This document shows positions 1-64,000 of a DNA stretch of 64,000 bases, piece after piece (within the stretch, counting starts at the first letter, position 1; every line of letters begins with the position of its first letter). A program made the position numbers and the translations under genes. The notes below the pieces were generated by a model, which searched no databases, had not been told where the DNA came from, and was given only the letters and a program-made list of their open reading frames with translations. Origin of the DNA: a virus; IMG/VR virus record IMGVR_UViG_3300034069_000907, positions 4,016-68,015 of that record. One strand, given 5' to 3'.

Positions 1-453
1 GACTGTGGAGAGAAAGTACGTAGCGCGCGCAGCTTTCACTGCGAACTACATTACTCAAGGATACGTCGATCGGGCTCGAGCTCTCAACCGGAATTTAAAA
101 GGCGAAGCGTCACCACATCGGGCTACATAACGGTGAGCGGAAAACATGGCCATCCTGTCTGCAATGCAGATGGTATTGGCCTCGAACACAGGGTGGTTCT
201 TCACGACCATATCGGCGCGGGGGAGCATCCTTGCCACTGGTGTAATAAGCCTGTTTTTTGGGAGATTAAGCGAGGCCCATCGAAGCTTGTTGTCGATCAC
301 TTGGATGCAGATAAACAAAACAACAAGCTTCTTAACCTTGCGCCCTCCTGTCACTCTTGCAACGCTAACCGCGGCCTATTCATGAACTGGGTCATGAAGC
401 ACAGGGATGACCCGTTCCTCGCCGAGTTATTCCAGTTTGCGAAGGCTGCTTGA
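1..453 (+). CDS. HNH endonuclease, 5'-truncated at window edge
   Basis: Frame 1 is open from base 1 (DCGEKVRSARSFHCELHYSRIRR...) to TGA 451-453; contains CHWC...VVDHLDADKQNN...SCHSCN, a Zn-binding HNH motif. Confidence 0.85.
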   Translation, partial: DCGEKVRSARSFHCELHYSRIRRSGSSSQPEFKRRSVTTSGYITVSGKHGHPVCNADGIGLEHRVVLHDHIGAGEHPCHWCNKPVFWEIKRGPSKLVVDHLDADKQNNKLLNLAPSCHSCNANRGLFMNWVMKHRDDPFLAELFQFAKAA

Positions 454-680
454 GATGCCTGAGGGCTGATAGATTTAGGGCCCAGCCTTCAGATAAAGGC
501 CGGGCCCCGAGGTCCCCGAGGGGATGATACCTGCTCGCCTACGAGCGTGGCGGATAGGCGATTTGATACGACCCTTTTTCTGGTGTGACAACCCGGATCA
601 GGTGCCAGCGAAATTCAGGGAGATCTCTCCCGAAGGTTCCCCATCCCGGCGGGTTAGACCGGGCGACAAGGAGAAGAGCG

Positions 681-923
681 ATGAGCGGTAATGTGCGGGC
701 GAAATTCTACGTCCAGGAAGTCCGGCACGTCCACACCACGGACCCCACGGCGGTCTGTGCGATCGTGAAGATGGCCGCGGTCTACGGCGACGGTAAGGGC
801 AACGAGACGTGGTCGAAATACACGCCTCAGGGTGCCTTGGAGATGACGATCACCAACCCGGCGGCGATCGAGGCCTTCGAGCTCGGTAAGTCCTACTTCC
901 TGGACATCACGCCGGCTGACTAA
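681..923 (+). CDS. small phage hypothetical protein (80 aa)
   Basis: ATG at 681 with AAGGAG SD upstream; phage-like globular sequence MSGNVRAKFYV...TPQGALEMTITNPAA; GC3-rich codons. Confidence 0.75.
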   Translation: MSGNVRAKFYVQEVRHVHTTDPTAVCAIVKMAAVYGDGKGNETWSKYTPQGALEMTITNPAAIEAFELGKSYFLDITPAD

Positions 924-1074
924 TCCGAATTCGACGTGCGGACGGACAAGGCTAAGGCCCGTGAGATCGAAGCAATGCGGTGGGAGGCCGGTAGGCCGTC
1001 TAACCACCCCTGCCAAGATCAAACCGTGGATGGGAAGCGCGTGGTCCAGCACGTCGAAGCCATAGGGGAAACGA

Positions 1075-1416
1075 ATGCCGGCGGTTATGGCTGATATCGA
1101 CGTAAGACTTGCGCTGCGGGACACCGGGCGCACCAAGGCCATGGTGCTCGGCCTGCCGCATACCGGTGCCACCGTCATCGTGCACACCGCCGTGCTTCGT
1201 GACTACGTGCGCCACATGATCCGGGATCTGCGGGGCGCCACGGTGGAGGCTGCGACCCGCGTGTGCGTGATCCGCGACTCCCACGACATCACCAGGGCGA
1301 TGGCCGGCCGGCGCGGCTCCTTCCACGTAGACCATGCCTTTTGGGATTACGCCCTGTCCCCCCTTCGCGCTGAGGTGGCCGCCCATCTCGACATCATCGA
1401 GAGAAAATCCGCATGA
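1075..1416 (+). CDS. hypothetical protein (start may be ATG 1087)
   Basis: ORF with GC3-rich codons; ATGA overlap with next ORF. Confidence 0.6.
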   Translation: MPAVMADIDVRLALRDTGRTKAMVLGLPHTGATVIVHTAVLRDYVRHMIRDLRGATVEAATRVCVIRDSHDITRAMAGRRGSFHVDHAFWDYALSPLRAEVAAHLDIIERKSA

Positions 1417-1625
1417 CCAAGACCGTCCTCGCCGCCTGCCTCAACGAGTGGATGCGGCGCTACATCGAAGCCCCGAAGCGCTTCGATGCGGAGTTTCAGA
1501 CGGTCCGCGACTTCCTCGAGGATCAGGCCACCGGCGGCGAAGAGCGCTACGGCCTGGAGAGCGCCGAGTACCTCGAGCGCATCGCCTCGGATCTCGGCTT
1601 CAAGCCGGCCGGCAGCGAAGCCTGA
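1413..1625 (+). CDS. hypothetical protein (70 aa)
   Basis: ATGA-coupled to the previous ORF; typical codon usage. Confidence 0.6.
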   Translation: MTKTVLAACLNEWMRRYIEAPKRFDAEFQTVRDFLEDQATGGEERYGLESAEYLERIASDLGFKPAGSEA

Positions 1626-1932
1626 CGTAGTACGTGTAGATCGGGCCGCGCAGGGACTCGCCGCGGCTGAACCGGTCCTCGTGGACGATGCGGGCCGCAG
1701 GGCACTCGCTCTTCACAGCCGCGAGGGCCGTCTCCTTCCGGGTCTCCGGATTGTCGGGGTTCCACCCGAAGTCCACCAGGCCCTTGATCTCCACCGTCAG
1801 ATCGTAGCCCGGGCCGGGGTTGAGATCGACACGGATGAGGTTCTGGCTCTCCAGGCCCCGGGTGTGGGTCTCGGTGCCTGAGCACCCGGCCAGCGCGGCC
1901 GCAAGGATGGCCGCCGCAGTCGTCCGCATCAT
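1600..1932 (-). CDS. predicted lipoprotein (110 aa), antisense to the packaging region
   Basis: Within ORF 1600-2319(-), the segment from ATG 1932 reads MMRTTAAAILAAALAG-C: basic n-region, Ala/Leu h-region, lipobox LAGC; two further Cys. Confidence 0.7.
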   Translation of the reverse strand: MMRTTAAAILAAALAGCSGTETHTRGLESQNLIRVDLNPGPGYDLTVEIKGLVDFGWNPDNPETRKETALAAVKSECPAARIVHEDRFSRGESLRGPIYTYYVRLRCRPA

Positions 1933-2004
1933 CGAATCGCCCCCGCTGAGGGAGCGCAACATGCCCCGCAATCGCGCGGTGCGCCATTGCAGGAAGGACA
2001 CGCT

Positions 2005-2286
2005 ATGAGCCGGACCGGCCCGATCCTGATGAGCGGTGGCAACCCGAACGGCCACAAGCTCGAGGAGCTCCTCGAGACGGTGATCGCTGAGATCCAGGCG
2101 AAGAACACCAGGGTCCAGAATGATCCAAGCTCCGCGGCACAGACCCTCCTGCGGAACAACGCCGACATCATCGTGCGGCTGAAGGAGTGCAGGCGCCTCC
2201 AGGAGCACAGCCTCCAGGAGCTCGAGCGGCTTCACGGGGCCGATCAGGGGCCAACCGGCAAGCCGCGCGTCGGCGAAGGATCGTAA
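2005..2286 (+). CDS. hypothetical coiled-coil protein (93 aa)
   Basis: ATG 2005 after AGGAAGGA SD; helical heptad pattern. Confidence 0.65.
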   Translation: MSRTGPILMSGGNPNGHKLEELLETVIAEIQAKNTRVQNDPSSAAQTLLRNNADIIVRLKECRRLQEHSLQELERLHGADQGPTGKPRVGEGS

Positions 2287-2296
2287 TCTGGGGCTT

Positions 2297-2338
2297 GGGT
2301 CCGACCGCTTCGGCTTCACGGGCGGGACGGTCGGACCC
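2297..2338. repeat. 11-bp perfect inverted repeat GGGTCCGACCG / CGGTCGGACCC upstream of terS
   Basis: Arms at 2297-2307 and 2328-2338, read directly. Confidence 0.7.
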
Positions 2339-2482
2339 TTGGGGGAGTGCCAGCGAGGAACCGGGTACCGCGCCGTGCGATGGTAACGGAACCGAAGCCG
2401 GGCCGGTTCGAAACGGCCGAACAGTTGGCAGCATTAGCAGATGGGTCGGAATTACGAAACCGATCCGGAAAGATGAGATGGG

Positions 2483-2875
2483 ATGGCACCGCGTCGCAAG
2501 GAAATCGCCCAGGTGGGCGGCGGCGACTCGGCGGTGATCGCGGGCCCCGGGTACCGCAAGCCCCCTGAGTGCAAATTCGAGCTCAAGACCGCCAAGGCTC
2601 GGAAGGAATACGGGACGATCTGCCGGAAGCTCTATGAGCTCGGCCGCCTCTCGGAAGCCAAGCACATCGCGGCATCGATGTACGCCTCGATCATGGATCG
2701 GATCGCCCTGGCTGACGCCGACGGGCGCCCGGCCCGCGCATCGTGGTTCACGCAATTGCAGAATCAGTTGAGGGCCTTGGATCTCGATGGGCTTGACGAA
2801 CCGATCGCTGCGCCCGTCGAAGCGCCGACCAACAAATTCGCGCGCATCGGTCTCCCGAACCGTCGCCAACGATAA
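2483..2875 (+). CDS. terS: terminase small subunit (P27-like)
   Basis: Directly upstream of and overlapping terL; KPPECKFELKTAKARKEYGTICRKLYELGRL resembles P27-family small subunits. Confidence 0.7.
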   Translation: MAPRRKEIAQVGGGDSAVIAGPGYRKPPECKFELKTAKARKEYGTICRKLYELGRLSEAKHIAASMYASIMDRIALADADGRPARASWFTQLQNQLRALDLDGLDEPIAAPVEAPTNKFARIGLPNRRQR

Positions 2876-4634
2876 CTTCCGGAACGTCGTCTATGACGGC
2901 GAGGAGGTTCCCGACTTCAACAAAATGGCGGTCTGGTATTGTCAGAACGTCGTTGCAGGGCATGTGCCGTGCTGCATTTGGGAAAAGCTCGGGTGCCAAC
3001 GCTTTCTCGACATGCTGGCGGCGTCCAAGCGTCTAGGGAGCGAGTTCTACTACAGCCCCGACCACGTAACCGACTTCTGCCTGTTCTTCGAGAAGCTCCC
3101 GCACGTCAAAGGCTTCCACGGCACGTTCGTGGCGGAGCCAGTGCAGTGCTGGTGGTTCGCGGCGATCTTCGGGTTCCGGGAGACGGAGACGGGCTTCCGC
3201 TGGACGCGCGCCGCGGAGATCTGGATCCCGCGCAAGAACGCTAAGACGGCAACGGCCGTGGCGATTGCGCTCTACTGCTCGAATTTCGAGGATGAGCCGG
3301 GCGCCGAATGTCTCGTGTCGGCCGGCTCCGAGAAGCAGGCGGACGTCCCGTTCAAGGCGATCCTCGCCACGATCGACAAGGAGCCGGACCTCACCTCGCA
3401 CCTGCTGATCGAGTCCACCAAGGATGACATCGCGTTTCGGCGGACCGGGGCCACCATGTCGAAGCTCGCGGCCCTGGCGCCGAACCTCGACGGCCTTAAC
3501 CCGCACTTCGTCCTGGCGGAGGAGCTCCACGCGCAGAAGCAGGACGTCATCAGCGTGCTCCGGACCGCGCAGGGTGCGCGCCGGCAAGCGCTGTTCCTGA
3601 CGATCTCCACCGCCGGCCGCTCGACCGCCAGCGCGGCCTACTCGGTGTTCAAGGCCGGTCAGAAGATCCTGGAGGGGAAGCAGCACGCGCCCCGCGTGTT
3701 CATCCTCATGTACGCGGCCGATGAGGCGGACCAGAAGAACCGGTTCGATCTCGGCGTCATCGAGAAGCTCAACCCGCTGTGGGGCGTGTCGCTGTTCAAG
3801 GCGGCGATGGATGAGGAGATCCGCAACGCACTCAACTCGGAGGCCAACCTCGCGGAGTACCTGCGCACCCGACTGAACGTCTGGAGCAAGGCCGCAGGGT
3901 CGCTCTTCAGCGTGGACGATTGGGACAAGTGCGGGAACCGGAAACTGAGCCTGGATCTCCTGGCTGGCTTCCCGATGTACGTGGGCGTGGATCTCGCGTC
4001 CCACTCCGACATCAACGCGGCGTGCTTCATGGTGAAGGTGGAAGACACCTTGCACATGGTCATGCGGTTCTGGATCCCGGAGGAATCGGACCGGTTCAAG
4101 GATGATCGGTTCGCCGACGCCTTCATGCGGTGGGCCGAGGACAAGGTCATCATCAAGACCGCCGGGAACCATGTCGATCACGAGAAGATCCTCGCCGACA
4201 TCCTGGACATGATCGAGGGGCACACGGTTCTCGGCTTCGCCTTCGACAACTGGCAGGCCGACTACCTCATGGGGCAGACGGAGAAGCGCGGTTACGAGAC
4301 CTTCCGCGTCTCGAAGAGCCCTCAGCAGCTTACCCGCTCGACGGATGACCTGATCGCCCGGCACCGCAGCCCGGAGCGGCTCGAGCACGACGACAACCCG
4401 GTCATGTCCTGGTGCGTCGGCAACGTGGTGGGCTTTTGGGACACGAACGACAACGTGCTCCCGAAGAAGGAGAGCAAGAATTCTAAGCAGTCTATCGACG
4501 GTATAGACGCTGGAGTTCTGGCGAATGCAGCCCGGATGTACCACGAGGCCGGGCTCATGGAAGGTGACGGGCGGGTGAAGAAAGCCAATCCGAACATCTA
4601 CCTCAAGAGAGGTCTTGCAGGAGCCGCCGCATGA
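2787..4634 (+). CDS. terL: terminase large subunit (start could be ATG 2925)
   Basis: IWIPRKNAKT Walker A, LAEELHA Walker B, TISTAG coupling motif, YVGVDLA and SIDGIDA nuclease aspartates. Confidence 0.95.
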   Translation: MGLTNRSLRPSKRRPTNSRASVSRTVANDNFRNVVYDGEEVPDFNKMAVWYCQNVVAGHVPCCIWEKLGCQRFLDMLAASKRLGSEFYYSPDHVTDFCLFFEKLPHVKGFHGTFVAEPVQCWWFAAIFGFRETETGFRWTRAAEIWIPRKNAKTATAVAIALYCSNFEDEPGAECLVSAGSEKQADVPFKAILATIDKEPDLTSHLLIESTKDDIAFRRTGATMSKLAALAPNLDGLNPHFVLAEELHAQKQDVISVLRTAQGARRQALFLTISTAGRSTASAAYSVFKAGQKILEGKQHAPRVFILMYAADEADQKNRFDLGVIEKLNPLWGVSLFKAAMDEEIRNALNSEANLAEYLRTRLNVWSKAAGSLFSVDDWDKCGNRKLSLDLLAGFPMYVGVDLASHSDINAACFMVKVEDTLHMVMRFWIPEESDRFKDDRFADAFMRWAEDKVIIKTAGNHVDHEKILADILDMIEGHTVLGFAFDNWQADYLMGQTEKRGYETFRVSKSPQQLTRSTDDLIARHRSPERLEHDDNPVMSWCVGNVVGFWDTNDNVLPKKESKNSKQSIDGIDAGVLANAARMYHEAGLMEGDGRVKKANPNIYLKRGLAGAAA

Positions 4635-6070
4635 GTTTCAAGCAATGGTCCGCGGCGGTCGATGGCGCAGCGAAGGAGGCCAGCCTCCCCGGCGTGCCGG
4701 TGGTGAGCCTCAGCAACATGCCGCCCGATCTCCTGGATCGGGGTTGGGACAGCCTCAACGGCCTACTCGGCCTGGATAGCCGCTCGACCTACCTCTACGG
4801 CAAGAACAGCACGGGAATCGCCATTGCGGTGATGTGCGCCGACGTCATCGCCCGCGACATCTCCAAGGCCGAGATGCTGCTCTACAAGCGCCGCACCACG
4901 GGCCGCGGCTACGATCTAGTGCAGGCCAACGAGCACCCCATCGCCCGCATGTTCATGCTGCGGCCGAGCCAGTGGCACCTGTGGGTGGAGCTCTGGCGCA
5001 TGACGGTGCTGCACCTGAAGCTGACGGAGAACGCCTACCTCTACAAGGATGGCTTCCGGGCGGATGGATCCTTCGATGGGCTGATCCCGATCCAGCCGGC
5101 CAACTGCCGGGCCATGGTCTCCCCCGGCGGCAAGCTGTTCTACGAGGTGTTCGCCGGCACCGAATACGAGAAGGCGCAACTCGGGCAGAACTACTTCTTG
5201 GTGCCGGCCGAGCGGATCATCCACATGCGCGGCCGCACGATGGATGGCCTGTATGGGCTCTCGAGCGTGATGCTCGGGGATCCGATCTTCGACATCGTGT
5301 CGGCGATCGGCGCCTATCAGCGCAACGTCTTCGACAACGACGGGCAGCAGGCCCTCGCCTTCGAGACGGAGGGCGCGTTCGGCTCCGAGGCAGACAGCGA
5401 TGCGGCCTTCCGGCGCCTGAAGGGACAGCTTACCGAGCGCTGGAAGAAGTCGCGGACGACGGGCGACCCCATCCTGCTCGAGGCTGGCCTTAAGGCGAAG
5501 ATCATCTCCGCAACCTCGAAGGAATCGGAGGCGAAGGACAGCTTCAATCAGCAGGTGATGCGGATCTGCGGGCTGATGAATTGCCCGCCGCACAAGATCT
5601 TCGCCCTGGAAAACGTGGCGTACAACAACGCCTCCGCCATGAACCGGGCGTACTACAACGACGCGCTCGACCCGGTGGCGACGCTCATCCAGGAGAACCT
5701 TCGCGCCGGCCTCTTCACCGAAGAGGAGATGCTGACGTTCTCGCCGCAGTTCGACCAAATCAAGCTCATGGCGAACGACATCGAGTCGCTCACCAAGCTC
5801 GTGGACATCTGCATGAAGGATGCCCTCCTCACCTTCGATGAGGGACGCGAGGTGCTCCCCTTCCGGTTCGGGCCGATCAAGAACGGCGACCGCCGGATGA
5901 TGCCGGTGAACATGGCGATGATCGGCGCCGACGGCGAAATTATCGCCAACGCGGCCGCGGGCCAGACCCCCAACCTGCCGGCCCCAACCCCGGAGGAGGA
6001 TCCGGACAAGGATCCGGACGCAACCGACGATCAGGAGGGCAAGAACGCTCCCCTGCGGCTCGTGCAATAG
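4631..6070 (+). CDS. portal protein, HK97 family
   Basis: Position after terL; IARDISKAE, ENAY, IIHMRG...GLS, ILLEAGLK, ICGLMNCPPHKI motifs. Confidence 0.93.
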   Translation: MSFKQWSAAVDGAAKEASLPGVPVVSLSNMPPDLLDRGWDSLNGLLGLDSRSTYLYGKNSTGIAIAVMCADVIARDISKAEMLLYKRRTTGRGYDLVQANEHPIARMFMLRPSQWHLWVELWRMTVLHLKLTENAYLYKDGFRADGSFDGLIPIQPANCRAMVSPGGKLFYEVFAGTEYEKAQLGQNYFLVPAERIIHMRGRTMDGLYGLSSVMLGDPIFDIVSAIGAYQRNVFDNDGQQALAFETEGAFGSEADSDAAFRRLKGQLTERWKKSRTTGDPILLEAGLKAKIISATSKESEAKDSFNQQVMRICGLMNCPPHKIFALENVAYNNASAMNRAYYNDALDPVATLIQENLRAGLFTEEEMLTFSPQFDQIKLMANDIESLTKLVDICMKDALLTFDEGREVLPFRFGPIKNGDRRMMPVNMAMIGADGEIIANAAAGQTPNLPAPTPEEDPDKDPDATDDQEGKNAPLRLVQ

Positions 6071-6081
6071 GAGCGGCCACC

Positions 6082-7140
6082 ATGGCGCAGAACGACAATC
6101 TCATTTCGGTCGATGAATTCCTGAATAAGCGGAAATCGGCCGTCGACACGAAGGGCCGCCTGCACAAGGGCGTCATCGGGACGGACGAGAAGGGCGCGGC
6201 GCCCATGTCCTTCAACTCGACCGCCGGCACCTGCCGTTTCACCATGTCCGCCGAGGTCGAAGACCGGGATAAGGACATCGTGTACCAGGCGGGCCTGAGC
6301 CTGACCGAGTTCCTCAAGAACCCCGTCGCGCCCATGTCGCACAATAGCCGGGATTTCCCCGTCGGCGGCTGGAAGGACGTAGAGCAAGTGCTCAACGGGC
6401 GCCCGAAGCGCACCGAAGGCACCCTCACCCTGACAGAGGGCGAGCCGAACGCCGATCGCCTCAAGATCCACCTGGCCGCCGGCACGGTGCGCGCGTGCTC
6501 AATCGGATTCATGCCGAAGACGGTGCAGCGCCGGGCCGTCCCGGAGGATGCGGACAGCTACTCCTGGCCGGGCTACGAGATCCTGTCCGCCGAGCTCTAT
6601 GAGTGCTCGCCCTGCCTGATTCCGGCCAACCCCGCGGCCTTGGCGAAGTCGGCAGAGGCCGGCGGCATGCTCCCGACCGAGATCATCTCCGAGGTGCTCG
6701 ACACCTGGACCCTCGTGTCCGGCATGCTGGTGCCGCGGAAAGCCTTCGAGGAAGAGTTCGCCAAGCACGCGCCCGGGAAGTCGTTCAGCTTCCAGGGCAC
6801 GAACTTCCAGGTCAACGAGAAGGGGATCGCCGAGATCGCCAAGCCGGCGCCGGCCCCCGAGCTCTCCCTCATCAAGCGTCTCGCGAAGGTGCTCGGCATC
6901 GGCGACGACGCTTCCAAAGATCCCGCGAGCCTCCAGGAGGCCCTGAAGACCGCGGGTGCTGAAACCGGAACGGATCCCGTTCCTCCCGAAGCTCAGAACC
7001 AAGAACAGACCCCCGAGCAGCTCGCCCGCGCCGAAATGGCAAAGGACATCGCCGCCCTCGAGGAGCTCGAAGCCATCGCGGAAGCAGAGGCCGAGGTGGC
7101 TCTCCTTGGCGACCGCGTGGCGAAGGCCATGGCCGCCTGA
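6082..7140 (+). CDS. prohead maturation protease, HK97 family, with C-terminal extension
   Basis: EDRDKDIV, NPVAPMSH (catalytic His), ACSIGF (catalytic Ser), LYECSPCLIPANPAA. Confidence 0.92.
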   Translation: MAQNDNLISVDEFLNKRKSAVDTKGRLHKGVIGTDEKGAAPMSFNSTAGTCRFTMSAEVEDRDKDIVYQAGLSLTEFLKNPVAPMSHNSRDFPVGGWKDVEQVLNGRPKRTEGTLTLTEGEPNADRLKIHLAAGTVRACSIGFMPKTVQRRAVPEDADSYSWPGYEILSAELYECSPCLIPANPAALAKSAEAGGMLPTEIISEVLDTWTLVSGMLVPRKAFEEEFAKHAPGKSFSFQGTNFQVNEKGIAEIAKPAPAPELSLIKRLAKVLGIGDDASKDPASLQEALKTAGAETGTDPVPPEAQNQEQTPEQLARAEMAKDIAALEELEAIAEAEAEVALLGDRVAKAMAA

Positions 7141-7207
7141 GGCGCGGCACCCCTCAGTTCGAAACCGGGTGTCGCAACCGCGTCCCCGTAGCAGGAGAAA
7201 ACCCGAA

Positions 7208-8647
7208 ATGTTGACCCTTAAGCAGTGGCGCGAGAAGCTGGCGGGCATCCACAAAACCCTCGCCGAGCTCAAGGCAGCGGCGAAGGCGAAGGATGCCTCT
7301 CCCGAGCAGAAGGGCGCCTACAAGACCGCCCTCGATGGCATCGTGGAGTGCGTGAAGCACATCGATGAGCTCGAGGAGGAAGAGCGCATCGAGGGCCTGG
7401 CCGCCAAGGCCGCCGGCACCCCGTCGGGCGGAAAACCCGGCCAGGAAGAGGGCCACGACGTCGGCGACGGTACCGTGTGGGCGGTCCCGGTGAGCGAGGA
7501 GGAGAAGTCCCCGATCTTCATCCCGACCGTCATCATGGCGTCCCACTTCAAGTCTCAGGCGAATGCCAAGAGCGGGACGTTTCAGTCTCCGATCGAGGTC
7601 ATGCGTGAGGAAGGTTACGGCCGCATCGCCGATGACATCCTCAAGATGCAGGCTCGCCGGGCCCACGAGAAGGGTCTCCGGGTCAAGACCAACTCGACCC
7701 TGACGGCCCAGGACGGCGGCATTCTCCTGCCGACGCCCAACAGCGCCTCGATCATCCCGTTCCTGCGGAGCCAGAACACGTTCCTGGACATGGATCCGCA
7801 GCGGATTCCGCTGATCGGCGGCCGGTACAATCAGCCGGTCGGAACGGGTAGCTCGACCGCCGGGTACGTCGGCGAAGGCGCCAAGAAGCCCGTCGGATCG
7901 CCCACGTTCGGCGCGATCTCGATGAGCTCCAAGAAGCTCGCCGGTATCGTCATGGTGACGGAGGAGGCGCTCAAGTGGAGCCTCGCGGACCTGCGGGCCT
8001 ACATCACCAACGATCTGCGCGAGGCCCTCTCGCAGACCATGGACACGGCCCTGTACTTCGGCGCCGGCTCGGCCACCGTCCCGTTCGGTATCCTCCAGCG
8101 GACCGCGGACATCAACACGTTCGATGCCTCCTCGACCGCCGCCGGCTCCACGTACTTCGCGGATCCGACCAAGCCGACGGTCGCCGAGCTCGACCGGATC
8201 GCCACGCTGATGATCCTCGCGATCACCGATCGCAACATCAGCGCCGGTCCGAAGTTCGCGTGGCTGATGAATTACCACCTCCAGCAGTACCTGATGAACG
8301 CTCGCGGTGCGAACGGTCAGAAGATCTACCCGGAGGTGGAGAACGGCACCTGGAAGGGCTTCCGTCTCGTCGTCACCAACGCCATCCCGAACAACGGCGG
8401 CACCAAGACGGACGAGTCGATCCTGGCGCTCATCGATTGGTCGAACGTCATGTTCGGCGTCGATGAGGATGTGACCGTGCGCACCTCCTCGGAGGCCACG
8501 ATCGACCCGGGCACCGGCGTGCTGGTGAGCCTCTTCCAGCAGAACATGCAGGCGATCCTCATGGAGTGCCGCCACGACATCGCCCTCCGCCGGCCGGGAG
8601 CGATCTCGGTCCTGCGTAAGGCTCGTTGGGGCTCCATCGCCGCCTGA
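7208..8647 (+). CDS. major capsid protein, HK97 fold
   Basis: ATG 7208 after GCAGGAG SD; N-terminal coiled-coil delta domain; DGGILLP, YVGEG..KP, KKLAGIV..TEE, PFGIL motifs. Confidence 0.93.
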   Translation: MLTLKQWREKLAGIHKTLAELKAAAKAKDASPEQKGAYKTALDGIVECVKHIDELEEEERIEGLAAKAAGTPSGGKPGQEEGHDVGDGTVWAVPVSEEEKSPIFIPTVIMASHFKSQANAKSGTFQSPIEVMREEGYGRIADDILKMQARRAHEKGLRVKTNSTLTAQDGGILLPTPNSASIIPFLRSQNTFLDMDPQRIPLIGGRYNQPVGTGSSTAGYVGEGAKKPVGSPTFGAISMSSKKLAGIVMVTEEALKWSLADLRAYITNDLREALSQTMDTALYFGAGSATVPFGILQRTADINTFDASSTAAGSTYFADPTKPTVAELDRIATLMILAITDRNISAGPKFAWLMNYHLQQYLMNARGANGQKIYPEVENGTWKGFRLVVTNAIPNNGGTKTDESILALIDWSNVMFGVDEDVTVRTSSEATIDPGTGVLVSLFQQNMQAILMECRHDIALRRPGAISVLRKARWGSIAA

Positions 8648-8650
8648 ACG

Positions 8651-8710
8651 AACTACCGCAGGATAGTCGGTAGTTGAAATTCGACCGGGCGCCGGAAATC
8701 CCTGGCGCCC
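8651..8710 (+). terminator. two hairpins after the capsid gene (possible terminator or attenuator)
   Basis: AACTACCG/CGGTAGTT (8651-8675) and GGGCGCC/GGCGCCC (8687-8710); no strong U-tract. Confidence 0.35.
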
Positions 8711-8737
8711 GGAAACTCAAAATCCGGAAATTCGGAA

Positions 8738-9307
8738 ATGACCGAAACAGTCATCCACGAGCTCGCGTTTTACGAGGCGCTCGCAGCAGACAACCATCGC
8801 GGCCTTGTGCCGATGCTCCTTCTGGAGAACGCGATGCCTTACGTGATCGGCGACATCGCCGGTTTCGTCCCCAAGGATGCCCGCGCCATGCACGGCAAGG
8901 GGCAGGCCAAGCCGGCCGTCGAGCTCGATGGCGAATTCGAGGACTTCCGCGGCATCGGCACCGGTGAGACCGCGCTCGAGCGTCAGACCCTCTCGGCCGC
9001 CGACATCGAGCGCCTCGACGCCCTTGAGGTGTCCCCGACCATCTTCGCCGAGCGCGCGCTCCAGCGCATCGCCCTGGCGAAGAAGATCAAGGGCCTGCCG
9101 CAGCAGCAGGGCGGGATCACCGGCCCGATCGCCGACGACATCATTCGGGCCGAGCTCTCCCGTCGCGGCCAATCCCTCAGCACGGACGATGCCACGCGCG
9201 GCGAGGCGCTCCAGCAGCGCACCGGCGGCGCCGTGACGTCCGACAACGGCACCGGACCGGATCCGGCAGGCGCCGGCGGCCAGCCCCCGCAGCAGGACGC
9301 CTCCTGA
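8738..9307 (+). CDS. hypothetical head-region protein (189 aa)
   Basis: Strong GC3 codon bias; located between capsid and connector genes. Confidence 0.75.
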   Translation: MTETVIHELAFYEALAADNHRGLVPMLLLENAMPYVIGDIAGFVPKDARAMHGKGQAKPAVELDGEFEDFRGIGTGETALERQTLSAADIERLDALEVSPTIFAERALQRIALAKKIKGLPQQQGGITGPIADDIIRAELSRRGQSLSTDDATRGEALQQRTGGAVTSDNGTGPDPAGAGGQPPQQDAS

Positions 9308-9432
9308 TGAAGGAGGCCGAGACGCCTCCGCGCCCGGCGGTCGACAAGGAGCGCCAGCCCAACCCGCCGCAGAAGACGATGACGCGCCAGCCCGACAAGA
9401 TGGTGCGTGGATCGGGATACAAGACCAAGTGA
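9307..9432 (+). CDS. 41-aa protein missing from the ORF track (MKEAETPP...DKMVRGSGYKTK)
   Basis: TGATG coupling at 9305-9309, open frame to TGA 9430-9432, GC3-rich codons. Confidence 0.55.
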   Translation: MKEAETPPRPAVDKERQPNPPQKTMTRQPDKMVRGSGYKTK

Positions 9433-9537
9433 AGGCCCGCGATCGGCCGGCGCCGCTCCGGCTGATCGCTCCCCCATTTCACCTCGCACGACGTCGCAGC
9501 GCCATCGCGCTCCGTCCCTGCGCAGAGGATTTCTACC

Positions 9538-10164
9538 ATGGATTTGACCGTCATTCGCCGCCCCTCGACGGAGGCGATCCTCGCGTTCGTCACGGTGCAG
9601 GACGTGAAGACGTCCGAGCGCATCACGCACAGCCGAGAGGATAGCCTGATCGAGGATGGCATTCTGGCCGCCTACGACTTCCTGGACGGGCCCGACGGCT
9701 GGATGAACGGCTACTTCATTCTCGAGTCGGAGGTGGAGCTTCACGTCGGGTCCATCGGCAACGTGCTAGAAATCTCTGCCCGTCCCATCGTCAACGAGCA
9801 GGCGGTGCTGTTCGAACGCCGTGCGGACGATGGCTCCTATGTGGGCGTGCCGGCAAGCGACTTCACCATGGCCCGCCAGGATGGGTGTGTGGTGCTTGCC
9901 ACGCTGTCCCGCAGTGCCTTCGCCACGCCGACGGGTGGCATCGTGAACCCGCGAGCGTACCGACTCACCTTTCTCGCCGGCCAGGCCGACAAGGAGAAAG
10001 TGCCGGCCAGTATCCGGAAGGCGATTATCCTCCTCGCCTCGCACTATTACACACACCGCGAGGCGGCCTTCGCGGATCCGCGCACCGGCGCCGTGTCCCG
10101 CGAGATCGAGTTCGGCGTCAAAGCGCTCTGCGGGCGCCTACGCTTCCATGTGGATCACTCCTGA
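9538..10164 (+). CDS. head-tail connector (HK97 gp6 / SPP1 gp15-like)
   Basis: VTVQDVK...EDSLIEDGILAA, VPASIRKAIILLASHYYTHREA motifs; gene position. Confidence 0.88.
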   Translation: MDLTVIRRPSTEAILAFVTVQDVKTSERITHSREDSLIEDGILAAYDFLDGPDGWMNGYFILESEVELHVGSIGNVLEISARPIVNEQAVLFERRADDGSYVGVPASDFTMARQDGCVVLATLSRSAFATPTGGIVNPRAYRLTFLAGQADKEKVPASIRKAIILLASHYYTHREAAFADPRTGAVSREIEFGVKALCGRLRFHVDHS

Positions 10165-10514
10165 TGCCGTCAGTTCCCGCCGGCCGCCGCTCGACCTTCG
10201 TGGAGCTCCAGCGCGCAACTGAGACGCGCGATCCCAAGACTAACGCGCGTGTCCGCACTTGGGCGAAAGTTTCGGAGGCCTGGGTCTCATTCCTGCCCAT
10301 GCGCGGCACGGAGGATTACGTCGATGAGGCCCGGATTGGGCAAGTCGTCGTGCGGCTTGAGGGCGACATGTTCGACCTCGCTGAGGCGCGCAATGAAGAT
10401 CGAATCCTCGAGGTTGATACCGGCCGGATAGTGGACATCAAAGCCGTTCTGCCGAGCCCGGATTTTCGCGACAAAATCCGGATTGAAGGTACTCAGGGAG
10501 AGGGGGCGCGGTGA
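10164..10514 (+). CDS. head closure / head-tail adaptor (SPP1 gp16-like)
   Basis: TGATG coupling at 10162-10166; GRR..VELQRATETRD...WA...AW..FLPMRGTE pattern. Confidence 0.82.
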   Translation: MPSVPAGRRSTFVELQRATETRDPKTNARVRTWAKVSEAWVSFLPMRGTEDYVDEARIGQVVVRLEGDMFDLAEARNEDRILEVDTGRIVDIKAVLPSPDFRDKIRIEGTQGEGAR

Positions 10515-10858
10515 TGTCGATAGTGCCGACCGTCGATTTTCATTTCCGTCGTAACTCCAATGAGCCCGCAATTGCATGGGATTTAGAGGCGGAGGATGGA
10601 GCTAAAGCGGATCTATCTGGGTACGAAGTGGAGTTGATTATTGTTTGGCGAGAGCTTCGGATTGTCAAAAACTCGGGCGACAACAACGGCTTGGTAATTG
10701 ACCGCGATACTTCCCGTGTCACCTGGACACCCACTCTGGAAGAGAGCCGGAAGATTCCAGCAGCAAGAAGCTCGGTCTACGAGCTGTACGGAACTTCTTC
10801 CTCAACCCGCATTCCGCTTGTTACCGGATACCTGATCGGATCCGGCGGAATTACCTGA
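10511..10858 (+). CDS. small beta-rich structural adaptor (BppU N-terminal-like)
   Basis: DLSGYEVELII...GLVIDRDTSRVTWTPTLEES...YEL pattern; family is a by-eye guess. Confidence 0.6.
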   Translation: MMSIVPTVDFHFRRNSNEPAIAWDLEAEDGAKADLSGYEVELIIVWRELRIVKNSGDNNGLVIDRDTSRVTWTPTLEESRKIPAARSSVYELYGTSSSTRIPLVTGYLIGSGGIT

Positions 10859-10899
10859 ACTAAACCCTTGAAATCGAAATACCTCACAGGAGATAAGTC

Positions 10900-11295
10900 A
10901 TGGCGGGATTTTCCGATTACGTTGAGAATGCTGTTCTAAATTGGCTTCGGGGTACGGCAATGCCGACTCCTCCTGCCGGGCAGTACGTCGGCCTTTTTTC
11001 AGCAGACCCCACTGATGCAGCCGGCGGCGGAACCGAGGTCACGACCGCCGTGCGTACCGCGGGCCGAGTTGCGGCGACTTTCAGCGCACCGGATGCGAAC
11101 GGCAAGATCGCCAACTCGGCACTGATCGACTTCGGGAATGCAGCCGGTCCCGCGACCGTCTCGCACTTTGCCGTATTCGATGCGGCTACTGGCGGCAACA
11201 AGCTCTGGTCCGGCCCCCTTGCGGCCTCGAAGAGTGTTGCCGCAACCGATCCCGTCGCCTTCGCGGCCGGTGCGCTCAGCCTGACTTCGGATTGA
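10900..11295 (+). CDS. conserved phage structural / fibre-associated protein (131 aa)
   Basis: AGGAGA SD; SDYVENAVLNW...YVGLFSADPTD...HFAVFDAATGGN motif widespread in phage neck and tail modules. Confidence 0.8.
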   Translation: MAGFSDYVENAVLNWLRGTAMPTPPAGQYVGLFSADPTDAAGGGTEVTTAVRTAGRVAATFSAPDANGKIANSALIDFGNAAGPATVSHFAVFDAATGGNKLWSGPLAASKSVAATDPVAFAAGALSLTSD

Positions 11296-11305
11296 GCCTT
11301 CCGCG

Positions 11306-12736
11306 ATGACGATTGCGCAACGTATCACCGTCCGGCTCGGCCCAGACACTCACCGCGTGCGGGTGCCAGGTCTGCACGCCATAGCCCCAGGCGCATTGCT
11401 CGCGGCGGTGATCGCTCTCTCGGATCCTGCGGCGAATCTTACAGTTGGCAAGGCCCTGGCCGCCGACGTGAGCGCCTCCAGCATCGGTCAGGGCGCGCTG
11501 ACGGCCAGCAAGCCTCTGTCGGTCAGTGTTGTTGCGCAGTCGGTCGCGGCGGCATCGCTCTCGATAGGTAAGACCTTCGACAGCGCAGCCTTCGCGACTT
11601 CAAGCGCAACCGGCGTTCTCACGATCCGCCAAGATTTGTTCGGCGCCGGGCCCTCCACCAGCCTCGTTGCTGCCGATCTCATCGTTGGCAAGTCGCTTCA
11701 AGGCGATGTGACAGCGGCTTCCACCGCCGCTGCCGCTCTGACGCTCTCACAGAATCTGGCGGCTAACGTAAACGCGCCAGCCGTCACCACTGCGGTGCTC
11801 ACCGTGGCGCGTAACATGGACGCGACTGCGCTGGCGCAATCCAGCACAAGCGCAACGCTCAACGTATCCCGGGCTTTGGCCGGCGCTGCTACGGCCACCT
11901 CGCTTGCTGCCGCAGCCCTGACAATTACCAAGGGGCTAGCCTCCGATGTGTTTGCCCAGAGCACGACGAGCGCAGTGCTGACGTCTGCCGCCGCTGAGGA
12001 CACCGATGCGGCGGCCTACCTCAACGCGCAGACCACCGCGCCCAGCAGTACAGAACGCTCGCTAGTCAATGCCCTGGTGAAAGGGCTCAAGTCGGACGGC
12101 GATTGGGCCAGCCTCGACAACATCTCGATCTTCGCGGCCGAGACGGTGCAGGCCGCGCGCCTCAACCTCAAGAACCCGGCCAAGGCTTGGTCGGCCATCA
12201 ACCTACCGACGTTCACCGCGAACCGGGGCTACACGGGAGACGGCGCTTCGGCCTATCTGGACCTGGGAGATCTCTGGAATGCGACCGGCAATCAGTTCTC
12301 GCTGAACAGCGCCACCATCGGCGTCTGGTGCAATCTCCAGGGCGGGACCGGCGTGAAGTCCCCGTTCGGCAATCTCGCGAACAACCCTCGCGACACGGTT
12401 CAAGCCCGCGACACGGCTGGGAATGAGACGATCCAGATCAACCAGACGGCTGCCGACACCTTGCAGGCAAGCCCCGGGACACGAACAGGGCACCGCTCGA
12501 TTAGCCGGACAGGGGCGAACGCGGTCTCAGGCTTCTTCAATGGGGCTAAGGTTCTGACCTCCACCACCGTATCAACGAACATCAACACCACAAACGTATC
12601 AGTTCTCCGAAGCGGTACCGGCTATACGGATGACCGTATTGCTTTGCTCTACTGGGGCGCAGGCCTCTCCGACGCTGCCCTGGCGCGCATCCACAATCGC
12701 TTTAGTGCTTACCTCACAGCAAAAGGAGCCGCTTAA
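11306..12736 (+). CDS. fibre-like protein: nine 20-aa repeats plus C-terminal lectin/LamG-like beta domain
   Basis: Exact 20-aa periodicity at 11438-11977; C-terminal domain resembles an internal domain of 13030-16095. Confidence 0.75.
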   Translation: MTIAQRITVRLGPDTHRVRVPGLHAIAPGALLAAVIALSDPAANLTVGKALAADVSASSIGQGALTASKPLSVSVVAQSVAAASLSIGKTFDSAAFATSSATGVLTIRQDLFGAGPSTSLVAADLIVGKSLQGDVTAASTAAAALTLSQNLAANVNAPAVTTAVLTVARNMDATALAQSSTSATLNVSRALAGAATATSLAAAALTITKGLASDVFAQSTTSAVLTSAAAEDTDAAAYLNAQTTAPSSTERSLVNALVKGLKSDGDWASLDNISIFAAETVQAARLNLKNPAKAWSAINLPTFTANRGYTGDGASAYLDLGDLWNATGNQFSLNSATIGVWCNLQGGTGVKSPFGNLANNPRDTVQARDTAGNETIQINQTAADTLQASPGTRTGHRSISRTGANAVSGFFNGAKVLTSTTVSTNINTTNVSVLRSGTGYTDDRIALLYWGAGLSDAALARIHNRFSAYLTAKGAA

Positions 12737-12990
12737 TGTCTGATATTCTCCTGTTCTACATCATGTCCGCGCTACAGGCCGCTCGCTTCCGTGAGCTCAC
12801 CGCGCAGGATGAGAACCGTCTCGATCCCCGCCTAGTGGATGCGGGCCCCCAGGCAGGAAAGTACGTGCTGCCCAAGCGCATCCGCTTCGCGGAAGAATTC
12901 AAAGCCCATTGGGACGCTTTCGATATGCTGACTGAAGTCGCCATCGATCGCGACGTTGCTTGGCCCCCCGCAGCTTCAGAAGAGCAGTAG
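12736..12990 (+). CDS. hypothetical protein (possible fibre chaperone, 84 aa)
   Basis: TAATG coupling, AAGGAG SD; position directly after a fibre gene. Confidence 0.65.
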   Translation: MSDILLFYIMSALQAARFRELTAQDENRLDPRLVDAGPQAGKYVLPKRIRFAEEFKAHWDAFDMLTEVAIDRDVAWPPAASEEQ

Positions 12991-13029
12991 CTCACAGTAA
13001 ATACCGCTCGCTATTTGGGGAGCTGAAAA

Positions 13030-16000
13030 ATGGCAAAAGAGACAAGACTTGTACCCGGTGCTTCCAGGGTTTCGGGCACTCAATATGTGAGGGCCCCCGG
13101 AGATGGCGATCTATGGGTCGAAATCACCGAGTGGCCGATGGCGGGTGATGTGCCTCATCCCACCATGAAGGGCCAGTTCCTGCGACATACGTTGCCCAGC
13201 ATGGCAGGCCCCAATGGGGTCGGCGGCAAGCGGGTGTCGATGGATAACCTTATCGCGTCTATTGTTTCGGCCAGCTCCAAAGCCATGATGATTTTTGGAA
13301 GCCCTGGGGTTGCTTACGCAGGATCAGCCTTCAGCTTTCAGCCGATCATTTTCGGTGGTTCAGGATCCAAATCATTCACCCTGTCCGGAGTGCTTCCGTC
13401 CGGATGGTCGTTTTCCTCATCGACTGGCTTGCTCTCTACTTCTTCAGCAATCGTCGGCATGTTCACCGGGCTCGCCATCACGGCGACCGATGCGGCTGGA
13501 GTATCCGCGACGCTGCCCGTCACGTTGATCGTCGCCGCCACCATCGAGGCGGCCTCGTACTTCAACCGGATGACGACGAAGCCTGCCGCAGGCGTCGTCT
13601 CGGCGCTCGACACCATGATCTCGACGCTCCGCACCAGCACCGCATGGGCGAAGCTCGATAACCTCTACTTCTTGGCGCAGGACACCTATCAGGCGGCCTT
13701 GCTGAACATCCTCGGCGCGCATCCGCTCCGCGTGGCCGGCTCGCCCACGTTCTCGGCCCGCGGTGGCGTAGCAGGCGCGGCAAACGCTTCGCTCACCAAC
13801 GGCGTGGTTCTGAGCGAGGGCACGCTCGCCAATTACTCCCTGAACTCCGGACATGTTGGCGTCTTCGTGGGAGCGGCGTCAGCCTCTACCTCGCCAATCG
13901 CCGGCACCGGCGCGACCTTCACGACCCAGTTGCTGGCGAGGTCGGCAGGCGGGAACGCGGGCGGCAAGATCAACGGCGGCACCACCATGTCTGCCGCCGT
14001 GGGAACCCGGGGGGGGCATACGGTCGCCTCGCGGACGGGGGCCGCCGCAAGCGCTCTGTATCGAAATGGTGGGGCGGCTCTCGCAACGACGACGAGCGCA
14101 CCAACCGCCGTCCCGGTCTCGCCTCTCTACGTGCTGCGCGACGATACCGCCTACGCGACGGACACAGTTGCGGCCTTCCACTCAGGGGCCGGGCTGACGC
14201 AGGCCGAGAACCAAATCGTCTATGACGCCCTGAACACCGCGATCACCGCCATCACTGCTCTCGGCCCCGCGCCAGCGGCAAACGCCAATGACTTCGACGT
14301 GGTCGTTTACGGCGGCACCCTCTCGGGCCTGATGGCTGCACAGCGGGCTGCCAACCGGGGCGCTCGCGTGGCCATCGTGGAGCCGAGTGCCGAGCTTGGT
14401 GGCGTCGGCCATCACGGTCTGACCTACTTCGATCTCGGCCTCCGTGGCTCCTACCTGCTCGCCAACAACGGCACCGATCGGTTCTTCAAGGCGATCAACG
14501 CGGCCTACGGGCAGGCGGCCCCACTGACGGCGGCACAGAAAGCGGAGCCGAAGGTCTACGATCAGGTCTTCGCCACGACGCTCGCGCAGACGCGGGCCAC
14601 CACATTCCTATCCTCGCCGCTGGTGACGACGGCCGACGTTCAGAAGGCCGGGTCCGCCATCACGGGCATCAAGACGGCGAGTGGCTGGATCACGGGCCGG
14701 CAGTTTATCGATTGCTCGTACGAGATGGACTTGGCGGCCCTGGCTGGCGCTCCCTACCAAGTCGGACGTGAGAGCGTGTCGACTTACGGCGAGCCAGCGG
14801 CAGGCTTCTCGGCCAAAAGGGTCGCCAACGGCGGGTTCAACTACGGGGTCGACGGCGTCACGCCGAACAGCGGCTACCCCGTGCGTCCGCGCCCGGCGAC
14901 GGCGGACGGTGCGGGCGACGGCTTGATCCAGCCCTACAGCTTCCGCTTCCCGATCACGACGGCGGCTGACCGCTTGCCCTTCCCGGTCCCGCCGGGCGGT
15001 TACATCGCCTCGAAGATGGATCAGTTCGTCGCCGTCCTGACGTCGAAGAACGTCCAGCAATTCACGAGCGTGATCTATGTCGGCGGCGACACCGCGTTGC
15101 AAAACAACAAGTTCTGCATCAACGGCTCTCAGGCCAACATCATCCCCTCGCTGGAGCTTCCCGGCGTCCAGGCCGGCTACCCGGATGGCACCCCGGCGCA
15201 GCGGCAAGCGGTGATTGATGAGCTTCGAACGTGGACCCTTCACGTCCTCTACTGCCTACAGAACGATCCACGCATCAGCGCTAGCCTGCGCACGAGTGCA
15301 GCGGCCTACGGTCTCTGCAACGACGAGTTCGTGAACAACCCGATCAAGGGCTTCCCGAACCTTCCCTACATCCGCGAGAGCCGGCGCCTGAAGGGCGCCT
15401 ACGTGATGACGCAGCTCGACGTCCTTCGGGCGGACAATGCGAACAACACCAGCGGTGGAGCGCGGAACAACGTCAAGGCCAACCGCATCGGGCAGTGGAA
15501 CTACGCGCTCGACTCCCATGCGATGGAAATTTACCCGGACGGCACGAACAACATCGTCGTCACCGGCAACGTTGACCCGAAGTATTCCGAGGTCGACACC
15601 TACGACGTCCCATTCACGGCGCTGCACACGGATCCTGCTGGCGCTGGTCACGTCGCGAACCTGACTGTGCCGCAGTCCTACTCGGCATCCTCCGTTGCCT
15701 GGATGTCGGGTCGCCTCGAGCCCAACTTCGCTCAGCTAGCAGAAGCCGCAGGCGAAGCGGCGATGATCGCGGCGGAAGACGGCGTCGACATCTCGGCGGT
15801 GTCCTACACCAAGCTGTCTCGTCGCCTCGGTTCACCGGTGAACACGGCGCTCCCGGTAATCACGGACACCGGAGGTGGCACCTATTCTGTCTCTAACGGC
15901 ACCTGGAACTTTAGCCCGACAAAGTATGATTTCCAGTGGAAGCTAAATGGCGCGACGGTCACGACCGGTAACGGCGCTGCGACCTACACGAGAGATCCTG

Positions 16001-16095
16001 CGGACGCAGGAAAAACCCTGACGTGTGCCGTGATTGCGACCAATATCTCCTCGGCAGCGCAGGCGGTGTCCACTGGCCTGATGGTAGCGGCCTGA
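13030..16095 (+). CDS. multidomain protein: Ig-like, lectin/LamG-like, FAD-dependent oxidoreductase (PF12831-like), Ig-like
   Basis: FDVVVYGGTLSGLMAA...VAIVE Rossmann motif; FIDCSYEMDL, VGRE...YGE, YIRESRRLKG, YDVPF, LEP..AQLAEAAGEAA; SGVLPSGWSFSSSTG He_PIG-like; PVIT..GGTYSVSNGTW..PTKYDFQW Ig-like. Confidence 0.88.
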   Translation: MAKETRLVPGASRVSGTQYVRAPGDGDLWVEITEWPMAGDVPHPTMKGQFLRHTLPSMAGPNGVGGKRVSMDNLIASIVSASSKAMMIFGSPGVAYAGSAFSFQPIIFGGSGSKSFTLSGVLPSGWSFSSSTGLLSTSSAIVGMFTGLAITATDAAGVSATLPVTLIVAATIEAASYFNRMTTKPAAGVVSALDTMISTLRTSTAWAKLDNLYFLAQDTYQAALLNILGAHPLRVAGSPTFSARGGVAGAANASLTNGVVLSEGTLANYSLNSGHVGVFVGAASASTSPIAGTGATFTTQLLARSAGGNAGGKINGGTTMSAAVGTRGGHTVASRTGAAASALYRNGGAALATTTSAPTAVPVSPLYVLRDDTAYATDTVAAFHSGAGLTQAENQIVYDALNTAITAITALGPAPAANANDFDVVVYGGTLSGLMAAQRAANRGARVAIVEPSAELGGVGHHGLTYFDLGLRGSYLLANNGTDRFFKAINAAYGQAAPLTAAQKAEPKVYDQVFATTLAQTRATTFLSSPLVTTADVQKAGSAITGIKTASGWITGRQFIDCSYEMDLAALAGAPYQVGRESVSTYGEPAAGFSAKRVANGGFNYGVDGVTPNSGYPVRPRPATADGAGDGLIQPYSFRFPITTAADRLPFPVPPGGYIASKMDQFVAVLTSKNVQQFTSVIYVGGDTALQNNKFCINGSQANIIPSLELPGVQAGYPDGTPAQRQAVIDELRTWTLHVLYCLQNDPRISASLRTSAAAYGLCNDEFVNNPIKGFPNLPYIRESRRLKGAYVMTQLDVLRADNANNTSGGARNNVKANRIGQWNYALDSHAMEIYPDGTNNIVVTGNVDPKYSEVDTYDVPFTALHTDPAGAGHVANLTVPQSYSASSVAWMSGRLEPNFAQLAEAAGEAAMIAAEDGVDISAVSYTKLSRRLGSPVNTALPVITDTGGGTYSVSNGTWNFSPTKYDFQWKLNGATVTTGNGAATYTRDPADAGKTLTCAVIATNISSAAQAVSTGLMVAA

Positions 16096-16175
16096 ATAAA
16101 TTCTACCCATAACATCGATTCGGCTGGGGCTTTGATTAAGGCAACCAGCCAAATCTCAAGACTCTGGAGGCAAAA

Positions 16176-16676
16176 ATGCGAGGAATTCTTGCGTTCGTCT
16201 GCGGTGCTCTGATCGCAGCGGCGACGCCTGCTGCCGGCGATTATATTCCCTACCGAGACAAGGCAGGCGGCGACGTCCAGCCGTTCGTGCTATTCTGCTC
16301 TACCGGCGTCGGCTACGCGGCTGCGGCTTGCGGTGGGCCGACGACGCCCATGTTCGTCCTCTCGATGCCTTTCGTAAGATCCGGCACCGGGGATCCAATC
16401 ATTTTCGAAGGCGTCACCACCACCGCCAAGCAATTCGCCGTCACGAAACCGCCGGACGCCACCTCCTACCGGTTCTTGAATCCGTGCAACGTCGATGTCC
16501 GGATCCGGCGGGTGTCCAGTATGTCGGAGAGCGTGACGCTTCGGACCGGGACGCGGTTCTTCGCCAGGACGGCCGAGACGCTCGGCACGAGCAATCCCAT
16601 GTTCGTCTCGATCATCGCCACAGCAACCCCGACCGGTGATTGCTCCCCTGAGCTCCAGTACGGGAACGGCGGCTGA
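16176..16676 (+). CDS. predicted secreted protein (Sec signal peptide, 4 Cys in mature part)
   Basis: GGAGG SD; MRGILAFVCGALIAAATPAAG-D signal peptide pattern. Confidence 0.75.
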   Translation: MRGILAFVCGALIAAATPAAGDYIPYRDKAGGDVQPFVLFCSTGVGYAAAACGGPTTPMFVLSMPFVRSGTGDPIIFEGVTTTAKQFAVTKPPDATSYRFLNPCNVDVRIRRVSSMSESVTLRTGTRFFARTAETLGTSNPMFVSIIATATPTGDCSPELQYGNGG

Positions 16677-17464
16677 TGCGCGCCCTCATCGCACTTCTCA
16701 TCTCGGCGGCGCTGATCGTCGCTCCTGCGCACGGCTCGCCCCGCGCAGTAAGCCCCATGATGGGCGACGGCGTGCCGCGTGCTGCCGGGCCTGCCGGACC
16801 GCAGGGAGATTCTGGGCCTGCCGGCGACGCGGGGCCGAAAGGAGAGACCGGGCCCGCCGGCGCTCCGGGACAGGCTGGCGCCAAGGGCGACACGGGGCCG
16901 AAGGGCGACGCCGGGGCCACCGGAACCGCCGGCATCAAGGGGGACAAGGGCGATGCAGGTGCGAAGGGTGACACGGGAGCGGCGGGAGCAACTGGCGCTC
17001 GCGGCCCTCAAGGAGATCCGGGGAATCCGGGCGCGAGCGGCCCTCAGGGAGTCGCTGGAGCCGCCGGGGCGCCTGGGAAGGATGGTGCTCAGGGTAGCCC
17101 GGGGGTGGCTGGACAGGTGGGAGCGACGGGAGCTCCAGGTGCTCCAGGCGCGACAGGTGCCGCCGGCCCCGTAGGCCCGGCGGGCCCGAAGGCCTCGCAA
17201 TTCGTCTGCAACGCGACGATCAGCGAGACGATCGCGCTGGCCGTCACTCTGGCCGGGATCCGGGAGCGCGCCGGCGTCACCTGCGCGGGCGTCCTGACCA
17301 CGGACATCCTGGAGATCTACCCGACGACGCTCCCGACTGGCTTCGCCGTGCACCACGCGGTCCCTACGGCCGCCAACATCTTCCGGGCGACGATCAGCGG
17401 GCCCGCGCTGGCGATCGGCGCCTCCTACTCCATCCCGGTCGCGGTCTATTCGGTGAATCGATGA
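16676..17464 (+). CDS. collagen-like protein with signal peptide
   Basis: MRALIALLISAALIVAPAHG-S; 45 uninterrupted Gly-X-Y triplets counted; C-terminal globular domain with 2 Cys. Confidence 0.9.
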   Translation: MRALIALLISAALIVAPAHGSPRAVSPMMGDGVPRAAGPAGPQGDSGPAGDAGPKGETGPAGAPGQAGAKGDTGPKGDAGATGTAGIKGDKGDAGAKGDTGAAGATGARGPQGDPGNPGASGPQGVAGAAGAPGKDGAQGSPGVAGQVGATGAPGAPGATGAAGPVGPAGPKASQFVCNATISETIALAVTLAGIRERAGVTCAGVLTTDILEIYPTTLPTGFAVHHAVPTAANIFRATISGPALAIGASYSIPVAVYSVNR

Positions 17465-17859
17465 GCACGGCAATTGAGGTGACGATCCATCGGCTCCTTG
17501 CGGTCGACGCTGTCACGGCGATCGTCGGCGAGGACATCAATCCGGACACCGCCGGCGCGCCGCTGCCGAGCATCGCTCTGGACGTAGTGACGGATCGGCC
17601 GTGGGAAGGCCTAGCGAAGTCAAGCGGCACGAACCAAGCCCGGGTGACGGTGAAGCTGCGCACGCGGGAAGCCCTGCAACTCAGCGACCTCGGCGAGGCG
17701 GTGATCGCCGGCCTCAGCCGGGTCAAGGCGACGGTGCAGGGGCGGCGGTGCTCCTGGATGCGCGCCGGCGCCGACGTGACCAGGTGGGCCGACGACGCCA
17801 GCATGTGCGAGCGGCTCATGGATTGGACCGTCACGTACACGGACAAGATCGAGGCCTGA
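17461..17859 (+). CDS. tail terminator (DUF3168 / SPP1 gp17-like)
   Basis: HRLLAVDAVTAIVGEDINPDTAG..LPSI, ARVTV pattern; gene position. Confidence 0.8.
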   Translation: MSTAIEVTIHRLLAVDAVTAIVGEDINPDTAGAPLPSIALDVVTDRPWEGLAKSSGTNQARVTVKLRTREALQLSDLGEAVIAGLSRVKATVQGRRCSWMRAGADVTRWADDASMCERLMDWTVTYTDKIEA

Positions 17860-17860
17860 C

Positions 17861-18274
17861 GTGGGCGACTTCAAAGACGTGTCGGCCATGCTGCGCCGGA
17901 TGGCGCGCAACCCGTCGCGGAATCAGCAGCGGGACGCGCGCCGCACCGCGCTCGAGCCCCTAGTGGAGACCGCCAAGGGTATCCTCCAGCAGAACGGCAA
18001 CAAAATCACGGGCGCGTACATCGAGTCCCTCGGCGTTGCCGAGCAGGATCTCCAGACCTCGGCCGCCGGCCCGATCGCGGGCAAGCGCCACTCGAGCCTC
18101 GGCGTGCTCCTGGAGTTCGGCACCGCCCCACACTTCCAGCCGCGTCGCGGTGTCATGCACCCCGGCGCGCAGGCCTTCCCCCACATGCGCCCCGCCTTCG
18201 ACAGCACCAAGGGTGTCGTCGTCGCCACGCTGGGACGCGAGCTCGTCGGCGCGATCTTCAATCGCCCGCGCTGA
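17861..18274 (+). CDS. HK97 gp10-family neck/tail protein
   Basis: LLEFGTAPH and AFPHMRPAFD motifs. Confidence 0.85.
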   Translation: MGDFKDVSAMLRRMARNPSRNQQRDARRTALEPLVETAKGILQQNGNKITGAYIESLGVAEQDLQTSAAGPIAGKRHSSLGVLLEFGTAPHFQPRRGVMHPGAQAFPHMRPAFDSTKGVVVATLGRELVGAIFNRPR

Positions 18275-18346
18275 TTTCGCCTGAAAACGACGCACCCGGC
18301 GTCCTGGTGAAAATTCGAATTCCGGGAAATTGGAAAAGGAAACGAA

Positions 18347-18811
18347 ATGGCAGATCGCGTTGCTATCGCGGGCGGCACTCGCGTGCTTGTCCGCCTCCTC
18401 GGCTCCACCACGGGCCCGATCGGTACCGCAGCCGGCACCGTCCTTCCGGAGGTGGAGTCCCTCGGCGACATCTCGGAGACCAACGCGGAGGTGCAGGCCA
18501 CCCCGTTGAGCTCCAAGAACATCCGGTACATCGCGGGTCTGACGGACGGCGCGCCGATGGAGATCACCATGTTCCTCCTGACGGACGATGCCGTTCAGGA
18601 GGCCGTGCACGCCGCGCAGACGCAGCGCCGCGAGCTCGAGATCATCGTGCAGCCGGACGACACGGCCTCGCAGTACCGGTTCAATTACCAGCCGACGGGC
18701 CACACCCTGCGCCTCGGCGCGGCGGGCGATCCCAAGCGTCGGGTCGTTGCCGGCCGCGTGAACAGCGCGGTCATCCAGGAGCCGAACCTCAACCCCGATT
18801 ACGACGCCTAA
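18347..18811 (+). CDS. major tail tube protein
   Basis: VESLGDISETNAEVQATPLS...YIAGLTDG..MEIT pattern; precedes chaperones and tape measure. Confidence 0.85.
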   Translation: MADRVAIAGGTRVLVRLLGSTTGPIGTAAGTVLPEVESLGDISETNAEVQATPLSSKNIRYIAGLTDGAPMEITMFLLTDDAVQEAVHAAQTQRRELEIIVQPDDTASQYRFNYQPTGHTLRLGAAGDPKRRVVAGRVNSAVIQEPNLNPDYDA

Positions 18812-18820
18812 GCCGCGTCC

Positions 18821-19375
18821 ATGTCGGATTCGTCCCCTCAGAATAAGGTGCCCTTCCCCCTGGCGGGGGAAGGCGCCACCCTCCGGTTCCGAACCATGGA
18901 TATGGTCGTGCTCCGGGAGAAATTCGGCGAGCCCAAGATCGTCAAGGTCACGACCAAAAACGAGCTTGGGTTTGATACCGAAATCGAGGTCTACGAGACC
19001 TTCACCGATCGCCTCGATCAGCTTGTTCGGTTGAATGATCCGGTCGCCATCATCGCTTGCCTGCGGGCCGGCCTGAAGGAAGAGGATGGCGCCAAGCCGT
19101 TTTCCCGCATCAGCCTCGATGATCTTCCCTTCGGGCTGAAGGACGCGGTTCGTCCGATCCAGGATGCGCTTGTGCTCGGCATCACGGGCGAGTCCTTCGC
19201 TGTCCTGGTGCGGAAGCAAGACGCGGCCGCGGCGGAGGCGAAAGAGAAGCAAGCGATGCGGGATCGCGGCATCGCCTTCAATGACGATGAGGATCCCGCG
19301 CCGGACCCTACGAAGACCCTGACGGAGGGGACATCGTCTCCCGCTGCATCAGGGTCGGGTACCGAGCAGGCCTAG
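18821..19375 (+). CDS. tail assembly chaperone (gpG-like)
   Basis: Position between tail tube and tape measure; acidic, helical. Confidence 0.72.
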   Translation: MSDSSPQNKVPFPLAGEGATLRFRTMDMVVLREKFGEPKIVKVTTKNELGFDTEIEVYETFTDRLDQLVRLNDPVAIIACLRAGLKEEDGAKPFSRISLDDLPFGLKDAVRPIQDALVLGITGESFAVLVRKQDAAAAEAKEKQAMRDRGIAFNDDEDPAPDPTKTLTEGTSSPAASGSGTEQA

Positions 19376-19620
19376 TGACGGATGAGATCCTCGCCATGAC
19401 GCCGGGCGAGGTGTTTGCCATCGCGAATGCCCGGATCGGGTACCGCATGGAGCTCCTGAAGCGGAGCGCTCACCTCATCGCCGCCCTGAGCGGGTTCCGG
19501 TCCGTCAAATCCTACGAAGAGACCTTCCCGACTGAGCGCAAGAAGCCGTTGCTCAAGAAGAAGGGCGATCTCGGCAAATTCTTTGCCCGGATCGATCAAC
19601 GAGTGAAGAAGAAGGCCTAA
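19375..19620 (+). CDS. tail assembly chaperone C-terminal part (gpT-like)
   Basis: EILAMTPGEV motif; lies in the -1 frame, open from 19291. Confidence 0.7.
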   Translation: MTDEILAMTPGEVFAIANARIGYRMELLKRSAHLIAALSGFRSVKSYEETFPTERKKPLLKKKGDLGKFFARIDQRVKKKA

Positions 19621-19626
19621 AGCCAA

Positions 19627-22600
19627 ATGGTCGCTGAGGTCGCCTCAATCGAAGTCACCCTCAAGCTCCTCGGGATCGATCGATTCCAGGCGGGCATGCG
19701 GGGCGCAAGCACGGTCTCCGAGCAGACCGGCGCGCGCGTGGCACGATCGATCGAGAACATCGCCTCAGCGACCAACCGCGCCGGTGCCGCGAGCGCAGGC
19801 CTGGGACGCAGCGACCGTGCGCTCCAGCAAGTCGGCTTCTCCGCGCTCCGGGCCGAGACGAGTGTTCTGGCCCTGTCCAAGGCGCTGACGGCCGCCGGCG
19901 TCGCGGTGGGCGGCCTCGCGGGCGGCGTCGCGTTCAACGCCTTCAAGAACTATGCGGACGCGGCCACCACGATTGCCAACAAGCTGGCGGTGGTGATCCC
20001 GATCCAGAGCCAGCGCGCGGAGATTGACGCCAAGATCTTCGACACGGCGCAGCGCACGCGCACGTCCTACGAGTCGACCGCGGCGATCTTCTCCCGCATG
20101 TCCCTGTCCTCGAAGGAGCTCGGCGCCACACAGGCCGACGTGCTCAAGGTGGTGGAGACGACGCAGAAGGCGCTCAAGGCCGGCGGCGCCACGAGTTCTG
20201 AGGCGGCCTCGATCGCGACGCAGTTGACCCAGGCCCTCGGCTCCGGTCGCGGCCTGGCCGGCGATGAGCTCAAGAGCATCGCCGAGAACTCCCCCGTCCT
20301 GCTGCAAGCCATTGCCACGGAATTCGGCGTCACCACGGGCGCGCTGAAGGACATGGGCGCCAATGGCGAGCTCGCCGCCAAGCGCGTGTTCGCGGCCATC
20401 AAGAACGCGGGATCCGAGATCGATCGCGTCTTTAGCGAGACCGCCCCAACGATCGCCGACGGCATCCAGCAGATCGACAACGCGCTGACCCGCTACATAG
20501 GGAACGTGGACAAGAGCCTGGGGGCGACCAAAGCCCTGACGCAGGGGCTCGGCTTCATCGCGAACAACATCGGGAACATCGGCGACGCCACCGGCCTGGT
20601 GGTCGCGGGCCTCGCCGCCTCCCTGGTGGGCCGGGGCGCCACGAAGGCCACCAGGGCCGTGGTCGATCCCTTCAAAGATGCCCGGAACGCCGCGGCCAAG
20701 AACCTCGCCGACGCGCGGGCCCTGTCGGACGCACGGTTCGCGGAGCGCACCAACGCGCTCGGATCCGCCCTGGCCGCCCGGTACCGTGCGCAGCAGGTTG
20801 AGGCCTCCCCGAGCACCGCCCTCGCCGGACCGAAGGCCATCGCGGATCTCGTGGCGGCCGAGAAGCGCGTGGCCGGCCAGCGCGAGTCCCTGCGCAGCGC
20901 AACCGAGAAGCTGTCCGCGGCCGAGAAGGCGCGCAACGATCTCGCCGGCTCGACGGTCTCGGCCTCCAAGGGCGTGATCCAGGCGGAGGAGCGCGCGGCC
21001 ACCGCCATCGCCAACCGCCGCGAGCAGCTTACGAAGGCCCTCACCGGCTACAGCGCGGCGGCGGGCGAGATCGGCGGCGCTCAGGGATCCCTGTCCAAGC
21101 GCGCGTCCGAGCGCCTGTCTGCGGCCGTGGCAGAGCGCGAGGAGCTCGCCCGCAAGCTGGCGGAGGTGGACGCTCGAGCAGCAGCCGCGCAGGCGCAGGC
21201 TGACGGCGCCGTGACGGGGCGCGGGGCGAAGACTGCCGGCCGGGCCGCGCGCGCCGCGGAGTTGAGCACCGAGATCCAGGAGGCCACGGCCTCAAGGAAC
21301 CGTGTCGGCCGCGCGCTCCAGGAAGCGATCCGGATTCAGAACGAGAAGGAGGAGGCTCTCCAGGCCGCCAACACGGCCGCGCGCGAGAAGGCGGCCGCAG
21401 ACACGGACCGCGTGGGTAAGCGCCTGGTGCAGGCCGAATCCGCCCTGGTGTCCGCGCGTGAGGATCTCGCCGCGCGCGCGGCCCGCACCGCATCCGGCGG
21501 CCCCGTGCGCAGCGCCGGCACCATGCTCAAGGCGATCGAGGAGGAGATCCAGGCGCAGGAGCGCGTCGCCACCCTGACGAAGCGGCGCGACACCCTCTCG
21601 GCGTCCTACCTGGATCTCGCCGGCCGGGCCGGGAATGCATCGGGATCCCTGAAGGCGCCCGACGTGAAGGCCCTGAATGAGGCTCGATCCGCCAGGGATT
21701 CGCTTTTCAAGCAACTCGCCACGATCGATGCGCAGATTGCCGCCAAGACGGCCGAGCGCGACCGGGAGACCGCGGCGATCACGCCGTACGGCCGGAAGGT
21801 GCTCGATCGCAACGACGCTGGCGAAGCGCAGAAGAAGGAGGCCACGGCCGCCATCGCCGCCGCCGCGACCGAGCGCGAGGCCATCGCCAAGCGCCTCGCC
21901 GAGACGGAAGCCCGGATTGCGGAGGGCGAGCAGGCCACCACCGCCCGCACGGCTGAGGCGCGCCTGAAGGCGATCGAGGTGACGTCCCAGGCCGGCCAGC
22001 GCCTCCGGGATGTGCAGCAGGCGCTTGTCGCGGATCTCGGCGTGCTCAATCAGCGCCGCGCGGCCGTGATCGCCAGCGAGGTCGACAACGAGGCGGGCCG
22101 CGCCCGGAAGCTCGAGGAGATCGATCGGCAGATTGCCGACAACCGGAAGAACCAAGCCGGCATCAAGACCGCGATCGGCTTCGGAGAACAGGGCGTCTCG
22201 AAGGCTCGGCAGGCCGTGGAGCTCGACGCTGCCGGCCAACGCGAGGCCGCCAAGGCAGCGCAGACCGCCGCGGATGCCGCCGTGGTCGCGTCCCGCAAGG
22301 CCAGCAACGAGGTGGCCGAGTCCGTCGCCAAGGCGCAGCGTGCCGCCACCGCGTCGGCCATCGTGGGCACGGTTGCCAGGAGCTCGATCGGCGCCCTGAG
22401 CGGTCTCGTGGGGCTCCTCGGCGGCCCGTTCGCCGCGGCCCTGACGGCGGCCAGCGTCGGCCTCGCCGGTTACTCCATCATCCAGGCGCGCGCGGCCGCT
22501 GAGGCGGAGAAGCATGCGGATGCCCTCGGCAAGCTGGCGGAGCGCACGGCGGAGCTCAACGCGCTCCGGGAGAAGGGCGGGGCCCGTCCGGAGAATGAGC

Positions 22601-24927
22601 GCCAGCGCGACGCGATCCAGCAGCGTGACGCGGCGCGCGGAGTGGCGGACATCCGGAACAAGGCGCTCGACACCTTCAACTCGGCGTCGGCCGTTGCGGA
22701 GGGCCGGGTAAGTCTGGGATCGGATTCGGGCCTCGCCGTTGCCGGCCTCAACGACATCGAGAAGGCGGCGCAGCGCGTCGGCATCAACCTCGAGCAGGCG
22801 GTGCTGAACGTGGGCCGGTTGCCCAAGGCCAGCATCGAGGCGGCCGACGCCACCAAGCAGCTTGCCGAAATCCTGACGGAAGCCGCCCGCGTAGATCCCC
22901 GGTATGCCGAGCAGGCCATCGCCCTCCAGGCGCTCGCCAAGGCGCAGCGGGAGGCGGCCGTCACGGCGAAGGAGCATGCGGACGCTGAGGCCGGCATCGG
23001 TGACACGGAGCGCCGGGCGCGGAGCCGGAAGGCTGTCTACGACGCGGATGAGGGCGGGCCGCTCATCAAGGCCCCGCTCTTCAGCCAGGATCGCGTGAAG
23101 GAGGAGACGGACGCGATCAAGGATTACGTCAAGACAATCGGCGCCGACATCGGCAAGATCGGGGAGAACACCTTCCAGTTCCCCGAGCTCGCGATCCTGC
23201 GCCAGCAACTCCAGGCGGCCGTACAGGACGTGGCGACCGCGAAGGTCGCAGCACAGCAGCTTGCCTCAGGCCAAATCATCCCGACCGGGCTGAACGATGC
23301 GATCCAGGCTTTCGCCACCGGGAAGACGTCGGTTGAGGAGTACGCCACCGCGCTCCAGAACGCGCGCGACACGATGCCGAATTTCCGGCCCCTCATCGAG
23401 AGCCTCATCGAATCGGCGAACAAGGGTCTGAGCGCGTCGGCCGCCCTCCAGGAGCTCGATGCGAAACGGGCCGCCCTGGATGGATCCTCGGCCACGATCA
23501 ACATCAACGTCGTCACCCGCTCGATCGGGCAGGTGCGCTCGGAGGATCTCAAGGAGATCGAGAAGCAGAGCGCCGACGCTGATAAGGCCATGCTCGACCT
23601 GTCGTCCAAGACCCGCAACCTGGAGCTCCAGGCCAAGGGCAAGAACGCGGAAGCCAAGGCGCTAGAGCTCAAGGGCCAGCAGCCCGGTATCGATCTCAAG
23701 GCCGCGACGGAGGAATTCCGGAAACAGGAGAAGCTGCAAGACCAGATCTCCGACATGAAGAAGAAGGGACGCAGTAAAAAGCCGAAGAAGAGCCAGGAGG
23801 AAAAGGACGAAGAGACCCTCGCCAAGAAGCTCCAGGAGCTCGACCAGGATTCGAAGGTCGCGGGCCTGAACGACTTCGACCAAAAGACCGTCCGATTCGC
23901 GCAGAACGCCAAGGTCGCCACCGATCAGATTGAGGCCTTCATCAAGGGCGCGCAGTCCGGCGACCTGTCGAACATCCCGCCGACGATGCAGCAGATCTAC
24001 GAGAAGATGCAGCTTCTCGAGGGCGTGAAGCTCGCCAAGAACGCGCTCGATGAGATCTTCCCGGCGCGCAAGCTGGCGCGGGAGCTCCAGGAGCTCGCGG
24101 CGGCCGCCAACGCCTCCCCGGAGATCGCGGCCAACCTGGAGATGATCGAGGCCAAGATCCGGGAGAACAACGCCCCGGATTGGGCCAAGGGATTGACCGG
24201 CGGCATCGCGACCGCGGCGAAATCGGTGGCGGACGGCACGGCCACGATCGGCGGCGCGCTCGAGACGCTGAAGACGAAGATCATCAACCTCGCGCTCGAT
24301 CAGGCGTTCAAGCCATTCGAGACCGCGTTCACGGCCATGCTGACGAAGCTCTCCGCCGGCGACGGTGGCGGCTTCCTCAAGCTCCTCGGCATCGGTGGCG
24401 GCGGTGGCGAGTCCCTGGCGGCCTCGGACAGCATCGCCCTCGCGGGTGTGCCCATGTACGCCGCCGGCGTCACGGATCTCGGCATGGTCCACGGGCCCGG
24501 GAGCGGCACCTCGGATAGCATCCTGGCGCGCCTGTCGAACGGCGAATCCGTGGTTACGGCCAAGGCGACCAAGAAATTCCGCGGGCTGATCGAGGCCATG
24601 AATGCGGATCGGATCCCGGCGTTCTCGCGCGGCGGGATCGCGGCGGCCGGCGCCGGCGTCTCCATGGCCGCGATGATGGCGGCCTCGAGTGCCTCGACGC
24701 AGGCCACGGCCGCCGGCGCCGCGGCATCCCTCCCGCCGATCGGCGTCACGATCATGGAAGCGCCAGGCGGGGACAAGGCCACCAACGTGCGCCAGGAGCG
24801 CCGTCCCGATGGTGGGCTAGAGGTTGTCGCTGAGATGGTGGAGCGCCGGATCGGCGGCCGTGTCGCAAGAGATCGCGGATCAGTCGCGGAGGGCATTAGC
24901 GCCCGCGGCCGGCTGAGGGGGGCCTGA
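19627..24927 (+). CDS. tail tape measure protein (1766 aa)
   Basis: N-terminal tape-measure domain (AQRTRTSYESTAAIF, QLTQALGSG..AGDELKSI), long Ala-rich helix, C-terminal GPGSGTSDSILARLSNGESV. Confidence 0.95.
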   Translation: MVAEVASIEVTLKLLGIDRFQAGMRGASTVSEQTGARVARSIENIASATNRAGAASAGLGRSDRALQQVGFSALRAETSVLALSKALTAAGVAVGGLAGGVAFNAFKNYADAATTIANKLAVVIPIQSQRAEIDAKIFDTAQRTRTSYESTAAIFSRMSLSSKELGATQADVLKVVETTQKALKAGGATSSEAASIATQLTQALGSGRGLAGDELKSIAENSPVLLQAIATEFGVTTGALKDMGANGELAAKRVFAAIKNAGSEIDRVFSETAPTIADGIQQIDNALTRYIGNVDKSLGATKALTQGLGFIANNIGNIGDATGLVVAGLAASLVGRGATKATRAVVDPFKDARNAAAKNLADARALSDARFAERTNALGSALAARYRAQQVEASPSTALAGPKAIADLVAAEKRVAGQRESLRSATEKLSAAEKARNDLAGSTVSASKGVIQAEERAATAIANRREQLTKALTGYSAAAGEIGGAQGSLSKRASERLSAAVAEREELARKLAEVDARAAAAQAQADGAVTGRGAKTAGRAARAAELSTEIQEATASRNRVGRALQEAIRIQNEKEEALQAANTAAREKAAADTDRVGKRLVQAESALVSAREDLAARAARTASGGPVRSAGTMLKAIEEEIQAQERVATLTKRRDTLSASYLDLAGRAGNASGSLKAPDVKALNEARSARDSLFKQLATIDAQIAAKTAERDRETAAITPYGRKVLDRNDAGEAQKKEATAAIAAAATEREAIAKRLAETEARIAEGEQATTARTAEARLKAIEVTSQAGQRLRDVQQALVADLGVLNQRRAAVIASEVDNEAGRARKLEEIDRQIADNRKNQAGIKTAIGFGEQGVSKARQAVELDAAGQREAAKAAQTAADAAVVASRKASNEVAESVAKAQRAATASAIVGTVARSSIGALSGLVGLLGGPFAAALTAASVGLAGYSIIQARAAAEAEKHADALGKLAERTAELNALREKGGARPENERQRDAIQQRDAARGVADIRNKALDTFNSASAVAEGRVSLGSDSGLAVAGLNDIEKAAQRVGINLEQAVLNVGRLPKASIEAADATKQLAEILTEAARVDPRYAEQAIALQALAKAQREAAVTAKEHADAEAGIGDTERRARSRKAVYDADEGGPLIKAPLFSQDRVKEETDAIKDYVKTIGADIGKIGENTFQFPELAILRQQLQAAVQDVATAKVAAQQLASGQIIPTGLNDAIQAFATGKTSVEEYATALQNARDTMPNFRPLIESLIESANKGLSASAALQELDAKRAALDGSSATININVVTRSIGQVRSEDLKEIEKQSADADKAMLDLSSKTRNLELQAKGKNAEAKALELKGQQPGIDLKAATEEFRKQEKLQDQISDMKKKGRSKKPKKSQEEKDEETLAKKLQELDQDSKVAGLNDFDQKTVRFAQNAKVATDQIEAFIKGAQSGDLSNIPPTMQQIYEKMQLLEGVKLAKNALDEIFPARKLARELQELAAAANASPEIAANLEMIEAKIRENNAPDWAKGLTGGIATAAKSVADGTATIGGALETLKTKIINLALDQAFKPFETAFTAMLTKLSAGDGGGFLKLLGIGGGGGESLAASDSIALAGVPMYAAGVTDLGMVHGPGSGTSDSILARLSNGESVVTAKATKKFRGLIEAMNADRIPAFSRGGIAAAGAGVSMAAMMAASSASTQATAAGAAASLPPIGVTIMEAPGGDKATNVRQERRPDGGLEVVAEMVERRIGGRVARDRGSVAEGISARGRLRGA

Positions 24928-25307
24928 TGCCTGAAATTAAGACATGGCCTTCGAGTGTGCCGTACGTGCCGCTGCGAGACGGCTTCGACATGCAGGAGCG
25001 GTATAAGCCGAACCTTTCGCACGACACCGAGCAGGGCCCTGGGCGCCAGCGTGCCGCAGCCTCGAGCATCTGGACCAAGCTATCCTACAAAATTTCCCTC
25101 ACCGAAGATGAGATGACGGTGATCGACAATTTTATTCTCAATGAATTGGCGCAGGGATCGGCAAGGTTCCGTATGCCGGTAGGCCGCTTCTACGCTCCAG
25201 AGCCATGGCCGTTCAAGCTCGTCTACATCGAAAACGGCGTCTATAAGATAGAACCGTTTGGTGCGCAACTAGCTATATCCTTTACTCTAAAAGTGCTGAA
25301 TTGGTAG
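24927..25307 (+). CDS. distal tail protein (lambda gpM position)
   Basis: TGATG coupling to the tape measure gene; WPSSVP..PLRDG...GPGRQR pattern. Confidence 0.7.
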   Translation: MPEIKTWPSSVPYVPLRDGFDMQERYKPNLSHDTEQGPGRQRAAASSIWTKLSYKISLTEDEMTVIDNFILNELAQGSARFRMPVGRFYAPEPWPFKLVYIENGVYKIEPFGAQLAISFTLKVLNW

Positions 25308-25308
25308 A

Positions 25309-25806
25309 ATGGCTACTTCTAGAGAACAGGCACGGGATATGGCGTACGCCGCAGCGCCTGCGTCAAAGCCAATCCTCACCGTCATCATGCTCGATGAGGA
25401 GTCTTTCAGCGAGGCGGTCTACCTGATCCGCGGCCCTGAAGAGGACACCGTCATCCACCTCGAAACCGGGCAGGCCGTCACAGCCATCGCCTGCGGCTAC
25501 AAGGTGACGCTCCACGGGTTCGATAATAAGGGCCCCACCACCGCCAAGGCCGAAATCTCAAACGTGTCGGGCAAGATCCGCCCATACGTGAAGTCGGCTC
25601 GCAATCCGATCCGGGTGGAATACCGAGCATATTACGAGGACGATTTCTCCAAACCGATCGACATCATAACTGGGTACCTCCTCAAGGAAGTCTCGATCAC
25701 GGCCACGCTCTGCCAGGGAGATCTGTCTTTCGCGGAGATCTCAACGCAAGCCTTTCCACTTCGGACATACGACATCGATACCTATCCTGGCCTTTGGAAT
25801 TCGTGA
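25309..25806 (+). CDS. tail tip protein, DUF1833 / gpL-like
   Basis: AYAAAP...TVIML...ISNVSG...FP...YD...YPGL pattern; position. Confidence 0.75.
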   Translation: MATSREQARDMAYAAAPASKPILTVIMLDEESFSEAVYLIRGPEEDTVIHLETGQAVTAIACGYKVTLHGFDNKGPTTAKAEISNVSGKIRPYVKSARNPIRVEYRAYYEDDFSKPIDIITGYLLKEVSITATLCQGDLSFAEISTQAFPLRTYDIDTYPGLWNS

Positions 25807-26201
25807 TGAACCCCGCCGAATTCATTAAATCCGTCTACGGTGGCAAGTGGTCCGTGACGGATCACTGCTGGGATCTTGTGCGCCGCGGTCAGCGAGAGAT
25901 TTATAGCCGCGAGCTCCCTGAGGTGCTGATTTCCGGGAAGCTCGAGGCGCGTGCCCTGGTGCGTATGTTTGATGAGCACCCCGAGCGAGAGCGCTGGGCC
26001 CGTGTGAACATCCCGGAGGATGGCGCGGTGGTGTTGATGAACAAGGGCGGCGCGCACGGCCGCGCCATCCACGCTGGCATCTACTTCGACCTGGACTGCG
26101 GCGGCATCCTTCACGTGGATGATCCGCACGGCGTCGTCTTCGAGGATGCGCTCACCATCCAGCTTCGCGGCTGGACCTGTGATTATTTCGTGCTCGGATA
26201 A
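25806..26201 (+). CDS. NlpC/P60-family tail assembly protein (gpK-like)
   Basis: TGATG coupling; DHCWDLV (Cys), HAGIY (His), ILHV. Confidence 0.8.
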   Translation: MNPAEFIKSVYGGKWSVTDHCWDLVRRGQREIYSRELPEVLISGKLEARALVRMFDEHPERERWARVNIPEDGAVVLMNKGGAHGRAIHAGIYFDLDCGGILHVDDPHGVVFEDALTIQLRGWTCDYFVLG

Positions 26202-26204
26202 CAA

Positions 26205-29200
26205 ATGCCAAACGTCGTTCAGGTCAACGCAGGGGGGCAAGAGATTGCCGCCCCGATCACACTTGACCAAACAGGTCTACGTCTGCCGCAAGTGATCTCG
26301 CGTCACGTCGACCGCTCGCGACCCTTCATGGTGGCAATCCGCCGTCGCCAGGACATCGATACCCCGCTTGACGAACTGTGGGTGGTCCCTGGCTGGAAGG
26401 TAGAGCCTGTCCGCGATGAAGCCGGCAAGATCCTGGTGCAAGGTAAGGTCAAGCCATGGCCGCGCCGGTACCTGCCGAAGGATTGCTCCGTCGTCATCGT
26501 GTACCTCCCTCTTGGTGGCGGCGGTGCGGCTGGCGGCGGATCCCGAAGCAAAAGCCCGCTCGCTGTGGTTGCCGGGATCGCGGGCCTGGCCCTTGCCGCC
26601 TTCGCTGGACCACTTGCAGGGCTCCTCGCCCCCACGCTGTCAGGCGTCCTCGGCGTTGGTACTGGCGTCGCCACCTTCATCGCGCAAGGGGCGTTCGTCA
26701 TCGGTGGTACGGCGCTACTCGCCTTCTCATCGAAGAGCCGTGCCACGAAGAACGCCACGGACACTCGCGAGCTCTATGGCATTTCGGGGGGAGGTAATCT
26801 CCCGAAGCCAGGCGAGACCATCCCGCGCGTGTACGGACGCGTCTGGATCAAGCCGGATCTTTCTCAGCCGGATTTCTCAAAATACGATGGCGATGAGCAG
26901 GCGCTCTACAAGCGCATGACCCTGTCCGTCGGCCAGGCGCGGGTCTACCAAATCCGCGCCGGTAAGCAGGTGATGTGGACGCTAGAGGGCGGCTGGGTCC
27001 CGCCTTTTAACGATGGCCGCAACCGTGTCGAATTCCTCTATGGCACCCCGTCATCCCTGGTGCCCAGCAACGTGATCTCGGCGACGGGTGTGGGAGGCAC
27101 GCTCCCGCGTAGAACCGAGAACCCGTCGATTGCTGGTCCATTCCCGATCAATCAGCGAGGTGCGCTGATCTCCAAGATCGAGATCTCGTTCCAGTTCCCG
27201 AACGGCATCTCCCGGCAGACCACGTTGAAATCTGGAACCGTGCTTTCCAATCAGCCGGCGGCATGGGCGGTGCTGTTTCAGTATGCGCCGATCAATGAGA
27301 GCGGAGCGATCATCGGTCCATGGCTGGTGCTCTACAACGGCAACTCCGGTGCGGAGGGCGCGCGATTCGGTACAAAACCGATGCGCTACACCAAGTCGAT
27401 CGATGTGCCACCCGGGCGCTACGCAGTGCAGGGCTTTAACGTCCAGCCCGACACCTCCGACGCCTCCGGTCCCGGGGATCGGATCGTTGACGCGGCGCAG
27501 TGGGACTCCGCCGTCGGCTACGTGGCGGACGTGGCAGTTCGGCCCGGGATCACCGAGTGCGCCATGGCCCTGTACGCCGGCAAGGGCAATCAGGCCGCGG
27601 CTTTCGGCGAGATCGAGCTCGACGTGGCGGCGATCATCCCGACCTGGACCGGTTCGCAGTGGGTCGACGTCGAGACGCGCAAAGCGGTGTGGGCCTTCTG
27701 CGACGTGCTCCGCAACGCCGATTACGGCGCCGGCATGTCGGAGGAGAGCATGCTCGGCGCACGCGATCTTGCAGCCTTCTATGCCAACGCGATCACGGAA
27801 TTCGACACCTTCGATGACGTGATCCGCGGCCCCGTTTCTGTCTACGAGGCCGGGGCCACGGTGCTCCTGCCGTTCCGGGCAGAGCCGGTTTACCTGGGGA
27901 GGTACTGGAGCTTCGTTCGCGATGAGCCACGCGCCGTGCGCCGCCATATAATCCACCCGCACCAGATCAGTGCGAGCTCAACGAAGGAGAGCTACGACCT
28001 GGATACCGAATCCGGGAAGCACCACGTCATCGGCGAATTCAATCAGGATGGTGATTATAGGACGCCGAATCAAACCCAGGCAATCTACGGCGAAGCCTCG
28101 CGAACTCCTGTGCGCCAACGCTGGACCGGTGTGAGCAATTACGATCACGCTCAACACCTCACCCGCTGGCGCGCGGCTGTGGGCGCTTTCCGCAACTTAT
28201 CGAAGGATTTCGGCGTCGAGCTTGAGGGCCGAATCTACAAGCGAGGCGACTCTATCTCAGTGCCGACGTGGTTCCTCGAGGAGACGAAGGCCGCCCAGGT
28301 GGTCGACGCCTACGGCTATCGTGTGATGCTCGATTGGGCCGTGCCGCTCGCTGCCAACGATCAGATTGTATTCCGCGATCGAACCGGGCGCGAATGGGGC
28401 CCGGTGGGCATCGTGGGTATGGGGTCTGTCGCCGAAGAGATCGTTCTCTCTGCGGCCGACGTTGATCGCATGGAGATGCAGACCGGCCTGAGCTTCTCAG
28501 AGGTGCTGTCGGACGGCGACACGGAAATGACATCCGTCAGCGTCGGGCAGGTGTCCTACCTCAGCGAGAACTATCTCGTAAAGTCGGTCTCCATGACGGA
28601 TGAGGACCGCGCCACCGTCTCCGTGGTGTACGACGCCCCAGAGGTATTTCAGCAGATCGGGGCACCGATTGTGATACCGCCAGACGGCGCGGCTGGCCTA
28701 TCCGATCCGCTGGTGCCGAAGATCCTGGCCTTCACAGCGACCCGCGTTCAGGTCGCCGCCGGGTACATCTGCCAATATGCAATCACGGCCGGCCGTGGAT
28801 GCGTGAGCTTCGACGTCCAGGTTTCCTACGATAACGGAAACCATTTCGAGGATGTGCAGGAGAACGCGAGCGCCGCAACCGGCTCATTTGTACTAAACCC
28901 TGTCGACCCGATTACAATCGTTCTTCGTGCTCGTCCATATGGATCAACCGGACTGCCGGGGCTTTATTTCTATACTGAGCTCCCATTGCCACAATCAGCC
29001 CTTGGAGTATCTCTCCCGCCGATCGATTACGATGATTTCGTTGATGATGTTAAAGCCCGAATCGCGAAGGGTATTCAAGCGCTAGACAAAGCCATTGAGG
29101 CGACCCTACAGGGGCAAATCAACGCCGCTGCCATTATTGATGAGCAGAGCACCCGACAAGAGGGAGATAGGCTTGTCGCCGAGCGGGTCACAGGTGTGGT

Positions 29201-30116
29201 CGCTCAGATGGGCGTTGATCGTGCCGCAACGGCGGCGATTGAGAGCGCAAGTATCAGCCGCGATGAAGCCCTGAGCAGCCGCATCGAGATCGCCACGGCA
29301 CGAATTGGTGCCAACGAAGCAACAATACAGCAAGAGTCTGAGGCGCGCGTCGCTGGTGATAGTGCGACGGCAAGTCAATTCACGGACGTTCTCGCGCGGA
29401 CCGATGCCGGAACGGCGGCAGGCCGTTTCAGCCTACAGGCAGCGTCGGCGCCTAGTGGGGTGACTGCACGTATTCAGGCACTTCTGGCGACGCAGTACGG
29501 CGGCCAAACTTACGGAGCCGGATACTATCTCGATCTGTTGAACGACGGATCATCGCGGTTCGTCGTTGATGCCAACGCCTTCTACATCACAAGCAACGGT
29601 TCCAGTGTTCCTCTTCTCTCGTTCGATGGATTTACCCTCCGCGTTCCCAATGTGGTTCTAACCGCTGCAAATGTCCCTGTCGGCGTCGCCAATACGCCAG
29701 CGAGATTTGACGCGGCGAACTACACATTGATTGCCGGCGCCGGCCAAGTCTTTCAGGCTATCGACCCCAATATGTCGGCGATAGCCTTTTGCGAGAATGA
29801 TTCATTTCCAACCGTCATCACGCTCAACGGGAAGTTCAGTCTGAACGCTTCGACTACACTCGGCTCAATGAACCTTTTGGTCGATGGAAAGCGTGTCGCT
29901 CCGATTATCGTCTATGGAGACACGAGCGGTGTTCTCGGTTTGTCGGCCACCACCCAATCAAATGGTGGCCAATCATTCAGCTTCAGCGCTACCGCTGTTG
30001 TATTCCTTGGTCCCGGCAACCATCAGATACGCTTTCAATACAACTACAACGGAATTGCAGGCTCAGGTGTAACCATCAACGAGATACACATGGCCGCATT
30101 CACCCCGCGCGCTTAA
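26205..30116 (+). CDS. central tail tip / host-specificity protein (gpJ-like, with N-terminal gpI-like part)
   Basis: GETIPRVYGR, RKAVWAFCDVLRNADYGAG, FVRDEP motifs; coiled coil and DUF1983-like C-terminal region. Confidence 0.88.
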   Translation: MPNVVQVNAGGQEIAAPITLDQTGLRLPQVISRHVDRSRPFMVAIRRRQDIDTPLDELWVVPGWKVEPVRDEAGKILVQGKVKPWPRRYLPKDCSVVIVYLPLGGGGAAGGGSRSKSPLAVVAGIAGLALAAFAGPLAGLLAPTLSGVLGVGTGVATFIAQGAFVIGGTALLAFSSKSRATKNATDTRELYGISGGGNLPKPGETIPRVYGRVWIKPDLSQPDFSKYDGDEQALYKRMTLSVGQARVYQIRAGKQVMWTLEGGWVPPFNDGRNRVEFLYGTPSSLVPSNVISATGVGGTLPRRTENPSIAGPFPINQRGALISKIEISFQFPNGISRQTTLKSGTVLSNQPAAWAVLFQYAPINESGAIIGPWLVLYNGNSGAEGARFGTKPMRYTKSIDVPPGRYAVQGFNVQPDTSDASGPGDRIVDAAQWDSAVGYVADVAVRPGITECAMALYAGKGNQAAAFGEIELDVAAIIPTWTGSQWVDVETRKAVWAFCDVLRNADYGAGMSEESMLGARDLAAFYANAITEFDTFDDVIRGPVSVYEAGATVLLPFRAEPVYLGRYWSFVRDEPRAVRRHIIHPHQISASSTKESYDLDTESGKHHVIGEFNQDGDYRTPNQTQAIYGEASRTPVRQRWTGVSNYDHAQHLTRWRAAVGAFRNLSKDFGVELEGRIYKRGDSISVPTWFLEETKAAQVVDAYGYRVMLDWAVPLAANDQIVFRDRTGREWGPVGIVGMGSVAEEIVLSAADVDRMEMQTGLSFSEVLSDGDTEMTSVSVGQVSYLSENYLVKSVSMTDEDRATVSVVYDAPEVFQQIGAPIVIPPDGAAGLSDPLVPKILAFTATRVQVAAGYICQYAITAGRGCVSFDVQVSYDNGNHFEDVQENASAATGSFVLNPVDPITIVLRARPYGSTGLPGLYFYTELPLPQSALGVSLPPIDYDDFVDDVKARIAKGIQALDKAIEATLQGQINAAAIIDEQSTRQEGDRLVAERVTGVVAQMGVDRAATAAIESASISRDEALSSRIEIATARIGANEATIQQESEARVAGDSATASQFTDVLARTDAGTAAGRFSLQAASAPSGVTARIQALLATQYGGQTYGAGYYLDLLNDGSSRFVVDANAFYITSNGSSVPLLSFDGFTLRVPNVVLTAANVPVGVANTPARFDAANYTLIAGAGQVFQAIDPNMSAIAFCENDSFPTVITLNGKFSLNASTTLGSMNLLVDGKRVAPIIVYGDTSGVLGLSATTQSNGGQSFSFSATAVVFLGPGNHQIRFQYNYNGIAGSGVTINEIHMAAFTPRA

Positions 30117-30130
30117 GAATTGGAAGAGCG

Positions 30131-30430
30131 ATGATTACTGTAAAAGTCACTTCGGAAAAGAACCTTCAGTCGGTGGAAGAGATCGCCGTATTTTTGGAGG
30201 AGGGCTACGCTGATCTCATGAAGCGATCGGCGTTCCAGCCCGGCTCTGTGGTGTCGATCATGAACCGTGCTGGGTTGCCCCCTGACATCGGTGTCGGTGA
30301 CATCGCAGTGGTGCTCTTCTCGGATCCTGCTCCAGCACCGTTCACGCATGTGCGCCTTCTGCACGCGAACGGCTCCACCATGACGTTGCAGATGCAAACA
30401 TCCAGCCTCGGGGAGCGGCCCTCGTCATGA
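30131..30430 (+). CDS. hypothetical protein (99 aa)
   Basis: GGAAGAG SD; ATGA coupling to next ORF. Confidence 0.6.
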   Translation: MITVKVTSEKNLQSVEEIAVFLEEGYADLMKRSAFQPGSVVSIMNRAGLPPDIGVGDIAVVLFSDPAPAPFTHVRLLHANGSTMTLQMQTSSLGERPSS

Positions 30431-30672
30431 GCCGTGAACAAGCGTCTCCCCAAGCGGATGGTATTACCATCGCAGACATGAACGGCCGCATCGAGGAGTT
30501 AGAGCGCCAGCGCAACGAAGCTTTCTCTCGCTGCGCTCACCTAGCCGGCGCCAATGCACTCGCGCGCAAAACCCTACTAGAAGCACTGGCCGAGATTGAG
30601 CGCCTGAACGGTTTAATCCCGCAGGCCGCCGCGCTCGCTCAACCTGATCGAGCCTCGGCGTCTCTCGATTGA
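30427..30672 (+). CDS. hypothetical coiled-coil protein (81 aa)
   Basis: Coupled ORF with heptad pattern. Confidence 0.55.
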   Translation: MSREQASPQADGITIADMNGRIEELERQRNEAFSRCAHLAGANALARKTLLEALAEIERLNGLIPQAAALAQPDRASASLD

Positions 30673-30793
30673 GCAAGCCTGCCGCCCCACGCGGCTCCTG
30701 AACTTCCCATTCACTCATCGCCGTGCCAACGCGCCGGGCCGCTTCTTACGGCCCGTCGCGTCCGTTCGGCTGCCTCATACGAAAGAGCCCAAC

Positions 30794-33289
30794 ATGGCCG
30801 CCCTGCCACAATTCCTGATCTCGACGCAAACTGACCCTTATTGGGAAATTCCGTTCTTCGATGCGAACGGCAATCCACTGTCGGTCGAGGGGCGCGTCTT
30901 CGAAGCCTGGATCGCGCCGTCCACCTCAAAGACCGGGGTGGGCGAGCCGGTTGCTCCGATCAAGGTGCTGACGTTCCAGGATGGATTGTCGTTGGTGGCG
31001 CCGACCGACGGTAGCGGTGATCAGACCGTCAAGAACACCTTCGTGCATCAGGTGTCGCGTGCCTTCGCGCAAGCCAATTTCCCACGCGGTGAACTGACCG
31101 CCGATATCCTTGAGGTGGTGGACGGCGCTCGACGCCTCTTGGTACCGGTACGTCTCCGCTACGACGACCCGGCCGCCATTCGTGACTTCGTTGCGGATCG
31201 GGCAGGCGTAACGTTTGGGGCCGGCCGGCAACCAATTGTTACGCCTGTGGCTGTCGCTGGACAGGCGGGTAGGCGGGGCACTGGCATCCTGACTGGCGCG
31301 CTGCCGCCGCAGCCGTCGGACGGCGAGGATGGAGATTATTGGATCGTTGATCGTTCGGCGAACGGGCAGTCAAACGTTATCTACGGACCTAAGGAAGACG
31401 GTGAGTGGCCGGCTCAGCCATCCTCAGCACTTGGTGTCGGCGGTGTAGCTGACGTGCCAGGCCTTCCCAGCGTCCTTGGTGACAAGGCCGATCTCGATGG
31501 AATCAACGCGCCCGGCACGATGGCCGCGTTCCTGGCATCCACGCTGCCGGCACTCCAGCGTGTGATCCAGATCGGAGGCTACTTCACTCCGGGCGGCGGT
31601 GGTGCGCATCTGCGCATCCGTATCGCTGCCCCGCCCGCACCCAAGCCTTGGCAGTGCCAGATCGCGGATGGCTCCTGGTGGGAGATCTCCGGGGACGATA
31701 TCGACGTGCGGGCCCTCGGTGCCGTCGGCGGCGCCAAGGACATCCCCGTCTCACTGCTGCCGAACGATTACGTTGCCCTGCAGGCCGCGCTCGACTTCAT
31801 CGGCATCACCGGCGGCCGGATTAATGTGCCGGGCCACCTTCAGTTCCGAACCGACTCGCAGCTCTTCGCCCGGATCAATCGCCAACTTCCGCCCGCTGCA
31901 ACTGGGGTCGACATTCACTTCTCGCCTAACTCGCGGATGGATCTGGTATCGACCGGCGGAGGCGTCATCGTTGCTGGTAAGGCGATGAAGAGCCTGCTGA
32001 CCGTTCAATTCAATTCGGATTTCGGGAATATTGGTCCCTTCAAGTCGAAGGTTGAAGGCTTCGAGCTACGCGGCAATCAAATGGCGCAGTTCGGCATCAC
32101 GTCCGACTACACCATGCACATGGCCATCGACCGGAACTGCCTGGATGGGTTCACGGCAAGCTGCATCAACTGGACGGGCTACGGCGTCGCGCGCATCACG
32201 CGCAACATCCTTCGGGGCTACTGTGGAATCCGCTTCCAGGGCGGCGGCGGCGACAGCATCATCGCCTGGAACGATTACTTTCCAACCGCGAACGGCAAAT
32301 GCGTTTGGGTCGGAGCCCTCGGTGGCAACCTTCTGATCGACGGCGGCACTTACAACGGCGAGGGCCAAGTCGGCTCTATCGGCGTCGACATCTCGGTTGG
32401 CGGGCCTGGCGCAGACGAGATCAGGCACGTGACCGTTGCCAATGCAGAGTTCTCCGGCATGCTGTACGGTGTCCGAGCGATCAAGTCGGCCACGGCACGG
32501 AACATCTATGCGCTGACCGTCACCGGCTGCCACACCATTCCGGCCGCGGGTGGCGCGGTCAATACCGGTGTGCTGGCACATCTGACCGGAATCGATACGG
32601 CGCTGGTTCATCACAACATCTGCAATGGCATCCGCGGATCGGCTGCAAGCGAAAGCGCAATCCTGGCCTTTGACTGCGACGACCTTCACATCAGCCATAA
32701 CGTGATCGGGAACTACAGCAAACCTGCTGCCTATTTTTCAAACGTGAGGAACTCGACCTTCACTCACAACAAGATTCGGGACGTTGGCCAGTCCGGGGCA
32801 GGCGGGGTCATCATCGACATCGATGGCGGCACGAACTCGACCCAGTTCAACGACAACACCATCATTCAGACGAGCGATACTTTCGCTCAAAACGGTCTGT
32901 ACGAACGGGCAGGAGCGACGGCAAACGAGGGCCTGCGCAACAAGTGGCAGGGCGTAGCGGTCACAGGTGTCGTTGCGCCCGGGTCCTCGAGCGTCTTTCG
33001 CCGGTTCAGCGGCCCGTTCAGTGAAGGGACAGCCTTTCAGAACGCTACGACTGCGAGTGCGAGCGGTGGTCGAAACCTCTCAGTTGTTCGCGCTTCCGTC
33101 GGTCGATGCAATGTAATATTTTTTTCTCCGCACCCGGATGCGAACTACACTGCCAAGGTAGTTGGCGTAGGTTGCAAGGTTGAGGTCGAAAGCAAGACGG
33201 CAAACGGTTTCACCGTCCTCATGCTGGATCTTGGAAACAACCCTCTAGACGCCGCCTTCGATGTCGAAGTTACGTCAAGGGCCGCCTAA
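30794..33289 (+). CDS. tail spike with right-handed beta-helix (putative polysaccharide depolymerase)
   Basis: N-terminal adaptor; GTGILTG..P....GEDGDYW...YGPK motif; IDVRALGAVG...DYVALQAA entry to a pectate-lyase-like beta-helix; C-terminal small beta domain. Confidence 0.82.
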   Translation: MAALPQFLISTQTDPYWEIPFFDANGNPLSVEGRVFEAWIAPSTSKTGVGEPVAPIKVLTFQDGLSLVAPTDGSGDQTVKNTFVHQVSRAFAQANFPRGELTADILEVVDGARRLLVPVRLRYDDPAAIRDFVADRAGVTFGAGRQPIVTPVAVAGQAGRRGTGILTGALPPQPSDGEDGDYWIVDRSANGQSNVIYGPKEDGEWPAQPSSALGVGGVADVPGLPSVLGDKADLDGINAPGTMAAFLASTLPALQRVIQIGGYFTPGGGGAHLRIRIAAPPAPKPWQCQIADGSWWEISGDDIDVRALGAVGGAKDIPVSLLPNDYVALQAALDFIGITGGRINVPGHLQFRTDSQLFARINRQLPPAATGVDIHFSPNSRMDLVSTGGGVIVAGKAMKSLLTVQFNSDFGNIGPFKSKVEGFELRGNQMAQFGITSDYTMHMAIDRNCLDGFTASCINWTGYGVARITRNILRGYCGIRFQGGGGDSIIAWNDYFPTANGKCVWVGALGGNLLIDGGTYNGEGQVGSIGVDISVGGPGADEIRHVTVANAEFSGMLYGVRAIKSATARNIYALTVTGCHTIPAAGGAVNTGVLAHLTGIDTALVHHNICNGIRGSAASESAILAFDCDDLHISHNVIGNYSKPAAYFSNVRNSTFTHNKIRDVGQSGAGGVIIDIDGGTNSTQFNDNTIIQTSDTFAQNGLYERAGATANEGLRNKWQGVAVTGVVAPGSSSVFRRFSGPFSEGTAFQNATTASASGGRNLSVVRASVGRCNVIFFSPHPDANYTAKVVGVGCKVEVESKTANGFTVLMLDLGNNPLDAAFDVEVTSRAA

Positions 33290-33394
33290 TGCCCTACGCA
33301 ATCTACGTGGCCGTGACGATTGAGCTGATCCCGTCGCTTGTCTGCGCCCGGCCGGCGCGGCACCGCTGAAACTTCCTCATTCTGGAGACTACCT

Positions 33395-34324
33395 ATGACT
33401 GCTGCGCTGAATACCGCGGCGTTCTTCTCCTCTGTCCGACTGAACCCCTTCCCGGGTCATCTCACAACCGGGCAGGTTACAGGTATGCAAGCGATGCTCG
33501 ATGCCGCACCGCCTGACATCGATCTCGACTCTCTGGCGTACTGCTTCGCCACGACTCCCATCGAGACCGGCTGGACCATGCTCCCGGCGCTGGAGAACCT
33601 GAATTACACCACTGCCGCCAACATCCGCAGGACGTGGCCCACAAGGTTCGCCAGCGAGGCCGCAGCGGCGCCCTTCGTCCGTAACCCGAAGGCCCTGGCG
33701 ATCAAGGTCTACGGCGGCCGCATGGGCAACGCGCCCGCCCCGTCGGAGGATGGCTGGATCTACCGCGGCGCCGGCCTTGTGCAGAGCACGGGCGAGGAGA
33801 ACGCCATCCGCGCCACCAAGCGCCTGCGCGAGCTCGGCTACCTCACGAAGGATCAGAGCTTCGTCACCAACCCGGAGCTCTATCTCGTGCCGATCCTGGC
33901 GGCCGCCGTCATGTTCATCGGCATGGAAGAGGGTTGGTTCACCGGCAAGAAGCTGTCCGACTTCTTCCGCGCCGGCAGGGCGGACGCCGTCGGGGCCCGG
34001 GCCATCATCAACGGCAACAACAAGGCCGCCGAGTTCGCGCTCCACTGGAAGGGCTTCAAAACGGCTCTCGAGAAGGCGGGGTACAAGCCGGGCGCGGTGG
34101 TTTCCAAAATCCCCGTCCCGCCCGTAATTGTAAATCCGATTTCGGAAAATCCAAAAATGCCTGAAATTAAATCAAATGGCGAGGTGCCGGTGTCGAAACC
34201 CGAAACCTTGCCTGCGCCAAAGCCGGTTGTCGTGCCGGCCGACAAGCCGCTGACCCCGCCCAAGGCGGAGCCGCCCAAGACCCTCGCGGAGGCCATCCGC
34301 CGCCGCATCTTCGGAGTGTCGTAG
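33395..34324 (+). CDS. endolysin, glycoside hydrolase family 19, with Pro/Lys-rich C-tail
   Basis: ATG 33395 after GGAG; ATTPIETG, ENLNY, YGGRMGN, DGWIYRGAGLVQSTG, ARAIING motifs. Confidence 0.88.
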   Translation: MTAALNTAAFFSSVRLNPFPGHLTTGQVTGMQAMLDAAPPDIDLDSLAYCFATTPIETGWTMLPALENLNYTTAANIRRTWPTRFASEAAAAPFVRNPKALAIKVYGGRMGNAPAPSEDGWIYRGAGLVQSTGEENAIRATKRLRELGYLTKDQSFVTNPELYLVPILAAAVMFIGMEEGWFTGKKLSDFFRAGRADAVGARAIINGNNKAAEFALHWKGFKTALEKAGYKPGAVVSKIPVPPVIVNPISENPKMPEIKSNGEVPVSKPETLPAPKPVVVPADKPLTPPKAEPPKTLAEAIRRRIFGVS

Positions 34325-34326
34325 CC

Positions 34327-34908
34327 ATGTTGCCCATCCTCCTTCCCATCCTCAGCCTTGCCGTCCAGCACGCGCCTGCGCTCATCGGCCTCCTGGCCGG
34401 CGACCAGGTGGGCAAGGTCGCTGAAAAAGTCGTCGCCACCGCGAAGGACGTGCTCGGCACCGCCGATCCTGTGCAGGCTCAGGCGAAGCTGGATGCGAAC
34501 CCGGATCTCGCGGCCACGTTCGCGGCCCGGCTCAACGCCGACGTGGAGACCCTGCGCGTCGAGCTCGCCGATGTGGCGAACGCCCGCGCCATGGGCCTCG
34601 GCCTGGTGCAGGCCCGGCACTGGACCGCCAACATGCCGGCGTTCGTCGTCCTCGGCACCATGGGCGCGTACTTCGGGTTCACCGCCTCGCTGTTCTTCAT
34701 CGGCATGGAGATCCCGGAGCGGATGTTCCAACTCCTGATGATCGCCTACGGCACCCTGTCGACGGCCTTCGGTACCGCCCTGGCGTACTACCTCGGCACC
34801 ACGCGCTCGAGCGCCGCCAAGGATGAGCAGGCCACGGCGAACGCGGCCAGCGTGGCGCACCTGCTGACCGGTGCCGGCAACGTCGTACCGCTGCGCAAGG
34901 CCGCGTAA
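34327..34908 (+). CDS. putative holin (two C-terminal TM helices)
   Basis: Follows endolysin; LADVANARAM motif, TM segments, YYLGTTRSS pattern as in 3TM/GTA-type holins. Confidence 0.65.
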   Translation: MLPILLPILSLAVQHAPALIGLLAGDQVGKVAEKVVATAKDVLGTADPVQAQAKLDANPDLAATFAARLNADVETLRVELADVANARAMGLGLVQARHWTANMPAFVVLGTMGAYFGFTASLFFIGMEIPERMFQLLMIAYGTLSTAFGTALAYYLGTTRSSAAKDEQATANAASVAHLLTGAGNVVPLRKAA

Positions 34909-34911
34909 CCG

Positions 34912-35283
34912 ATGCCTGGGGAGGGCCCGCCCATGCCAGCCGTCGAGATCGCACAGCTTCTCAGGGATTACGGCATGGTCGGGGCCCTCGGCCTGGCCCT
35001 CTTCGTAATCGGCGTCCTGGTGAAGTGGTGGCGCGAGGCGATGAATGCCCGCCTCGAGGACAAGGATAAGATCCAGGAGAGAATGGCCGTCGCTCTCGAG
35101 CGGCAGTCGTCGGTCAACCAAGAGCAGACGGAAGCGATCAAGGAGTTGCGCGACGGCCAGGGCGCGATCCTGAAGACGGTGACAGAGGCGGCCCTCACCG
35201 GTGCAGCGAAAGACGGCACCATCCTCGACAAGATCGGCGAGCTCCGTGGGGCAGTCGATCGCAACACGGGGGCTCGGCCATGA
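34912..35283 (+). CDS. single-TM coiled-coil membrane protein (start may be ATG 34933)
   Basis: GMVGALGLALFVIGVLV TM followed by KWWR and heptads. Confidence 0.7.
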   Translation: MPGEGPPMPAVEIAQLLRDYGMVGALGLALFVIGVLVKWWREAMNARLEDKDKIQERMAVALERQSSVNQEQTEAIKELRDGQGAILKTVTEAALTGAAKDGTILDKIGELRGAVDRNTGARP

Positions 35284-35525
35284 ACCTCACGAGCATCAAG
35301 ACGAGCATCTGCCGGCTCATCTGCCCGCACGCCGCCTGTGAGCCCAACAAGGAGATCGAGGATCGCCTCGATCGCGCCGAGCAACTCCACGAGATCACGA
35401 AGAAGGCGGCATCCACGGAAGCCGCATCGGCCAAGGCCCGGGTGGGCGACATGCGGGTTGTGACCAACTCGGCCGTGAAGCGGCTGAGGCACGACAGAGG
35501 CGAGTTCGGGGAAGTAGAGCAATGA
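35280..35525 (+). CDS. hypothetical protein (81 aa, 3 Cys)
   Basis: ATGA overlaps at both ends. Confidence 0.65.
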   Translation: MNLTSIKTSICRLICPHAACEPNKEIEDRLDRAEQLHEITKKAASTEAASAKARVGDMRVVTNSAVKRLRHDRGEFGEVEQ

Positions 35526-36115
35526 TCCTGTATTCCGACAACCGCCCCGAAACGATCCGCTCGAGGGTTGTCTTCTCGGCGTGCATCCTGGTGTGCGCCA
35601 TCCTGATCCTCGGCGTCGTCGTGCCTGAGGGAGATCTCATCATCGCAACCCGGATCTTCCAGGCATCGACCGCGGCATCCGTCGTGGCCGTCTATTGGCC
35701 GGACGCTCGCTCCGCATGGAAATCGAATTCCCCGGAGGTGGGGGATTACCTGATTGTGGGAATCACGATCGGCTGGTGCGCTACGTTCTGCCAAGCGATG
35801 TTCTCGGTGATCTACCGGCTCGCCGGCGGTCCGCTGTGGTTCGCCAACGCAGACGTGAACAGCCTGTGGATCCTGATGAGCAGCATCTCCGGGTGGCTGC
35901 ACATCATGGCGCCGGGTGGCGTGGACGGGAAGGTGCCGCGGCGGAACAGGATCGGTCTCGGCGTCAGCATCGGATCCGCGGTGGCGAGCACCTGCCTGGT
36001 GCTGTGGAGCCGTCCGGACATCGGGCCCACGCTGGAGATGTTCCGGCCGGCGCTCGAGGACACCGCCATCTGGATCTGGAGCCTCATCCTCAGGGCAGTG
36101 CACGCCGTCCTGTAG
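35522..36115 (+). CDS. multi-pass membrane protein (197 aa)
   Basis: Five to six hydrophobic segments; last gene of the late operon. Confidence 0.75.
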   Translation: MILYSDNRPETIRSRVVFSACILVCAILILGVVVPEGDLIIATRIFQASTAASVVAVYWPDARSAWKSNSPEVGDYLIVGITIGWCATFCQAMFSVIYRLAGGPLWFANADVNSLWILMSSISGWLHIMAPGGVDGKVPRRNRIGLGVSIGSAVASTCLVLWSRPDIGPTLEMFRPALEDTAIWIWSLILRAVHAVL

Positions 36116-36140
36116 ATCCCTGCACATTCCGATCGGCCTC

Positions 36141-36176
36141 AGGCCCCCGCTGGCATCCGCTGGCGGGGGCCTTTCT
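36141..36176 (+). terminator. rho-independent terminator ending the late operon
   Basis: AGGCCCCCGC (36141-36150) / GCGGGGGCCT (36163-36172) followed by TTCT. Confidence 0.7.
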
Positions 36177-36177
36177 C

Positions 36178-36424
36178 GTTACAGCATCAGCTACAGCACG
36201 CCGCTACAGCACACCCATTTCCGCCTACAAAATCGCTTCTGTCCGTCCCATCCATCATCGGTGCAATGCTAAAGCGCCACTCACTGAAATTGCTGGATCT
36301 TTCAGCCTTGCTCGACACTTGCGGCCGTCTCCATGCTGTAGGTTCCCGCGAGATTGGGCGGGTTTGGGGGTAATCCGTTGCGTGCTGTAGCCCGGTGCTG
36401 TAGCTCTCGCCGCCGTGCTGTAGC
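36178..36424. mobile_element. attP-like site with inverted arrays of integrase arm-type repeats
   Basis: Left: GTTACAGCA 36178, GCTACAGCAC 36190 and 36203. Right, inverted: GTGCTGTAGC at 36382, 36395, 36415 plus TGCTGTAG at 36334. Adjacent to the integrase; phage genes on both sides. Confidence 0.8.
36238..36318 (-). pseudogene. dusA: 5' fragment of dusA (tRNA-dihydrouridine synthase A) inside attP
   Basis: Minus strand: GGAG, 10 nt, GTG 36318, reading VSSKAERSSNFSEWRFSIAPMMDGTDR; matches the DusA N-terminal motif RFSVAPMMDWTDR, then loses similarity. Confidence 0.8.
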
Positions 36425-36441
36425 TGCCGGGCGGGAGAATC

Positions 36442-37524
36442 ATGGGCACGATCCTCGAGCGCAAGCGCCGGGACGGGACAACCGGATACCACGCTCAGAT
36501 CTCGGTCCAAAGGGATGGGGTAGCGCACCGGGAGACCAAGACGTTCGATCGGCGCCCCGCTGCCGCGGCCTGGATCAAGAAGCGCGAGAAGGACCTCACG
36601 GCGCCCGGCGCGCTGGAGCGACAACGGGCGAACGATCCGACGCTCGGCGACGCGATCGACCGCTACATCCGCGAGTCCGCCAGGGAGATAGGTCGGACCA
36701 AGGCGCAGGTGCTCCGCAGCATCAAGGCGTTTGAGATCGCGGAGCGGCCGTGCTCGCAGATCGGTAGCGCTGAGATCGTGGCATTCGCGCAGGAGCTCTC
36801 CGAAGGCCGCCAGCCGCAGACAGTCGGCAACTATCTCGCGCACCTCTCATCCATCGTGGCGCTCGCCCGGCCGGCCTGGGGCTACAAGCTCGACACCAAT
36901 GCGATGAAGGATGCGCAGGTGGTGCTCAAGAGGCTGGGCATCACGTCGAAGTCCCGGCAACGCGAGCGCCGGCCGACGATGGCGGAGATGGATCTCCTGA
37001 TGCAGCACTTCGGCGGCGTGCAGCACCGCCGGCCGGCCTCGATCCCGATGCAGCGGATCGTGGCGTTCGCGCTCTTCTCGACGCGCCGGCAGGAGGAGAT
37101 CATCCGCATCACATGGTCGGACCTGGATGAGGCGCACTCGCGCGTCCTGGTGCGCGACATGAAGAACCCGGGGCAGAAAGTCGGCAACGACGTGTGGTGC
37201 GAGCTCCCGCTCGAGGCGCTCGCGATCATCGCCGCCCTGCCCCGATCCGATGCGCGGATCTTCCCCTACAGCACGGATGCGATCTCGGCGGCGTTCACGC
37301 GCGCCTGCGCCTTCCTGGGGATCGAGGATCTTCACTTCCACGACATGCGCCACGAGGGCGTTACGCGGCTCTTCGAGATGGGGCGGACCGTGCCGCTCGC
37401 CGCCTCGGTATCAGGGCATCGGAGTTGGGGTAGCCTTCAGCGCTACACCCACGTTCGGCAGACCGGGGATCGCTGGGCGGGCTGGCCGTGGCTCGAGGTA
37501 GTCACGGCGCCCGCCCTCCCCTAG
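36442..37524 (+). CDS. int: tyrosine integrase, dusA-associated (DAI) type
   Basis: STRRQEEI (Arg), HFHDMRH (HxxR), SGH..W..LQRY (His, Tyr); N-terminal arm-binding domain; dusA fragment adjacent. Confidence 0.93.
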   Translation: MGTILERKRRDGTTGYHAQISVQRDGVAHRETKTFDRRPAAAAWIKKREKDLTAPGALERQRANDPTLGDAIDRYIRESAREIGRTKAQVLRSIKAFEIAERPCSQIGSAEIVAFAQELSEGRQPQTVGNYLAHLSSIVALARPAWGYKLDTNAMKDAQVVLKRLGITSKSRQRERRPTMAEMDLLMQHFGGVQHRRPASIPMQRIVAFALFSTRRQEEIIRITWSDLDEAHSRVLVRDMKNPGQKVGNDVWCELPLEALAIIAALPRSDARIFPYSTDAISAAFTRACAFLGIEDLHFHDMRHEGVTRLFEMGRTVPLAASVSGHRSWGSLQRYTHVRQTGDRWAGWPWLEVVTAPALP

Positions 37525-37781
37525 CTGCGGAGTTGCTCGCACTCCTTCCGGGCCGCCGCGATTCGGCGATCCAGGTACGCGGCGAGATCCGTGAGGGCCA
37601 CGCCCTTCGCGCATTTGTGGCCGTCGTCCATCCGGACTAACGGGAGATCCAGGTCGCCGGCGGAGACCTTCCGCACCAGGTTCTCGGGGCTGAGGTGCGA
37701 GAAGTAATCCTTGCACACGCGATCGATCGGGATCACCGCGGCGCCGCCGTACTGCGCCAGGAGGAGGAATTGCGTGTTCAT
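37521..37781 (-). CDS. PrtN-family (pyocin activator-like) DNA-binding protein, candidate excisionase
   Basis: MNTQFLLLAQY..AVIPIDRVCKDYFSHL...LPLVRM...KGVALTDLAAYLD pattern; convergent with int. Confidence 0.82.
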   Translation of the reverse strand: MNTQFLLLAQYGGAAVIPIDRVCKDYFSHLSPENLVRKVSAGDLDLPLVRMDDGHKCAKGVALTDLAAYLDRRIAAARKECEQLRS

Positions 37782-37963
37782 GGGCGGCCCTCATCCCTGA
37801 TGATTACGAGAATGCTCGTCACGACGCCCTCAAGAGCGACGCAGCACCTCGAGCGCTTCTGCTGGCACAGGCACTTCGTCTTGTTCTCGTGCTGGCAGAT
37901 TTGCCAGCCGATCCTGTCGAAGGCCGTCGGCTGTTCGGCCGGCGCAGGTGGGCGGCGCTTCAT
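37778..37963 (-). CDS. small Cys-rich hypothetical protein (61 aa)
   Basis: ATG 37963 overlaps the upstream stop; five Cys. Confidence 0.5.
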   Translation of the reverse strand: MKRRPPAPAEQPTAFDRIGWQICQHENKTKCLCQQKRSRCCVALEGVVTSILVIIRDEGRP

Positions 37964-38223
37964 CGCGCAGCCTCCCGCTTGAGCGTGAAGGCCTGCACGG
38001 TCTCGACGCGCTCGATCTTCCGAATGCGGTCCGTCAGCGTGCCGGCATCGAACCACGATCGTGACTCGGCGGGTCGATCATCCTGGTCCTCATAGTGGGC
38101 ACGCTCGGCAGAGATCAGGCCGGCGAACTCGAGAGGTTGCAAGACGTCCAAGCTGCCGCGGTAGAACACGAGGGCGTTGGGTGGTGCTGCCTGCAATTCG
38201 CGAATGAGATCGGAGACTGTCAT
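37960..38223 (-). CDS. hypothetical protein (87 aa)
   Basis: MTVSDLIRELQAAPPNALV is a common phage N-terminus; coupled ORFs. Confidence 0.7.
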   Translation of the reverse strand: MTVSDLIRELQAAPPNALVFYRGSLDVLQPLEFAGLISAERAHYEDQDDRPAESRSWFDAGTLTDRIRKIERVETVQAFTLKREAAR

Positions 38224-39245
38224 CGCGCGGCCTCCCCGTTGATGGCGTCGACCACGTCGGCCATGTCGCCGGTGCGAGGGCCCCTGGCGCGAGACACAAC
38301 ATCCTTGATCGCGGCCTGAATCACCTCGGGGCTGTACCGGTCGGACACCGTGGCCGGCGCCAGGATTTTCGTACCGTCGTAGATGGTGGCGAGCACGGTG
38401 TAGGGCGTCGGCTCCTCTTCCACCTCAGCGAAGTCCGGATCGTGCTCGAGCACCGCCCGCAGGCCAGCAATATGCGCGTCCAGGTGCCGGCCCGGCTGGT
38501 ATGCCGCCTTGTAGCCGTCGCTGTAGGCCTGAAGAGATCCGGGTGGCAGGCCGAACGATGGGAGTGCGGGGCGCGTCTTCAAGCTATCGAGGGAGACGTA
38601 TTCGACGTAATCGCACGGCTCGTGCTTGGCGTGGAGGTTCTGGCAGATGAGCACAGAGCCGTCCTGGCCTTCCATGACGTTCCACCGCCGGCGGTGCTCG
38701 AGCGCGTCGCGATCCGCCTCGAGGGCCGTGATCTTGGATGCGCGGAGGGCGAGCTCCTCGCGCATGCCGCTGGCGTCGCGTACGGTGGCCTCGAGGGAGG
38801 ATTTCGCGGCGCTGACCTCAAGCCTCAGGGTATCGCGTTCCATGAGCACCGCCCCAGCCTCACAGCGCACCTCTCGCAATTGCCCCTCGAGGTAGTGGTT
38901 GCGTCTGGACAGCCAACGGATCCGGTCTCGCGCAACGGCGAGCACACCCTCAAGATTTGGATCCCGCCTATCCGTGCTGGCGACGGCGAATGCGGCCTGA
39001 TCGTCCGTGAGGTGCCCGCCAGCAATCTGCTCGCGCTTGCACTGGTACCGGGTACCGTGAGGATCCTCGGCGCCGGCCTCGCGCCATCCCGGGATCGGCT
39101 TGATGACCTCGAGGCGCACGGCCTCCTCGACGCCCTGCCAGATCTCGCGACCGCGGGCGGAGATCTCATCGAAGGGGGTGAAGTTTCGGGGGGATTCGCC
39201 CTTAAAGCGGGCGGCGTATGCGGTGCGTCCGTCGAGCATGGTCAA
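38220..39245 (-). CDS. mosaic hypothetical protein with central coiled coil (341 aa)
   Basis: AGGAG SD; ATGA-type overlaps at both ends. Confidence 0.7.
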   Translation of the reverse strand: MTMLDGRTAYAARFKGESPRNFTPFDEISARGREIWQGVEEAVRLEVIKPIPGWREAGAEDPHGTRYQCKREQIAGGHLTDDQAAFAVASTDRRDPNLEGVLAVARDRIRWLSRRNHYLEGQLREVRCEAGAVLMERDTLRLEVSAAKSSLEATVRDASGMREELALRASKITALEADRDALEHRRRWNVMEGQDGSVLICQNLHAKHEPCDYVEYVSLDSLKTRPALPSFGLPPGSLQAYSDGYKAAYQPGRHLDAHIAGLRAVLEHDPDFAEVEEEPTPYTVLATIYDGTKILAPATVSDRYSPEVIQAAIKDVVSRARGPRTGDMADVVDAINGEAAR

Positions 39246-39700
39246 ACTCCTTTCCGGCGATACCCGGTCGCCCGGGCCTGGATTTTCTTGGGTCTGTCGA
39301 AGCCGCGGCCCGCGATCTTGGCCTTTGGCTTGGTCCGTGGCTCCGGGGGCTGTTCCTCCGGAGTGGTTTCCCGGGCTTTTCGCTTCTTCACGAGTTGCCG
39401 GGTTTTCCGCATTTCGCCAATGTCCGTGCCGTTCGTGGTGGCGCCGGTACCGCGCGTCTTGCGGTCGTGGTCCTCCTTGGGCATCCAGCGCAGGTGCTCC
39501 GCGCTGTGCTGGTGCGGGATGTGCTGGCCGGTCTCCTGGCAGACGTCGCGGAGGCCGAGCGCCGGGTGGTGGTCGAACTCCAGCTTGGGGGTCTCATCCA
39601 CCGGCACCCTGCCGAGCGCCTTCCAGGCTTCGACAAGCTGGCGGAGGGCCGCCTCGAGCTTCACATGGAGCGGCGGCTCCCTGCGCTTCTCGGCCTTCAA
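39242..39700 (-). CDS. degenerate HNH-like protein with basic tail
   Basis: TTG start at 39700 overlapping the upstream TGA, GGGAGG SD 8 nt before; EFDHHPAL...HLRWMPKEDHDRKT resembles an HNH core lacking Zn cysteines. Confidence 0.6.
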   Translation of the reverse strand: MKAEKRREPPLHVKLEAALRQLVEAWKALGRVPVDETPKLEFDHHPALGLRDVCQETGQHIPHQHSAEHLRWMPKEDHDRKTRGTGATTNGTDIGEMRKTRQLVKKRKARETTPEEQPPEPRTKPKAKIAGRGFDRPKKIQARATGYRRKGV

Positions 39701-40125
39701 TCCTCGATCCTCCCGGTGATCTGGCGGAGCTCGACGCCAGGAAAGATCTCGGTGACGATGATGAGCTTGGCCCACTCCACGAGCTTCCAGAGTTGCTCTT
39801 CGGAGAAATCGGTCAGGCTCATCGGATCCCGAAATTCCCCGTCGCCGATCAAGCCCTCTCGCTCCACGCAATTCATTTTCAGGAGCATGGCGTTCGAAAG
39901 CGCCCGGGGATTAGGCCAGCGATCGTGATGCTTCACCACGGCGCCCATGATCGACCACCAGGCCGCCCGAGCTTTGCTGCGGGGCTTTTTGACCGGCTTG
40001 GCTGAGAGCTCGGTACCGCGGGCCAGGTCGAAGAATGTGAGCTCATCGAGCGCGGTGGCCGGGACGATCCTTCCGAAGTCGACCCGGAGGATCAGGCCCG
40101 GGCCGTCGTCGCGCTTGGGAGCCAT
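39697..40125 (-). CDS. NinB/DUF1367-like recombination accessory protein
   Basis: KKPRSKARAAWWSIM...PRALSNAMLLKM...DPMSLTDFSEEQL pattern; near Bet. Confidence 0.6.
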   Translation of the reverse strand: MAPKRDDGPGLILRVDFGRIVPATALDELTFFDLARGTELSAKPVKKPRSKARAAWWSIMGAVVKHHDRWPNPRALSNAMLLKMNCVEREGLIGDGEFRDPMSLTDFSEEQLWKLVEWAKLIIVTEIFPGVELRQITGRIED

Positions 40126-40128
40126 GGG

Positions 40129-40773
40129 TCAGGCCGGATGGTGCTCGGCCACGCGAGGCACCAGAGGAGCCACGGGGCCGATGGGCATGCGCTCCCCGTC
40201 GACCAACATCACCATGGGGTTGTCCTCGATCGGCCCCTGAATCTCCACATCCCACATCCCCATGCGGTTCTCGGCGCCCTCGATGTCGCCCATGCTGTAG
40301 AGGTGCCGCACCTCAGCGAGCATGATTTCGCGCTGGCGCTTGTTCTCCTCCTGGAGACCCTTGATCGCCTCTTCGCCGGCGGCCTTGGTCTTGAAGGTTT
40401 CGACCTCGAATTCGCCCTCGCCGATAGGCATCCGGGCCACCCATTGCATGTGCGGCTCGACGCTCGAATGCAGGGCGAACACGGTGTTGCCATCCATGCA
40501 CGCGATGAGCTCTTCCCTGTCGTCGTAGCCGCTGATCTCGTCGGTCCAGTAGACGGGCGCCACGGGGTTGCCCGTGGGCTCGCCCGCGTCGCGCTGGCGT
40601 CGCACGAAATCGTCTCGCGAGCCCAAGAGGGCTTTGATCGAGTCGATGTCAGGCTCCGGGTGCTGGATGAGCGAGAGGAAGGCGCACCCCGTCAGGAACC
40701 CGACGTAGTGCTCCGGTCTCATCAGCGCCGCCATCCGATCCATCGTGGCGAAATCAATCGTAGTGAGTTTCAT
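40129..40773 (-). CDS. hypothetical protein (214 aa)
   Basis: ATG 40773 overlapping the upstream stop; GC3-rich codons. Confidence 0.7.
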   Translation of the reverse strand: MKLTTIDFATMDRMAALMRPEHYVGFLTGCAFLSLIQHPEPDIDSIKALLGSRDDFVRRQRDAGEPTGNPVAPVYWTDEISGYDDREELIACMDGNTVFALHSSVEPHMQWVARMPIGEGEFEVETFKTKAAGEEAIKGLQEENKRQREIMLAEVRHLYSMGDIEGAENRMGMWDVEIQGPIEDNPMVMLVDGERMPIGPVAPLVPRVAEHHPA

Positions 40774-41117
40774 AGCTTTACTTCCTCGCAGGAGTATCGG
40801 GCGGCCAGGATCAGAAGGTTGTCGCCGTGACAGGCGGCATCCGCCGGGCAAAAACAGGCCACGTCTTTGCCGATGAGCTTGGAGATGTTCGCTTGGACGT
40901 AGAGGAGGTGCGCGCGTTGCTCCTCCATGTGCTCGCGGGAGGTGGCCGTCACGAAGCCGTCCAGCACCAGGCGCCCGTGCCAGCGCACACAATCGGCGCG
41001 CGTCCCGTGCACCCCGACCACGAACGGATTGCCGAAGCCGGTGGACCGGTCGACCTTCTTCGCGCCGGCCGGGTACCGGAAGCCCTTGGCCCGCCGGATC
41101 TGGTGGCGAACGGGCAT
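40770..41117 (-). CDS. DUF4326 family protein
   Basis: VDRSTGFGNPF and LIGKDVACFCP...CHGDNL signature. Confidence 0.85.
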   Translation of the reverse strand: MPVRHQIRRAKGFRYPAGAKKVDRSTGFGNPFVVGVHGTRADCVRWHGRLVLDGFVTATSREHMEEQRAHLLYVQANISKLIGKDVACFCPADAACHGDNLLILAARYSCEEVKL

Positions 41118-41404
41118 CAGGCCGGGCCCGCCTGCCCGCAGTAGCCCTCGGTCGGAGTAGCGTCGGCCGACATGGCCGCGGCCTTCTCCGTAGGGCGCTG
41201 CGCAACAGCAGCAGCACGGGCGCGGGCGGAGCTCCCGGAATCCCACCGCCAGAACATGCACCGCGAGCCGATGCACCGGCAGAGATCCTCGATGGTTCTT
41301 GGGTCGGGGTAACGGTTCACCGTGGCGGCCGCCGCTCCTGCGTACACCGCAGCCCGGGCGTTAGGGCACCACTTGGTTTTGGCCTCAGCCTCAGTCATCG
41401 CCAT
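41117..41404 (-). CDS. Cys-rich phage protein (MTEAEAKTKWCP...CIGSRCMFWRW...GYCG)
   Basis: GGAG SD; conserved-looking Cys pattern typical of alphaproteobacterial phage ORFs. Confidence 0.75.
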   Translation of the reverse strand: MAMTEAEAKTKWCPNARAAVYAGAAAATVNRYPDPRTIEDLCRCIGSRCMFWRWDSGSSARARAAAVAQRPTEKAAAMSADATPTEGYCGQAGPA

Positions 41405-41434
41405 TTTGCATTCTCCGAAATCCGAATTTCGAAA

Positions 41435-43126
41435 TTAAATTCCGTTGAGGGTATTCCGGCGCTTCACCACCATGGAGCGCCAGAGGCCGTCGAGAACCGG
41501 ATCCGCGCCGGCCTTCAGAAGCTCGGTGCGCTCGGGGAATGTCGCGGTGCCGATGTCGTTGACCACGGGCACGGTCTCCGCGGCCCCGAGCTCCGCGGCG
41601 AGGCGCTCGGTGAAGGCCTTCGCCCGCGCCGCCACGTCGTCGCCGGCACCTTCCCCGTCAGCAGGTGGAGCCGTGGGCTCTTCAGGCTTCGGATCCGGCT
41701 TGCGCTCCTTGGCGACGCTGAGGCCGTTCCAAATCGTCTCCATCTGCTTCTGGAGCGCCTTCCGATCCTCGACAGTCATCTTGCCGCTCTCAACGAGCTC
41801 CCGACGGATTTCCTTTGTGCCGGCCCACAACTCGGTGAGGCGCGCGTAGTCGACTCCCGGGGCCTGCATCTCCGCGATGATCCAGGCGCGATACTCCTCG
41901 TGTGACGACGTCGGCGGACCATCGGCAGGTGGAGCACCCGGGCCGTCAGCATCCGCGCGCGCATCGGACTGCGCCTTGAACTCCAGGTATTCGGGCTCCC
42001 GCACCTCGACCATGCCGGCGGGTGCCGTGCCGTCATCGGTCTGGACGTAGGCCTTGCGGTCCGGATCGATGAAGAACCGCGGCTTGTGCGCGATCGGCTT
42101 CACGCGAGCGAGGGCGGCCTCGTGCATGTCCTGGTACCGCTGGCGCTCCGTCATCGAGAGCTCACCCTCTACGGTGCCCTCGAAGGTCTCGTGCGCCTGG
42201 TCGACGTCCGACGTGGTCTTGCAGGTTGCGAACAGGTCGCGCGCCTCATCGAGCCAGGCCTCCGGATCGAAGGGCTCATCATCGAGGGCATCCTCATCCT
42301 CCTGGTCGGAATTGAAATTCACGGTGCTGACCGGCTTCTCTTCCGTGAATTCGGCATCCTCAACCGGCGGTGCAGTCGGGCCCTCGGCCGCCCGCGGTGC
42401 CGGCTTCTCTTCGTCGGCAGGGGGAGCGGGCGGCGCCTCGATCGCAGGCGCGCCGGGCTGCTCAGAAATCGGCACGCTGGCGATCGGCGCCAGCATGGCC
42501 TGGCCTTCCATCTCCTCAGCGGCATAGTCGTTGCCGATCTCCTCCGGGAACGCCTTGCGCAGCGCGGCCGCCTCGGCGCACTTCTCGAGTTGCGCGTTGC
42601 CGCGCTTCTTCCACATCTCGTTAGGCTCGGTGCTGCGGCCCTTCTTGGCGTAGGTCTCGAGCCAATAGACTTTCGGCCCGACGAACTTGCACTTCACGCC
42701 ATCGAGGTTCCGATAGACCGTCATCCTGGCCCACTCGGGGAAGGTGAGCGTCACCCCATTGCCAAAGTCGTGGGTGATCCGCGGGCCTTCCTCCGTCTCG
42801 TCGGCGCCGGCGTATTGCCCGGTGCGGAACGCAGTGGTCCGGAGCTCGGAGATCCCGGGCCACACAGTCTCCACCTCCATGCGGCGCTGAGAGTCCCACA
42901 TGGGAACGATGTGCACCGGACGCTTGAACGGATCGAGCTTGCGCGTCTTGCAGTAGGCAAGCGCCATAACGACGGAATCGATGGACTTCGCCGCGGGGTA
43001 AACCGCCCCGACCAGGACGTTCCACGACGTCTTGTCGATCCCCAGGCCGTCGAAACGCTCCGCGATCGCCGGGTGCCAGGGTAGACGTGGGCCTTCAAAT
43101 ACGGCCACCTGCTGATTGTCGCTCAT
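41435..43126 (-). CDS. bet: single-strand annealing recombinase Bet (RecT/Red-beta family) with long acidic C-terminal extension
   Basis: YCKTRKLDPFKRPVHIV, GISELRTTAFRTGQYAG, MWKKRGNAQLEKCAEAAALRKAFP motifs. Confidence 0.9.
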   Translation of the reverse strand: MSDNQQVAVFEGPRLPWHPAIAERFDGLGIDKTSWNVLVGAVYPAAKSIDSVVMALAYCKTRKLDPFKRPVHIVPMWDSQRRMEVETVWPGISELRTTAFRTGQYAGADETEEGPRITHDFGNGVTLTFPEWARMTVYRNLDGVKCKFVGPKVYWLETYAKKGRSTEPNEMWKKRGNAQLEKCAEAAALRKAFPEEIGNDYAAEEMEGQAMLAPIASVPISEQPGAPAIEAPPAPPADEEKPAPRAAEGPTAPPVEDAEFTEEKPVSTVNFNSDQEDEDALDDEPFDPEAWLDEARDLFATCKTTSDVDQAHETFEGTVEGELSMTERQRYQDMHEAALARVKPIAHKPRFFIDPDRKAYVQTDDGTAPAGMVEVREPEYLEFKAQSDARADADGPGAPPADGPPTSSHEEYRAWIIAEMQAPGVDYARLTELWAGTKEIRRELVESGKMTVEDRKALQKQMETIWNGLSVAKERKPDPKPEEPTAPPADGEGAGDDVAARAKAFTERLAAELGAAETVPVVNDIGTATFPERTELLKAGADPVLDGLWRSMVVKRRNTLNGI

Positions 43127-43135
43127 GGTAGTTCC

Positions 43136-44320
43136 TCAGCGAATGGAGGCGCGTTCGACGGACGTAACGCCCTTCATATCAGGCATGCCGGGCCCATAAT
43201 TACGGTAGATCTTGGCAACGAGAGCGTTGAGCAACTCGATCACTTCGGGGTTCTTCTTCAGTTGCTCATAGACCGCATCTTGATCCACGATTGTCGGGAC
43301 CATCACGATCTTGGCGGAGCTCTTCCGGCCCTGTGCGCCCTTGAACGAAGTCGGAGGAGCCGAGACCTGGACAGGTTCGGGCGTCGGAGCGAGCGCAGGC
43401 GGCGGCGCGACGGGCGGCGGGGTCGCTGCTGCTGGCTTGCCGGCCGTAGGGGGCTGCGCTGCTTTCCTGGCGGCCTCAGCCTCGCGGGCCGCCGCTGCCT
43501 CGCGTTCCTCAGCCGCGCGCCTCTCGGCCGCCGCAGCAGCTTCCAAGGCGCGCACCCGGGCGATCTCTGCCGTGGTGTGATCTTCGATCGCCTTGCGGAG
43601 CTTGTCTGCGAGCCCTTTGGTGTCCTCGATCAGCGGGAACCACGCGGCATCCACTGCCCGGCCAGCCTCGAGGTGCGGCTCCTTCTCGGCCTTGTGCGCC
43701 TTCTTGGCTTCGCCCGCCAACGACGTGAGGCGCGAGCGGAGGCCCTGCGCGGCGTCACCCTCTTCCTGAGATGTGACCTTGGCGAGCTTCTCGACCTGGG
43801 GCTTGGCGGCTTCGATCTGCGCGCGGAGAGCCTCGAGGGTCATCTCCTCGATCTCTTCCTCGCTGGCACCGCTGTTGTCGCCGATGACGCCCGGGCGCGC
43901 CGGCGGCGGATCCTTCGGCTTGTCCGCGGCCACAGGGATGGGCTTGAGGTTCAGGTGCTCAGGCCACTCGCGGTTCGCCATCCAGGCCTGGTAATCCTCG
44001 TATGTGATCGGGTGTCGGCCGATGTACGAGAACACTTTGAAATCGTAATCCTCCTCGGCCTCAGCAGAGTCGAGGATCACCTTCGTCCGGTCGGACATGC
44101 CGGTCTTGCAGTGCTTGAAGCCGTCGGAGGCGATCCAGATAGCGACCGGAAACCAGACGCCGGTGGAGCGGTTCTGCGTCCGGTAATAGCCGATCGGCAC
44201 CATCGCTAAGGGCACCTCGAGTTTCTTACCCTTCAGCGCAGCCTGCCAGAACTTCCAGCCGATCGTGTCGGGCTTGGGCGGAGTGCGGCGCTGCGGGGGA
44301 ATGTCGGCCTGTTCGTTCAC
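43136..44320 (-). CDS. coiled-coil hypothetical protein adjacent to Bet (394 aa)
   Basis: Long ORF; HKAEKEPHLEAGRAVDA helical motif; Pro/Ala linker. Confidence 0.8.
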   Translation of the reverse strand: MNEQADIPPQRRTPPKPDTIGWKFWQAALKGKKLEVPLAMVPIGYYRTQNRSTGVWFPVAIWIASDGFKHCKTGMSDRTKVILDSAEAEEDYDFKVFSYIGRHPITYEDYQAWMANREWPEHLNLKPIPVAADKPKDPPPARPGVIGDNSGASEEEIEEMTLEALRAQIEAAKPQVEKLAKVTSQEEGDAAQGLRSRLTSLAGEAKKAHKAEKEPHLEAGRAVDAAWFPLIEDTKGLADKLRKAIEDHTTAEIARVRALEAAAAAERRAAEEREAAAAREAEAARKAAQPPTAGKPAAATPPPVAPPPALAPTPEPVQVSAPPTSFKGAQGRKSSAKIVMVPTIVDQDAVYEQLKKNPEVIELLNALVAKIYRNYGPGMPDMKGVTSVERASIR

Positions 44321-44517
44321 TGCATCGTCTCCGGAGTGGATGGCGCGTCCAGGACGGCCAGGAGGGTGAGGACGTTCGCGAGCCGGCGCTTGGCATCGGC
44401 CACATGCTCCTCGTACTCGAGGATCTCAGCGCGGATCTCTTCGGCATCGTGGCGGAAGGCCTGACGCAGGCCCTCGGACACCGGGGCGAAGGTCAGGAGA
44501 TCGGCGGGATCAGGCAT
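44317..44517 (-). CDS. small hypothetical protein (66 aa)
   Basis: ATG 44517 after GAGG; overlap with downstream start. Confidence 0.6.
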   Translation of the reverse strand: MPDPADLLTFAPVSEGLRQAFRHDAEEIRAEILEYEEHVADAKRRLANVLTLLAVLDAPSTPETMQ

Positions 44518-44639
44518 AGGCGCCTCGCGATTTGCGGCCGGCGCTCCAACGCCCACGCGCGCACAGCGGCGGGGCGGTCGGGTGAATGACGAGCTCATTC
44601 GTGCCAGCAGGAATTTCGGGATTTCGAATTTCGGAAATT

Positions 44640-44668
44640 AATTTGGCAGGGATTTACTACCCCGTAAA
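44640..44668 (-). promoter_or_regulatory. candidate sigma70 promoter TTTACG-N17-CAAATT
   Basis: -35 at 44668-44663, -10 at 44645-44640; same architecture as 47283-47311. Confidence 0.5.
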
Positions 44669-44818
44669 CCCGCAAAATTCCGGAAAATGCCTGAAAATAG
44701 CGAAGGGCCCCCCGAGTGTCCCGGAGAGCCCTTCTAAGTGCAGCCCCAGGGTCCAGGGCCGCTCGCGATGAAATTGAAATACACGAGTTTCTTTACAGTT
44801 CCAATACGCCTGCCAAAT

Positions 44819-45007
44819 TTAATTTGAGGCCTCGAGCGCCTCCACCGCTTTGACGGTATCTCCTGCGGCCCCAACGAGCTCGGCAATCACGAGCAGGATG
44901 GTGGAGACGGCGGGAGGTGTGTGCTTGGCGCGCTCGCGCAGGCTGTCCTGGTAGGTCTCGGCGACGAAGGCCAAGGCGTCCGAATCCGTGGCAAGGCTCT
45001 TTTGCAT
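44819..45007 (-). CDS. small hypothetical protein (62 aa), first gene of the leftward operon
   Basis: AAGGAG SD 7 nt before ATG. Confidence 0.7.
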   Translation of the reverse strand: MQKSLATDSDALAFVAETYQDSLRERAKHTPPAVSTILLVIAELVGAAGDTVKAVEALEASN

Positions 45008-45026
45008 AGTGCTCTCCTTGGGTCTG

Positions 45027-45082
45027 AAAAAGGAGGAGCCGGCGAGAGGCTGGCAGCATCTTGCCCCAGCATCGCCGGCTCC
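45027..45082 (-). terminator. terminator/attenuator hairpin just before the first leftward gene
   Basis: 11-bp stem (45035-45045 with 45072-45082) followed on the minus strand by TCCTTTTTC. Confidence 0.55.
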
Positions 45083-45653
45083 GAGATCCCCGCGTTCCCC
45101 CCGAAGGCAGGCCGATCCGGGTCTCTCACCGGATTGCAGAGGGTCTCCTCCACCTTCCGGCCGGGATCAGGCGCCCGAAGGCCCTGCCCGTTATTGCCCT
45201 CACGGGCATCTGTGTGAGGCCAGAGTTCCGAGCCTAAACGGGTGGATTAGGTCCGCCGTGCTGTCGGTCTCTGGCCTCTACGGCGCGAGGTGCTCGCAAG
45301 ACCGGGTGTTACCGGCGTTGTCGGCCTCCGCCGATTGAGCCCCGATGTGGGGCATCTGTGCGAGGCTCCGGAGCCCAACGGCCTTTCGGCGGACTCTCCG
45401 GAGCCTCTATCCGCTGGACCCTCGCCAGAGATGAGCAGCGGAATTTGAATTACGATGCCAGGATGGAATATGCGGGGCAGCGCTTCCATCCTGGCGATCC
45501 CCCGGCACGGCCGGCTGGGCAGTTGGTTGTGTGTGAACGCAACCCGGGGGACGTGATGAAACTCCCACCGATCGAGATTTCCCGCAATTAAATTAAATTT
45601 CGCGAAACTCGAATTTCCGGAAATTGACTCGCCCCGAAATTGGGCGCTAAACG

Positions 45654-45690
45654 AAAAGGCCCCGGCGAGCGCTACCAACGCTCCCGGGGC
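45654..45690 (-). terminator. rho-independent terminator-like hairpin
   Basis: GGCCCCG/CGGGGCC plus GAGCG/CGCTC stem, followed by TTTTC on the minus strand. Confidence 0.55.
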
Positions 45691-46223
45691 CGATGATCGG
45701 TTTCGCTTGCTGGCGGGACAACCGACGTAGCCACCCTTAGCGGATGCCGCTGAGGGTTTCCAGGGGACGCCCCTGGAATGGCGTCTGTTTCCCTCTGAAA
45801 ATCGAAATTGATCCGTAGCGTCATCGTGGCGATGTGCTCAGGCACGGCGCTGACCGTTGAACGACGCAACCCGCGGGCATCGAGAGTCCTACGGCGGGCA
45901 ACGGAGAACAGAGGACGGGGATCCCGAAAGGGCCCTGCCGGAGGCGTGCGCGCCAACGGTGAAGATGCCCCCTCCCGCGGGGATTCTCCCTGGGGGTAAG
46001 GGGGCATCTTTCGGGTTTCTCCCAACCCTTCCAGTTCAATCCTGAAACATACTCTGTTCTTGAACGATTCAGGTTGAGGAATCGCGCGAGAGTTCTGCCG
46101 ACATAATCTGGCAGAATTTTTTCGAGGCAGAAAAGATTGGACTGCGGATCTCCGCGATAGCTCGAGATCAATAAGCGCTGATCTTCACAGCCAAGATCTA
46201 TCGACCGTGAGGCGAAACGGGCA

Positions 46224-46264
46224 ACGAAATTTCGTCTAACGAATTTGGTCCGACGATTTTTCGT
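46224..46264. promoter_or_regulatory. two operator-like palindromes ACGA-N4-TCGT
   Basis: ACGAAATTTCGT 46224-46235 and ACGATTTTTCGT 46253-46264, partial site between them. Confidence 0.45.
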
Positions 46265-46506
46265 TCACGCCAAGTGTGAGTTGCTTCGAGATCATCCCTC
46301 GATTGCCTTCGAGAAAGCGAGATCCGGCGAGATTTGGCCGAGTGTTCTTTTTTCGTTCCTTGGCGCGGTATCTCGGCCTAACCTGCGGCACCCAAGATGA
46401 GAGCAAGATACGGCTTCATATTTTTTCGTCAGACCAGTTTTAATTCCGCTGGGAGTAGATATATTCGGAGCAACGCATCGACGGCCACCACACGTCGCAG
46501 GGTCCA

Positions 46507-47229
46507 GTGTCAGAGCACCACCCGATAGCCCACGCTTCCGTCGCTCACATGGTCGCGGCAAACCTGCCGCCGGACCGTGCGACCCGTCAGAAGATGATGG
46601 ATGACCTCTTCGCCCGTACGAACCTCGAGCGGGAGATGGTTCGGAAAGCCCGCGAGGAAGCCAAAGCAATGGCGACCCGCAAGATGATGGGCGAGCGCTT
46701 CGACATCGATCCCATCGCGATCCAGATGGTTATGCGCCTCAACTACATGCCACCGCAGCGCCGGGCGAAAGTCTGGACGCAGGTGCAGATCCTCGCCAAC
46801 GACATCGGCCTTGATGAGGACGTGCCCGTTGAGGAGGAGGAAGAGACCGGCCCCGTGTTCGATCGCAGCCGCACCGGCCAGCGCCAGGGCGGTTCGAACA
46901 TCGGCCCTGAGGGTGCACGCGCCGCCCGTGGCGAGAGCCGCAGCGTGATTCGCACCCGCGTAAACCTGAAGATGGCTGAGGAGATGATGGAGCGCGCTCG
47001 AAAGGGCCTGCCCATGCGCCACCGAGTCGGCCGGCCGTCGAACGAAGAGCGCGCCGCCCAGGCCTATGCCGAGCAGCGGCTTGAGGAGGAGTTCGACATC
47101 GCCCGGCAGAGGGATAGCGATCAGCGAGTGATCGAGCACCAGGCCTCCCCGCCGGCCGAGCAGCAGGCGGAGGGCGGGCACCAGGCGGAGCGCCAGGATC
47201 CGCCAAGGGCCATAGACCTCGAGGATTGA
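46507..47229 (+). CDS. GapR/DUF2312-like protein with long C-terminal extension
   Basis: FDIDPIAIQMVMRLNYMPPQRRAKVWTQVQILANDIGL aligns by eye with the GapR C-terminal helices. Confidence 0.55.
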   Translation: MSEHHPIAHASVAHMVAANLPPDRATRQKMMDDLFARTNLEREMVRKAREEAKAMATRKMMGERFDIDPIAIQMVMRLNYMPPQRRAKVWTQVQILANDIGLDEDVPVEEEEETGPVFDRSRTGQRQGGSNIGPEGARAARGESRSVIRTRVNLKMAEEMMERARKGLPMRHRVGRPSNEERAAQAYAEQRLEEEFDIARQRDSDQRVIEHQASPPAEQQAEGGHQAERQDPPRAIDLED

Positions 47230-47282
47230 TCGACCACAGCGGCCCCCACGAGGGGCCGTTTTAATTTCGGGCAATTTCGAGA

Positions 47283-47311
47283 TTGACGGGTTAATTAAAT
47301 ACCCGCAAATT
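47283..47311 (+). promoter_or_regulatory. candidate sigma70 promoter TTGACG-N17-CAAATT
   Basis: -35 at 47283-47288, -10 at 47306-47311; spacer holds CGGGT/ACCCG inverted repeat. Confidence 0.55.
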
Positions 47312-47340
47312 CAAATCTCCCCGAAATTACCCGAGTCACC

Positions 47341-47913
47341 ATGTCTCCCCCCGAACAGTCTTCGGCTGCGGATGCGGCCCCGTCGACACCCGATCGGATC
47401 ACGATCGACACCATCCGCTCTTGGCACGCCCGCGAGGATCGGAACCACTACAACTGCGGCCGCAACATCATCCAGATCGGATTCGTGATCGATGAGTGCG
47501 CGCGGCTGAAGCGCTACGATCGCCGCTATTCCGGCCCGGAGGCCAGGAAGCGCGACAAGGCGGGCCTGCCCCACGATGAGCGCACTTGGTACGTGGACGG
47601 CTCGCCATGTGCCTCGCTTGAGGAAGCAATCGAGCGTCTGAACAAGCCGATCGAGTTCACGGAATATGAGCTCGAGATCCTGGCGCAGATCCCGACTGAG
47701 CTAACCGACATCCGCGAGCTCCGCTGCAAGATCGCCGGCATCGAGCCGGGCGAGGCTCCGATCCACGGTTCCGACTCGCCTCTCTCCAAGGTGACGACGG
47801 CCATGCTGATGCTGGCGGCCAAGGGCGCCACGGAATACGGCCGCCTCCCCATGCCGGTTGAGGACGAAGCGCCCGGCCGGCGCACCGTTGCCGCTATCCG
47901 CAGAAAGGTTTGA
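47341..47913 (+). CDS. hypothetical protein (190 aa)
   Basis: Long ORF downstream of the candidate promoter; GC3-rich codons. Confidence 0.7.
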   Translation: MSPPEQSSAADAAPSTPDRITIDTIRSWHAREDRNHYNCGRNIIQIGFVIDECARLKRYDRRYSGPEARKRDKAGLPHDERTWYVDGSPCASLEEAIERLNKPIEFTEYELEILAQIPTELTDIRELRCKIAGIEPGEAPIHGSDSPLSKVTTAMLMLAAKGATEYGRLPMPVEDEAPGRRTVAAIRRKV

Positions 47914-47916
47914 GCC

Positions 47917-49632
47917 ATGACTTCACCCTCTCAAGATCAAGACCTGCGGACGGCGCTGGAAGGCGACTGGGCCGCACAGATTGCTCACAGCCTCGTCGGC
48001 AAGCCTCGCGATGACATCGCAGAAGCACTGAGAAAGGCCGAAGCAAACGGGCACATCATGGGCCACGCTGCTGCGTCCCCCGCACAGGCACCGGACAAGG
48101 CGGGCGAGCGGGAGGGGGTGGAGCGTTTCCTACTGGAAATGGCGCCTGATGTGCAGCGTTCGGGCGATTTCGTCGGGCTGACATTTAGCCTTTCAAACGA
48201 GGCAGAACAGTTCACGCATTTGCTGTCACGCCTGTCAGAACTCACCTCCCAGCCCGATGAGACTGGGGGAAGCCGGGAGATGAGTAAAGTTCCGGTGCCA
48301 ACGTGGCTACTCAACTTCATCCGAGATGGCGCACGGACGGTGCTACGCACCAGCCTTCCTGGTGGCGAAGATCGAGACGTTGCCGAGCGGGCAGCTAAAT
48401 GGGCTGATGAGCAAGAGTGCTCTTGCGTCGTTTGCGTCGCAGCTAGGGCTCGCCAGCCCAACGGGACCGAGGCGAGCCGGGGCGTGGGTGCGGAGGTCTG
48501 GTATGCGAACGACAAGCTACCAGATGTCGGCCGCAAATTCATTGCGTTGTGGGACGACGGCAGCGGCGCAGCTCTCCTCTACCGGCACGACGATGGCTTC
48601 ATCGACAGTGACGGCGACGACAGCACAGTTCTGAGCACCAGCTTGGATCGCTGGGCCTACCTGCCAGACGATTTCGAGTTTCGTTGCGAGCTTGTGGCAG
48701 AGCCCGGCGAAGCGCCGATGAGCTTGACGGTCGCCGCCACCCCCACGCCGCCCCTCTCGCCCGACAGCACGGGGCCTGCAGCATCCAATTTTCGCGTGCA
48801 TAGCGCACGAGAAGATTTAAGGCCCGCCCTCACCCCGTCCGCACCCATCGCGACCCCCACGCCACCCCTCTCGCTTGACAGCACGGGGCCTGCGGGGGCG
48901 CCCCGCGTCCTGAGCGCCAAGCTGATCCCGTGGGAGCCCAGTAGCGCGGGCGGCGTCGCTTTGGTCTTCAGCGACGGTCTTGAGTGCGCGATGCCTTTGG
49001 AAGGTGAGGCTCGCCCGCCGCGAGATTTGAGTACAGAACAGGTTTCCGAGCTTCTAAGGAAGGCCTGCGATCATGCCGGCGGACAATCTGCCTTTGCCGA
49101 CAAGCACGATCTGTCGAAGCAGTACGTCAATAACGTTTGCAACGGTCAACGGGAGCCGGGACAAGGTATTGCCGAAGCGCTTGGCCTGCAACGGCGTGTG
49201 GTGTTCTCGCCTCTCTCGCCCCACAGCCCGGGGCCTGCGGGGGCGGGTCAGAGCGCACAACAACTGGCAGAAGAAATCGCATCTAAAGCATGGGGCTCGG
49301 TGGAATATGGGGCGCGCCTGACTTCGTTGAGGCATGCGGTCGTCACGGAGATCGTCGCCGCCCTCACCCCGTCCGCACCCATCGCAGCCCCCGTGCGGGA
49401 TGACGGACAACTGATGATGTCCGCTCCGAAAGACCGAGAAATCCTGCTGTACGGCGTCCTCGGTCGAGACAGGTCGATGCGACCAGCTTGGTACATCGGC
49501 AAGTGGTCAGATGCTTGCGGCTTTTGGGCCGCTCACGCCCTTCAGCTTCACGCCACGTCGTGGGCCGAACTGCCGTCCGCACCCGCAGGCGATGTGCCGG
49601 GTGAGGCTCAGACCCAAGACGTGAGGCGATGA
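47917..49632 (+). CDS. mosaic multidomain protein: two DUF551-like modules and an embedded XRE-type HTH, joined by repeated linkers
   Basis: WYANDKLPDVG...RWAYLP and MSAPKDREILL...WAELPSAP; GGQSAFADKHDLSKQYVNNVCNGQREP HTH; internal DNA repeats. Confidence 0.75.
   Translation: MTSPSQDQDLRTALEGDWAAQIAHSLVGKPRDDIAEALRKAEANGHIMGHAAASPAQAPDKAGEREGVERFLLEMAPDVQRSGDFVGLTFSLSNEAEQFTHLLSRLSELTSQPDETGGSREMSKVPVPTWLLNFIRDGARTVLRTSLPGGEDRDVAERAAKWADEQECSCVVCVAARARQPNGTEASRGVGAEVWYANDKLPDVGRKFIALWDDGSGAALLYRHDDGFIDSDGDDSTVLSTSLDRWAYLPDDFEFRCELVAEPGEAPMSLTVAATPTPPLSPDSTGPAASNFRVHSAREDLRPALTPSAPIATPTPPLSLDSTGPAGAPRVLSAKLIPWEPSSAGGVALVFSDGLECAMPLEGEARPPRDLSTEQVSELLRKACDHAGGQSAFADKHDLSKQYVNNVCNGQREPGQGIAEALGLQRRVVFSPLSPHSPGPAGAGQSAQQLAEEIASKAWGSVEYGARLTSLRHAVVTEIVAALTPSAPIAAPVRDDGQLMMSAPKDREILLYGVLGRDRSMRPAWYIGKWSDACGFWAAHALQLHATSWAELPSAPAGDVPGEAQTQDVRR
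48739..49385 (+). repeat. two families of in-frame direct repeats inside the 571-aa ORF
   Basis: A: 48739-48779 and 48853-48893 (38/41), partial 49213-49245. B: CCGCCCTCACCCCGTCCGCACCCATCGC at 48824-48851 and 49358-49385 (28/28). Confidence 0.9.
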
Positions 49633-49928
49633 AGCCCGGCCGCATTCCCTGCTGCGTCCCGTTCTGCCGGCGCACGGCGGATGCGGCGAAGATGGCACCT
49701 CATACCGAGATGATTTGCCAGAAGCATTGGAAGCTGGTGCCGGCGGAGACCAAGGCCCGGTACCGGCATGTCCGGCGCCGGGCAACGAGGATTTGGAAGG
49801 CGATCTACCGCTCCAGCAAGATCCAGCAGCCGGGCCGCGAGGCCCTCTACAATCGATCGGTGCGGGACATCGTCGCCACCTGGGAGCGCATCAAGCGCGA
49901 GGCAATCGAGAGAGCAGCAGGGATTTGA
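49629..49928 (+). CDS. basic Cys/His protein (IPCCVPFCRRT...ICQKHW)
   Basis: ATGA coupling; Zn-ligand-like pattern. Confidence 0.7.
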   Translation: MKPGRIPCCVPFCRRTADAAKMAPHTEMICQKHWKLVPAETKARYRHVRRRATRIWKAIYRSSKIQQPGREALYNRSVRDIVATWERIKREAIERAAGI

Positions 49929-49930
49929 CC

Positions 49931-50104
49931 ATGGCAACTCCGAAGAAACGCAAGGCGCCTGTGCCGGCCGACATCAAGGCCGCTCAGGCTCTCCTCACCG
50001 AGCTCGTCAAGCTGCGAGCCGAGAACAAGGCCCTGAAGAAATCCAACGAGGCGCTCGACCGCGAGGTGAAGGCTCTCGAGAGGAAGGCAAAGGCAAAACC
50101 ATGA
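49931..50104 (+). CDS. small basic coiled-coil protein (57 aa)
   Basis: ATG 49931; heptad pattern; coupled to next ORF. Confidence 0.6.
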   Translation: MATPKKRKAPVPADIKAAQALLTELVKLRAENKALKKSNEALDREVKALERKAKAKP

Positions 50105-50289
50105 GGCTCGCATTCGTCAACGCCGTCGCCATCGCCTGTCTCGTGGTGATCCTCACCACCAAGCCGGTGAAGGCCGCCATGGAGCCGGAAGAGCTCATGG
50201 TGCGCCTCGCCACCGGCATCTCGCTCAAGGCCACGGCGCCCGACCGCCGGCGCGCCCGCAGGATTCGGAGGGCCTTGTCTCATGGCTGA
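50101..50289 (+). CDS. small protein with N-terminal hydrophobic segment (62 aa)
   Basis: ATGA coupling; MRLAFVNAVAIACLVVIL. Confidence 0.55.
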   Translation: MRLAFVNAVAIACLVVILTTKPVKAAMEPEELMVRLATGISLKATAPDRRRARRIRRALSHG

Positions 50290-51244
50290 GAACACCGCAA
50301 TCGAGTGGACGGATCACACCTTCAATCCCTGGTGGGGATGCACGAAGGTCGGGCCCGGGTGCGATCACTGCTATGCCGAGACCTTCGACAAGCGGGTTGG
50401 TGGCGCGCATTGGGGGCCCGGTGCACCTCGCCGGTTGGTCAAGGATTGGACCGGCCCGCGCAAGTGGAACGCCGCCGCCCTGCGCGCCGGTACCCGCCCG
50501 TGGGTGTTCTGCGCCAGCATGGCGGACGTCTTCGACAACGAGGTACCGGCGGAGTGGCGTGAGGCCCTGTGGGATCTCGTGCGCTCCTGCCAGCAACTTA
50601 ACTGGCAATTCGTCACCAAGCGGATCGGCAACGCCGCGAAGATGCTCCCGCCGGATTGGGCCGAGAACTTCACGCACTGCGGGTTGATCGCCACGATCGT
50701 GACCCAGGCGGAGGCGAGCCGAGATATTCCAAAGCTCCTGGACACACCGGCGCGCTGGCGGGGACTGAGCATGGAGCCATTGCTCGAGCGCGTGAGCCTC
50801 ACCGAGATCGAGCTCGTTGGCGGAGACTACGTTTTGAACGCTCTGGTGCCGATTTCAGAGGCTCAAGAGTGGGAATCCAGTTGGTCTCCAGAGGCAACCG
50901 GCATGGAGCTCGCTGCCTGCATCGAGGATTGGACCGAGGAATATGGATCCTATCCGCCGTCTGAGACGAAACCTCGCGGTCTGGATTGGGTCATCGTCGG
51001 CGGAGAGTCCGGGCCGCGGGCTCGCCCGTTCGTCCTGGAGTGGGCGGCCGCCATCGTCGCGGAGTGCGAGGCCGCCGGCGTCCCAGTGTTCGTGAAGCAG
51101 ATCGGGGACGCCCCGCGGGCGGAGAGCTCCGTCGGCGGCACCTTCCCGTTCCCGGCCTCGAAGAAGGGGAAGGACATGGCGCAGTGGTTGCCATCGCTTC
51201 GCGTCCGCCAGATGCCCCGGATCTACGATCAGGCCCATGCCTGA
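50282..51244 (+). CDS. DUF5131 (phage Gp37/Gp68) family, radical-SAM-like
   Basis: TAIEWTDHTFNPWWGCTKVGPGCDHCYAE, FCASMADVFD, SMEPLLE, LDWVIVGGESG, VFVKQIG. Confidence 0.92.
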   Translation: MAENTAIEWTDHTFNPWWGCTKVGPGCDHCYAETFDKRVGGAHWGPGAPRRLVKDWTGPRKWNAAALRAGTRPWVFCASMADVFDNEVPAEWREALWDLVRSCQQLNWQFVTKRIGNAAKMLPPDWAENFTHCGLIATIVTQAEASRDIPKLLDTPARWRGLSMEPLLERVSLTEIELVGGDYVLNALVPISEAQEWESSWSPEATGMELAACIEDWTEEYGSYPPSETKPRGLDWVIVGGESGPRARPFVLEWAAAIVAECEAAGVPVFVKQIGDAPRAESSVGGTFPFPASKKGKDMAQWLPSLRVRQMPRIYDQAHA

Positions 51245-51557
51245 TCCGCATCTCATCGGAAACGGCCGGTGGTGCTCCTGCTGCTACCCCGATGGACCGC
51301 CGGTAGAGTTCAAGCCCTGGCTCCTGAGCCGCGGCTGCAACGAATGCGCCGGCGCCGGCCGGATCGCCTTCACCTCAGAGCAAATCGTGGCCGCCACCGT
51401 CGCCGAGGTGCGGGCCTGGAAAGCAGGGAAGCCCAATGCGAAACCTTCGGACCTCAGCGAAACAGGTGGCCGACTTCGTGAAGAGCGATCGGCTCATCAA
51501 CCCGTTCCGGCCCGGCGGCGAGTTCAACTCCGCCGACAAATTCACCGTCCTACGTGA
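51237..51557 (+). CDS. possible small Zn-finger protein
   Basis: CNECAGAG (CxxCxGxG) and WCSCC; 3' end overlaps next ORF by about 120 nt. Confidence 0.4.
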   Translation: MPDPHLIGNGRWCSCCYPDGPPVEFKPWLLSRGCNECAGAGRIAFTSEQIVAATVAEVRAWKAGKPNAKPSDLSETGGRLREERSAHQPVPARRRVQLRRQIHRPT

Positions 51558-51807
51558 GGAGGTGAAGCGCACCAGGAAGTACCTCGAGGGCCTGGTGGCG
51601 GCGAACCGGATGCTCCCCGAAAACTTCGCATCGAAGGTCGGGGCGCTCGAGGCGCTCCTCGAGGATCTCCACCAGCAGATGACCGATCGCCTGCCGTCCG
51701 AGCTCCAGGACACCGCCCCGGCCATAATTTATTTGAAGAACGAAGCGCACCGCCAAGAATTTTTGAAGTGGGCGCAATCTCAGGGCATCCCGACCCGTCC
51801 GATCTGA
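51436..51807 (+). CDS. hypothetical coiled-coil protein (123 aa)
   Basis: GC3-rich codons, helical composition. Confidence 0.65.
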   Translation: MRNLRTSAKQVADFVKSDRLINPFRPGGEFNSADKFTVLREEVKRTRKYLEGLVAANRMLPENFASKVGALEALLEDLHQQMTDRLPSELQDTAPAIIYLKNEAHRQEFLKWAQSQGIPTRPI

Positions 51808-51936
51808 GAATATCGAATCGCCCCCTGCCACAGCGCCTTGATAATTTCGACGGGGAATTTCATTAAAGGGAAATCGCGTAATTTCGGCGCGTCGGAAATT
51901 CGAAATTCCGAAATCCCACCCCCCCCAGGAGCCAGC

Positions 51937-52932
51937 ATGGCAACCCAAGCCAAATTCTCCAAAGAGCAGGAGGCGATCATCGCTGCGCAAAACGCAGCGT
52001 GCAATCGCTTGCCCGACGACGCCGAGGCTCGGCGCCTCCTCATCTTCAACTGGCGAACTGCCCAGGGCAAAGAGGCCGACGCTGTTGCTAAGGTGAAGGA
52101 GGAGGTAGGTGCCGCCGCGCATCTCAAGAGCCTCACGAAGCGGCACGGCATGGAGAAGCCTGCCCTCGACTTCATCAAGGCGGTGTTCGCCATCGATCCG
52201 CTGAAGCGAGCTCGCGCCATTCGCCAGGTGTTCATGGTCGCGGACGATTACTCCTGGATCATCCGAGACTTGTTTGATGAGGGCGCCTTCGGCTCCGCGG
52301 TGCATGACGACGGCCAGGGCAGCGTGTTCGACCAGACCCGCACCGGCCAGAGCCAGGGCGGTGCCGCTGCACAGCCGCGCACCGTCGCCGAGATGGCGGC
52401 CAGCAACGGCGGCCCGGTCCCGACGCCCGGCCTGGATCTCTCGACCCCGGAAGCCCGTGCCGAGGTGATCGCCAAGTTCGCAGCGGCGGAGCTCGCAGCC
52501 AAGGGCAAGCGCGGTCCGAAGGGCCCGGACTACAAGGAGATGAAGGCCAACGCCGAGGCCGCCAAGAAGGCCGAGGAAGCCGCCAAGGCCGGCGCCGGTA
52601 CCGAGATCCCGCCCGCGCCTCCGGAGGGTGGCAACGTGGTGTCGTTCGTGCAGCAGCAGCGGGAGGCGAACGCCGCGGGCGACCAGATGGCCCGCGGCCA
52701 GAAGCCGGACGAGAAGAAGCCCGAGACTGCCCCCGAGCCCGAAAAGAAGAAGCGCCCCTCGCGCGCCAAGGCGAAGGACGACACCCCTCCGCCGCCGCCC
52801 GAGCAGGAGGCCAGCGGCGAGACCCCGCCGCCGCCTCCCGGTGACGATGACGACGATGGGCCCGACTTTCGTACTGCCCCCGTGGGGTCAAATACGGTCG
52901 GCGATCAGCCGTCTTCGTATGGCGTCCGCTAA
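51937..52932 (+). CDS. second GapR-like paralog with Pro/acidic disordered tail
   Basis: ATG 51937 after CAGGAG; HGMEKPALDFIKAVFAIDPLKRARAIRQV; shares VFDxxRTGQxQGG with 46507-47229. Confidence 0.55.
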   Translation: MATQAKFSKEQEAIIAAQNAACNRLPDDAEARRLLIFNWRTAQGKEADAVAKVKEEVGAAAHLKSLTKRHGMEKPALDFIKAVFAIDPLKRARAIRQVFMVADDYSWIIRDLFDEGAFGSAVHDDGQGSVFDQTRTGQSQGGAAAQPRTVAEMAASNGGPVPTPGLDLSTPEARAEVIAKFAAAELAAKGKRGPKGPDYKEMKANAEAAKKAEEAAKAGAGTEIPPAPPEGGNVVSFVQQQREANAAGDQMARGQKPDEKKPETAPEPEKKKRPSRAKAKDDTPPPPPEQEASGETPPPPPGDDDDDGPDFRTAPVGSNTVGDQPSSYGVR

Positions 52933-52958
52933 CTGAAACCTGCCGGGGCGAGTTCTCG

Positions 52959-53510
52959 ATGCTGATTCAAGCTCTCGACCCGGCCAAAGCCTGCGGGTTC
53001 GCCATTGGACCCGCAGGCGAAAAGCCGAATTCAGGCGTGATCGATCTCCGCAAGTCGGGCCAGCACCGCTCGGTCGGATGCGGCAACATCATCGCCTATC
53101 TCTCCGACACCTGGAATGTCCGGAAGCCTGACGTTCTCGCCTATGAAGCGCCGATGACCATCCAGGCCTGGCTGAACAACGCCAGGAAGTCAGGGCGCTA
53201 CCACGGCAGCGACGCGATCGAGAGCGCCCACGAGTTGAGCGGCGCCATCATGGGCGTGTGCGAGCGCTTCGGCGTCCGCTTCGAACAGGTCTACCGGATC
53301 TCGATGATGACGACGATTACCGGCAAAGCTGGATGGGGAGATCCAAAGCTCAACAAGCAGAAGATCATCCAGGGATTGATCGCCATGGGCATGCTGGATC
53401 CGTGGGTTACGGATGATGACCAGGCGGACGCGGTAGCTTTGCACGTCGCGGCATCTAAGAAATTTGCGAAGGTAGCCCCGCGGAATTTCGGGCTATTTTC
53501 CGGAAATTAA
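52959..53510 (+). CDS. RuvC-like Holliday junction resolvase
   Basis: ALDPAKACGFA (Asp), AYEAP (Glu), TGKAG...K, DDQADAVAL (Asp). Confidence 0.82.
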   Translation: MLIQALDPAKACGFAIGPAGEKPNSGVIDLRKSGQHRSVGCGNIIAYLSDTWNVRKPDVLAYEAPMTIQAWLNNARKSGRYHGSDAIESAHELSGAIMGVCERFGVRFEQVYRISMMTTITGKAGWGDPKLNKQKIIQGLIAMGMLDPWVTDDDQADAVALHVAASKKFAKVAPRNFGLFSGN

Positions 53511-53588
53511 GATTGACCGAAATTCGGAAATCCAGGAAACTCCGAAAACAGGCCGAGCAATCACGCCGCCTGTAACTCAGAGCATCCC

Positions 53589-54002
53589 ATGGACATCGAA
53601 AAGACCCTCCCCCTGGCGGCGGGTATCGCCTCCGCATTCGTGTCGAACCACCACGTCGCTCCTGGTGACATCCCCCGCCTCCTTGCTGAGACCCACGCTG
53701 CGGTGATCGCTGAGGCGAACGGCAAGAGCGCCTACGGATCAGCAGTCGAGCCCGACAAGCCGACGCCGCGCACGCCGTCTGAGGTCAAGAAGTCCATCAC
53801 TCACGACAAGCTCATCAGCTTCGAGGATGGCAAGCCGTACCGGACCCTGCGCCGACACCTCACGACGCTCGGCCTCACCCCGCAGGCTTACCGGGTGAAG
53901 TGGGGCCTTCCGGCCGACTATCCCATGACTGCGCCTGGCTACACCGAGATGCGGTCCAAGCTCGCGAAGTCCATCGGGCTCGGCCAGCGCCCTACCGCGT
54001 AG
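53589..54002 (+). CDS. mucR: Ros/MucR family transcriptional regulator, Cys-less finger variant
   Basis: AGIASAFVSNH, VKKSITHDKLISFEDGKPYRTLRRHL..LGLTP..YRVKWGLPADYPMTAPGY..MRSKLAKSIGLG. Confidence 0.93.
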   Translation: MDIEKTLPLAAGIASAFVSNHHVAPGDIPRLLAETHAAVIAEANGKSAYGSAVEPDKPTPRTPSEVKKSITHDKLISFEDGKPYRTLRRHLTTLGLTPQAYRVKWGLPADYPMTAPGYTEMRSKLAKSIGLGQRPTA

Positions 54003-54005
54003 CCG

Positions 54006-54254
54006 GTGGCGACCAAGTCACTCGACCTCGTCAGCCGAGAGGAGGCCGAGCGCCGCCTCAAGGCTGAGGAGGCGGCCGCAGCGGAGAAGGCCGAGAGGCT
54101 GAAGCGCGGCCCCGACATCCGGTCCGAGTCCTGCTGCGATTGCGGCGCGTTCGGGCCCTGGTGCGACGGGGAATTCAACTACTGCAAAGAGCATGTACCG
54201 CATTCGCTGCGGTACTTAGGCAAGACCCGCGAAGCAGAAGCGAGGCGCAGCTAA
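54006..54254 (+). CDS. small protein with CxxC / YCKEH motif (82 aa)
   Basis: CCDCGAFG...YCKEH; TAATG coupling to next ORF. Confidence 0.6.
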   Translation: MATKSLDLVSREEAERRLKAEEAAAAEKAERLKRGPDIRSESCCDCGAFGPWCDGEFNYCKEHVPHSLRYLGKTREAEARRS

Positions 54255-54829
54255 TGAACAAGCTCGATATGCTTGACCACCTGAACGCGATGAGTGGTGA
54301 AATCGCCGACGTTTCCGATGACGTCGTGCGCGGAATGGGTGAGGGCTATGCCGCCCTGCGCCGTCTCAACGCCATGCAGATCAAGGTGCAGCACGCGATT
54401 TCCGTGGTTGCCCTGAGTTTCCGCACCGATCCTGACATTTCCGATATTGCGAAATCCGGAAATTCCAGCGAAACCGAAACGGCCTTGCGACATGGAACTC
54501 AGGCCCAGGACGGCAGGGAGACCGTGACACCAGCGGGCGAGCTCGTTGGTGGAGTCGGGGACGGGACGGTTGCGGGCAAGGCACCGGGTGAAGACACACA
54601 CGCCGCTCAAACCGTCCAAGCCGTCGCGGTAGCCGCTCCAGGGGAACCTGGGGCGGCTCCGGACGCCGTTGATAGCGTCCTCGATCTTTGGGCAAACGGA
54701 GAGACCTCCGCCGAGGAGATCTACAAGCTCACCGGTTTCCCTGCGGAGCCCATTTTGGAACGCGCCCGTCGTTTCGGTGACACTCGCGTGGCGCGCGGTG
54801 ACTTGCTCCGCCTCGAGAAGGAGGCGTGA
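54254..54829 (+). CDS. hypothetical protein (191 aa)
   Basis: ATG 54254 overlapping the upstream TAA. Confidence 0.6.
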   Translation: MNKLDMLDHLNAMSGEIADVSDDVVRGMGEGYAALRRLNAMQIKVQHAISVVALSFRTDPDISDIAKSGNSSETETALRHGTQAQDGRETVTPAGELVGGVGDGTVAGKAPGEDTHAAQTVQAVAVAAPGEPGAAPDAVDSVLDLWANGETSAEEIYKLTGFPAEPILERARRFGDTRVARGDLLRLEKEA

Positions 54830-55389
54830 TGGCCCGCCTCATCCTTCACGCTCACAGGGATGGATGGGAGACGGCCCTCAACCATCCTGAGGCGGTGGTG
54901 ATCGACTACCCCGCCTCGATGCTGCGCCAGGGCACCCGGAAGTTCGATCTCCACGGATCGCCCCGGCGCCTCGCCTTCCTGGCCTTCATGCTCCGCGGCG
55001 CCGACATCACGCACGCACGCCGCGCCATCGCCCAGGCCGTCTATGGCGACGCTGGCACCCACGATCATCGCGTCACCGAGATCGCACAACTCTGCCGTCC
55101 GGCCTTGGCCTGGCTCGGCATGACCCTCGAGACCATCCACGGGCGTGGTCTCCGCCTGCACTCCGATCCCCGGGAGACCCTGCCGTGCAACGATGCGATT
55201 GCCCCTTCACAGCTTCCGCCTACGCGCTCGAGATCGTTCGGCGACGGTGCGAAAGCCTCACGGCCTCCACGCTCGAATTCGTCGCGGATCTCGAACGGGA
55301 ATGCGTGGAAACACACAAGGCGGCCGCGGCCATCGTCGGTGAGTTCCGCGGAGTCGACCCCGATCTCCAATGGGCCAGCGACTTCCTGA
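54826..55389 (+). CDS. winged-helix DNA-binding protein (OmpR C-terminal-like)
   Basis: IAQAVYG...VTEIAQLCRPALAWLGMTLETIHGRGLRL pattern; 3' end overlaps next ORF. Confidence 0.55.
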   Translation: MMARLILHAHRDGWETALNHPEAVVIDYPASMLRQGTRKFDLHGSPRRLAFLAFMLRGADITHARRAIAQAVYGDAGTHDHRVTEIAQLCRPALAWLGMTLETIHGRGLRLHSDPRETLPCNDAIAPSQLPPTRSRSFGDGAKASRPPRSNSSRISNGNAWKHTRRPRPSSVSSAESTPISNGPATS

Positions 55390-55592
55390 TTTTCGCAGCC
55401 CAACACCCTGAGGCCTTCCTCGCCCTGCGCGAGACCCTCGAGGCTGGCGGATCCTTCAGCCCGCAGCCTCCGCCGGCAACGCCGCCACTACCTCCGGAGC
55501 GCCGCCGGCCCATCCTCAGCGTCGTCACCTCGCCGGCGCCCACGTCCAGCACCACCAAGCTCCTGCAAAGCACGAAGGCCGATCAAGGCTGA
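55185..55592 (+). CDS. hypothetical protein (135 aa, start uncertain)
   Basis: TGATG coupling to the methyltransferase gene; Pro-rich tail. Confidence 0.5.
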   Translation: MQRCDCPFTASAYALEIVRRRCESLTASTLEFVADLERECVETHKAAAAIVGEFRGVDPDLQWASDFLIFAAQHPEAFLALRETLEAGGSFSPQPPPATPPLPPERRRPILSVVTSPAPTSSTTKLLQSTKADQG

Positions 55593-56167
55593 TGCCCAAG
55601 CACCGCGAAAACACCATGCATGCTCACAGCGAGCGTGGTCACGACCTGTATGAGACGCCCGGCGTAGCGGTGCATGCGCTGTTGGAAATTGAGTGGCTTC
55701 CGCATCGAGTCTGGGAACCGGCATGTGGACCGGGCTCAATTGTCGGCGAGCTCAGGGCTGCGGGACACGATGTGATCGCCTCCGACCTGATCGATTACGG
55801 ATGCCCGGGGCAATCGAGTGGTGCCGACTTCCTGAAGGCGACCGCGGCACCGGAAGGCGTCGATACGATTGTGACGAACCCGCCCTTCAAGCACGCCACC
55901 GCGTTCGCCCTCCATGCTTTATCGCTCTGCCCTCGCGTCATCATGCTCCTGCGGCTCGGCTTCATTGCCGGGACGGGGCGCACCCCACTTCTTGAGGGTG
56001 GATGTCTCGCTCGGATGCATGTCTTCCGGAACAGGCTACCCATGATGCACCGAGACGGATGGACCGGGCCCAAGACCTCCAGCCAGACGGAATTTGCCTG
56101 GTTTGTTTTCGACCAATCACATTTCGGCCCGACGATCGTAAATCGCATTTCCTGGAAATCGAAGTAA
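55592..56167 (+). CDS. orphan DNA amino-methyltransferase (m6A/m4C)
   Basis: HDLYETP, VWEPACGPG (motif I), IVTNPPF (motif IV). Confidence 0.85.
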   Translation: MPKHRENTMHAHSERGHDLYETPGVAVHALLEIEWLPHRVWEPACGPGSIVGELRAAGHDVIASDLIDYGCPGQSSGADFLKATAAPEGVDTIVTNPPFKHATAFALHALSLCPRVIMLLRLGFIAGTGRTPLLEGGCLARMHVFRNRLPMMHRDGWTGPKTSSQTEFAWFVFDQSHFGPTIVNRISWKSK

Positions 56168-57996
56168 TGTCCGGTGCGACCGTTAAACTCGAAGGCGTCA
56201 AGAACCCATTCGCCGAGCTTCTTCCGCATTGCTTCGACGTCGAGCAGGAATTGCTTGGCGTTCTCATCGTCCGAAACGACCTCTTTATGGACGTGTCGCA
56301 GATCATCACCAGCGACCACTTCGCGGAGGAGATCCATAAGACGCTGTTCTCCGCGATCGGAATGATGGTGGCCTCCGACCGGATCGCCACACCCTCGACG
56401 CTCAAGCCCTACGTTGGCGAGGCGGACATCGGTAAGGGTCTCACCCCGCATTCGTACCTGGTGCAGTTGGCGGCCGGCGCGTGCACCCCAGCGAACGCCC
56501 TTGGCTACGCAAAGCAGGTGCGCGACTTCGCGGCACGGCGCTACTTCATCCAATCGTGCGCCAAGGCCATGACGGAGGCTTGGGAGCCGCGAACCGACAT
56601 CACCGTGAACGATCTCCTGCGCATGCACGAGGATCGTGTGGAGCTCGTGCGCCCGAAGATCCATGGCGTGAAGAAGGGCTATCGCTCGATGCGAGAGGTA
56701 GCGAAGAGCACGGCGCAGCGGATCCAGGACGAGTCGAACGGCGACGTCCGGCGCGTCACGCTCACCACCGGGTACCGGAAGCTTGATGCGAAGCTCGGGG
56801 GCCTCGAGGCGCCGAACCTCTGCATCATCGCCGGCCGGCCCGCATCCGGTAAGACGGCCCTGGTGACGAACTTCTGCGTCAACGCCGCCATCCAGTTGAA
56901 GGAGGAGAAGATCGCCAACCCGGACTCAAACCCCGGCGTTGTCGGCATCGTCTCGCTCGAGATGGATGAGAACCAACTCGGCGAGCGCATCATCTCAGAC
57001 CTCGCGCAGGTGTCAGGCACGCGCATCAAGCGGCGCAGCCTCGAGGACGCGCACCTCAAGAAGATCTGGCAGAGCGCCTACGATATGGCGGATCTGCCCA
57101 TCTTCGTGGACGACACCGGCGGCCAGAGCATCGCTCAGGTGCTCGCCCGGGCGCGGACTCTGCACCGGAAATACCGGCTGCGGCTCCTGGCGATCGACTA
57201 CCTGCAACTAATCAAGGGATTCCGCTCCAGGAGCAACGAGTCCCGCAGGCACGAGGAGATCGGCGAGATCACCGCCGCCCTTAAGGAGCTCGCCAAGGAG
57301 CTCGGGATCCCCGTGCTGCTGCTGTCCCAGGTCGGGCGCCAGGTGGACGCTCGCGAGAACAAGCGCCCCAACGATTCCGACCTCAAGGAGTCGGGCTCGA
57401 TCGAGCAAGACGCCGACGTGATCCTGTTCGTCTATCGAGAGGAGGCCTACGTCATCAAGGATAAGCCGCTCCCGGGGACGGAAGAATTCGCGGCGTGGGA
57501 GCGGCGCTTCGAAAAGGTGAAAGGCATCGCCGAGATCATCGTCGCCAAGAACCGGTTCGGCGGCGTCGACACGATCGTGATGGGCTACGACGGGCCGCAT
57601 ACGACCTTCCTCGAGGATCCACCGTCGAAACCGATCGATGGTGAAGAGGTGCGCCAGCGCGAGGCGAAGCAGAAGGATGAGAAGCTCCCGGTCAAATCGG
57701 CCATCCTCTTAGAGCTCGTGAAAGGCCTCCTGCTGCATCACGGCCGCCAGCCTACGGAGGAGGAGAAGGAACGGCAGGCCCTGAACGGGCGCCCCCTCCC
57801 AAAGCAATTGCGGATCATCAGCCGCGATATGGTGTTCAAGAATTGGCACGCGGATCGAGCCGCGGGGCAAACGGAAAAGGAAGCACAGCGCGAATATCAA
57901 TCCGCGATGGATGTGCTCCGAGAACGGAAACTGACGGCGAGCTTCGGCTCGAAAGAGGATGGCGTGTTCATCTGGCTTCCCCAAACGACAGGGTAA
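56167..57996 (+). CDS. dnaB: replicative DNA helicase DnaB with C-terminal extension
   Basis: TAATG coupling; EQELLG, GRPASGKT, SLEM, IDYLQL, LLSQVGR, DLKESGSIEQDADVI, AKNRFG. Confidence 0.93.
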   Translation: MSGATVKLEGVKNPFAELLPHCFDVEQELLGVLIVRNDLFMDVSQIITSDHFAEEIHKTLFSAIGMMVASDRIATPSTLKPYVGEADIGKGLTPHSYLVQLAAGACTPANALGYAKQVRDFAARRYFIQSCAKAMTEAWEPRTDITVNDLLRMHEDRVELVRPKIHGVKKGYRSMREVAKSTAQRIQDESNGDVRRVTLTTGYRKLDAKLGGLEAPNLCIIAGRPASGKTALVTNFCVNAAIQLKEEKIANPDSNPGVVGIVSLEMDENQLGERIISDLAQVSGTRIKRRSLEDAHLKKIWQSAYDMADLPIFVDDTGGQSIAQVLARARTLHRKYRLRLLAIDYLQLIKGFRSRSNESRRHEEIGEITAALKELAKELGIPVLLLSQVGRQVDARENKRPNDSDLKESGSIEQDADVILFVYREEAYVIKDKPLPGTEEFAAWERRFEKVKGIAEIIVAKNRFGGVDTIVMGYDGPHTTFLEDPPSKPIDGEEVRQREAKQKDEKLPVKSAILLELVKGLLLHHGRQPTEEEKERQALNGRPLPKQLRIISRDMVFKNWHADRAAGQTEKEAQREYQSAMDVLRERKLTASFGSKEDGVFIWLPQTTG

Positions 57997-58002
57997 TGCG
58001 TT

Positions 58003-59169
58003 GTGACCAAGCGGACGCCGGAAGAGAGACGCGCACAGCATGTGCAGCGGCGGGATAAGGCGGAGGCGTCGGGCAAGGTCTACCGCGCCAAGGAGGAGGC
58101 CTACCGGGCCGGCGGGAAGATCGACAAGGCGGACAAGGCCGGCGCCACGGCCCGCGACTTCGAGCTCAACGCCGCCACACACCGCCGGGCGATCGAGGAT
58201 CTCGACGCTGACGCGCCCCGCCAGCACCGGCTTCGCGAAGAGGCGGCCCGAGTCGCGGCCGTGAAGCAATCGGACCTCGCGAAAGCGCAGGCCGCGGCTG
58301 AACAGGCGGCCCTGGATCGTATCCGGAACGATCCCCTCAAGGTCTACATGGAAGCGCTCCAGCATGCGGGCGAGCTCGACGTGGAAGCGGAGGGCCTGCG
58401 CCTGAAGCGAGACGGCTACTCGCGCGCCGGGTCGCATGTGAAGGCATGGCGAGCAGAGGGCCGCGCACAGAAGCTCGAGACATACGCCGCCGAATGGCGC
58501 GAGGCCGCTCAGGAAGCCCAGGAGGCCACGGAACGGGATCTCTCGCGTGAGCGTGCCGTCGCCCTCAAAGCGGCGGAGCGCCAGGCTAAGGCGAGGCAGA
58601 AAGAGACGGCCCGTCTCGCGGATCTCGGCCTTGAGCAGGACACCGCCACGGCCGGCGCTTCCCGTGAGTACGTGGCGGGCGGCGTCCGCAAGGGGCGCAT
58701 CGTCAGCATGGCGGCCTATGAGACCCTGCTGCACCGGCCAGAGGATCGCACCCAACGCCGCCTAGAGGCGATGCACGACTTCGACGCGCTATGCGGCACG
58801 GCCGATGCCGGCCTCATCCCTGAGCCCAAATTCGAGCACGAGAGCGGGAGCGGCAAGGGCCCGGGCGCCCTGGTGATGGAGAAGCGCGCCGCAGGCCTAC
58901 AGGAGCTCGGAGACCTCGAAGAGGCGATCGGCGCCGGCAACGTCGCGATCTTGCGGGCTCGGATCTATGAGCGGCAAAAGATGATCGCCCTGGTGCGTGC
59001 CGGCTTCGGGGACCGCAACACGGTCCCGCACCTATTCCTGGCCGCCCTCGATGCGATGACCGTCTATTTCAAGACGCGCAACGTGATGGCCGCGCGCCTT
59101 GCTGGTATCGGCACGGCTCAGGCCGTACCGGCCTCGCCGCGAGCCCAGGCCTCCGCCGCCCGGCGATAG
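58003..59169 (+). CDS. charged helical protein, candidate late-transcription regulator
   Basis: Last gene of the rightward operon after dnaB; helical C-terminal domain; function inferred from position only. Confidence 0.65.
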   Translation: MTKRTPEERRAQHVQRRDKAEASGKVYRAKEEAYRAGGKIDKADKAGATARDFELNAATHRRAIEDLDADAPRQHRLREEAARVAAVKQSDLAKAQAAAEQAALDRIRNDPLKVYMEALQHAGELDVEAEGLRLKRDGYSRAGSHVKAWRAEGRAQKLETYAAEWREAAQEAQEATERDLSRERAVALKAAERQAKARQKETARLADLGLEQDTATAGASREYVAGGVRKGRIVSMAAYETLLHRPEDRTQRRLEAMHDFDALCGTADAGLIPEPKFEHESGSGKGPGALVMEKRAAGLQELGDLEEAIGAGNVAILRARIYERQKMIALVRAGFGDRNTVPHLFLAALDAMTVYFKTRNVMAARLAGIGTAQAVPASPRAQASAARR

Positions 59170-59510
59170 GCGGCCGTGACGTCGCGTAGGCCGATCACAC
59201 GGCCAACGAAGAGCCACTCGCGCGGGTAGGAAACGCGCCGCTGGCCCGGCTCGTGAACCTCAAGGACTCGCGGCTCATCGTCCGACAGCAGGAGCATGAC
59301 CGTCACAAAGGACGCATCGAGATTCCAGGATCGTTTGCGGCCCATGTAGAAGCCCTCGGGCATAGGGCCGTCAGAGATCGGCACGATCTGGAGCGCGGAG
59401 ATGTCGACCAACTCGGCGGGCATCGTGTTCGCGCGGTGCTTCGGCAAAGGAACGCGCTTGGCGGGAGGATTCACAAGCCGCGCGCTGTGGCCGGCGTCTT
59501 CGAAGATCAT
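59118..59510 (-). CDS. hypothetical protein, SH3/S24-like C-terminus (130 aa)
   Basis: FYMGRKR...LLLSDDEP...YPREWLFVGRVIG; no catalytic Ser/Lys pair recognised. Confidence 0.55.
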   Translation of the reverse strand: MIFEDAGHSARLVNPPAKRVPLPKHRANTMPAELVDISALQIVPISDGPMPEGFYMGRKRSWNLDASFVTVMLLLSDDEPRVLEVHEPGQRRVSYPREWLFVGRVIGLRDVTAAYRRAAEAWARGEAGTA

Positions 59511-59632
59511 AACGTAAACCCTGGGTACGAATCAGAGGGACGCCGCTAATTGCAATTGAACGCACAAAGGCGGCAGGCGGATCAAGCGGAAAGAGAAACA
59601 TATCCCCGAATTAGGAATACGGTCGCAGGCGG

Positions 59633-60244
59633 TCAGTCTCGGATCTCATAAGAGCGCGGGAGCTCCCACTCGCGGGGCGCACCGGCGCCGGGGCCGTCAT
59701 AGGCGCGCCAGGTCTCCCGCTCGGCGGAGTTGAACCGGCGGCACGCACGATCCCGGCCGGGCCCGGGCTTGGCGACGCCACACGCGGCCAAGGCGCGCCA
59801 CTTCGGGGCGACGTGCTGTCCTGAGGCGGCCAGGGCATCGGAAGGCGTGGCGAGCGGCGCCAGGAGCGCCAGGGCCAGGACGGCGAACGGCACGCCGAAC
59901 AGACGCACGGAAAGCCGATTCCACCACGTATCGCGGATAGGGCCGCCAAGGCGCATCGAGACCATGTGCGCCTCATCCTGGCGCGCGCGGATGGTGCGCC
60001 GCTCGGCAGGCGTCAGGAACTCATCGCGCTCCAGCATGTGCAGGGCGCGCACGGCCGCGTCGGCGGCTTCCTTGCCGTAGGTAGAGACCCACGCATCGGC
60101 CCGCGTCTCGATGGCGCGATCCCGGGCCCGGTAGAACTCGACGCCGGCCAGAAGATCCTGAGCGACCGCCTCGATGGCTTCCGCCGCAAGGGCATGGGCG
60201 CAGGCCTGGATGGATGGGTCGGAGTTGATCTTAGGAGCGGCCAT
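59633..60244 (-). CDS. membrane protein with possible BA14K-like C-terminal motif
   Basis: TM LFGVPFAVLALALLAPLA; ACRRFNSAERETWRAYDGP. Confidence 0.6.
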   Translation of the reverse strand: MAAPKINSDPSIQACAHALAAEAIEAVAQDLLAGVEFYRARDRAIETRADAWVSTYGKEAADAAVRALHMLERDEFLTPAERRTIRARQDEAHMVSMRLGGPIRDTWWNRLSVRLFGVPFAVLALALLAPLATPSDALAASGQHVAPKWRALAACGVAKPGPGRDRACRRFNSAERETWRAYDGPGAGAPREWELPRSYEIRD

Positions 60245-60515
60245 GGCGGGCGATCTCTGTCCGGTGGAGGGAAGCGACGGCCCGGAGGCGCTCGACGCCT
60301 CCAGGAAGCGAGGCGAGGCCTAGAAGCTGGGTCAGCCAGAAAGGCGGCTCCAGGCGCTCAGGGTCGCCGATCTCCCGGAACCACCGGGCGACCGTGGGCC
60401 GCCGGGTGCCAGTGAGCTCGGCGAGCTCCGTTGACGTGATGCCGAGCTCCTGGAGCGCCTGATCTAGGGACTCAGGCGGGAGGCGGCGGAACTCGAATTC
60501 GCGGGACATGGGCAT
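60231..60515 (-). CDS. XRE-family HTH protein
   Basis: LDQALQELGITSTELAELTGTRRPTVARW; GAGG SD. Confidence 0.8.
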   Translation of the reverse strand: MPMSREFEFRRLPPESLDQALQELGITSTELAELTGTRRPTVARWFREIGDPERLEPPFWLTQLLGLASLPGGVERLRAVASLHRTEIARHGRS

Positions 60516-60518
60516 TCC

Positions 60519-61871
60519 TCAGACGCTTGGCGCGTGCAGGGTGGCGGGGCTTGGCGGGTTGGAAGCCATGAAGGCGGCGCCGGCATAGATTCGGACGAAG
60601 GCGGAGACGGGAGCGACCGGGACGGCACCGCGGCGCGTGTAGGGCTTGCGGGGCATCCCGGCTAACCGGATTGACCCAACGTCCTGTAGATCCTGCGCAT
60701 CGGCAAGCGTCAGGCGCCAAGCGCCAAACTTTGCCGCGCCGGCCGGGGCCGGGAACGTGCCATCCTGGACCCGGTCGCGGATGGCGTGCCAGGCCTTCTC
60801 CGACAGGCAGTAAGCGACCACGGGGTGCGTCTCGACCGTGGGCATCCATGCTTCGGCCTCAGGAGCTTCCATGATAGCGGGCGCAGCATCCATGATAGAG
60901 ACCGGCGCCGCAGTTATAATTTCCGGAATAATATCCGCCGAAATGGTCGCGGCCTGGACTGGCGCCGGCATGTTCACTTTTGCCGCCTCAGATGAGGGCG
61001 AGAAAATGGACATGGGGCCGGCCTCAATCTCGAATGTGCCCGGGATCTCGAATTCGCTGCACTCGCCATACGCCTCCGATACAGCCAAAGCGCACCATTC
61101 ATGCATCGGCGAAGGTTCCGCCTGGACCGCAACAGGAGCGGCCAGGAGCGCAACAACGGGGGCAATCTGCGCAACGGCCACGGGGGCGGCCTCGCCGCGC
61201 TGGACGGCAAAGGCCTCGCGCATCAAGGCGAGCTCATTCTCACCGGCCGCAACCGAAGCGCGCCAACCTGCGGCCCCGGCCTCGATCTCCCGGATGACCG
61301 TGTCGCGTGCGTGCGACGGGAGCGAAGCAACCCACGGGCTTGCATTAGCGCCGGCGAGATCGGCCAGATGGGGCGCCAGGCCGGATTCACGCCGCGCAAG
61401 CTCCTTCGCCATCCACTCGACGCGCGCGGCCGTCATAGGCCGGCCCTGGACCGTGCCAGGGATCGCCCGGAGATCATCTGTCAGGCGCGAGCACGTCGCG
61501 GCGTCATAGGCCTGCCCAGAGGCCGTCACGATGCGCGAGAACGCCGGCACGGCCACGCGCTCGCCATGCTTGGCCCGATAGAGACCGATAGCGCCACGGC
61601 AGGCGCCGGCCACGCGCGGCGGCTTGTTCTTGCCGCTCACCAGGTTGCAGCGGAACGTCGCCCCATCGGCAAAGGTCACATCGATGGACTCCAGCGTGAA
61701 GGCCTTCGGGATGGCATAGTCGCTCCACCAGACCGGCGCGTCGGAGGCGGCCGCCTTGGCCTTCGGGAGGGCATCGAACAGGGATGTTGCGACCGCCTGC
61801 CAATCGGCGGTGGCGGCGTTCGCCAGGGCCAGCGTGTAGAGGGCGACGGCGGCGTTGCGTGCGTTGGACAT
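60519..61871 (-). CDS. Ala-rich hypothetical protein (450 aa)
   Basis: GGAG SD; long ORF in the leftward block. Confidence 0.75.
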   Translation of the reverse strand: MSNARNAAVALYTLALANAATADWQAVATSLFDALPKAKAAASDAPVWWSDYAIPKAFTLESIDVTFADGATFRCNLVSGKNKPPRVAGACRGAIGLYRAKHGERVAVPAFSRIVTASGQAYDAATCSRLTDDLRAIPGTVQGRPMTAARVEWMAKELARRESGLAPHLADLAGANASPWVASLPSHARDTVIREIEAGAAGWRASVAAGENELALMREAFAVQRGEAAPVAVAQIAPVVALLAAPVAVQAEPSPMHEWCALAVSEAYGECSEFEIPGTFEIEAGPMSIFSPSSEAAKVNMPAPVQAATISADIIPEIITAAPVSIMDAAPAIMEAPEAEAWMPTVETHPVVAYCLSEKAWHAIRDRVQDGTFPAPAGAAKFGAWRLTLADAQDLQDVGSIRLAGMPRKPYTRRGAVPVAPVSAFVRIYAGAAFMASNPPSPATLHAPSV

Positions 61872-61960
61872 GGTCTAGGATCTCCGCCCCATGGTCGGGG
61901 CCGTTGTCCGCAGGATGTTGCGGGAGATCGGTCGGGGCGCGCCCGGCCGACTTGCTCGCA

Positions 61961-62158
61961 TCAACCGTTGAGAAGCACGTCAGAAACAGCGGCGGCCGTG
62001 GCGGGAGAGATCACCCCGCGCCGAACCCACTTGTCGCATTCCTCATCGATGAGGGACTCGCATTCCTCATCGGACTCGCAATCGGTGAGCGCGGACAGGA
62101 GAAGAGCGGACAGGGCGGCGCCGGCTTCAATCTCGGCGAGGGAAGTAGAGGGGAGCAT
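61961..62158 (-). CDS. small acidic protein (65 aa)
   Basis: AAAGGA SD before ATG 62158; DCESDEECESLIDEECD. Confidence 0.6.
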   Translation of the reverse strand: MLPSTSLAEIEAGAALSALLLSALTDCESDEECESLIDEECDKWVRRGVISPATAAAVSDVLLNG

Positions 62159-62257
62159 GGCAGTCCTTTCGCCCCAAGATCGGGGCCGGGTGGAATTTGA
62201 AATTAATTCGAATTGGGGATTTCGCAAGCGGAAAATCTAATTCCCGCCGAAATTAAA

Positions 62258-64000
62258 TCAGGCCGAAATGGCGACGATGAAAGCGGAGACCACGGCCAAG
62301 AGACCGGCGAGGCTCGCTAAGAGGATCACGGGAGTCGGATGCATCGGCTCCAGGGGAACGCGAGGCGTCTCGGCGTCAGGAGCGGTCCAGACAACGGCCG
62401 GGCCGGTCGCGGCCTGGATGCGCTCCAGGATCTCCGAGACGTCCAGGATCTCAGGAGCCGGGCCAGGAGAGGCCGCGCGCATGTCGCGGCCCTGCTGCTG
62501 CTGCGCCTGCTGAGGAACCATGGCGGGCGCATCCTGGCCCTTAACAGCGGCAACTGCGGCTTTTGCCTGATCCCGCCATGAGGCGAACCAATCCACGAAA
62601 TCGGCGCCTGAGATTTCGAGATCCGAATCTGCTGCGTCGTCGGCCGGCTCGAATTGATCGCGCCACGCATCGAGGGCCGTCTCTAGGGCCGCGAGCATGT
62701 CGGGAGCCGCGCCGATCAATGCTCCATTCGCCTCCCGCTCTTCCAGCGAAAGCGGGCTCTCACTTGAAAGGAGATGCGCGCCCGTCGCTTTCTGGAAAGG
62801 CGCAAGCTCGCCGCCCATATTGCGCACCACCTCCCACGGGCCGGCGGTGTGCTGCGCCTGCGGAGCCTCGCACGCATCATGGCAATCGCCATTGTCACCA
62901 ATGCAATTTGGATCGGACTTGGGGCATCCGTCGTCATCCTGGGGCGTCGCGGCGGCATACTCCCATGCGTCCGCCTCAGTCTCGAATTCACCCTCCGCAT
63001 CAGGGTCGCCATGATGCGCGGCCACGTACCAAAGGCCGTCTTGCGCCTCAGTCACGAACCATCCGTTCGCGCGGCCGACAGGTTCCGCAATAGCGATGCG
63101 AGCCGCCTCCATCGGATCGTAAGGGGCCACATGCTCCACCAAGGCGAAGCGGTCCGCCTCGCCAGCCTCCGCCAGCGCCTCCGCCGCTGTCTCGACATAG
63201 AGACGCCATTTGCCGTCCCGCTTCACGCACCGGCCTTCATTGAAGGTCATGTGCAAAAACCAAGGCCAATCCCCCGTGGCGGCCGCCGTCGCATCGAAGC
63301 TCCACCCGATTGCCAGGGCACGGCGGATACATGCCAAGCGGACGTCCGGAGTCGCGTAGGTCAATTCGCCTTCCTCGACATCGCGAGACGATTCGTAAGC
63401 CAAGGCCGGCGCCTCGCTCGCATCCACCGTGCCCGCGTTCGCCTGCTGCTGCTGGACGGGTTGCGGGACCATGGCCGGCGCGTCAGGCACCCACTCTATC
63501 CCGCCGTCTGAATGCTGCACGTATGTCCCGCCCAGCGGCACCACGCCCTGCGCCTGCTGTACCGGCTGCGCCACCATGGCGACAGGAGCCGGCGCAGGAG
63601 CAGCGAACCGGAAAACCCGCTGGCACGACTCGTCATCATGGCGCCGCATCCGGTTGTGCCCCAGGGCTGCGCATTCCTCCGCATGGTAGGCGTTGGCAAG
63701 ATCCGCCGAACCGTAGGCGAAGGGCCCATGGCGGCGCACCACGTCACCCGCCAGCGTGCGGCATTCAACGAACCACGGGCGCGCCTCTGCCTGGACGGAC
63801 GCCGCAGGCTCCACCACGGGGGCGGCCTCAGGCGCCGGGGCTTGGCAGTACGCGGCCACGGCATGCCCAACGGAAGCGTGATCCGTGACGAACCCGATTA
63901 GATGCCAGTGCGAGTGCGCGGCGGCCTCCGCATTGCAGTCCGACCAAAGATAGACCGGCACGCCATTGCGCTTGCCCGTGCGGACATAGCCGAGAATCGG
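62258..64000 (-). CDS. mosaic multidomain protein, 5'-truncated at window edge
   Basis: Frame open from 64000; contains HTAGPW...ANGALIGAAPDMLAAL phage module and three Gln-rich linkers. Confidence 0.75.
   Translation of the reverse strand, partial: PILGYVRTGKRNGVPVYLWSDCNAEAAAHSHWHLIGFVTDHASVGHAVAAYCQAPAPEAAPVVEPAASVQAEARPWFVECRTLAGDVVRRHGPFAYGSADLANAYHAEECAALGHNRMRRHDDESCQRVFRFAAPAPAPVAMVAQPVQQAQGVVPLGGTYVQHSDGGIEWVPDAPAMVPQPVQQQQANAGTVDASEAPALAYESSRDVEEGELTYATPDVRLACIRRALAIGWSFDATAAATGDWPWFLHMTFNEGRCVKRDGKWRLYVETAAEALAEAGEADRFALVEHVAPYDPMEAARIAIAEPVGRANGWFVTEAQDGLWYVAAHHGDPDAEGEFETEADAWEYAAATPQDDDGCPKSDPNCIGDNGDCHDACEAPQAQHTAGPWEVVRNMGGELAPFQKATGAHLLSSESPLSLEEREANGALIGAAPDMLAALETALDAWRDQFEPADDAADSDLEISGADFVDWFASWRDQAKAAVAAVKGQDAPAMVPQQAQQQQGRDMRAASPGPAPEILDVSEILERIQAATGPAVVWTAPDAETPRVPLEPMHPTPVILLASLAGLLAVVSAFIVAISA

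Follow-up and report, generated by a model that had tools for sequence, protein, structure and literature searches.

A predicted bead-on-rope fibre cassette in a composite head–tail junction of an uncultivated phage

The window analysed here, a 64,000-nucleotide stretch of viral DNA (IMGVR_UViG_3300034069_000907:4016-68015), probably derives from an uncultivated temperate siphophage with a host in the Methylobacteriaceae. Between its head-closure gene on one side and its tail-completion genes on the other lie seven closely packed open reading frames (ORFs), all on the + strand. Judged by sequence comparison, this region is a composite of three units: a mobile fibre cassette, a flavoenzyme predicted to bind sugar, and two paired exported proteins of the phage backbone. 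In the three-unit reading that we favour and consider probable, the four-gene cassette builds a chain-like, bead-on-rope fibre at the phage neck. The proposed position on the particle follows from gene order and from analogy with solved systems.

Gene order, insertion and distribution

An earlier note on this DNA had described seven late-strand genes, several of them with overlapping starts and stops, as one self-contained, inserted system. All seven ORFs are found on the + strand (Table 1), with GTGA at 10511-10514, ATGA at 17461-17464 and one base common to neighbouring genes at both 12736 and 16676. The widest intergenic gap is 80 bp (16096-16175), and no promoter or terminator signals above chance were found within the seven-gene region. 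In the flanks, the head-closure gene is 89% identical to its homologue in the related locus L015 (the L017 homologue contains PF05521), and both tail-completion genes (17461-18274) are 91% identical to theirs in L015.

The insertion is real relative to L015, but it comprises five genes and not seven. By blastn, the window aligns colinearly with L015 in two blocks, 2016-10512 with 83% identity and 16248-24684 with 79%; the 5.7 kb between these blocks (10513-16247) have no counterpart in L015. Junction alignment places the edges at the head-closure stop codon and in the spacer ahead of the ribosome-binding site of the 166-aa gene, so that the inserted DNA holds the four-gene fibre cassette and the 1021-aa enzyme gene. 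Because only these five genes are covered, the 166-aa and collagen-like genes belong to the backbone.

Comparative genomics resolves the supposedly self-contained system into three units that occur independently. The cassette (10511-12990) turns up as a whole in six further loci, which span at least two head-gene types, and its site varies within the head–tail junction. Genes for the 115-aa, bead, rope and ~90-aa proteins are found together in L004, L005, L006, L007/L008 and L010, where they invariably lie between genes for the head and for the tail tube, and the cassette adjoins adaptor, head-closure or terminator genes in all loci. The exported pair directly adjoins the cassette in L004 and L005 and is absent from L007/L008 and L010; five loci (L015, L016, L017, L018 and L019) have the pair without the cassette, and in L015 it stands in the backbone without fibre genes. 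The 1021-aa enzyme gene was seen in no other cassette-bearing locus. The earlier note had allowed that the module might be universal and already characterised in its group. The sampling speaks against this: among 201 genomes of the host family, the full rope occurs in 1 and Gp80 in 8. L004 is a prophage in a Methylobacterium flocculans genome.

Table 1. Features of the seven-gene region and its flanks (window positions; residues refer to the protein named).
Feature	Position	Strand	Assignment
Ad1 adaptor	9538-10164		upstream flank; phrog_442
Head-closure (Hc1) gene	about 10164-10514	+	PF05521 21.3 bits (weak, under the Pfam cut-off); phrog_25 E 1.7e-3; left boundary
Ig-like protein, 115 aa	10511-10858	+	cassette gene 1
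Gp80-family bead, 131 aa (GP4 fiber I)	10900-11295	+	PF23140
Rope protein, 476 aa	11306-12736	+	repeats and ConA/LamG-like end
Rope residues 1-31	11306-11398	+	conserved N-terminal segment, predicted beta-hairpin
Rope residues 32-230	11399-11995	+	ten 20-aa repeats, 40-aa super-period
Rope residues 231-476	11996-12736	+	ConA/LamG-like end domain, 245 aa
84-aa protein	12736-12990	+	start coupled to rope gene
Multidomain protein, 1021 aa	13030-16095	+	LamG-like and PF12831
1021-aa protein, Ig-like stretch	residues about 108-168	+	by motif
1021-aa protein, LamG-like domain	residues 173-407 (13546-14250)	+	paralogue of rope tip
1021-aa protein, FAD_oxidored domain	residues 423-933 (14296-15828)	+	PF12831, Pfam
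1021-aa protein, C-terminal Ig-like part	residues about 945-1021	+	
Exported beta-sandwich protein, 166 aa	16176-16676	+	backbone gene
Exported collagen-like protein, 262 aa	16676-17464	+	PF01391
gp17-like tail-completion gene, 132 aa	17461-17859	+	PF11367 E 8e-7; right boundary
Neck1/tail-completion gene, 137 aa	17861-18274	+	phrog_5 E 3.8e-12; right boundary

Components of the fibre cassette

The 131-aa protein is a member of the Gp80 bead family. It covers the whole PF23140 model (E = 2.1e-35; 122 bits against a cut-off of 27) and matches chain a of PDB 8JOU, the gp80 of phage GP4, at E = 7.6e-14; the whisker chains of Bas63 and Sf14 are reached by sequence only at E = 0.13-0.4. The family counts 4115 representatives, and among the top matches are many tandem two-domain forms, which fits a dimer as the unit. 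A predicted complex of four beads with rope residues 128-175 scored 0.60 (best of three controls, 0.18) and was classed as weak support: the mark is passed by 58 out of 80 solved complexes and also by 2 out of 110 mismatched pairs, just 7 of the 80 solved complexes plus both passing mismatches lie at 0.60 or below, and the pass may mirror likeness to a similar complex that has already been solved. Contacts agreed between runs by at least 95%, with a partner pLDDT of at least 68.

Rope and bead genes are neighbours, as they also are in the GP4-like phage Eline, and the rope product is strongly periodic. Its self-identity is 0.302 at a lag of 20 residues and 0.308 at a lag of 40; shuffled sequences give 0.13 ± 0.023, and none of 5000 shuffles reached either value. 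No tandem repeat was found at the DNA level in the repeat region. The repeats are predicted as alternating short strands, and the N-terminal 31 residues, conserved in alignment A2, contain strands 4-11 and 14-21 in a low-confidence model (the whole-protein model is poor, with a pLDDT of 45 and below 50 in the end-domain part). Repeats of about 20 aa also occur in the products of Gp80-adjacent genes of Eline, mycobacteriophage Rumpelstiltskin and Psychrobacillus phage PVJ1; profile comparison with the Eline and Rumpelstiltskin repeat proteins detected no sequence homology. This architecture is that of an extended rope with serial docking segments, in which the ten repeats are candidate bead-docking sites and the N-terminal hairpin may plug into the 115-aa protein in the manner of a collar. 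By our arithmetic, GP4-like ropes have ~21 aa per bead and the A1002 rope ~24 aa per dimer. The bead-to-rope stoichiometry of this phage is ambiguous, most likely five dimers, as in GP4, and possibly ten.

The end domain is the best-conserved part of alignment A2. It matches phrog_26223, and a Pfam search with it gave no match. The Atlas's own model of the rope protein reaches a TM score of 0.89 with a cluster of ConA-like lectins, 24% of whose members carry PF13385, and 0.70-0.74 with clusters in which every member carries Laminin_G_3; over all LamG_3 clusters the range is 0.67-0.89.

The AlphaFold2 model of the 115-aa protein (pLDDT 85.8) is an Ig-like beta-sandwich. With VIA-align, it matches the N-terminal domain of TP901-1 BppU at Z 10.9, the Sf14 neck protein (9c39_J) at Z 10.0 and residues 60-166 of the Bas63 connector (9mt4_H) at Z 9.8; T5 p132 (Z 9.0) and the 80alpha baseplate are also among the best fold matches, as are proteins with BppU_N and LtfC/p132/Gp6 domains in BFVD. 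The fold is generic, with antibody domains at Z 8-9.7, and the tail-tip adaptors TP901-1 BppU and T5 p132 score as well as the neck collars. Homologues with 36-40% identity adjoin the rope gene in L004-L008 and L010, and this linkage holds in 7 of 7 loci for which the upstream region is available. Profile comparison with Eline gp40 and gp41 revealed no sequence homology. By structural analogy, the 115-aa protein is a candidate collar or fibre anchor.

The 84-aa protein is the most conserved cassette member (mean column identity, 77%), and in each of the seven other loci its gene comes straight after that of the rope. Pfam and PHROG searches with it gave no match; it may be a chaperone or a tip partner.

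The flavoenzyme and the exported pair

The 1021-aa protein matches PF12831 along the entire model (1-416 of 416; E = 2.1e-61; 208.9 bits against a cut-off of 27), with a GGxxxG-type motif after a 'DVVVYGG' strand at residues about 423-434, and resembles PF12831 clusters in the Atlas (TM 0.83-0.88), several of which are fused to Golvesin/Xly-CBD-like or GH130 domains. Its LamG-like domain is 32% identical to rope residues 234-472 (E = 1e-22). Residues 1-105 carry no assignment; a GGGGAG ribosome-binding site stands ahead of the ATG at 13030. A PDB sequence search returned Rossmann-motif matches only and no characterised member, and a literature search found no biochemical function for LamG–PF12831 proteins. 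For the 'glycan-binding and redox' activity proposed earlier, lectin-type and flavoenzyme domains are present. The same two-domain core occurs in proteins of Rhizobium phages RHph_Y55 and RHph_I72, whose flavin domains are 26-28% identical to this one and which are likewise encoded among head genes, and in an 882-aa Atlas cluster whose LamG-like domain matches the rope tip at TM 0.90. What sets the 1021-aa protein apart from these is additional Ig-like parts at both its N and C termini and the fibre cassette next to its gene. From its sequence, it is a window-specific add-on in which a domain paralogous to the rope tip is paired with PF12831. It came in with the cassette on the one 5.7-kb insertion and most likely acts as a second, enzyme-bearing virion or late protein on the same glycan.

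As the earlier note had claimed, both backbone proteins have signal peptides; these are of the Sec type and are found in their L004 homologues too. The 166-aa protein has 49 homologue clusters, of which the named ones are nearly all from Methylobacterium or Methylorubrum. Despite divergent sequence, these homologues carry signal peptides (a positive n-region, a hydrophobic core and small residues at positions -3 and -1) and two or four cysteines in the mature part, the exceptions among the 49 being a few short or differently called forms. The Atlas model of the protein is of moderate quality (pTM 0.57). The collagen-like protein matches PF01391 in three stretches (E = 2.5e-22), with a Gly-X-Y run at about residues 37-175 and a C-terminal domain of about 85 aa; its gene is coupled to both neighbours, the 166-aa gene and the tail-completion gene. 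Its homologue directly follows that of the 166-aa protein in seven loci (L004, L005 and L015-L019). The comparative data contain no link between the exported proteins and the fibre, and we propose that the pair is made with the late operon, exported by Sec and active in the cell envelope, and would not be part of the fibre.

It is quite possible, although we do not hold it to be the likelier case, that the flavoenzyme and the two exported proteins are morons, accessory cargo that plays no part in the virion. The first could then be, for example, an enzyme that modifies glycans and is expressed late or in the lysogen, and the others envelope proteins that hide receptors, keep out superinfecting phages or alter the host surface. 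Relatives manage without either unit, signal peptides and conserved cysteine pairs suggest a periplasmic or surface life, and exported proteins within late regions are familiar from lambda lom and from receptor blockers of the cor or llp type. The 80-bp spacer ahead of the 166-aa gene is also AT-richer and could hold a promoter. However, the pair keeps its place in head/neck operons of at least four backbone types and, with a stop codon that overlaps the start of the tail-completion gene, must at the least be part of a late transcript. For the enzyme, the LamG-like domain held in common with the fibre tip, Ig-like end domains of a kind typical of exposed virion proteins, and the head-gene setting of the Rhizobium phage proteins argue against cargo.

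Mounting of the fibre and its known relatives

In Bas63, a dodecameric Ig-like collar sits at the interface of adaptor and head-completion proteins, and whisker dimers, which are homologues of GP4 Fiber-1, are lined up along a rope as beads (PMC12609058). The GP4 rope is a separate protein; it interlocks with an Ig-like collar, and five dimers are strung along it (PMC12609058, PMC13730344). The first four genes of the region match this parts list, and for them the neck or head appendage of the earlier note is the best reading. Like Fiber-1 of the podophage GP4, they comprise a PF23140 bead, a separate rope encoded right after the bead gene and an Ig-like third component, which in GP4 is the fibre-tail adaptor, and their roughly ten repeats compare with ten gp80 chains (five dimers) in GP4. 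They differ from GP4 in belonging to a temperate siphophage, in the 245-aa ConA/LamG-like rope end and in the conserved 84-aa fourth gene; ropes and Ig-like parts have no detectable sequence homology with those of the GP4 type, and the neck mounting here is a predicted one. The collars of the Felixounavirus-type myophages Bas63 and Sf14 (PDB 9MT4, 9C39) superpose on the 115-aa model over 96-98 residues (Z 9.8-10.0; rmsd 2.2-2.3 Å), come with Gp80-like beads and a rope, and occupy an adaptor/head-completion site that matches the gene position here. Their rope, however, is an N-terminal extension of the collar protein and bears two dimers, whereas here a separate 476-aa rope has ten repeats and a lectin-like tip. 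In Pseudomonas podophage A1002 and Vibrio phage VP1, Gp80-fold dimers and a rope-like fibre dock in an augmented beta-sheet, and the rope ends in an Ig-like domain (PMC13730344). In A1002, the rope forms one domain of the tail's nozzle protein, and the chain has two bead proteins and 11 dimers.

The same fibre might instead be mounted on the tail, at its tip or side, or on capsid vertices, which we regard as rather unlikely. On the tail, the 115-aa protein would act like TP901-1 BppU and T5 p132 (an LtfC/p132/Gp6 beta-sandwich), ring-forming fibre holders at the tail tip that share its fold class without sequence similarity and that, with the 80alpha baseplate, are among its top fold matches. 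Gp80 genes of other phages sit in the tail-fibre region, following baseplate or minor-tail genes in mycobacteriophages, Psychrobacillus phage PVJ1 and Microcystis phage yong2, and the A1002 chain hangs from the nozzle; a head fibre would also fit the cassettes of L004 and L010, which lie between the capsid and adaptor genes. Against this, the cassette is at the head-connector junction in 7 of 7 loci and never after tape-measure or tip genes, Bas63/Sf14 and GP4 carry the homologous system on an adaptor-level collar, and the window already has a separate, full tip set downstream (DUF1833, a 1303-aa and an 831-aa protein).

Tailed-phage virions assemble in the cytoplasm. That all seven products form one appendage of cytoplasmic and exported parts is highly improbable: the shared strand, close packing, coupled starts and stops, lack of internal promoter or terminator signals above chance and adjoining pair in L004 and L005 would suit it, but L015, with its 83% identical backbone, and L016-L019 have the pair without the cassette, L007/L008 and L010 show the converse, the 1021-aa gene is missing from all of them, and Sec export would take the pair away from the site of assembly.

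In the neck-fibre reading, the rope would be extended, each 20-aa repeat giving beta-strands that fill in the beta-sandwiches left open in the 131-aa Gp80 beads, which would be threaded as dimers, most likely five as in GP4 and possibly ten. The conserved N-terminal hairpin of the rope would enter the 115-aa Ig-like protein, itself a collar around the connector at the level of the adaptor and head-closure proteins. At the other end, the ConA/LamG-like domain is probably a surface-glycan binder that makes a reversible first contact, with the 84-aa protein as a conserved helper or tip partner. A bolder scheme, which we think improbable, has the lectin-like tip duplicated in a virion-borne flavoenzyme, so that neck fibre and enzyme together bind and cleave host polysaccharide, oxidatively or otherwise. 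If true, no earlier phage particle would have carried a flavoenzyme depolymerase, and the exported collagen-like pair may attack that envelope structure from within or attach to particles once the cell has lysed. Chain-like fibres have so far been solved only in short-tailed and contractile-tailed phages; the neck fibre proposed here would belong to a siphophage.

Composition of the seven-gene region

The window covers most of its source, a 68.7-kb IMG/VR virus record, and carries, at a G+C content of ~64%, a siphophage late operon on the + strand (see table). The 189-aa protein encoded directly after the capsid gene had no match in Pfam and PHROG searches; its homologues in L015, a 33-kb metagenomic contig, and in the comparison locus L017 are 67% and 35% identical, respectively, and it could serve in decoration or as a scaffold-like protein. 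Several window genes have homologues almost only in Methylobacterium or Methylorubrum genomes, so the host probably belongs to the same family. Single-protein pattern scans of IMG/VR, with the rope and tail-completion proteins as queries, returned no close relatives, and a DNA search of isolated phages matched collagen repeats only.

The seven genes between head closure and tail completion had been read in an earlier note as a single, self-contained neck or head appendage module. An ORF check reproduced their coordinates, common strand and overlapping start and stop codons, but comparison with related loci splits the region into three units: a four-gene fibre cassette, a flavoenzyme gene and an exported pair. 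L015 has the backbone in common, with 83% nucleotide identity to window 2016-10512 and 79% to 16248-24684, and lacks 10513-16247. Because this break runs from the head-closure stop codon to the spacer upstream of the 166-aa gene’s ribosome-binding site, the insertion comprises five genes, for proteins of 115, 131, 476, 84 and 1021 aa; by the same comparison, the genes for the two signal-peptide proteins are part of the backbone between head closure and tail completion. No homologue of the 1021-aa gene is carried by any of the cassette loci (L004-L010). A scan whose model does not include alphaproteobacterial promoters found no promoter or terminator signals above shuffle expectation inside the seven-gene region.

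Coordinates of late-operon genes in the window, segments of the rope protein, and sites of problematic collagen-like gene calls in comparison loci
Feature	Position	Strand	Remark
Large terminase	2787-4634	+	
Portal	4631-6070	+	
Protease	6082-7140	+	
Major capsid protein	6956-8647	+	
189-aa protein	8738-9307	+	directly after capsid gene
Ad1 adaptor	9538-10164	+	
Head closure	~10164-10514	+	weak match
Fibre cassette	10511-12990	+	115-, 131-, 476- and 84-aa genes
1021-aa flavoenzyme	13030-16095	+	
166-aa exported protein	16176-16676	+	
262-aa collagen-like protein	16676-17464	+	
gp17-like tail completion	17461-17859	+	
Neck1-type gene	17861-18274	+	
Probable tube gene, chaperones, 1766-aa tape measure, DUF1833, large tip proteins	downstream of Neck1-type gene	+	
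Rope N-terminal segment	31 residues		conserved
Rope repeats	residues 32-230		ten strict 20-aa repeats
Rope end domain	245 aa		well conserved
Collagen-like gene-call problem	L016:10504-11367		
Collagen-like gene-call problem	L017:10501-11154		
Collagen-like gene-call problem	L019:8507-9223		
Collagen-like gene-call problem	L018:8525-8839		

Bead, rope and candidate collar

Pfam places the 131-aa protein, over its full length, in the Gp80 family (PF23140, ‘Podophage GP4 fiber I protein gp80’; E 2.1e-35), and the protein matches chain a of the podophage GP4 gp80 structure (PDB 8JOU) at E 7.6e-14. This family has 4115 representatives (50% identity) at E ≤ 0.001, mostly annotated as ‘hypothetical’ or ‘head protein’. 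Roughly half of the best 150 of these 4115 relatives (P0070-P0219) are tandem two-domain proteins of ~250-280 aa, which are covalently fused bead ‘dimers’ and fit the dimer as the working unit.

The adjacent 476-aa protein, the rope, consists of an N-terminal segment, a repeat region and an end domain. Identity between its repeats is 0.302 at lag 20 and 0.308 at lag 40, compared with 0.13 ± 0.023 for shuffles, none of 5,000 of which reached either value. TRF detected no DNA-level tandem repeat in the gene, and the repeats are therefore old and kept at the protein level. The rope sequence had no meaningful match in the PDB. A whole-rope AF2 model from a 10-row alignment reached a mean pLDDT of 45 and was kept out of the fold search, for which an Atlas model of the end domain was used. 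This model has a TM of 0.89 to a lectin-superfamily cluster and of 0.70-0.74 to clusters in which all members have Laminin_G_3, and the end domain is predicted to have a ConA/LamG-like fold.

A predicted complex of four beads with rope residues 128-175 scored 0.60, compared with 0.18 for the best control, and was graded ‘weak support’ by the tool. Of 80 solved complexes, 58 attained the mark, as did 2 of 110 mismatched pairs; both of these mismatches, but no more than 7 of the 80 solved complexes, lie at 0.60 or under. At least 95% of contacts are shared between the runs, with a partner pLDDT of at least 68; because like complexes have already been solved, the pass may reflect likeness to them.

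The 115-aa protein has a confident Ig-like model (pLDDT 85.8) that resembles the N-terminal domain of TP901-1 BppU (Z 10.9), chain 9c39_J of the Sf14 neck (Z 10.0, rmsd 2.2 Å over 96 residues) and residues 60-166 of the Bas63 connector chain 9mt4_H (Z 9.8), as well as T5 p132 and BppU_N or LtfC-p132-Gp6 domain proteins in BFVD. All of these match types are ring-forming fibre anchors; the Ig-like fold is generic, however, so the match alone leaves the position in the virion unfixed. No homology of the 115-aa family was found to PDB entries by sequence profile or to gp40 or gp41 of the GP4-like phage Eline by profile–profile comparison. The 84-aa protein, which matched nothing in family searches, is the most conserved cassette member (77% mean column identity), and its gene always has the rope gene directly upstream in the cassette loci.

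We propose that the 115-aa protein would form a collar around the connector, into which the N-terminal hairpin of the rope would plug, and that Gp80 beads would thread onto the ten rope repeats, leaving a lectin-like tip to make reversible contact with a surface glycan. Five bead dimers per rope would best fit the ~21 aa per bead of GP4-like ropes and the 40-aa super-period of the window rope; ten would be possible by analogy with the podophage A1002, if one 20-aa unit serves one dimer. Of this model, the bead family, the rope repeats, the fold matches, the linkage of the genes and the insertion/deletion difference are shown; position at the neck, ligand, binding and stoichiometry are inferred.

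The predicted flavoenzyme and the exported pair

The ATG at 13030 has a GGGGAG ribosome-binding site 7-8 nt upstream, which favours a length of 1021 aa for the predicted flavoenzyme; the public gene call begins 36 codons later, at codon 37 (985 aa; window 13030-13140). Residues 173-407 share 32% identity with the rope end domain (E 1e-22), and a complete PF12831 domain (E 2.1e-61), its dinucleotide-binding glycine motif intact, spans residues 423-933. PF12831 proteins from Verrucomicrobiota, Planctomycetota and Bacteroidota are the structural neighbours of the 1021-aa protein; in several, a fusion to Golvesin/xanthan-lyase-CBD-like or GH130 domains points to glycan chemistry. We found no characterised PF12831 member by PDB sequence match or in the literature on PF12831 chemistry. 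The LamG-like and PF12831 domains are also paired in an 882-aa Atlas cluster and in ~850-aa proteins of the Rhizobium phages RHph_Y55 and RHph_I72, whose FAD_oxidored genes (L013:6230-8788 and L014:4729-7314, respectively) lie between the portal and head-morphogenesis or capsid genes; a head-block flavoenzyme therefore recurs in alphaproteobacterial phages. The chances that the 1021-aa protein is virion-associated are about even.

The exported pair occurs with the cassette in L004 and L005 and without it in L015, L016, L017, L018 and L019; at least four types of backbone have it within a head/neck operon. The 166-aa protein has 49 homologue clusters, and where these are named the source is almost always Methylobacterium or Methylorubrum. 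Nearly all begin with a Sec-type signal peptide that is canonical though divergent, and have two or four cysteines in the mature part; the exceptions are a small number of forms that are short or were called differently. The collagen-like gene always lies directly 3′ of the 166-aa homologue, and its product in L004 has the same signal-peptide pattern. In the Atlas, the 166-aa protein resembles viral beta-sandwich proteins and CBM-like folds, with modest TM. In the window the stop codon of the pair overlaps the tail-completion start, so the pair is made late at least. An envelope-directed accessory role is favoured, and a role in the virion after lysis has a low probability.

In several public contigs the collagen-like gene is split into two or three small ORFs or is uncalled; tblastn at these sites in L016-L019 recovered a continuous homologue, and the splits are probably gene-calling failures on a GC-rich Gly-X-Y repeat. 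Elsewhere in L018 (2332-4669), the portal is fused to an Acb1-type domain (PF23474) and followed by an Acb2/Tad1-hairpin protein (PF24729). Both belong to anti-CBASS/Thoeris counter-defence families, found here within the block of head genes.

Mobility of the cassette and its relation to chain-like fibres

Homologues of the four cassette genes adjoin each other in L004, from a Methylobacterium flocculans prophage, and in L005, L006, L007/L008 and L010, with a permuted order in L006-L008; L009 has the rope and small gene only, at a contig end. The accompanying head genes are of the HK97 type (PF05065) in some loci and of the lambda E type (PF03864) in others. In the window the cassette is flanked by head closure and tail completion, in L004 and L010 by the capsid and adaptor genes, and in L005-L008 by the FII/DUF6441 and terminator genes. 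The cassette is rare in the family of the L004 host, with a full-length rope in 1 and Gp80 in 8 of 201 sampled genomes. It moves between backbones and is optional. In L004, ~1.8 kb of visibly lower G+C between the bead and rope genes (8100-9900) encodes a 243-aa Trypsin_2 (PF13365) protein that had no match in a PHROG search and looks like a foreign gene inserted within the cassette.

Chain-like fibres have been described recently, and only in a few podophages and Felixounavirus-type myophages. In A1002, each bead dimer forms an augmented beta-sheet with a rope-like fibre-dock segment (PMC13730344); in the myophage Bas63, whisker dimers homologous to GP4 Fiber-1 sit on the collar’s rope ‘like beads on a string’, and the GP4 rope ‘interlocks with the Ig-like collar’ (PMC12609058). 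By its bead, the window cassette is a member of this GP4 Fiber-1/Bas63 collar-whisker kind and would probably work like it. It differs in being carried by a temperate siphophage, in having the three parts as separate proteins plus a conserved fourth, in the lectin-like end domain of its rope, and in being mobile and optional. Our literature search found no account of a bead-on-rope system in a siphophage, which is not proof of absence. The neck fibres of Anabaena phage A-1(L) were rejected as relatives: those trimeric fibres are made of unrelated proteins, and it is by coincidence that both systems use the name ‘gp80’.

Repeats of ~20 aa also occur in proteins encoded beside Gp80 genes in Eline (~ten units of irregular period, by eye), mycobacteriophage Rumpelstiltskin and Psychrobacillus phage PVJ1. 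In Rumpelstiltskin, gp24 (L011:8361-10649; 762 aa, ‘minor tail protein’) has ~13 20-aa repeats in its C-terminal half. Its gene lies directly 3′ of that for the Gp80 homologue gp23, so bead-on-rope fibres may also be made by Cluster L mycobacteriophages. In profile–profile comparisons, the rope family showed no homology to Eline gp43 or to Rumpelstiltskin gp24.

A Gp80 gene beside a gene for a 20-aa-repeat protein can be annotated as a bead with its rope. Both the LamG–flavoenzyme fusion and the exported pair with its collagen-like member turn up repeatedly in the head operons of phages. The presence or absence of the cassette between 83%-identical phages is a natural experiment on the role of the predicted fibre in adsorption or host range, and the locus indicates that the three-part chain-like fibre design extends to temperate siphophages of plant-associated alphaproteobacteria.

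Follow-up and report, generated by a model that had tools for sequence, protein, structure and literature searches.

The temperate siphophage studied here encodes, within its late structural operon, a protein (P0001) that carries a complete flavoprotein-type domain of the PF12831 family flanked by Ig-like and lectin-like domains, a make-up that is among the points established here (Table 1). What is new is that related PF12831 domains end tail-fiber-position proteins in at least six other phages and prophages. On balance, we favor the reading that P0001 is a structural, fiber-type appendage whose PF12831 domain forms the working end, where it would recognize and most likely alter or cleave a host surface polysaccharide, with flavin oxidation as the likeliest route. 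More broadly, we infer with good support that it is a glycan-targeting appendage of the virion. All coordinates refer to the window, that is, the whole stretch of 64,000 nucleotides that was analyzed.

Table 1. Features of the P0001 gene and of neighboring genes of its module, with positions in the window.
Feature	Coordinates	Strand	Basis
P0001, whole gene; putative modular appendage protein (1021 aa)	13030..16095	+	ORF list, translation
P0001 N-terminal region, aa 1-84	13030..13281	+	presumed attachment part
He_PIG-type Ig-like domain, aa ~85-170	13282..13539	+	homology to PF05345 protein repeats; Ig fold
Putative ConA/LamG-like jelly roll of the phrog_26223 type, aa 170-412	13537..14265	+	phrog_26223, E 1e-18
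Complete PF12831 FAD_oxidored domain, aa 423-933	14296..15828	+	Pfam E 2.1e-61, profile 1-416/416
C-terminal Ig-like domain, AIR9-A9/SCAB-Ig type, aa 936-1021	15835..16092	+	structural matches; repeats in surface proteins
gp80-like chain-fiber protein, same module	10900..11295	+	PF23140, E 2e-35; phrog_240
476-aa fiber, nine 20-aa repeats plus ConA-like head paralogous to P0001	11306..12736	+	BLASTP; phrog_26223

The gene sits amid terminase, portal, protease, capsid, adaptor, tail-completion and tape measure genes, which bears out the virion-operon setting proposed in a first-pass annotation of this DNA. Its own place is the neck region, between the head-tail connector (adaptor/head-closure) and tail-completion genes, where it is adjoined by the gp80-like chain-fiber protein, the repeat fiber and a collagen-like protein. 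A strong ribosome-binding site, the Shine-Dalgarno sequence GGGGAG, is found at 13017-13022, 7 nt upstream of the ATG. The gene is co-oriented with the late module, as expected of a fiber gene, and a search around it found neither a promoter nor a terminator beyond chance. Proteins of the gp80 type are fiber monomers (PMC13730344). Through its PF23140 gene, the module is akin to fiber I gp80 of phage GP4 and to the chain-like fibers gp40/gp41 of phage A1002; both of these are podophages whereas the present phage is a siphophage, and the link to P0001 is the shared module. Close relatives of the phage were found neither in an IMG/VR scan with P0001 patterns nor in a genome-collection scan with its capsid protein.

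The N terminus of P0001 is polar, which confirms the earlier claim that the protein has no signal peptide. Its first 84 residues, which are modeled at low confidence and gave no homologue in a word-index search of aa 1-415, presumably fix the protein to the particle, and the position of the gene would place this attachment at the neck or head-tail junction. It is improbable that P0001 is instead a non-virion cargo of the moron type, or a cytoplasmic enzyme riding in the late operon to alter, for instance, the envelope or metabolism of the lysogen or infected cell. Such a role would fit an integrase at 36442-37524, which marks the phage as temperate, the naming of PF12831 as an oxidoreductase family, and the signal-peptide-like N termini, odd for virion parts, of the neighboring products encoded at 16176-17464. 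It fits poorly with a gene that lacks its own promoter or terminator, with an enzyme domain flanked by Ig-like and lectin-like domains, with the paralogy between this lectin-like domain and the head of the adjoining repeat fiber, and with relatives in the tail-fiber positions of six other phages. Together with the missing transcription signals, these tail-fiber-position homologues strengthen the earlier proposal that P0001 is displayed on the particle, and P0001 is probably a virion protein.

The PF12831 match covers the whole profile and scores 208.9 bits where the cut-off is 27; a six-frame search of the genome had the same outcome, and the domain call of the first-pass annotation is thereby confirmed. 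All six motifs quoted with that call are present in the translation and fall on family-conserved columns: YGGTLSG at residues 427-433, FIDCSYEMD at 559-567, GRE..YGE at 579-588, YIRESRR at 780-786, YDVPF at 858-862 and RLEP at 895-898. The dinucleotide loop reads G-G-T-L-S-G, and two further motifs are present: V-E-P, which supplies the acidic residue that ends beta-2, and L-G-G, the GG motif. A degenerate GxGxxG as the mark of a dead domain was considered and rejected: most of 130 relatives share the loop G-[GA]-T-x-x-G, in which the middle threonine is the norm, so that the loop of P0001 is typical of the subfamily and not a decay. Furthermore, none of the 16 invariant columns is altered in P0001, which also keeps 50 of the 54 columns at >=90% conservation, departing from the consensus at G480N, G566M, E845T and G904A, as well as at H888S in a slightly less conserved column. 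Full-length phage copies of the domain retain 44-52 of these 54 residues.

The AF2 model of the domain (pLDDT 90.7, pTM 0.93) has a two-domain flavoprotein fold and compares over its whole length with predicted PF12831 models at TM 0.8-0.89. By profile, dinucleotide signature, fold and conserved residues, the domain thus belongs to the PF12831 family. Solved flavoenzymes align with its FAD-binding subdomain at Z 15-16 and an rmsd of 2.9-3.6 A over ~220 residues, with 12-16% identity; Foldseek searches of PDB, Swiss-Prot and BFVD matched this subdomain alone and returned no whole-domain relative, and a PDB sequence search matched the Rossmann stretch alone. The subdomain is like that of the fumarate reductase, urocanate reductase and 3-ketosteroid dehydrogenase class (1qo8, 6t85, 4c3x) and of the uncharacterized 3nlc, from all of which P0001 differs by an inserted substrate domain of ~270 residues, for which structure and sequence searches found no counterpart among solved structures or reviewed proteins. 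No beta-helix, sialidase, lyase or esterase depolymerase fold in PDB or BFVD matched the PF12831 domain.

The flanking domains named in the first-pass annotation are likewise supported. Residues ~85-170 are ~41% identical to repeats in PF05345-carrying proteins and are predicted as a confident Ig beta-sandwich (pLDDT ~95), and by this sequence homology and fold the domain is of the He_PIG type; a Pfam search of the protein gave no direct match to PF05345. Outside this Ig domain, the model of aa 1-420 is poor. The putative jelly-roll domain has no Pfam match, and the model built here of aa 170-412 is poor (pLDDT 30-60). In the ESM-Atlas model of the protein, it resembles Laminin_G_3/ConA-like clusters (TM 0.68-0.88) and clusters of viral proteins (TM up to 0.93). 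Within it, aa 177-407 are paralogous to the C-terminal, ConA-like head of the upstream fiber (32% identity, BLASTP E 1e-22). The C-terminal Ig-like domain compares with AIR9-A9/SCAB-Ig clusters of ESM-Atlas at TM 0.87-0.90, and many long surface proteins contain repeats of it. Beyond the attachment part, the appendage would be built, in this order, of a spacer of the Ig-like kind, the lectin-like jelly roll, the PF12831 domain and a terminal Ig-like domain.

PF12831 forms the C-terminal end of tail-fiber-position proteins in L007/L008, L009, L010, L012, L013 and L014. In the first five of these, the PF12831 protein comes directly after the tail-tip genes, which in L007/L008 are lambda-like gpM-L-K-J, and before the lysis genes; the protein of L014 has a fiber-like N terminus. 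One of these tail-fiber-position proteins is the closest relative of P0001, at 45% identity, and the tree places P0001 and L012 as sisters within the fiber-type clade. The gene lies at the tail tip in the six comparators, whereas in the present phage it lies in the neck region. When genomes were scanned a second time, with the class A alignment as query, the only matches were cellular homologues of the FAD domain, and the gene contexts of P0003 (Roseomonas) and P0141 are not clearly those of a phage.

A fusion of lectin-like and PF12831 domains also occurs in Rhizobium phages and in IMG/VR contigs. Like P0001, the proteins of RHph_Y55, RHph_I72 and RHph_N3_19 carry a lectin-like phrog_26223 domain ahead of PF12831 and are encoded in structural modules, but their FAD domains are ~26% identical to that of P0001 and form a separate clade of the tree, and they lack the He_PIG and C-terminal Ig domains. 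All three genes are located in head modules, beside portal and MuF-like head-morphogenesis genes, a position that would suit an internal head protein, or one that is packed close to the portal and ejected into the host cell. For P0001 such a fate is very improbable, as its two Ig-like domains and one lectin-like domain are of kinds typical of exposed decorations, the nearest relatives of its FAD domain are tail-fiber-position proteins, and its gene adjoins fiber genes and not the portal. The fused lectin-like domain was also compared with the ~300-aa proteins that accompany class B fibers as separate partners, and homology was rejected at an hhalign probability of 0.2%.

For the PF12831 domain of a fiber-type appendage, we infer FAD binding, a glycan substrate and a redox mechanism. 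The cofactor would be taken up in the cytoplasm while the particle is assembled, and the domain would recognize host EPS, capsule or LPS once displayed. Since almost every residue that is conserved among the cellular enzymes is kept, the domain most likely alters or cleaves the glycan as well. In the likeliest reaction, a sugar C-H/C-OH would be oxidized in a flavin-dependent manner; judging from the many invariant Arg residues, the oxidized position is probably adjacent to a carboxylate, and O2 would be the electron acceptor outside the cell. This chemistry is a guess, since this PF12831 clade holds no solved structure or reviewed function and the fold matches cover the FAD-binding subdomain alone.

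Rather unlikely, though deserving of some weight, is a reading in which P0001 occupies the same site on the particle and its PF12831 domain performs no redox turnover, acting as a pure receptor-binding module or as a redox-neutral, lyase- or hydrolase-like enzyme with a structural flavin or none. The dinucleotide loops of RHph_Y55 and RHph_I72 are degenerate (G-F-E-A-Q-T and G-F-T-V-Q-S), with the substrate-side Arg/Glu/Asp/His set and the other conserved residues kept, a hint that FAD may be dispensable for the shared function. The acidic residue usually found after beta-2 is missing from the class A phage copies, and a virion outside the cell lacks any supply of reductant. Most cellular relatives, moreover, bear Sec-type leaders (hydrophobic in 93 of the 96 without an N-terminal extension), and Sec export is unusual, though not unheard of, for FAD proteins. 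In P0001 itself, however, the loop is typical of the subfamily, the acidic residue of beta-2 and the GG motif are both in place, and the near-complete set of conserved positions contrasts with the drift at catalytic positions expected of a pure binder. As for a lyase, the "xanthan lyase" lead, which is the automatic name of Atlas clusters combining PF12831 with Golvesin_C, was dropped, as the name tracks the Golvesin/Xly-CBD-like module and not PF12831; the xanthan lyase of P. alginolyticus is listed as PL8 (PMC10881899).

In the literature searched, no characterization, proteomics or assay of a PF12831 or FAD oxidoreductase in virions or tail fibers was found. The earlier remark that such a class of phage structural enzyme is not known to be described thus stands as far as the searched papers are concerned, but the GenBank records of RHph_Y55, RHph_I72 and RHph_N3_19 already bear the automatic label "FAD dependent oxidoreductase domain-containing protein". 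To our knowledge, the enzymes described so far on phage appendages belong to the hydrolases, lyases or esterases. Modular tail fibers and tailspikes with an enzymatic distal domain are depolymerases of capsule, EPS or LPS, and P0001 resembles them in its structural-operon gene, its presumed N-terminal attachment part, its spacers and a distal domain that would be aimed at a host surface glycan, as well as in having homologues that fill the tail-fiber slot after the tail-tip genes. It differs from them in its neck-region gene and in a distal two-domain flavoprotein fold in place of a beta-helix, sialidase, lyase or esterase. With a flavoprotein-type fiber end that recurs among unrelated phages, phage-host recognition would gain a new catalytic fold and perhaps oxidative chemistry as well. 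This recurrence hints at a putative new way in which phages handle the sugar coat of their hosts.

The family at large comprises 7313 matches at E<=1e-3 in an exhaustive search, with cellular relatives from Verrucomicrobiota, Planctomycetota, Bacteroidota, Acidobacteriota and Actinomycetota. The cellular clade with the G-[GA]-T-x-x-G loop shares 31-42% identity with P0001 across the 510-aa domain, a fold similarity of TM 0.84-0.89 and the same invariant Arg/Glu/Asp/Tyr/His set, but it carries signal peptides and CBM/GH/sulfatase partners instead of phage fiber modules. It is possible, if doubtful, that this clade consists of unrecognized flavin-dependent carbohydrate-active enzymes that were taken up several times as distal domains of phage fibers; the phage proteins would then be the first phage "depolymerases" or glycan modifiers to work via flavin redox and not by hydrolysis, beta-elimination or deacylation. 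Fibers of the P0001 type provide a route into this very large orphan family, made up mostly of secreted proteins of glycan-degrading phyla, and its biochemical de-orphanization becomes tractable because the target of a phage fiber is a single defined substrate, namely the surface polysaccharide of its host. The first-pass annotation had bacterial members often sitting near polysaccharide-utilization genes, which holds in part and not generally: among 27 sampled cellular loci, SusC/SusD pairs flank 3-4, and rhamnosidase and GH2 genes occur at two each. A stronger link to glycans than gene neighborhood is found in the cellular fusion partners of the domain, namely CBM5/12, Golvesin_C, GH130/GH32N, and GH28-named and sulfatase-named proteins, of which the CBMs, GH28, GH130 and sulfatase carry this link.

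P0001, a 1021-aa protein in the ORF list and its translation, is best read as a virion-displayed, glycan-directed appendage, a reading drawn from sequence comparison. The first-pass annotation had proposed a FAD oxidoreductase displayed on the virion and acting on a glycan, and this is partly supported: the displayed, glycan-directed appendage is its likely part, now with comparative evidence behind it, and flavin binding and oxidative chemistry are putative. The protein is rated as a modular phage fibre with a putative distal working domain of new fold; that it brings truly new chemistry to phage appendages is possible but less likely than not. A literature search found no papers on such flavoprotein appendages, and GenBank offers only automatic labels, on Rhizobium phage proteins.

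The observation behind that proposal is confirmed. Residues 423-933 form a full-length PF12831 (FAD_oxidored) domain (profile 1-416 of 416, 208.9 bits, E 2e-61), and all the motifs that had been picked out by eye are found in the translation, on conserved family columns. Other flavoprotein families match this domain only in its first ~40 residues, the Rossmann turn. A ribosome-binding site, GGGGAG, precedes the ATG by 7 nt; another gene caller starts the protein at Met37, where no comparable site is present. An exhaustive HMMER search returned 7313 proteins at E<=1e-3, with FAD domains 31-42% identical to that of P0001 across ~510 residues. Most of the cellular relatives belong to Verrucomicrobiota, Planctomycetota, Bacteroidota, Acidobacteriota and Actinomycetota. 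Frequent fusion partners are CBM5/12, Golvesin_C, GH130/GH32N and proteins that bear the name polygalacturonase or arylsulfatase; SusC/SusD pairs lie beside 3-4 of 27 sampled cellular loci. In 96 relatives the FAD domain begins no more than 70 residues from the N terminus; a hydrophobic leader is present in 93 of these and a Tat-like motif in 14. The family is extracytoplasmic and glycan-linked. It has no characterised member, and no entry in PDB or Swiss-Prot shares the substrate domain.

The flavoprotein domain of P0001 retains all 16 invariant columns and 50 of the 54 conserved at >=90%, departing at G480N, G566M, E845T and G904A, and at H888S in a slightly less conserved column. It also has the GG motif and the acidic residue that follows beta-2. 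Its dinucleotide loop reads G-G-T-L-S-G, whose Thr stands where the canonical motif has its second Gly, as is the rule in its clade; a hydroxyl residue at this position is also known from bona fide FAD enzymes. In the other full-length phage copies 44-52 of the 54 columns are retained, which argues for selection on the function that the cellular enzymes have. The invariant residues (R580, E581, E588, D630, R725, Y780, R782, R786, D828, R895, E897), with the nearly invariant R639 and H830, form a set rich in Arg, Glu, Asp, Tyr and His. The fumarate-reductase class supplies the closest structural neighbours (Z ~15-16), and by analogy with it this set may point to an acidic substrate. The domain may instead work independently of flavin, since the loop is degenerate in Rhizobium phages RHph_Y55 (G-F-E-A-Q-T) and RHph_I72 (G-F-T-V-Q-S) while conserved Arg, Glu, Asp and His persist elsewhere in the domain, class A copies (described below) have G-G-W-R in place of the V-E-P motif, and most cellular members look Sec-exported.

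The He_PIG-like and C-terminal Ig-like flanks of the FAD domain also hold. Residues ~85-170 share homology with the He_PIG repeats found in long surface proteins and are modelled as a confident Ig sandwich, and residues 936-1021 match an AIR9-A9/SCAB-type Ig domain (TM 0.87-0.90, Atlas) that reaches 33 tandem copies in other proteins. Residues 170-412 match phrog_26223 and the C-terminal domain of the upstream 476-aa protein (32% identity, E 1e-22). The ESM-Atlas model of P0001 resembles viral clusters (TM up to 0.93) and Laminin_G_3/ConA-like clusters (TM 0.68-0.88); because a separate model of residues 170-412 was poor, the label LamG-like is probable rather than proven. No relatives of residues 1-84 were detectable. 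A metagenomic protein, P0140 (1482 aa), consists of six phrog_26223 lectin-like domains in tandem.

Genes of the window, 64 kb of the 68.7-kb IMG/VR virus record, were ordered from PHROG and Pfam scans. The phage is a siphophage, and its integrase, endolysin, RecT-like annealing protein and DnaB-like helicase, taken together, mark it as temperate. P0001 is part of an accessory appendage module, an insertion that separates the head-closure genes from those for tail completion. Its flanks carry no promoter-like or terminator-like sites beyond chance, which speaks against a moron. Residues 44-223 of the 476-aa neighbour consist of nine 20-residue repeats of exact period, which would make a fibre shaft. 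Behind them comes a lectin-like head, a paralogue of P0001 residues 177-407, and the protein as a whole resembles a fibre shaft capped by a knob at its distal end. The gp80-like protein is found here in a siphophage, and proteins of its type build chain-like fibres in podophages. The two late-operon proteins directly downstream of P0001 have hydrophobic, signal-peptide-like N termini, odd for virion parts because these assemble in the cytoplasm.

Coordinates of window genes and of PF12831-associated genes in related loci
Feature	Locus	Position	Strand	Remark
Large terminase	window	2787		
Portal	window	4631		
Protease	window	6082		
Capsid	window	6956		
Head-tail adaptor	window	9538		
115-aa protein	window	10511		
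gp80-like chain-fibre protein, 131 aa	window	10900-11295	+	PF23140 (podophage GP4 fibre I protein gp80), E 2e-35
476-aa fibre	window	11306-12736	+	
84-aa protein	window	12736		
P0001	window	13030-16095	+	1021 aa
166-aa protein	window	16176-16676	+	
Collagen-like protein	window	16676-17464	+	long G-X-Y run
Tail completion gp17	window	17461		
Neck1	window	17861		
Tape measure	window	19627		
Distal tail proteins	window	25309-33289		
Endolysin	window	33338-34324	+	
Integrase	window	36442-37524	+	
RecT-like annealing protein	window	41435-43126	-	
DnaB-like helicase	window	56002-57996	+	
Class B partner gene	L005	12257-13144		
Class B partner gene	L007	13259-14137		
Class B partner gene	L009	14682-15605		
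Class B partner gene	L010	12506-13441		
Class B partner gene	L012	9296-10414		
Class B partner gene	L013	9698-10627		
Class B partner gene	L014	9606-10472		
RHph_Y55 PF12831 gene	L001	8230-10788		degenerate loop
RHph_I72 PF12831 gene	L003	6729-9314		degenerate loop

In several phages PF12831 is the C-terminal domain of proteins that occupy the tail-fibre slot (class B). P0011 (loci L007/L008) directly follows lambda-type gpM-L-K-J and precedes the holin; P0019, from prophage L009, lies between tail-tip genes and an amidase and has a phage-tail-repeat match; P0016 (L010) has the tail tip upstream and GH108 and holin genes downstream. The L012 protein lies downstream of the tape measure and a phrog_1101 tail protein, that of L013 downstream of the tape measure and a tail protein, and that of L014 has an N terminus matching tail-fibre PHROGs. 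A conserved partner gene encoding ~290-370 aa always stands directly after the class B gene (pairwise E down to 1e-78); one copy has a weak Laminin_G_3 match, and the product may be a chaperone or second subunit. The partner gene is absent from the window. In class A, the phrog_26223 lectin-like domain is fused straight to PF12831; such genes adjoin portal and head-morphogenesis genes in Rhizobium phages RHph_Y55, I72 and N3_19 and occur in six IMG/VR contigs.

In a tree of FAD domains, P0001 is sister to the L012 protein (45% identity) within the class B fibre clade; the class A domains group apart from it, in a clade of their own among cellular sequences. P0001 is therefore a mosaic of a lectin domain of class A type and a flavoprotein domain of class B type. 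Two further viral groups appear in the tree, one of them from giant-virus bins: L024 and L027 (IMG/VR, GC 0.29-0.30), contigs that carry the label giant-virus MAG, encode PF12831 proteins 1259 and 1525 aa long, on a branch of their own.

Follow-up and report, generated by a model that had tools for sequence, protein, structure and literature searches.

The gene pair and its features

The window analysed here, a stretch of 64,000 nt from the IMG/VR virus record IMGVR_UViG_3300034069_000907, belongs to a phage of the Methylobacterium type. Two adjacent ORFs, A and B, lie in it between a gene for a 1021-aa fibre protein and a tail completion gene. The features are as follows.

16096–16175, + strand: AT-richer gap after the 1021-aa fibre gene, with a hairpin and the Shine-Dalgarno sequence GGAGG (16166–16170) of ORF A
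16176–16676, + strand: ORF A, 166 aa, small partner protein
16176–16238, + strand: predicted signal peptide of ORF A, residues 1–21, MRGILAFVCGALIAAATPAAG followed by DY; rule-based n/h/c call, predicted SPase I site after AAG
16239–16346, + strand: variable mature N-terminal segment of ORF A, residues 22–57, with Cys41 and Cys52
16347–16676, + strand: conserved beta-sandwich core of ORF A, residues 58–166, with invariant Cys104 and Cys156; its stop overlaps the start of ORF B
16676–17464, + strand: ORF B, 262 aa, collagen-like fibre
16676–16735, + strand: predicted signal peptide of ORF B, residues 1–20, MRALIALLISAALIVAPAHG followed by SP; rule-based call, predicted site after AHG
16736–16786, + strand: conserved mature N-terminal peptide of ORF B, residues 21–37, SPRAVSPMMGDGVPRAA; family motif SSPMMGDGVQRTGP
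16787–17191, + strand: collagen triple-helix region of ORF B, residues 38–172, 45 uninterrupted G-X-Y triplets
17192–17464, + strand: C-terminal knob of ORF B, type C1, residues 173–262, with invariant Cys178 and Cys203 and an equally invariant HH motif; its stop overlaps the next ATG
17461–17859, + strand: tail completion (gp17-like) gene, 3′ neighbour of ORF B and translationally coupled to it; Pfam PF11367 Tail_completion_gp17, 8.1e-07

At the junction between the two ORFs, CTGATGC, the TGA stop of A and the ATG start of B have one base in common, and the TGA of B (17462–17464) overlaps the ATG of the next gene (17461) as ATGA. A preliminary description of this DNA had pointed to the TGATG coupling, to a collagen of 45 triplets and to even numbers of cysteines in the mature proteins, and all three observations hold: the G-X-Y repeats form a single run of exactly 45, and of the cysteines of A (positions 9, 41, 52, 104 and 156) four lie beyond the signal, those of B being the two at positions 178 and 203. 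The overlap that it reported between the collagen stop and a tail-terminator start is likewise present, but "tail terminator" is only an approximate label for what Pfam places in Tail_completion_gp17. An IMG/VR search found no close relatives of this gp17-like protein.

The ORF A and ORF B proteins

The mature ORF A protein consists of two parts of very different conservation. Its N-terminal segment shows 32% pairwise identity, is absent in some members, and is of a type that tends to track the type of the phage head module; within it, Cys41 and Cys52 are either jointly present or jointly absent in the alignment. The core, which carries a C-terminal ELQYGxGG motif, shows 76% identity across homologues, stays 66–80% identical between phages whose capsid and connector genes are unrelated, and is modelled by AF2 with a pLDDT of 85.5. 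Its closest folds are uncharacterised phage beta-sandwich proteins of ~100 aa: a BFVD search returned 34 entries with E from 2.3e-5 to 1e-3 (TM by target at most 0.81), and the structural neighbours of A in the Atlas (TM 0.72–0.76) are 95–100% viral. In the PDB, only generic jelly-roll or sandwich folds and no named family were matched (Foldseek E ≥ 3.5e-3; VIA best Z 6.8), and neither A nor the upstream X-type proteins belong to a family in Pfam or PHROGs. Resemblance to XepA, an exported protein of PBSX, is weak (Z 5.5). When mature A was modelled as a complex with residues 21–70 of B in three copies, the score, obtained without controls, was 0.00 and speaks neither for nor against binding. 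On reading of the translation, gp57 of phage KPhi1, which lies upstream of a knob-bearing fibre gene, has no obvious similarity to A.

ORF B matches the Pfam family Collagen (PF01391) with E 2.5e-22 and 78.8 bits against a cut-off of 27.2, and its PHROG matches are confined to the collagen repeats. If the predicted triple helix forms, the rod would be ~39 nm long. There is no particle-attachment N-terminal domain in B, the signal and a 17-residue peptide directly preceding the collagen. This peptide is 62% identical among type-N1 homologues, above both signal and knob, and its type co-varies with the type of the A core; the A core and the B knob, in turn, reassort between phages. The C1 knob is modelled as a six-stranded sandwich (AF2 pLDDT 89.9) and is homologous to phage fibre ends, being 39–45% identical to those of Xanthomonas phages CP2, SAC and KPhi1; tblastn with residues 172–262 matched CP2, SAC, KPhi1 and phiXaf18 (E 7e-8 to 1e-3). 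PDB folds were matched only weakly (Foldseek E ≥ 0.058), the best Z by VIA (6.0) being that of a tailspike C-terminal domain (HK620). We also considered whether the knob might be a copy of the tip of the phage's own tail fibre and serve as a receptor mask; this idea found no support, as the window holds no second copy of the knob, tail-fibre genes included (best E 0.05, in a non-coding frame).

Signal peptides and paired cysteines

Both proteins begin with a basic n-region, continue with an uncharged h-region of 14–16 residues whose Kyte-Doolittle hydropathy peaks at 2.8–3.1 over 11 residues, and have small residues at −3 and −1. The parts are MR, GILAFVCGALIAAA and TPAAG before D in A, and MR, ALIALLISAALIVAP and AHG before S in B, both of the kind expected for Sec and signal peptidase I by a rule-based n/h/c test, which was used in place of SignalP. 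The strict form of the rule is passed by only 3 of the 107 high-GC3 ORFs of the window, A and B being two of the three, and AF2 models the signal of A as a lone helix (residues 2–16). No lipobox ([LVI][ASTVI][GAS]C with Cys at +1) occurs in either protein; the sole N-terminal Cys of A stands in an AFVC context in the middle of the h-region, B has none, and most homologues have no Cys there. Export by the Tat pathway was considered and rejected, since in both proteins the n-region is short and holds one Arg, residue 2, where a Tat signal would show a long n-region with the motif S/T-R-R-x-F-L-K. Hydrophobic N-termini are also seen on some major capsid proteins of related prophages (L011, L024), so that in this phage group a start of this kind does not by itself mark a protein as exported.

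The preliminary description had taken both proteins to be exported by Sec-type signal peptides, proposing the conservation of the signals as a check and start sites downstream of the hydrophobic segments as the alternative. Signal-like N-termini are retained in ~85 homologues of A and in 23 of 23 paired homologues of B, as well as in database homologues of B. Their sequence drifts (in A, identity across homologues is 29% in the signal vs 76% in the core), and their n/h/c character is conserved, with AxA-type sites in both proteins at all loci. Downstream starts find no support: a Shine-Dalgarno-like motif precedes A in 17 of 23 loci and the internal Met of B in 0 of 19, and the Met near the end of the variable segment of A is not conserved.

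The cysteines follow the signals. The core pair is retained in the ~85 signal-bearing members of the A family, and is not kept in any of the five full-length members that have no signal (P0095, P0096, P0101, P0102 and L043:558-1046). Among C1 knobs, both cysteines are found in 19 of 19 proteins with a signal (alignment A4) and the pair is missing from the signal-less relatives in L051, CP2 and KPhi1; among C2 knobs, two cysteines are found in 12 of 12 with a signal and none in the signal-less knob of L043. This comparative pattern is the main evidence for export, and since the homologues are related to each other it reflects a few independent transitions rather than ~90. Taken together, the conserved signals, the missing Shine-Dalgarno motif at internal starts and the restriction of the Cys pairs to signal-bearing proteins make it very probable that both proteins are exported.

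Distribution of the cassette and its signal-less relatives

The succession of A and a signal-bearing collagen was found in more than 25 prophage loci of Methylobacterium and Methylorubrum. In a non-redundant set of 23 loci, a collagen ORF with a signal comes immediately after the A homologue; the two meet at TGATG in 16 of them and at ATGA in 3, and −4 to +23 nt separate B from the structural gene that follows; further cassettes were seen at L036 and L053–L056. At least four virion architectures host the cassette, always within the late operon, in the head or head-tail junction region in every architecture, and never in a non-phage context. Homologous collagens range from 19 to 68 triplets, and three types of end knob have been exchanged between loci. 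L040 and L045 have the connector gene and no cassette, and the sibling phage L054 has A and B in the absence of the Gp80/476/1021 block. As read from these loci, the cassette is conserved yet accessory, because close relatives exist without it. Cultured carriers include Leaf108, Leaf91, Leaf117, M. aminovorans NBRC 15686 and M. salsuginis. Among 50,697 cultured phage records, tblastn found no match to A or to its signal-less relatives P0101 and P0095, and a literature search on signal-bearing collagen-like phage proteins and on Methylobacterium prophage collagen returned nothing relevant.

Signal-less modules of an A-type protein and a collagen or fibre protein are present in structural operons of other, uncultured phages (L050–L052), and at L043, in a related Methylobacterium prophage whose connector is 59% identical, a signal-less pair takes the place of the cassette ahead of the connector gene. 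Prophages of this L043 type and of the signal-bearing L014 type are found together in one isolate genome. The A-type homology at L043 is weak when taken alone (hhalign E 0.001, probability 21%) and relies on context. These sister modules have the same order as the cassette, a small A-type beta-sandwich protein and then the collagen or fibre protein, whose knob is of type C1 or C2, and the same kind of overlapping junctions, but they have no signal peptides and do not have the family's paired cysteines. By sequence comparison, the cassette is descended from signal-less phage fibre modules of this kind. Because both genes carry export signals and matching Cys pairs, the folding of the fibre appears to have moved from the cytoplasm to the periplasm, given the export that the signals predict.

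The gap upstream of ORF A

The AT-richer gap and its GGCTGG/CCAGCC hairpin, to which the preliminary description had drawn attention, are both there: the GC content is 43.8% vs 63–73% in the flanking genes, and the two arms of the stem lie at 16122–16127 and 16145–16150. The 80-nt gap folds with a dG of −20 kcal/mol (z −1.96; 7 of 200 shuffles fold as well). A separate promoter, which had been suggested for this gap, receives no backing, as consensus searches found neither a sigma-70-like promoter nor a T-tract terminator in it and at most loci the gene before A ends only 4–30 nt short of A or overlaps it. Other loci do not conserve the gap. A hairpin of different sequence recurs only downstream of a 1021-aa-type gene (L053) and is absent in the sibling L054, so that the hairpin would seem to be the 3′ end of the fibre gene before A. 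GC3 in the window is 0.76–0.78 for the 1021-aa gene, A and B vs 0.87–0.90 for core genes; at other loci, GC3 of A is 0.82–0.93, near that of the adjoining structural genes.

Discussion

The reading that we prefer is that A and B, coupled in translation and made late, are the two proteins of one fibre module whose maturation takes place in the periplasm. From the comparisons above we infer export and cleavage, disulfide formation, trimerisation and contact between A and B. Transcribed together with the late virion genes, both proteins would be threaded through Sec and lose their signals, A after Gly21 and B after Gly20, and host Dsb enzymes would close disulfides 41–52 and 104–156 in A and 178–203 in the knob of B. 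Three copies of B would form the collagen rod, tipped by a small beta-sandwich knob as at the tips of phage fibres and tailspikes, and A, with its phage-type beta-sandwich, may be the obligatory partner of B, acting as an adaptor or folding helper at the conserved mature N-terminus of B. The pair would thus not be incorporated during cytoplasmic assembly, and would meet particles and the outer cell surface once holin, endolysin and spanin merge the compartments. Since Sec delivers only to the periplasm, a role at the outer surface needs lysis. As to the fate of the module, for which the preliminary description had named decoration of virions at lysis or a cell-surface or matrix protein, we lean slightly, and tentatively, towards a free surface- or glycan-binding fibre on host envelope material and debris at and after lysis, and to the reading in this form we would give a probability of roughly 45%. 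A point against this explanation is that a 39-nm rod exceeds the width of the periplasm. Moreover, no part of the signal-less virion-type relatives has been lost from the module, and attachment to particles would suit this no less well than a free role.

Such attachment could take place after lysis, if A and B fold and oxidise in the periplasm and then dock, as accessory head or neck fibres, on finished particles when holin lesions have merged the compartments, before or just after the outer membrane breaks, related phages having kept a cytoplasmic, Cys-less version. Canonical holins do open very large inner-membrane lesions and many decoration proteins attach to finished capsids, and the parts, gene order and late-operon coupling of the cassette are those of the signal-less relatives that sit among structural genes. 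The homology of the B knob to annotated phage fibre ends (with tailspike C-terminal domains as its weak best structural matches), the position in the head or head-tail junction region in every architecture and the tendency of the variable N-terminus of A to track the head module, with A core and B knob reassorting, point the same way, as do the swapped knobs and variable rod length, which are typical of host-recognition fibres. However, we know of no tailed phage that adds parts after lysis, and with an A core so alike across phages with unrelated capsids and connectors, it is difficult to envisage where specific docking would occur. Some members have no variable segment at all, and the link of this segment to the phage backbone could be mere physical linkage. 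We regard decoration of virions after lysis as rather unlikely, though likelier than the readings that follow.

It could also be that the N-termini are not signals or are bypassed, and that A and B are ordinary fibre proteins assembled in the cytoplasm, as their position in a structural operon, the existence of signal-less homologues and the hydrophobic N-termini of some capsid proteins of related prophages might suggest. This seems improbable in the face of canonical n/h/c regions and AxA-type sites in both proteins at all loci, Cys pairs that occur only alongside a signal, and the absence of an alternative start with a ribosome-binding site or of a conserved Met near the end of the variable segment of A. 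A lysogenic-conversion moron that is switched on in the lysogen by a private promoter at 16096–16175 and alters the envelope or excludes other phages would account for the AT-richer gap and for the GC3 of the 1021-aa gene, A and B below that of core genes, and the slot has taken up further genes at other loci, among them one on the reverse strand in L014 and an HNH gene in L040. But the missing promoter consensus, the short or overlapping junction before A in most loci, the overlap or abutment of B with the next structural gene in all loci with no terminator after B, the GC3 of A elsewhere and the lack of a lipobox in both proteins make this very improbable. Least credible of all is an accessory role in lysis, in which the pair would be a periplasm-spanning, spanin-like or XepA-like complex that aids envelope breakage: both proteins are late and predicted to be extracytoplasmic, a rod of ~39 nm could bridge the envelope, and A has its weak fold likeness to XepA, but a separate lysis cassette lies 16 kb from the pair in this window (33338–35283), with an endolysin (phrog_181, 7.4e-37) and holin-like and i-spanin-like proteins. 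Neither A nor B has a lipobox or a long membrane anchor, the cassette never adjoins lysis genes in the loci examined, and swappable knobs would be unexpected in a lysis factor. A spanin of the Rz/Rz1 type in particular was rejected, A and B lying outside a lysis cassette that has its own i-spanin-like protein and having neither lipobox nor coiled coil.

Related phages thus hold one fibre module in two states, cytoplasmic and Cys-less or with signals and paired cysteines, which amounts to a natural experiment on a phage fibre switching its folding compartment, provided that the predicted export takes place. If the exported fibres end on particles, a post-lysis maturation step would be added to tailed-phage assembly; if they act free, phage adhesins secreted late would form a class of their own, new to science, with a possible influence on adsorption, on the masking of debris and on how plant-associated Methylobacterium behaves in biofilms. 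Since the cassette is present in several Methylobacterium and Methylorubrum strains in culture, the system lends itself to experiment, and disulfide-stabilised bacterial collagen rods of adjustable length may be of interest to protein engineers.

Comparison with known systems

The accepted view is that tailed phages put their particles together, fibres included, in the cytoplasm. Among phage fibres, the 374-aa collagen ORF of Xanthomonas phage CP2 and gp56 of KPhi1, a "putative tail fiber", have, like B, a small beta-sandwich knob at the C-terminal end of a G-X-Y rod, with knob homology at 39–45% identity (E 5e-7 to 1e-3), but unlike B they have ordinary N-termini without a signal peptide and no Cys178/Cys203 pair. 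In these two, and in collagen-like minor tail and tail-fibre proteins in general (such as PHROG 5073, 6320 and 1806), which likewise have no signals, rod length varies and ends are swapped, as among the homologues of B.

Late phage proteins that use host Sec and act outside the cytoplasm include signal-peptide and SAR endolysins, spanins and XepA of Bacillus PBSX, and lysis factors are, to our knowledge, the only late phage proteins known to be exported. A and B resemble them in being late and, by their predicted signals, Sec-directed; these factors, however, are encoded in lysis cassettes, whereas A and B are of fibre type and lie in the head or head-tail region. Outside phages, B resembles the Bacillus exosporium collagen BclA, which is anchored by ExsFA/BxpB, and the exported collagen-like adhesins Lcl of Legionella and Scl of streptococci, all of which have an extracytoplasmic collagen-like rod and a C-terminal globular domain. 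BclA also has a small partner that takes its N-terminus (ExsFA/BxpB), as A may do for B. No sequence relationship to B was detected beyond the G-X-Y repeat, and these are cellular genes, whereas A and B turned up in no setting other than late operons of phages. Finally, Cor and Llp are exported, receptor-masking phage lipoproteins that can shield progeny from wasteful adsorption. They are small proteins with a lipobox, which A and B do not have, but protection of progeny in a similar manner is one candidate role of a free fibre.

Genomic setting and distribution of the cassette

The window derives from a temperate siphovirus of the Methylobacterium/Methylorubrum type, with the following gene order.

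Features of the window
(+) large terminase, portal, S78 protease and HK97-type capsid, in this order
(+) then gp6-like connector, head completion
(+) then 115-aa protein, Gp80-like protein, 476-aa fibre-like protein, small ORF, 1021-aa fibre-like protein with a FAD_oxidored domain
16176-16676 (+) ORF A, after the 1021-aa fibre-like gene
16676-17464 (+) ORF B, after ORF A
(+) then tail completion (gp17-like), Neck1-type protein, major tail protein, chaperones, 1766-aa tape measure
(+) then distal tail genes, lysis genes, integrase
33338-35283 (+) lysis cassette: endolysin (phrog_181), holin-like and i-spanin-like proteins

All the features listed in the preliminary description, which had seen in A and the collagen B two exported proteins, were found again in the window sequence: TGATG where A meets B, the ATGA shared by B and the gene after it, the 45 uninterrupted G-X-Y triplets of B, four Cys in mature A and two in mature B, and the gap before A (16096-16175, GC 43.8%) with its GGCTGG/CCAGCC hairpin. 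The observation is confirmed, and comparison greatly extends it. GC3 is 0.76-0.78 in the 1021-aa gene, A and B versus 0.87-0.90 in core genes, a drop that is less pronounced in other loci (0.82-0.93 for A). Immediately 3′ of the 476-aa fibre-like gene, and overlapping its stop, lies a small ORF of ~85 aa (12736-12990), a position where a fibre assembly helper is usually encoded.

A has 49 close homologues, and all the named ones belong to Methylobacterium or Methylorubrum; a profile search of A against 1.84 billion representative proteins matched just 42 clusters. In every one of the 23 non-redundant loci compared, taken from IMG/VR and GTDB genomes, the A homologue is directly followed by a collagen ORF that also starts with a signal peptide. 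The junction is TGATG in 16 of these loci and ATGA in 3, and the next structural gene overlaps B or starts within about 20 nt. Gene callers often overlook the collagen ORF and annotate short ones in other frames in its place. The cassette lies in the late operon in every case examined, with no non-phage occurrence, and is found in at least four virion architectures.

Virion architectures carrying the cassette
HK97-like with gp6-type connector: cassette directly 3′ of the capsid gene and a small gene
Lambda-E-like heads
Mu-like heads: cassette 3′ of the Mu F gene
DUF4055-portal type

The sibling phage L054 shares the head and tail genes of the window; its A-B adjoins head completion on one side and tail completion on the other, the Gp80/476/1021 block being absent. 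A-B is therefore a unit of its own. Since the related prophages L040 and L045 keep the connector gene without the cassette, it is also accessory. Compared with L054:7540-8001, window positions 10511-16095 additionally hold the 115-aa, Gp80-like, 476-aa fibre, small ORF and 1021-aa FAD_oxidored fibre genes; this indel is distinct from A-B. L014 and L038 also have 1020-aa relatives of the FAD_oxidored fibre near A-B. Other insertions, too, occur in the same head-tail slot: an AT-richer gene of 282 aa on the reverse strand in L014 (3964-4812, -) and an HNH endonuclease gene in L040 (3973-4536, +). The slot is a hot spot for accessory DNA.

Evidence for export

At the N-terminus both A and B show the n/h/c organisation typical of Sec/SPase I signals, and neither a lipobox nor a Tat motif is present. 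Only 3 of the 107 high-GC3 ORFs of the window pass a strict signal-peptide rule, and the neighbours A and B are two of them; the third (60519-61871, -, MSNARNAAVALYTLALANAATA...) is a weak pass. Among A homologues the signal is 29% identical as against 76% for the core, so that its sequence drifts while its character is kept. Of 23 loci, 17 have a Shine-Dalgarno-like motif upstream of A; before the internal Met of B such a motif was found in none of 19. Nor is there conservation of the Met near the end of the A variable region. Translation starts beyond the hydrophobic segments, which had been named as what would overturn the export reading, are thus unsupported.

The strongest argument for export is a natural experiment, the comparison of signal-bearing with signal-less modules. 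Prophage L043, with a connector 59% identical to that of the common type, carries in the same slot an A-like protein ending in ELPYGGGA (A-type homology weak, hhalign E 0.001) and then a collagen with a C2 knob, both signal-less and both without the family Cys. L050, L051 and L052 have further signal-less modules: a small beta protein X comes first, A second, and a collagen or fibre ending in a C1-like knob third. Cys104 and Cys156 are kept in about 85 signal-bearing members of A and are not kept in the five full-length signal-less ones; apparent exceptions are truncated gene calls, for which the DNA shows the full signal. Similarly, both Cys are kept in 19/19 signal-bearing C1 knobs, and the pair is absent from C1-like ends without a signal (L051 and the Xanthomonas phages CP2 and KPhi1). 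Such a restriction of Cys pairs to signal-bearing forms would be expected were these to fold in the oxidising periplasm. The family members being related to each other, it represents a few transitions and not some 90 independent events. IMG genome 2823679482 is the source of both L014, with signals, and L043, without. The comparative evidence supports the export reading well, and we put the probability that A and B are exported at about 0.85.

The HK97-type major capsid proteins of L011 (3985-5385) and L024 (4099-5568) have a signal-like hydrophobic start (KTFLSLMAAGLMALAFITAAPDAHAA) before the delta domain, which cautions against taking every hydrophobic N-terminus as an export signal; those of other relatives start with a milder hydrophobic stretch and a common A-C-x-I-G-P-R-I motif. 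In some prophages, neighbours of the cassette are also signal-bearing (L005:5716-6258 and 6255-7598; L033:5408-5935; L046:3308-4558 and 4555-4959). Among these proteins are an X-type beta protein with two Cys and a 447-aa protein with a LamG-like end; those of L046 are a 416-aa protein and a 134-aa protein bearing a C3-like knob without collagen.

Structure of A and B

AF2 models A (pLDDT 85.5) as a beta-sandwich core (residues 61-165) with an isolated helix at the N-terminus. The only clear structural neighbours of A are uncharacterised tailed-phage proteins of ~100 aa (BFVD E 2e-5, TM up to 0.81; also in Atlas), and matches in the PDB are generic.

The plan of B is fixed: signal peptide, conserved mature peptide of type N1 (SSPMMGDGVQRTGP) or N2 (ARGIGSPGMGPPGP), 19 to 68 triplets, and an end knob of one of three unrelated types, C1 (that of the window), C2 or C3. 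Full-length signal-bearing knobs have two Cys each, except for L010 (a third Cys) and the extended C3 end of L032 (one). The A core type goes with the N-terminal type of B, and the knob type assorts freely. With the textbook collagen rise of 0.286 nm per residue, the 45 triplets of the window compute to a rod of about 39 nm. The C1 knob is modelled as a six-stranded sandwich (pLDDT 89.9); its structural matches are all weak, the best being phage tailspike C-terminal domains, and its sequence shares 39-45% identity with the ends of Xanthomonas phage fibre proteins. An invariant His-His (AVHHAxPTAAN; His231-His232 of B, window 17366-17371), present in 19/19 aligned C1 knobs, could be a metal or ligand site. 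In the database proteins P0087 and P0065 the first half of A is fused in frame to the last half of a C1 knob, apparently through a deletion that took away the remainder of A, the signal of B and its entire collagen.

The gap upstream of A

A separate promoter had been suggested for 16096-16175. Neither a promoter nor a terminator consensus was found there, and most loci leave little or no space before A (4-30 nt, or an overlap), so the suggestion was not borne out. L053, which also has a 1021-type gene upstream, has a hairpin of different sequence at the same position (z -3.3); in the sibling L054 there is none. From this distribution the hairpin seems to belong to the upstream fibre gene, as its 3′ end, and not to the cassette.

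Possible function

A and B would be synthesised alongside the late proteins and would pass through Sec, be cleaved and become oxidised; B would trimerise into a rod with the knob at its far end, and A would act as its partner. They would then be unable to join particles during cytoplasmic assembly, and would encounter particles and the cell surface only at lysis. Tentatively, we favour a free fibre that may bind host envelope glycans or debris at and after lysis. Another possibility, which we consider less likely, is that A and B are added to finished particles once holin lesions merge the compartments. The module does retain all the parts and the position of its signal-less relatives, always in the head or head-tail region, and the variable mature N-terminus of A tends to track the head-module type while core and knob reassort. 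However, such docking has no known precedent, the A core is highly conserved across unrelated virion types, and the variable segment is missing in some members, its correlation with head type being possibly mere linkage.

As an alternative to the free fibre, a spanin-like role is unlikely because the window carries its own lysis cassette, and the tight coupling of A and B to neighbouring genes makes a moron role unlikely as well. The holin-like protein of the lysis cassette (193 aa) has several hydrophobic segments, and the i-spanin-like protein (123 aa) a single N-terminal membrane segment and a coiled-coil tail. A receptor mask made from the phage's own fibre tip was also considered and is unsupported.

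Comparison with known collagen-like phage proteins

Xanthomonas citri phage CP2 (AB720064.1) carries a collagen-like ORF of 374 aa that bears a conserved knob of type C1 (L001:3125-4249, +) and runs antisense to the deposited ORF4, whose translation (PVAPVSPLAP...) resembles collagen read in reverse; to judge by these reading frames, the deposited annotation probably has the wrong strand at ORF4. Our literature search found no account of a cassette such as A-B. What the present comparison adds is the association of Cys pairs with signal peptides, and a module that exists in two states, signal-bearing and signal-less, within one host genus.
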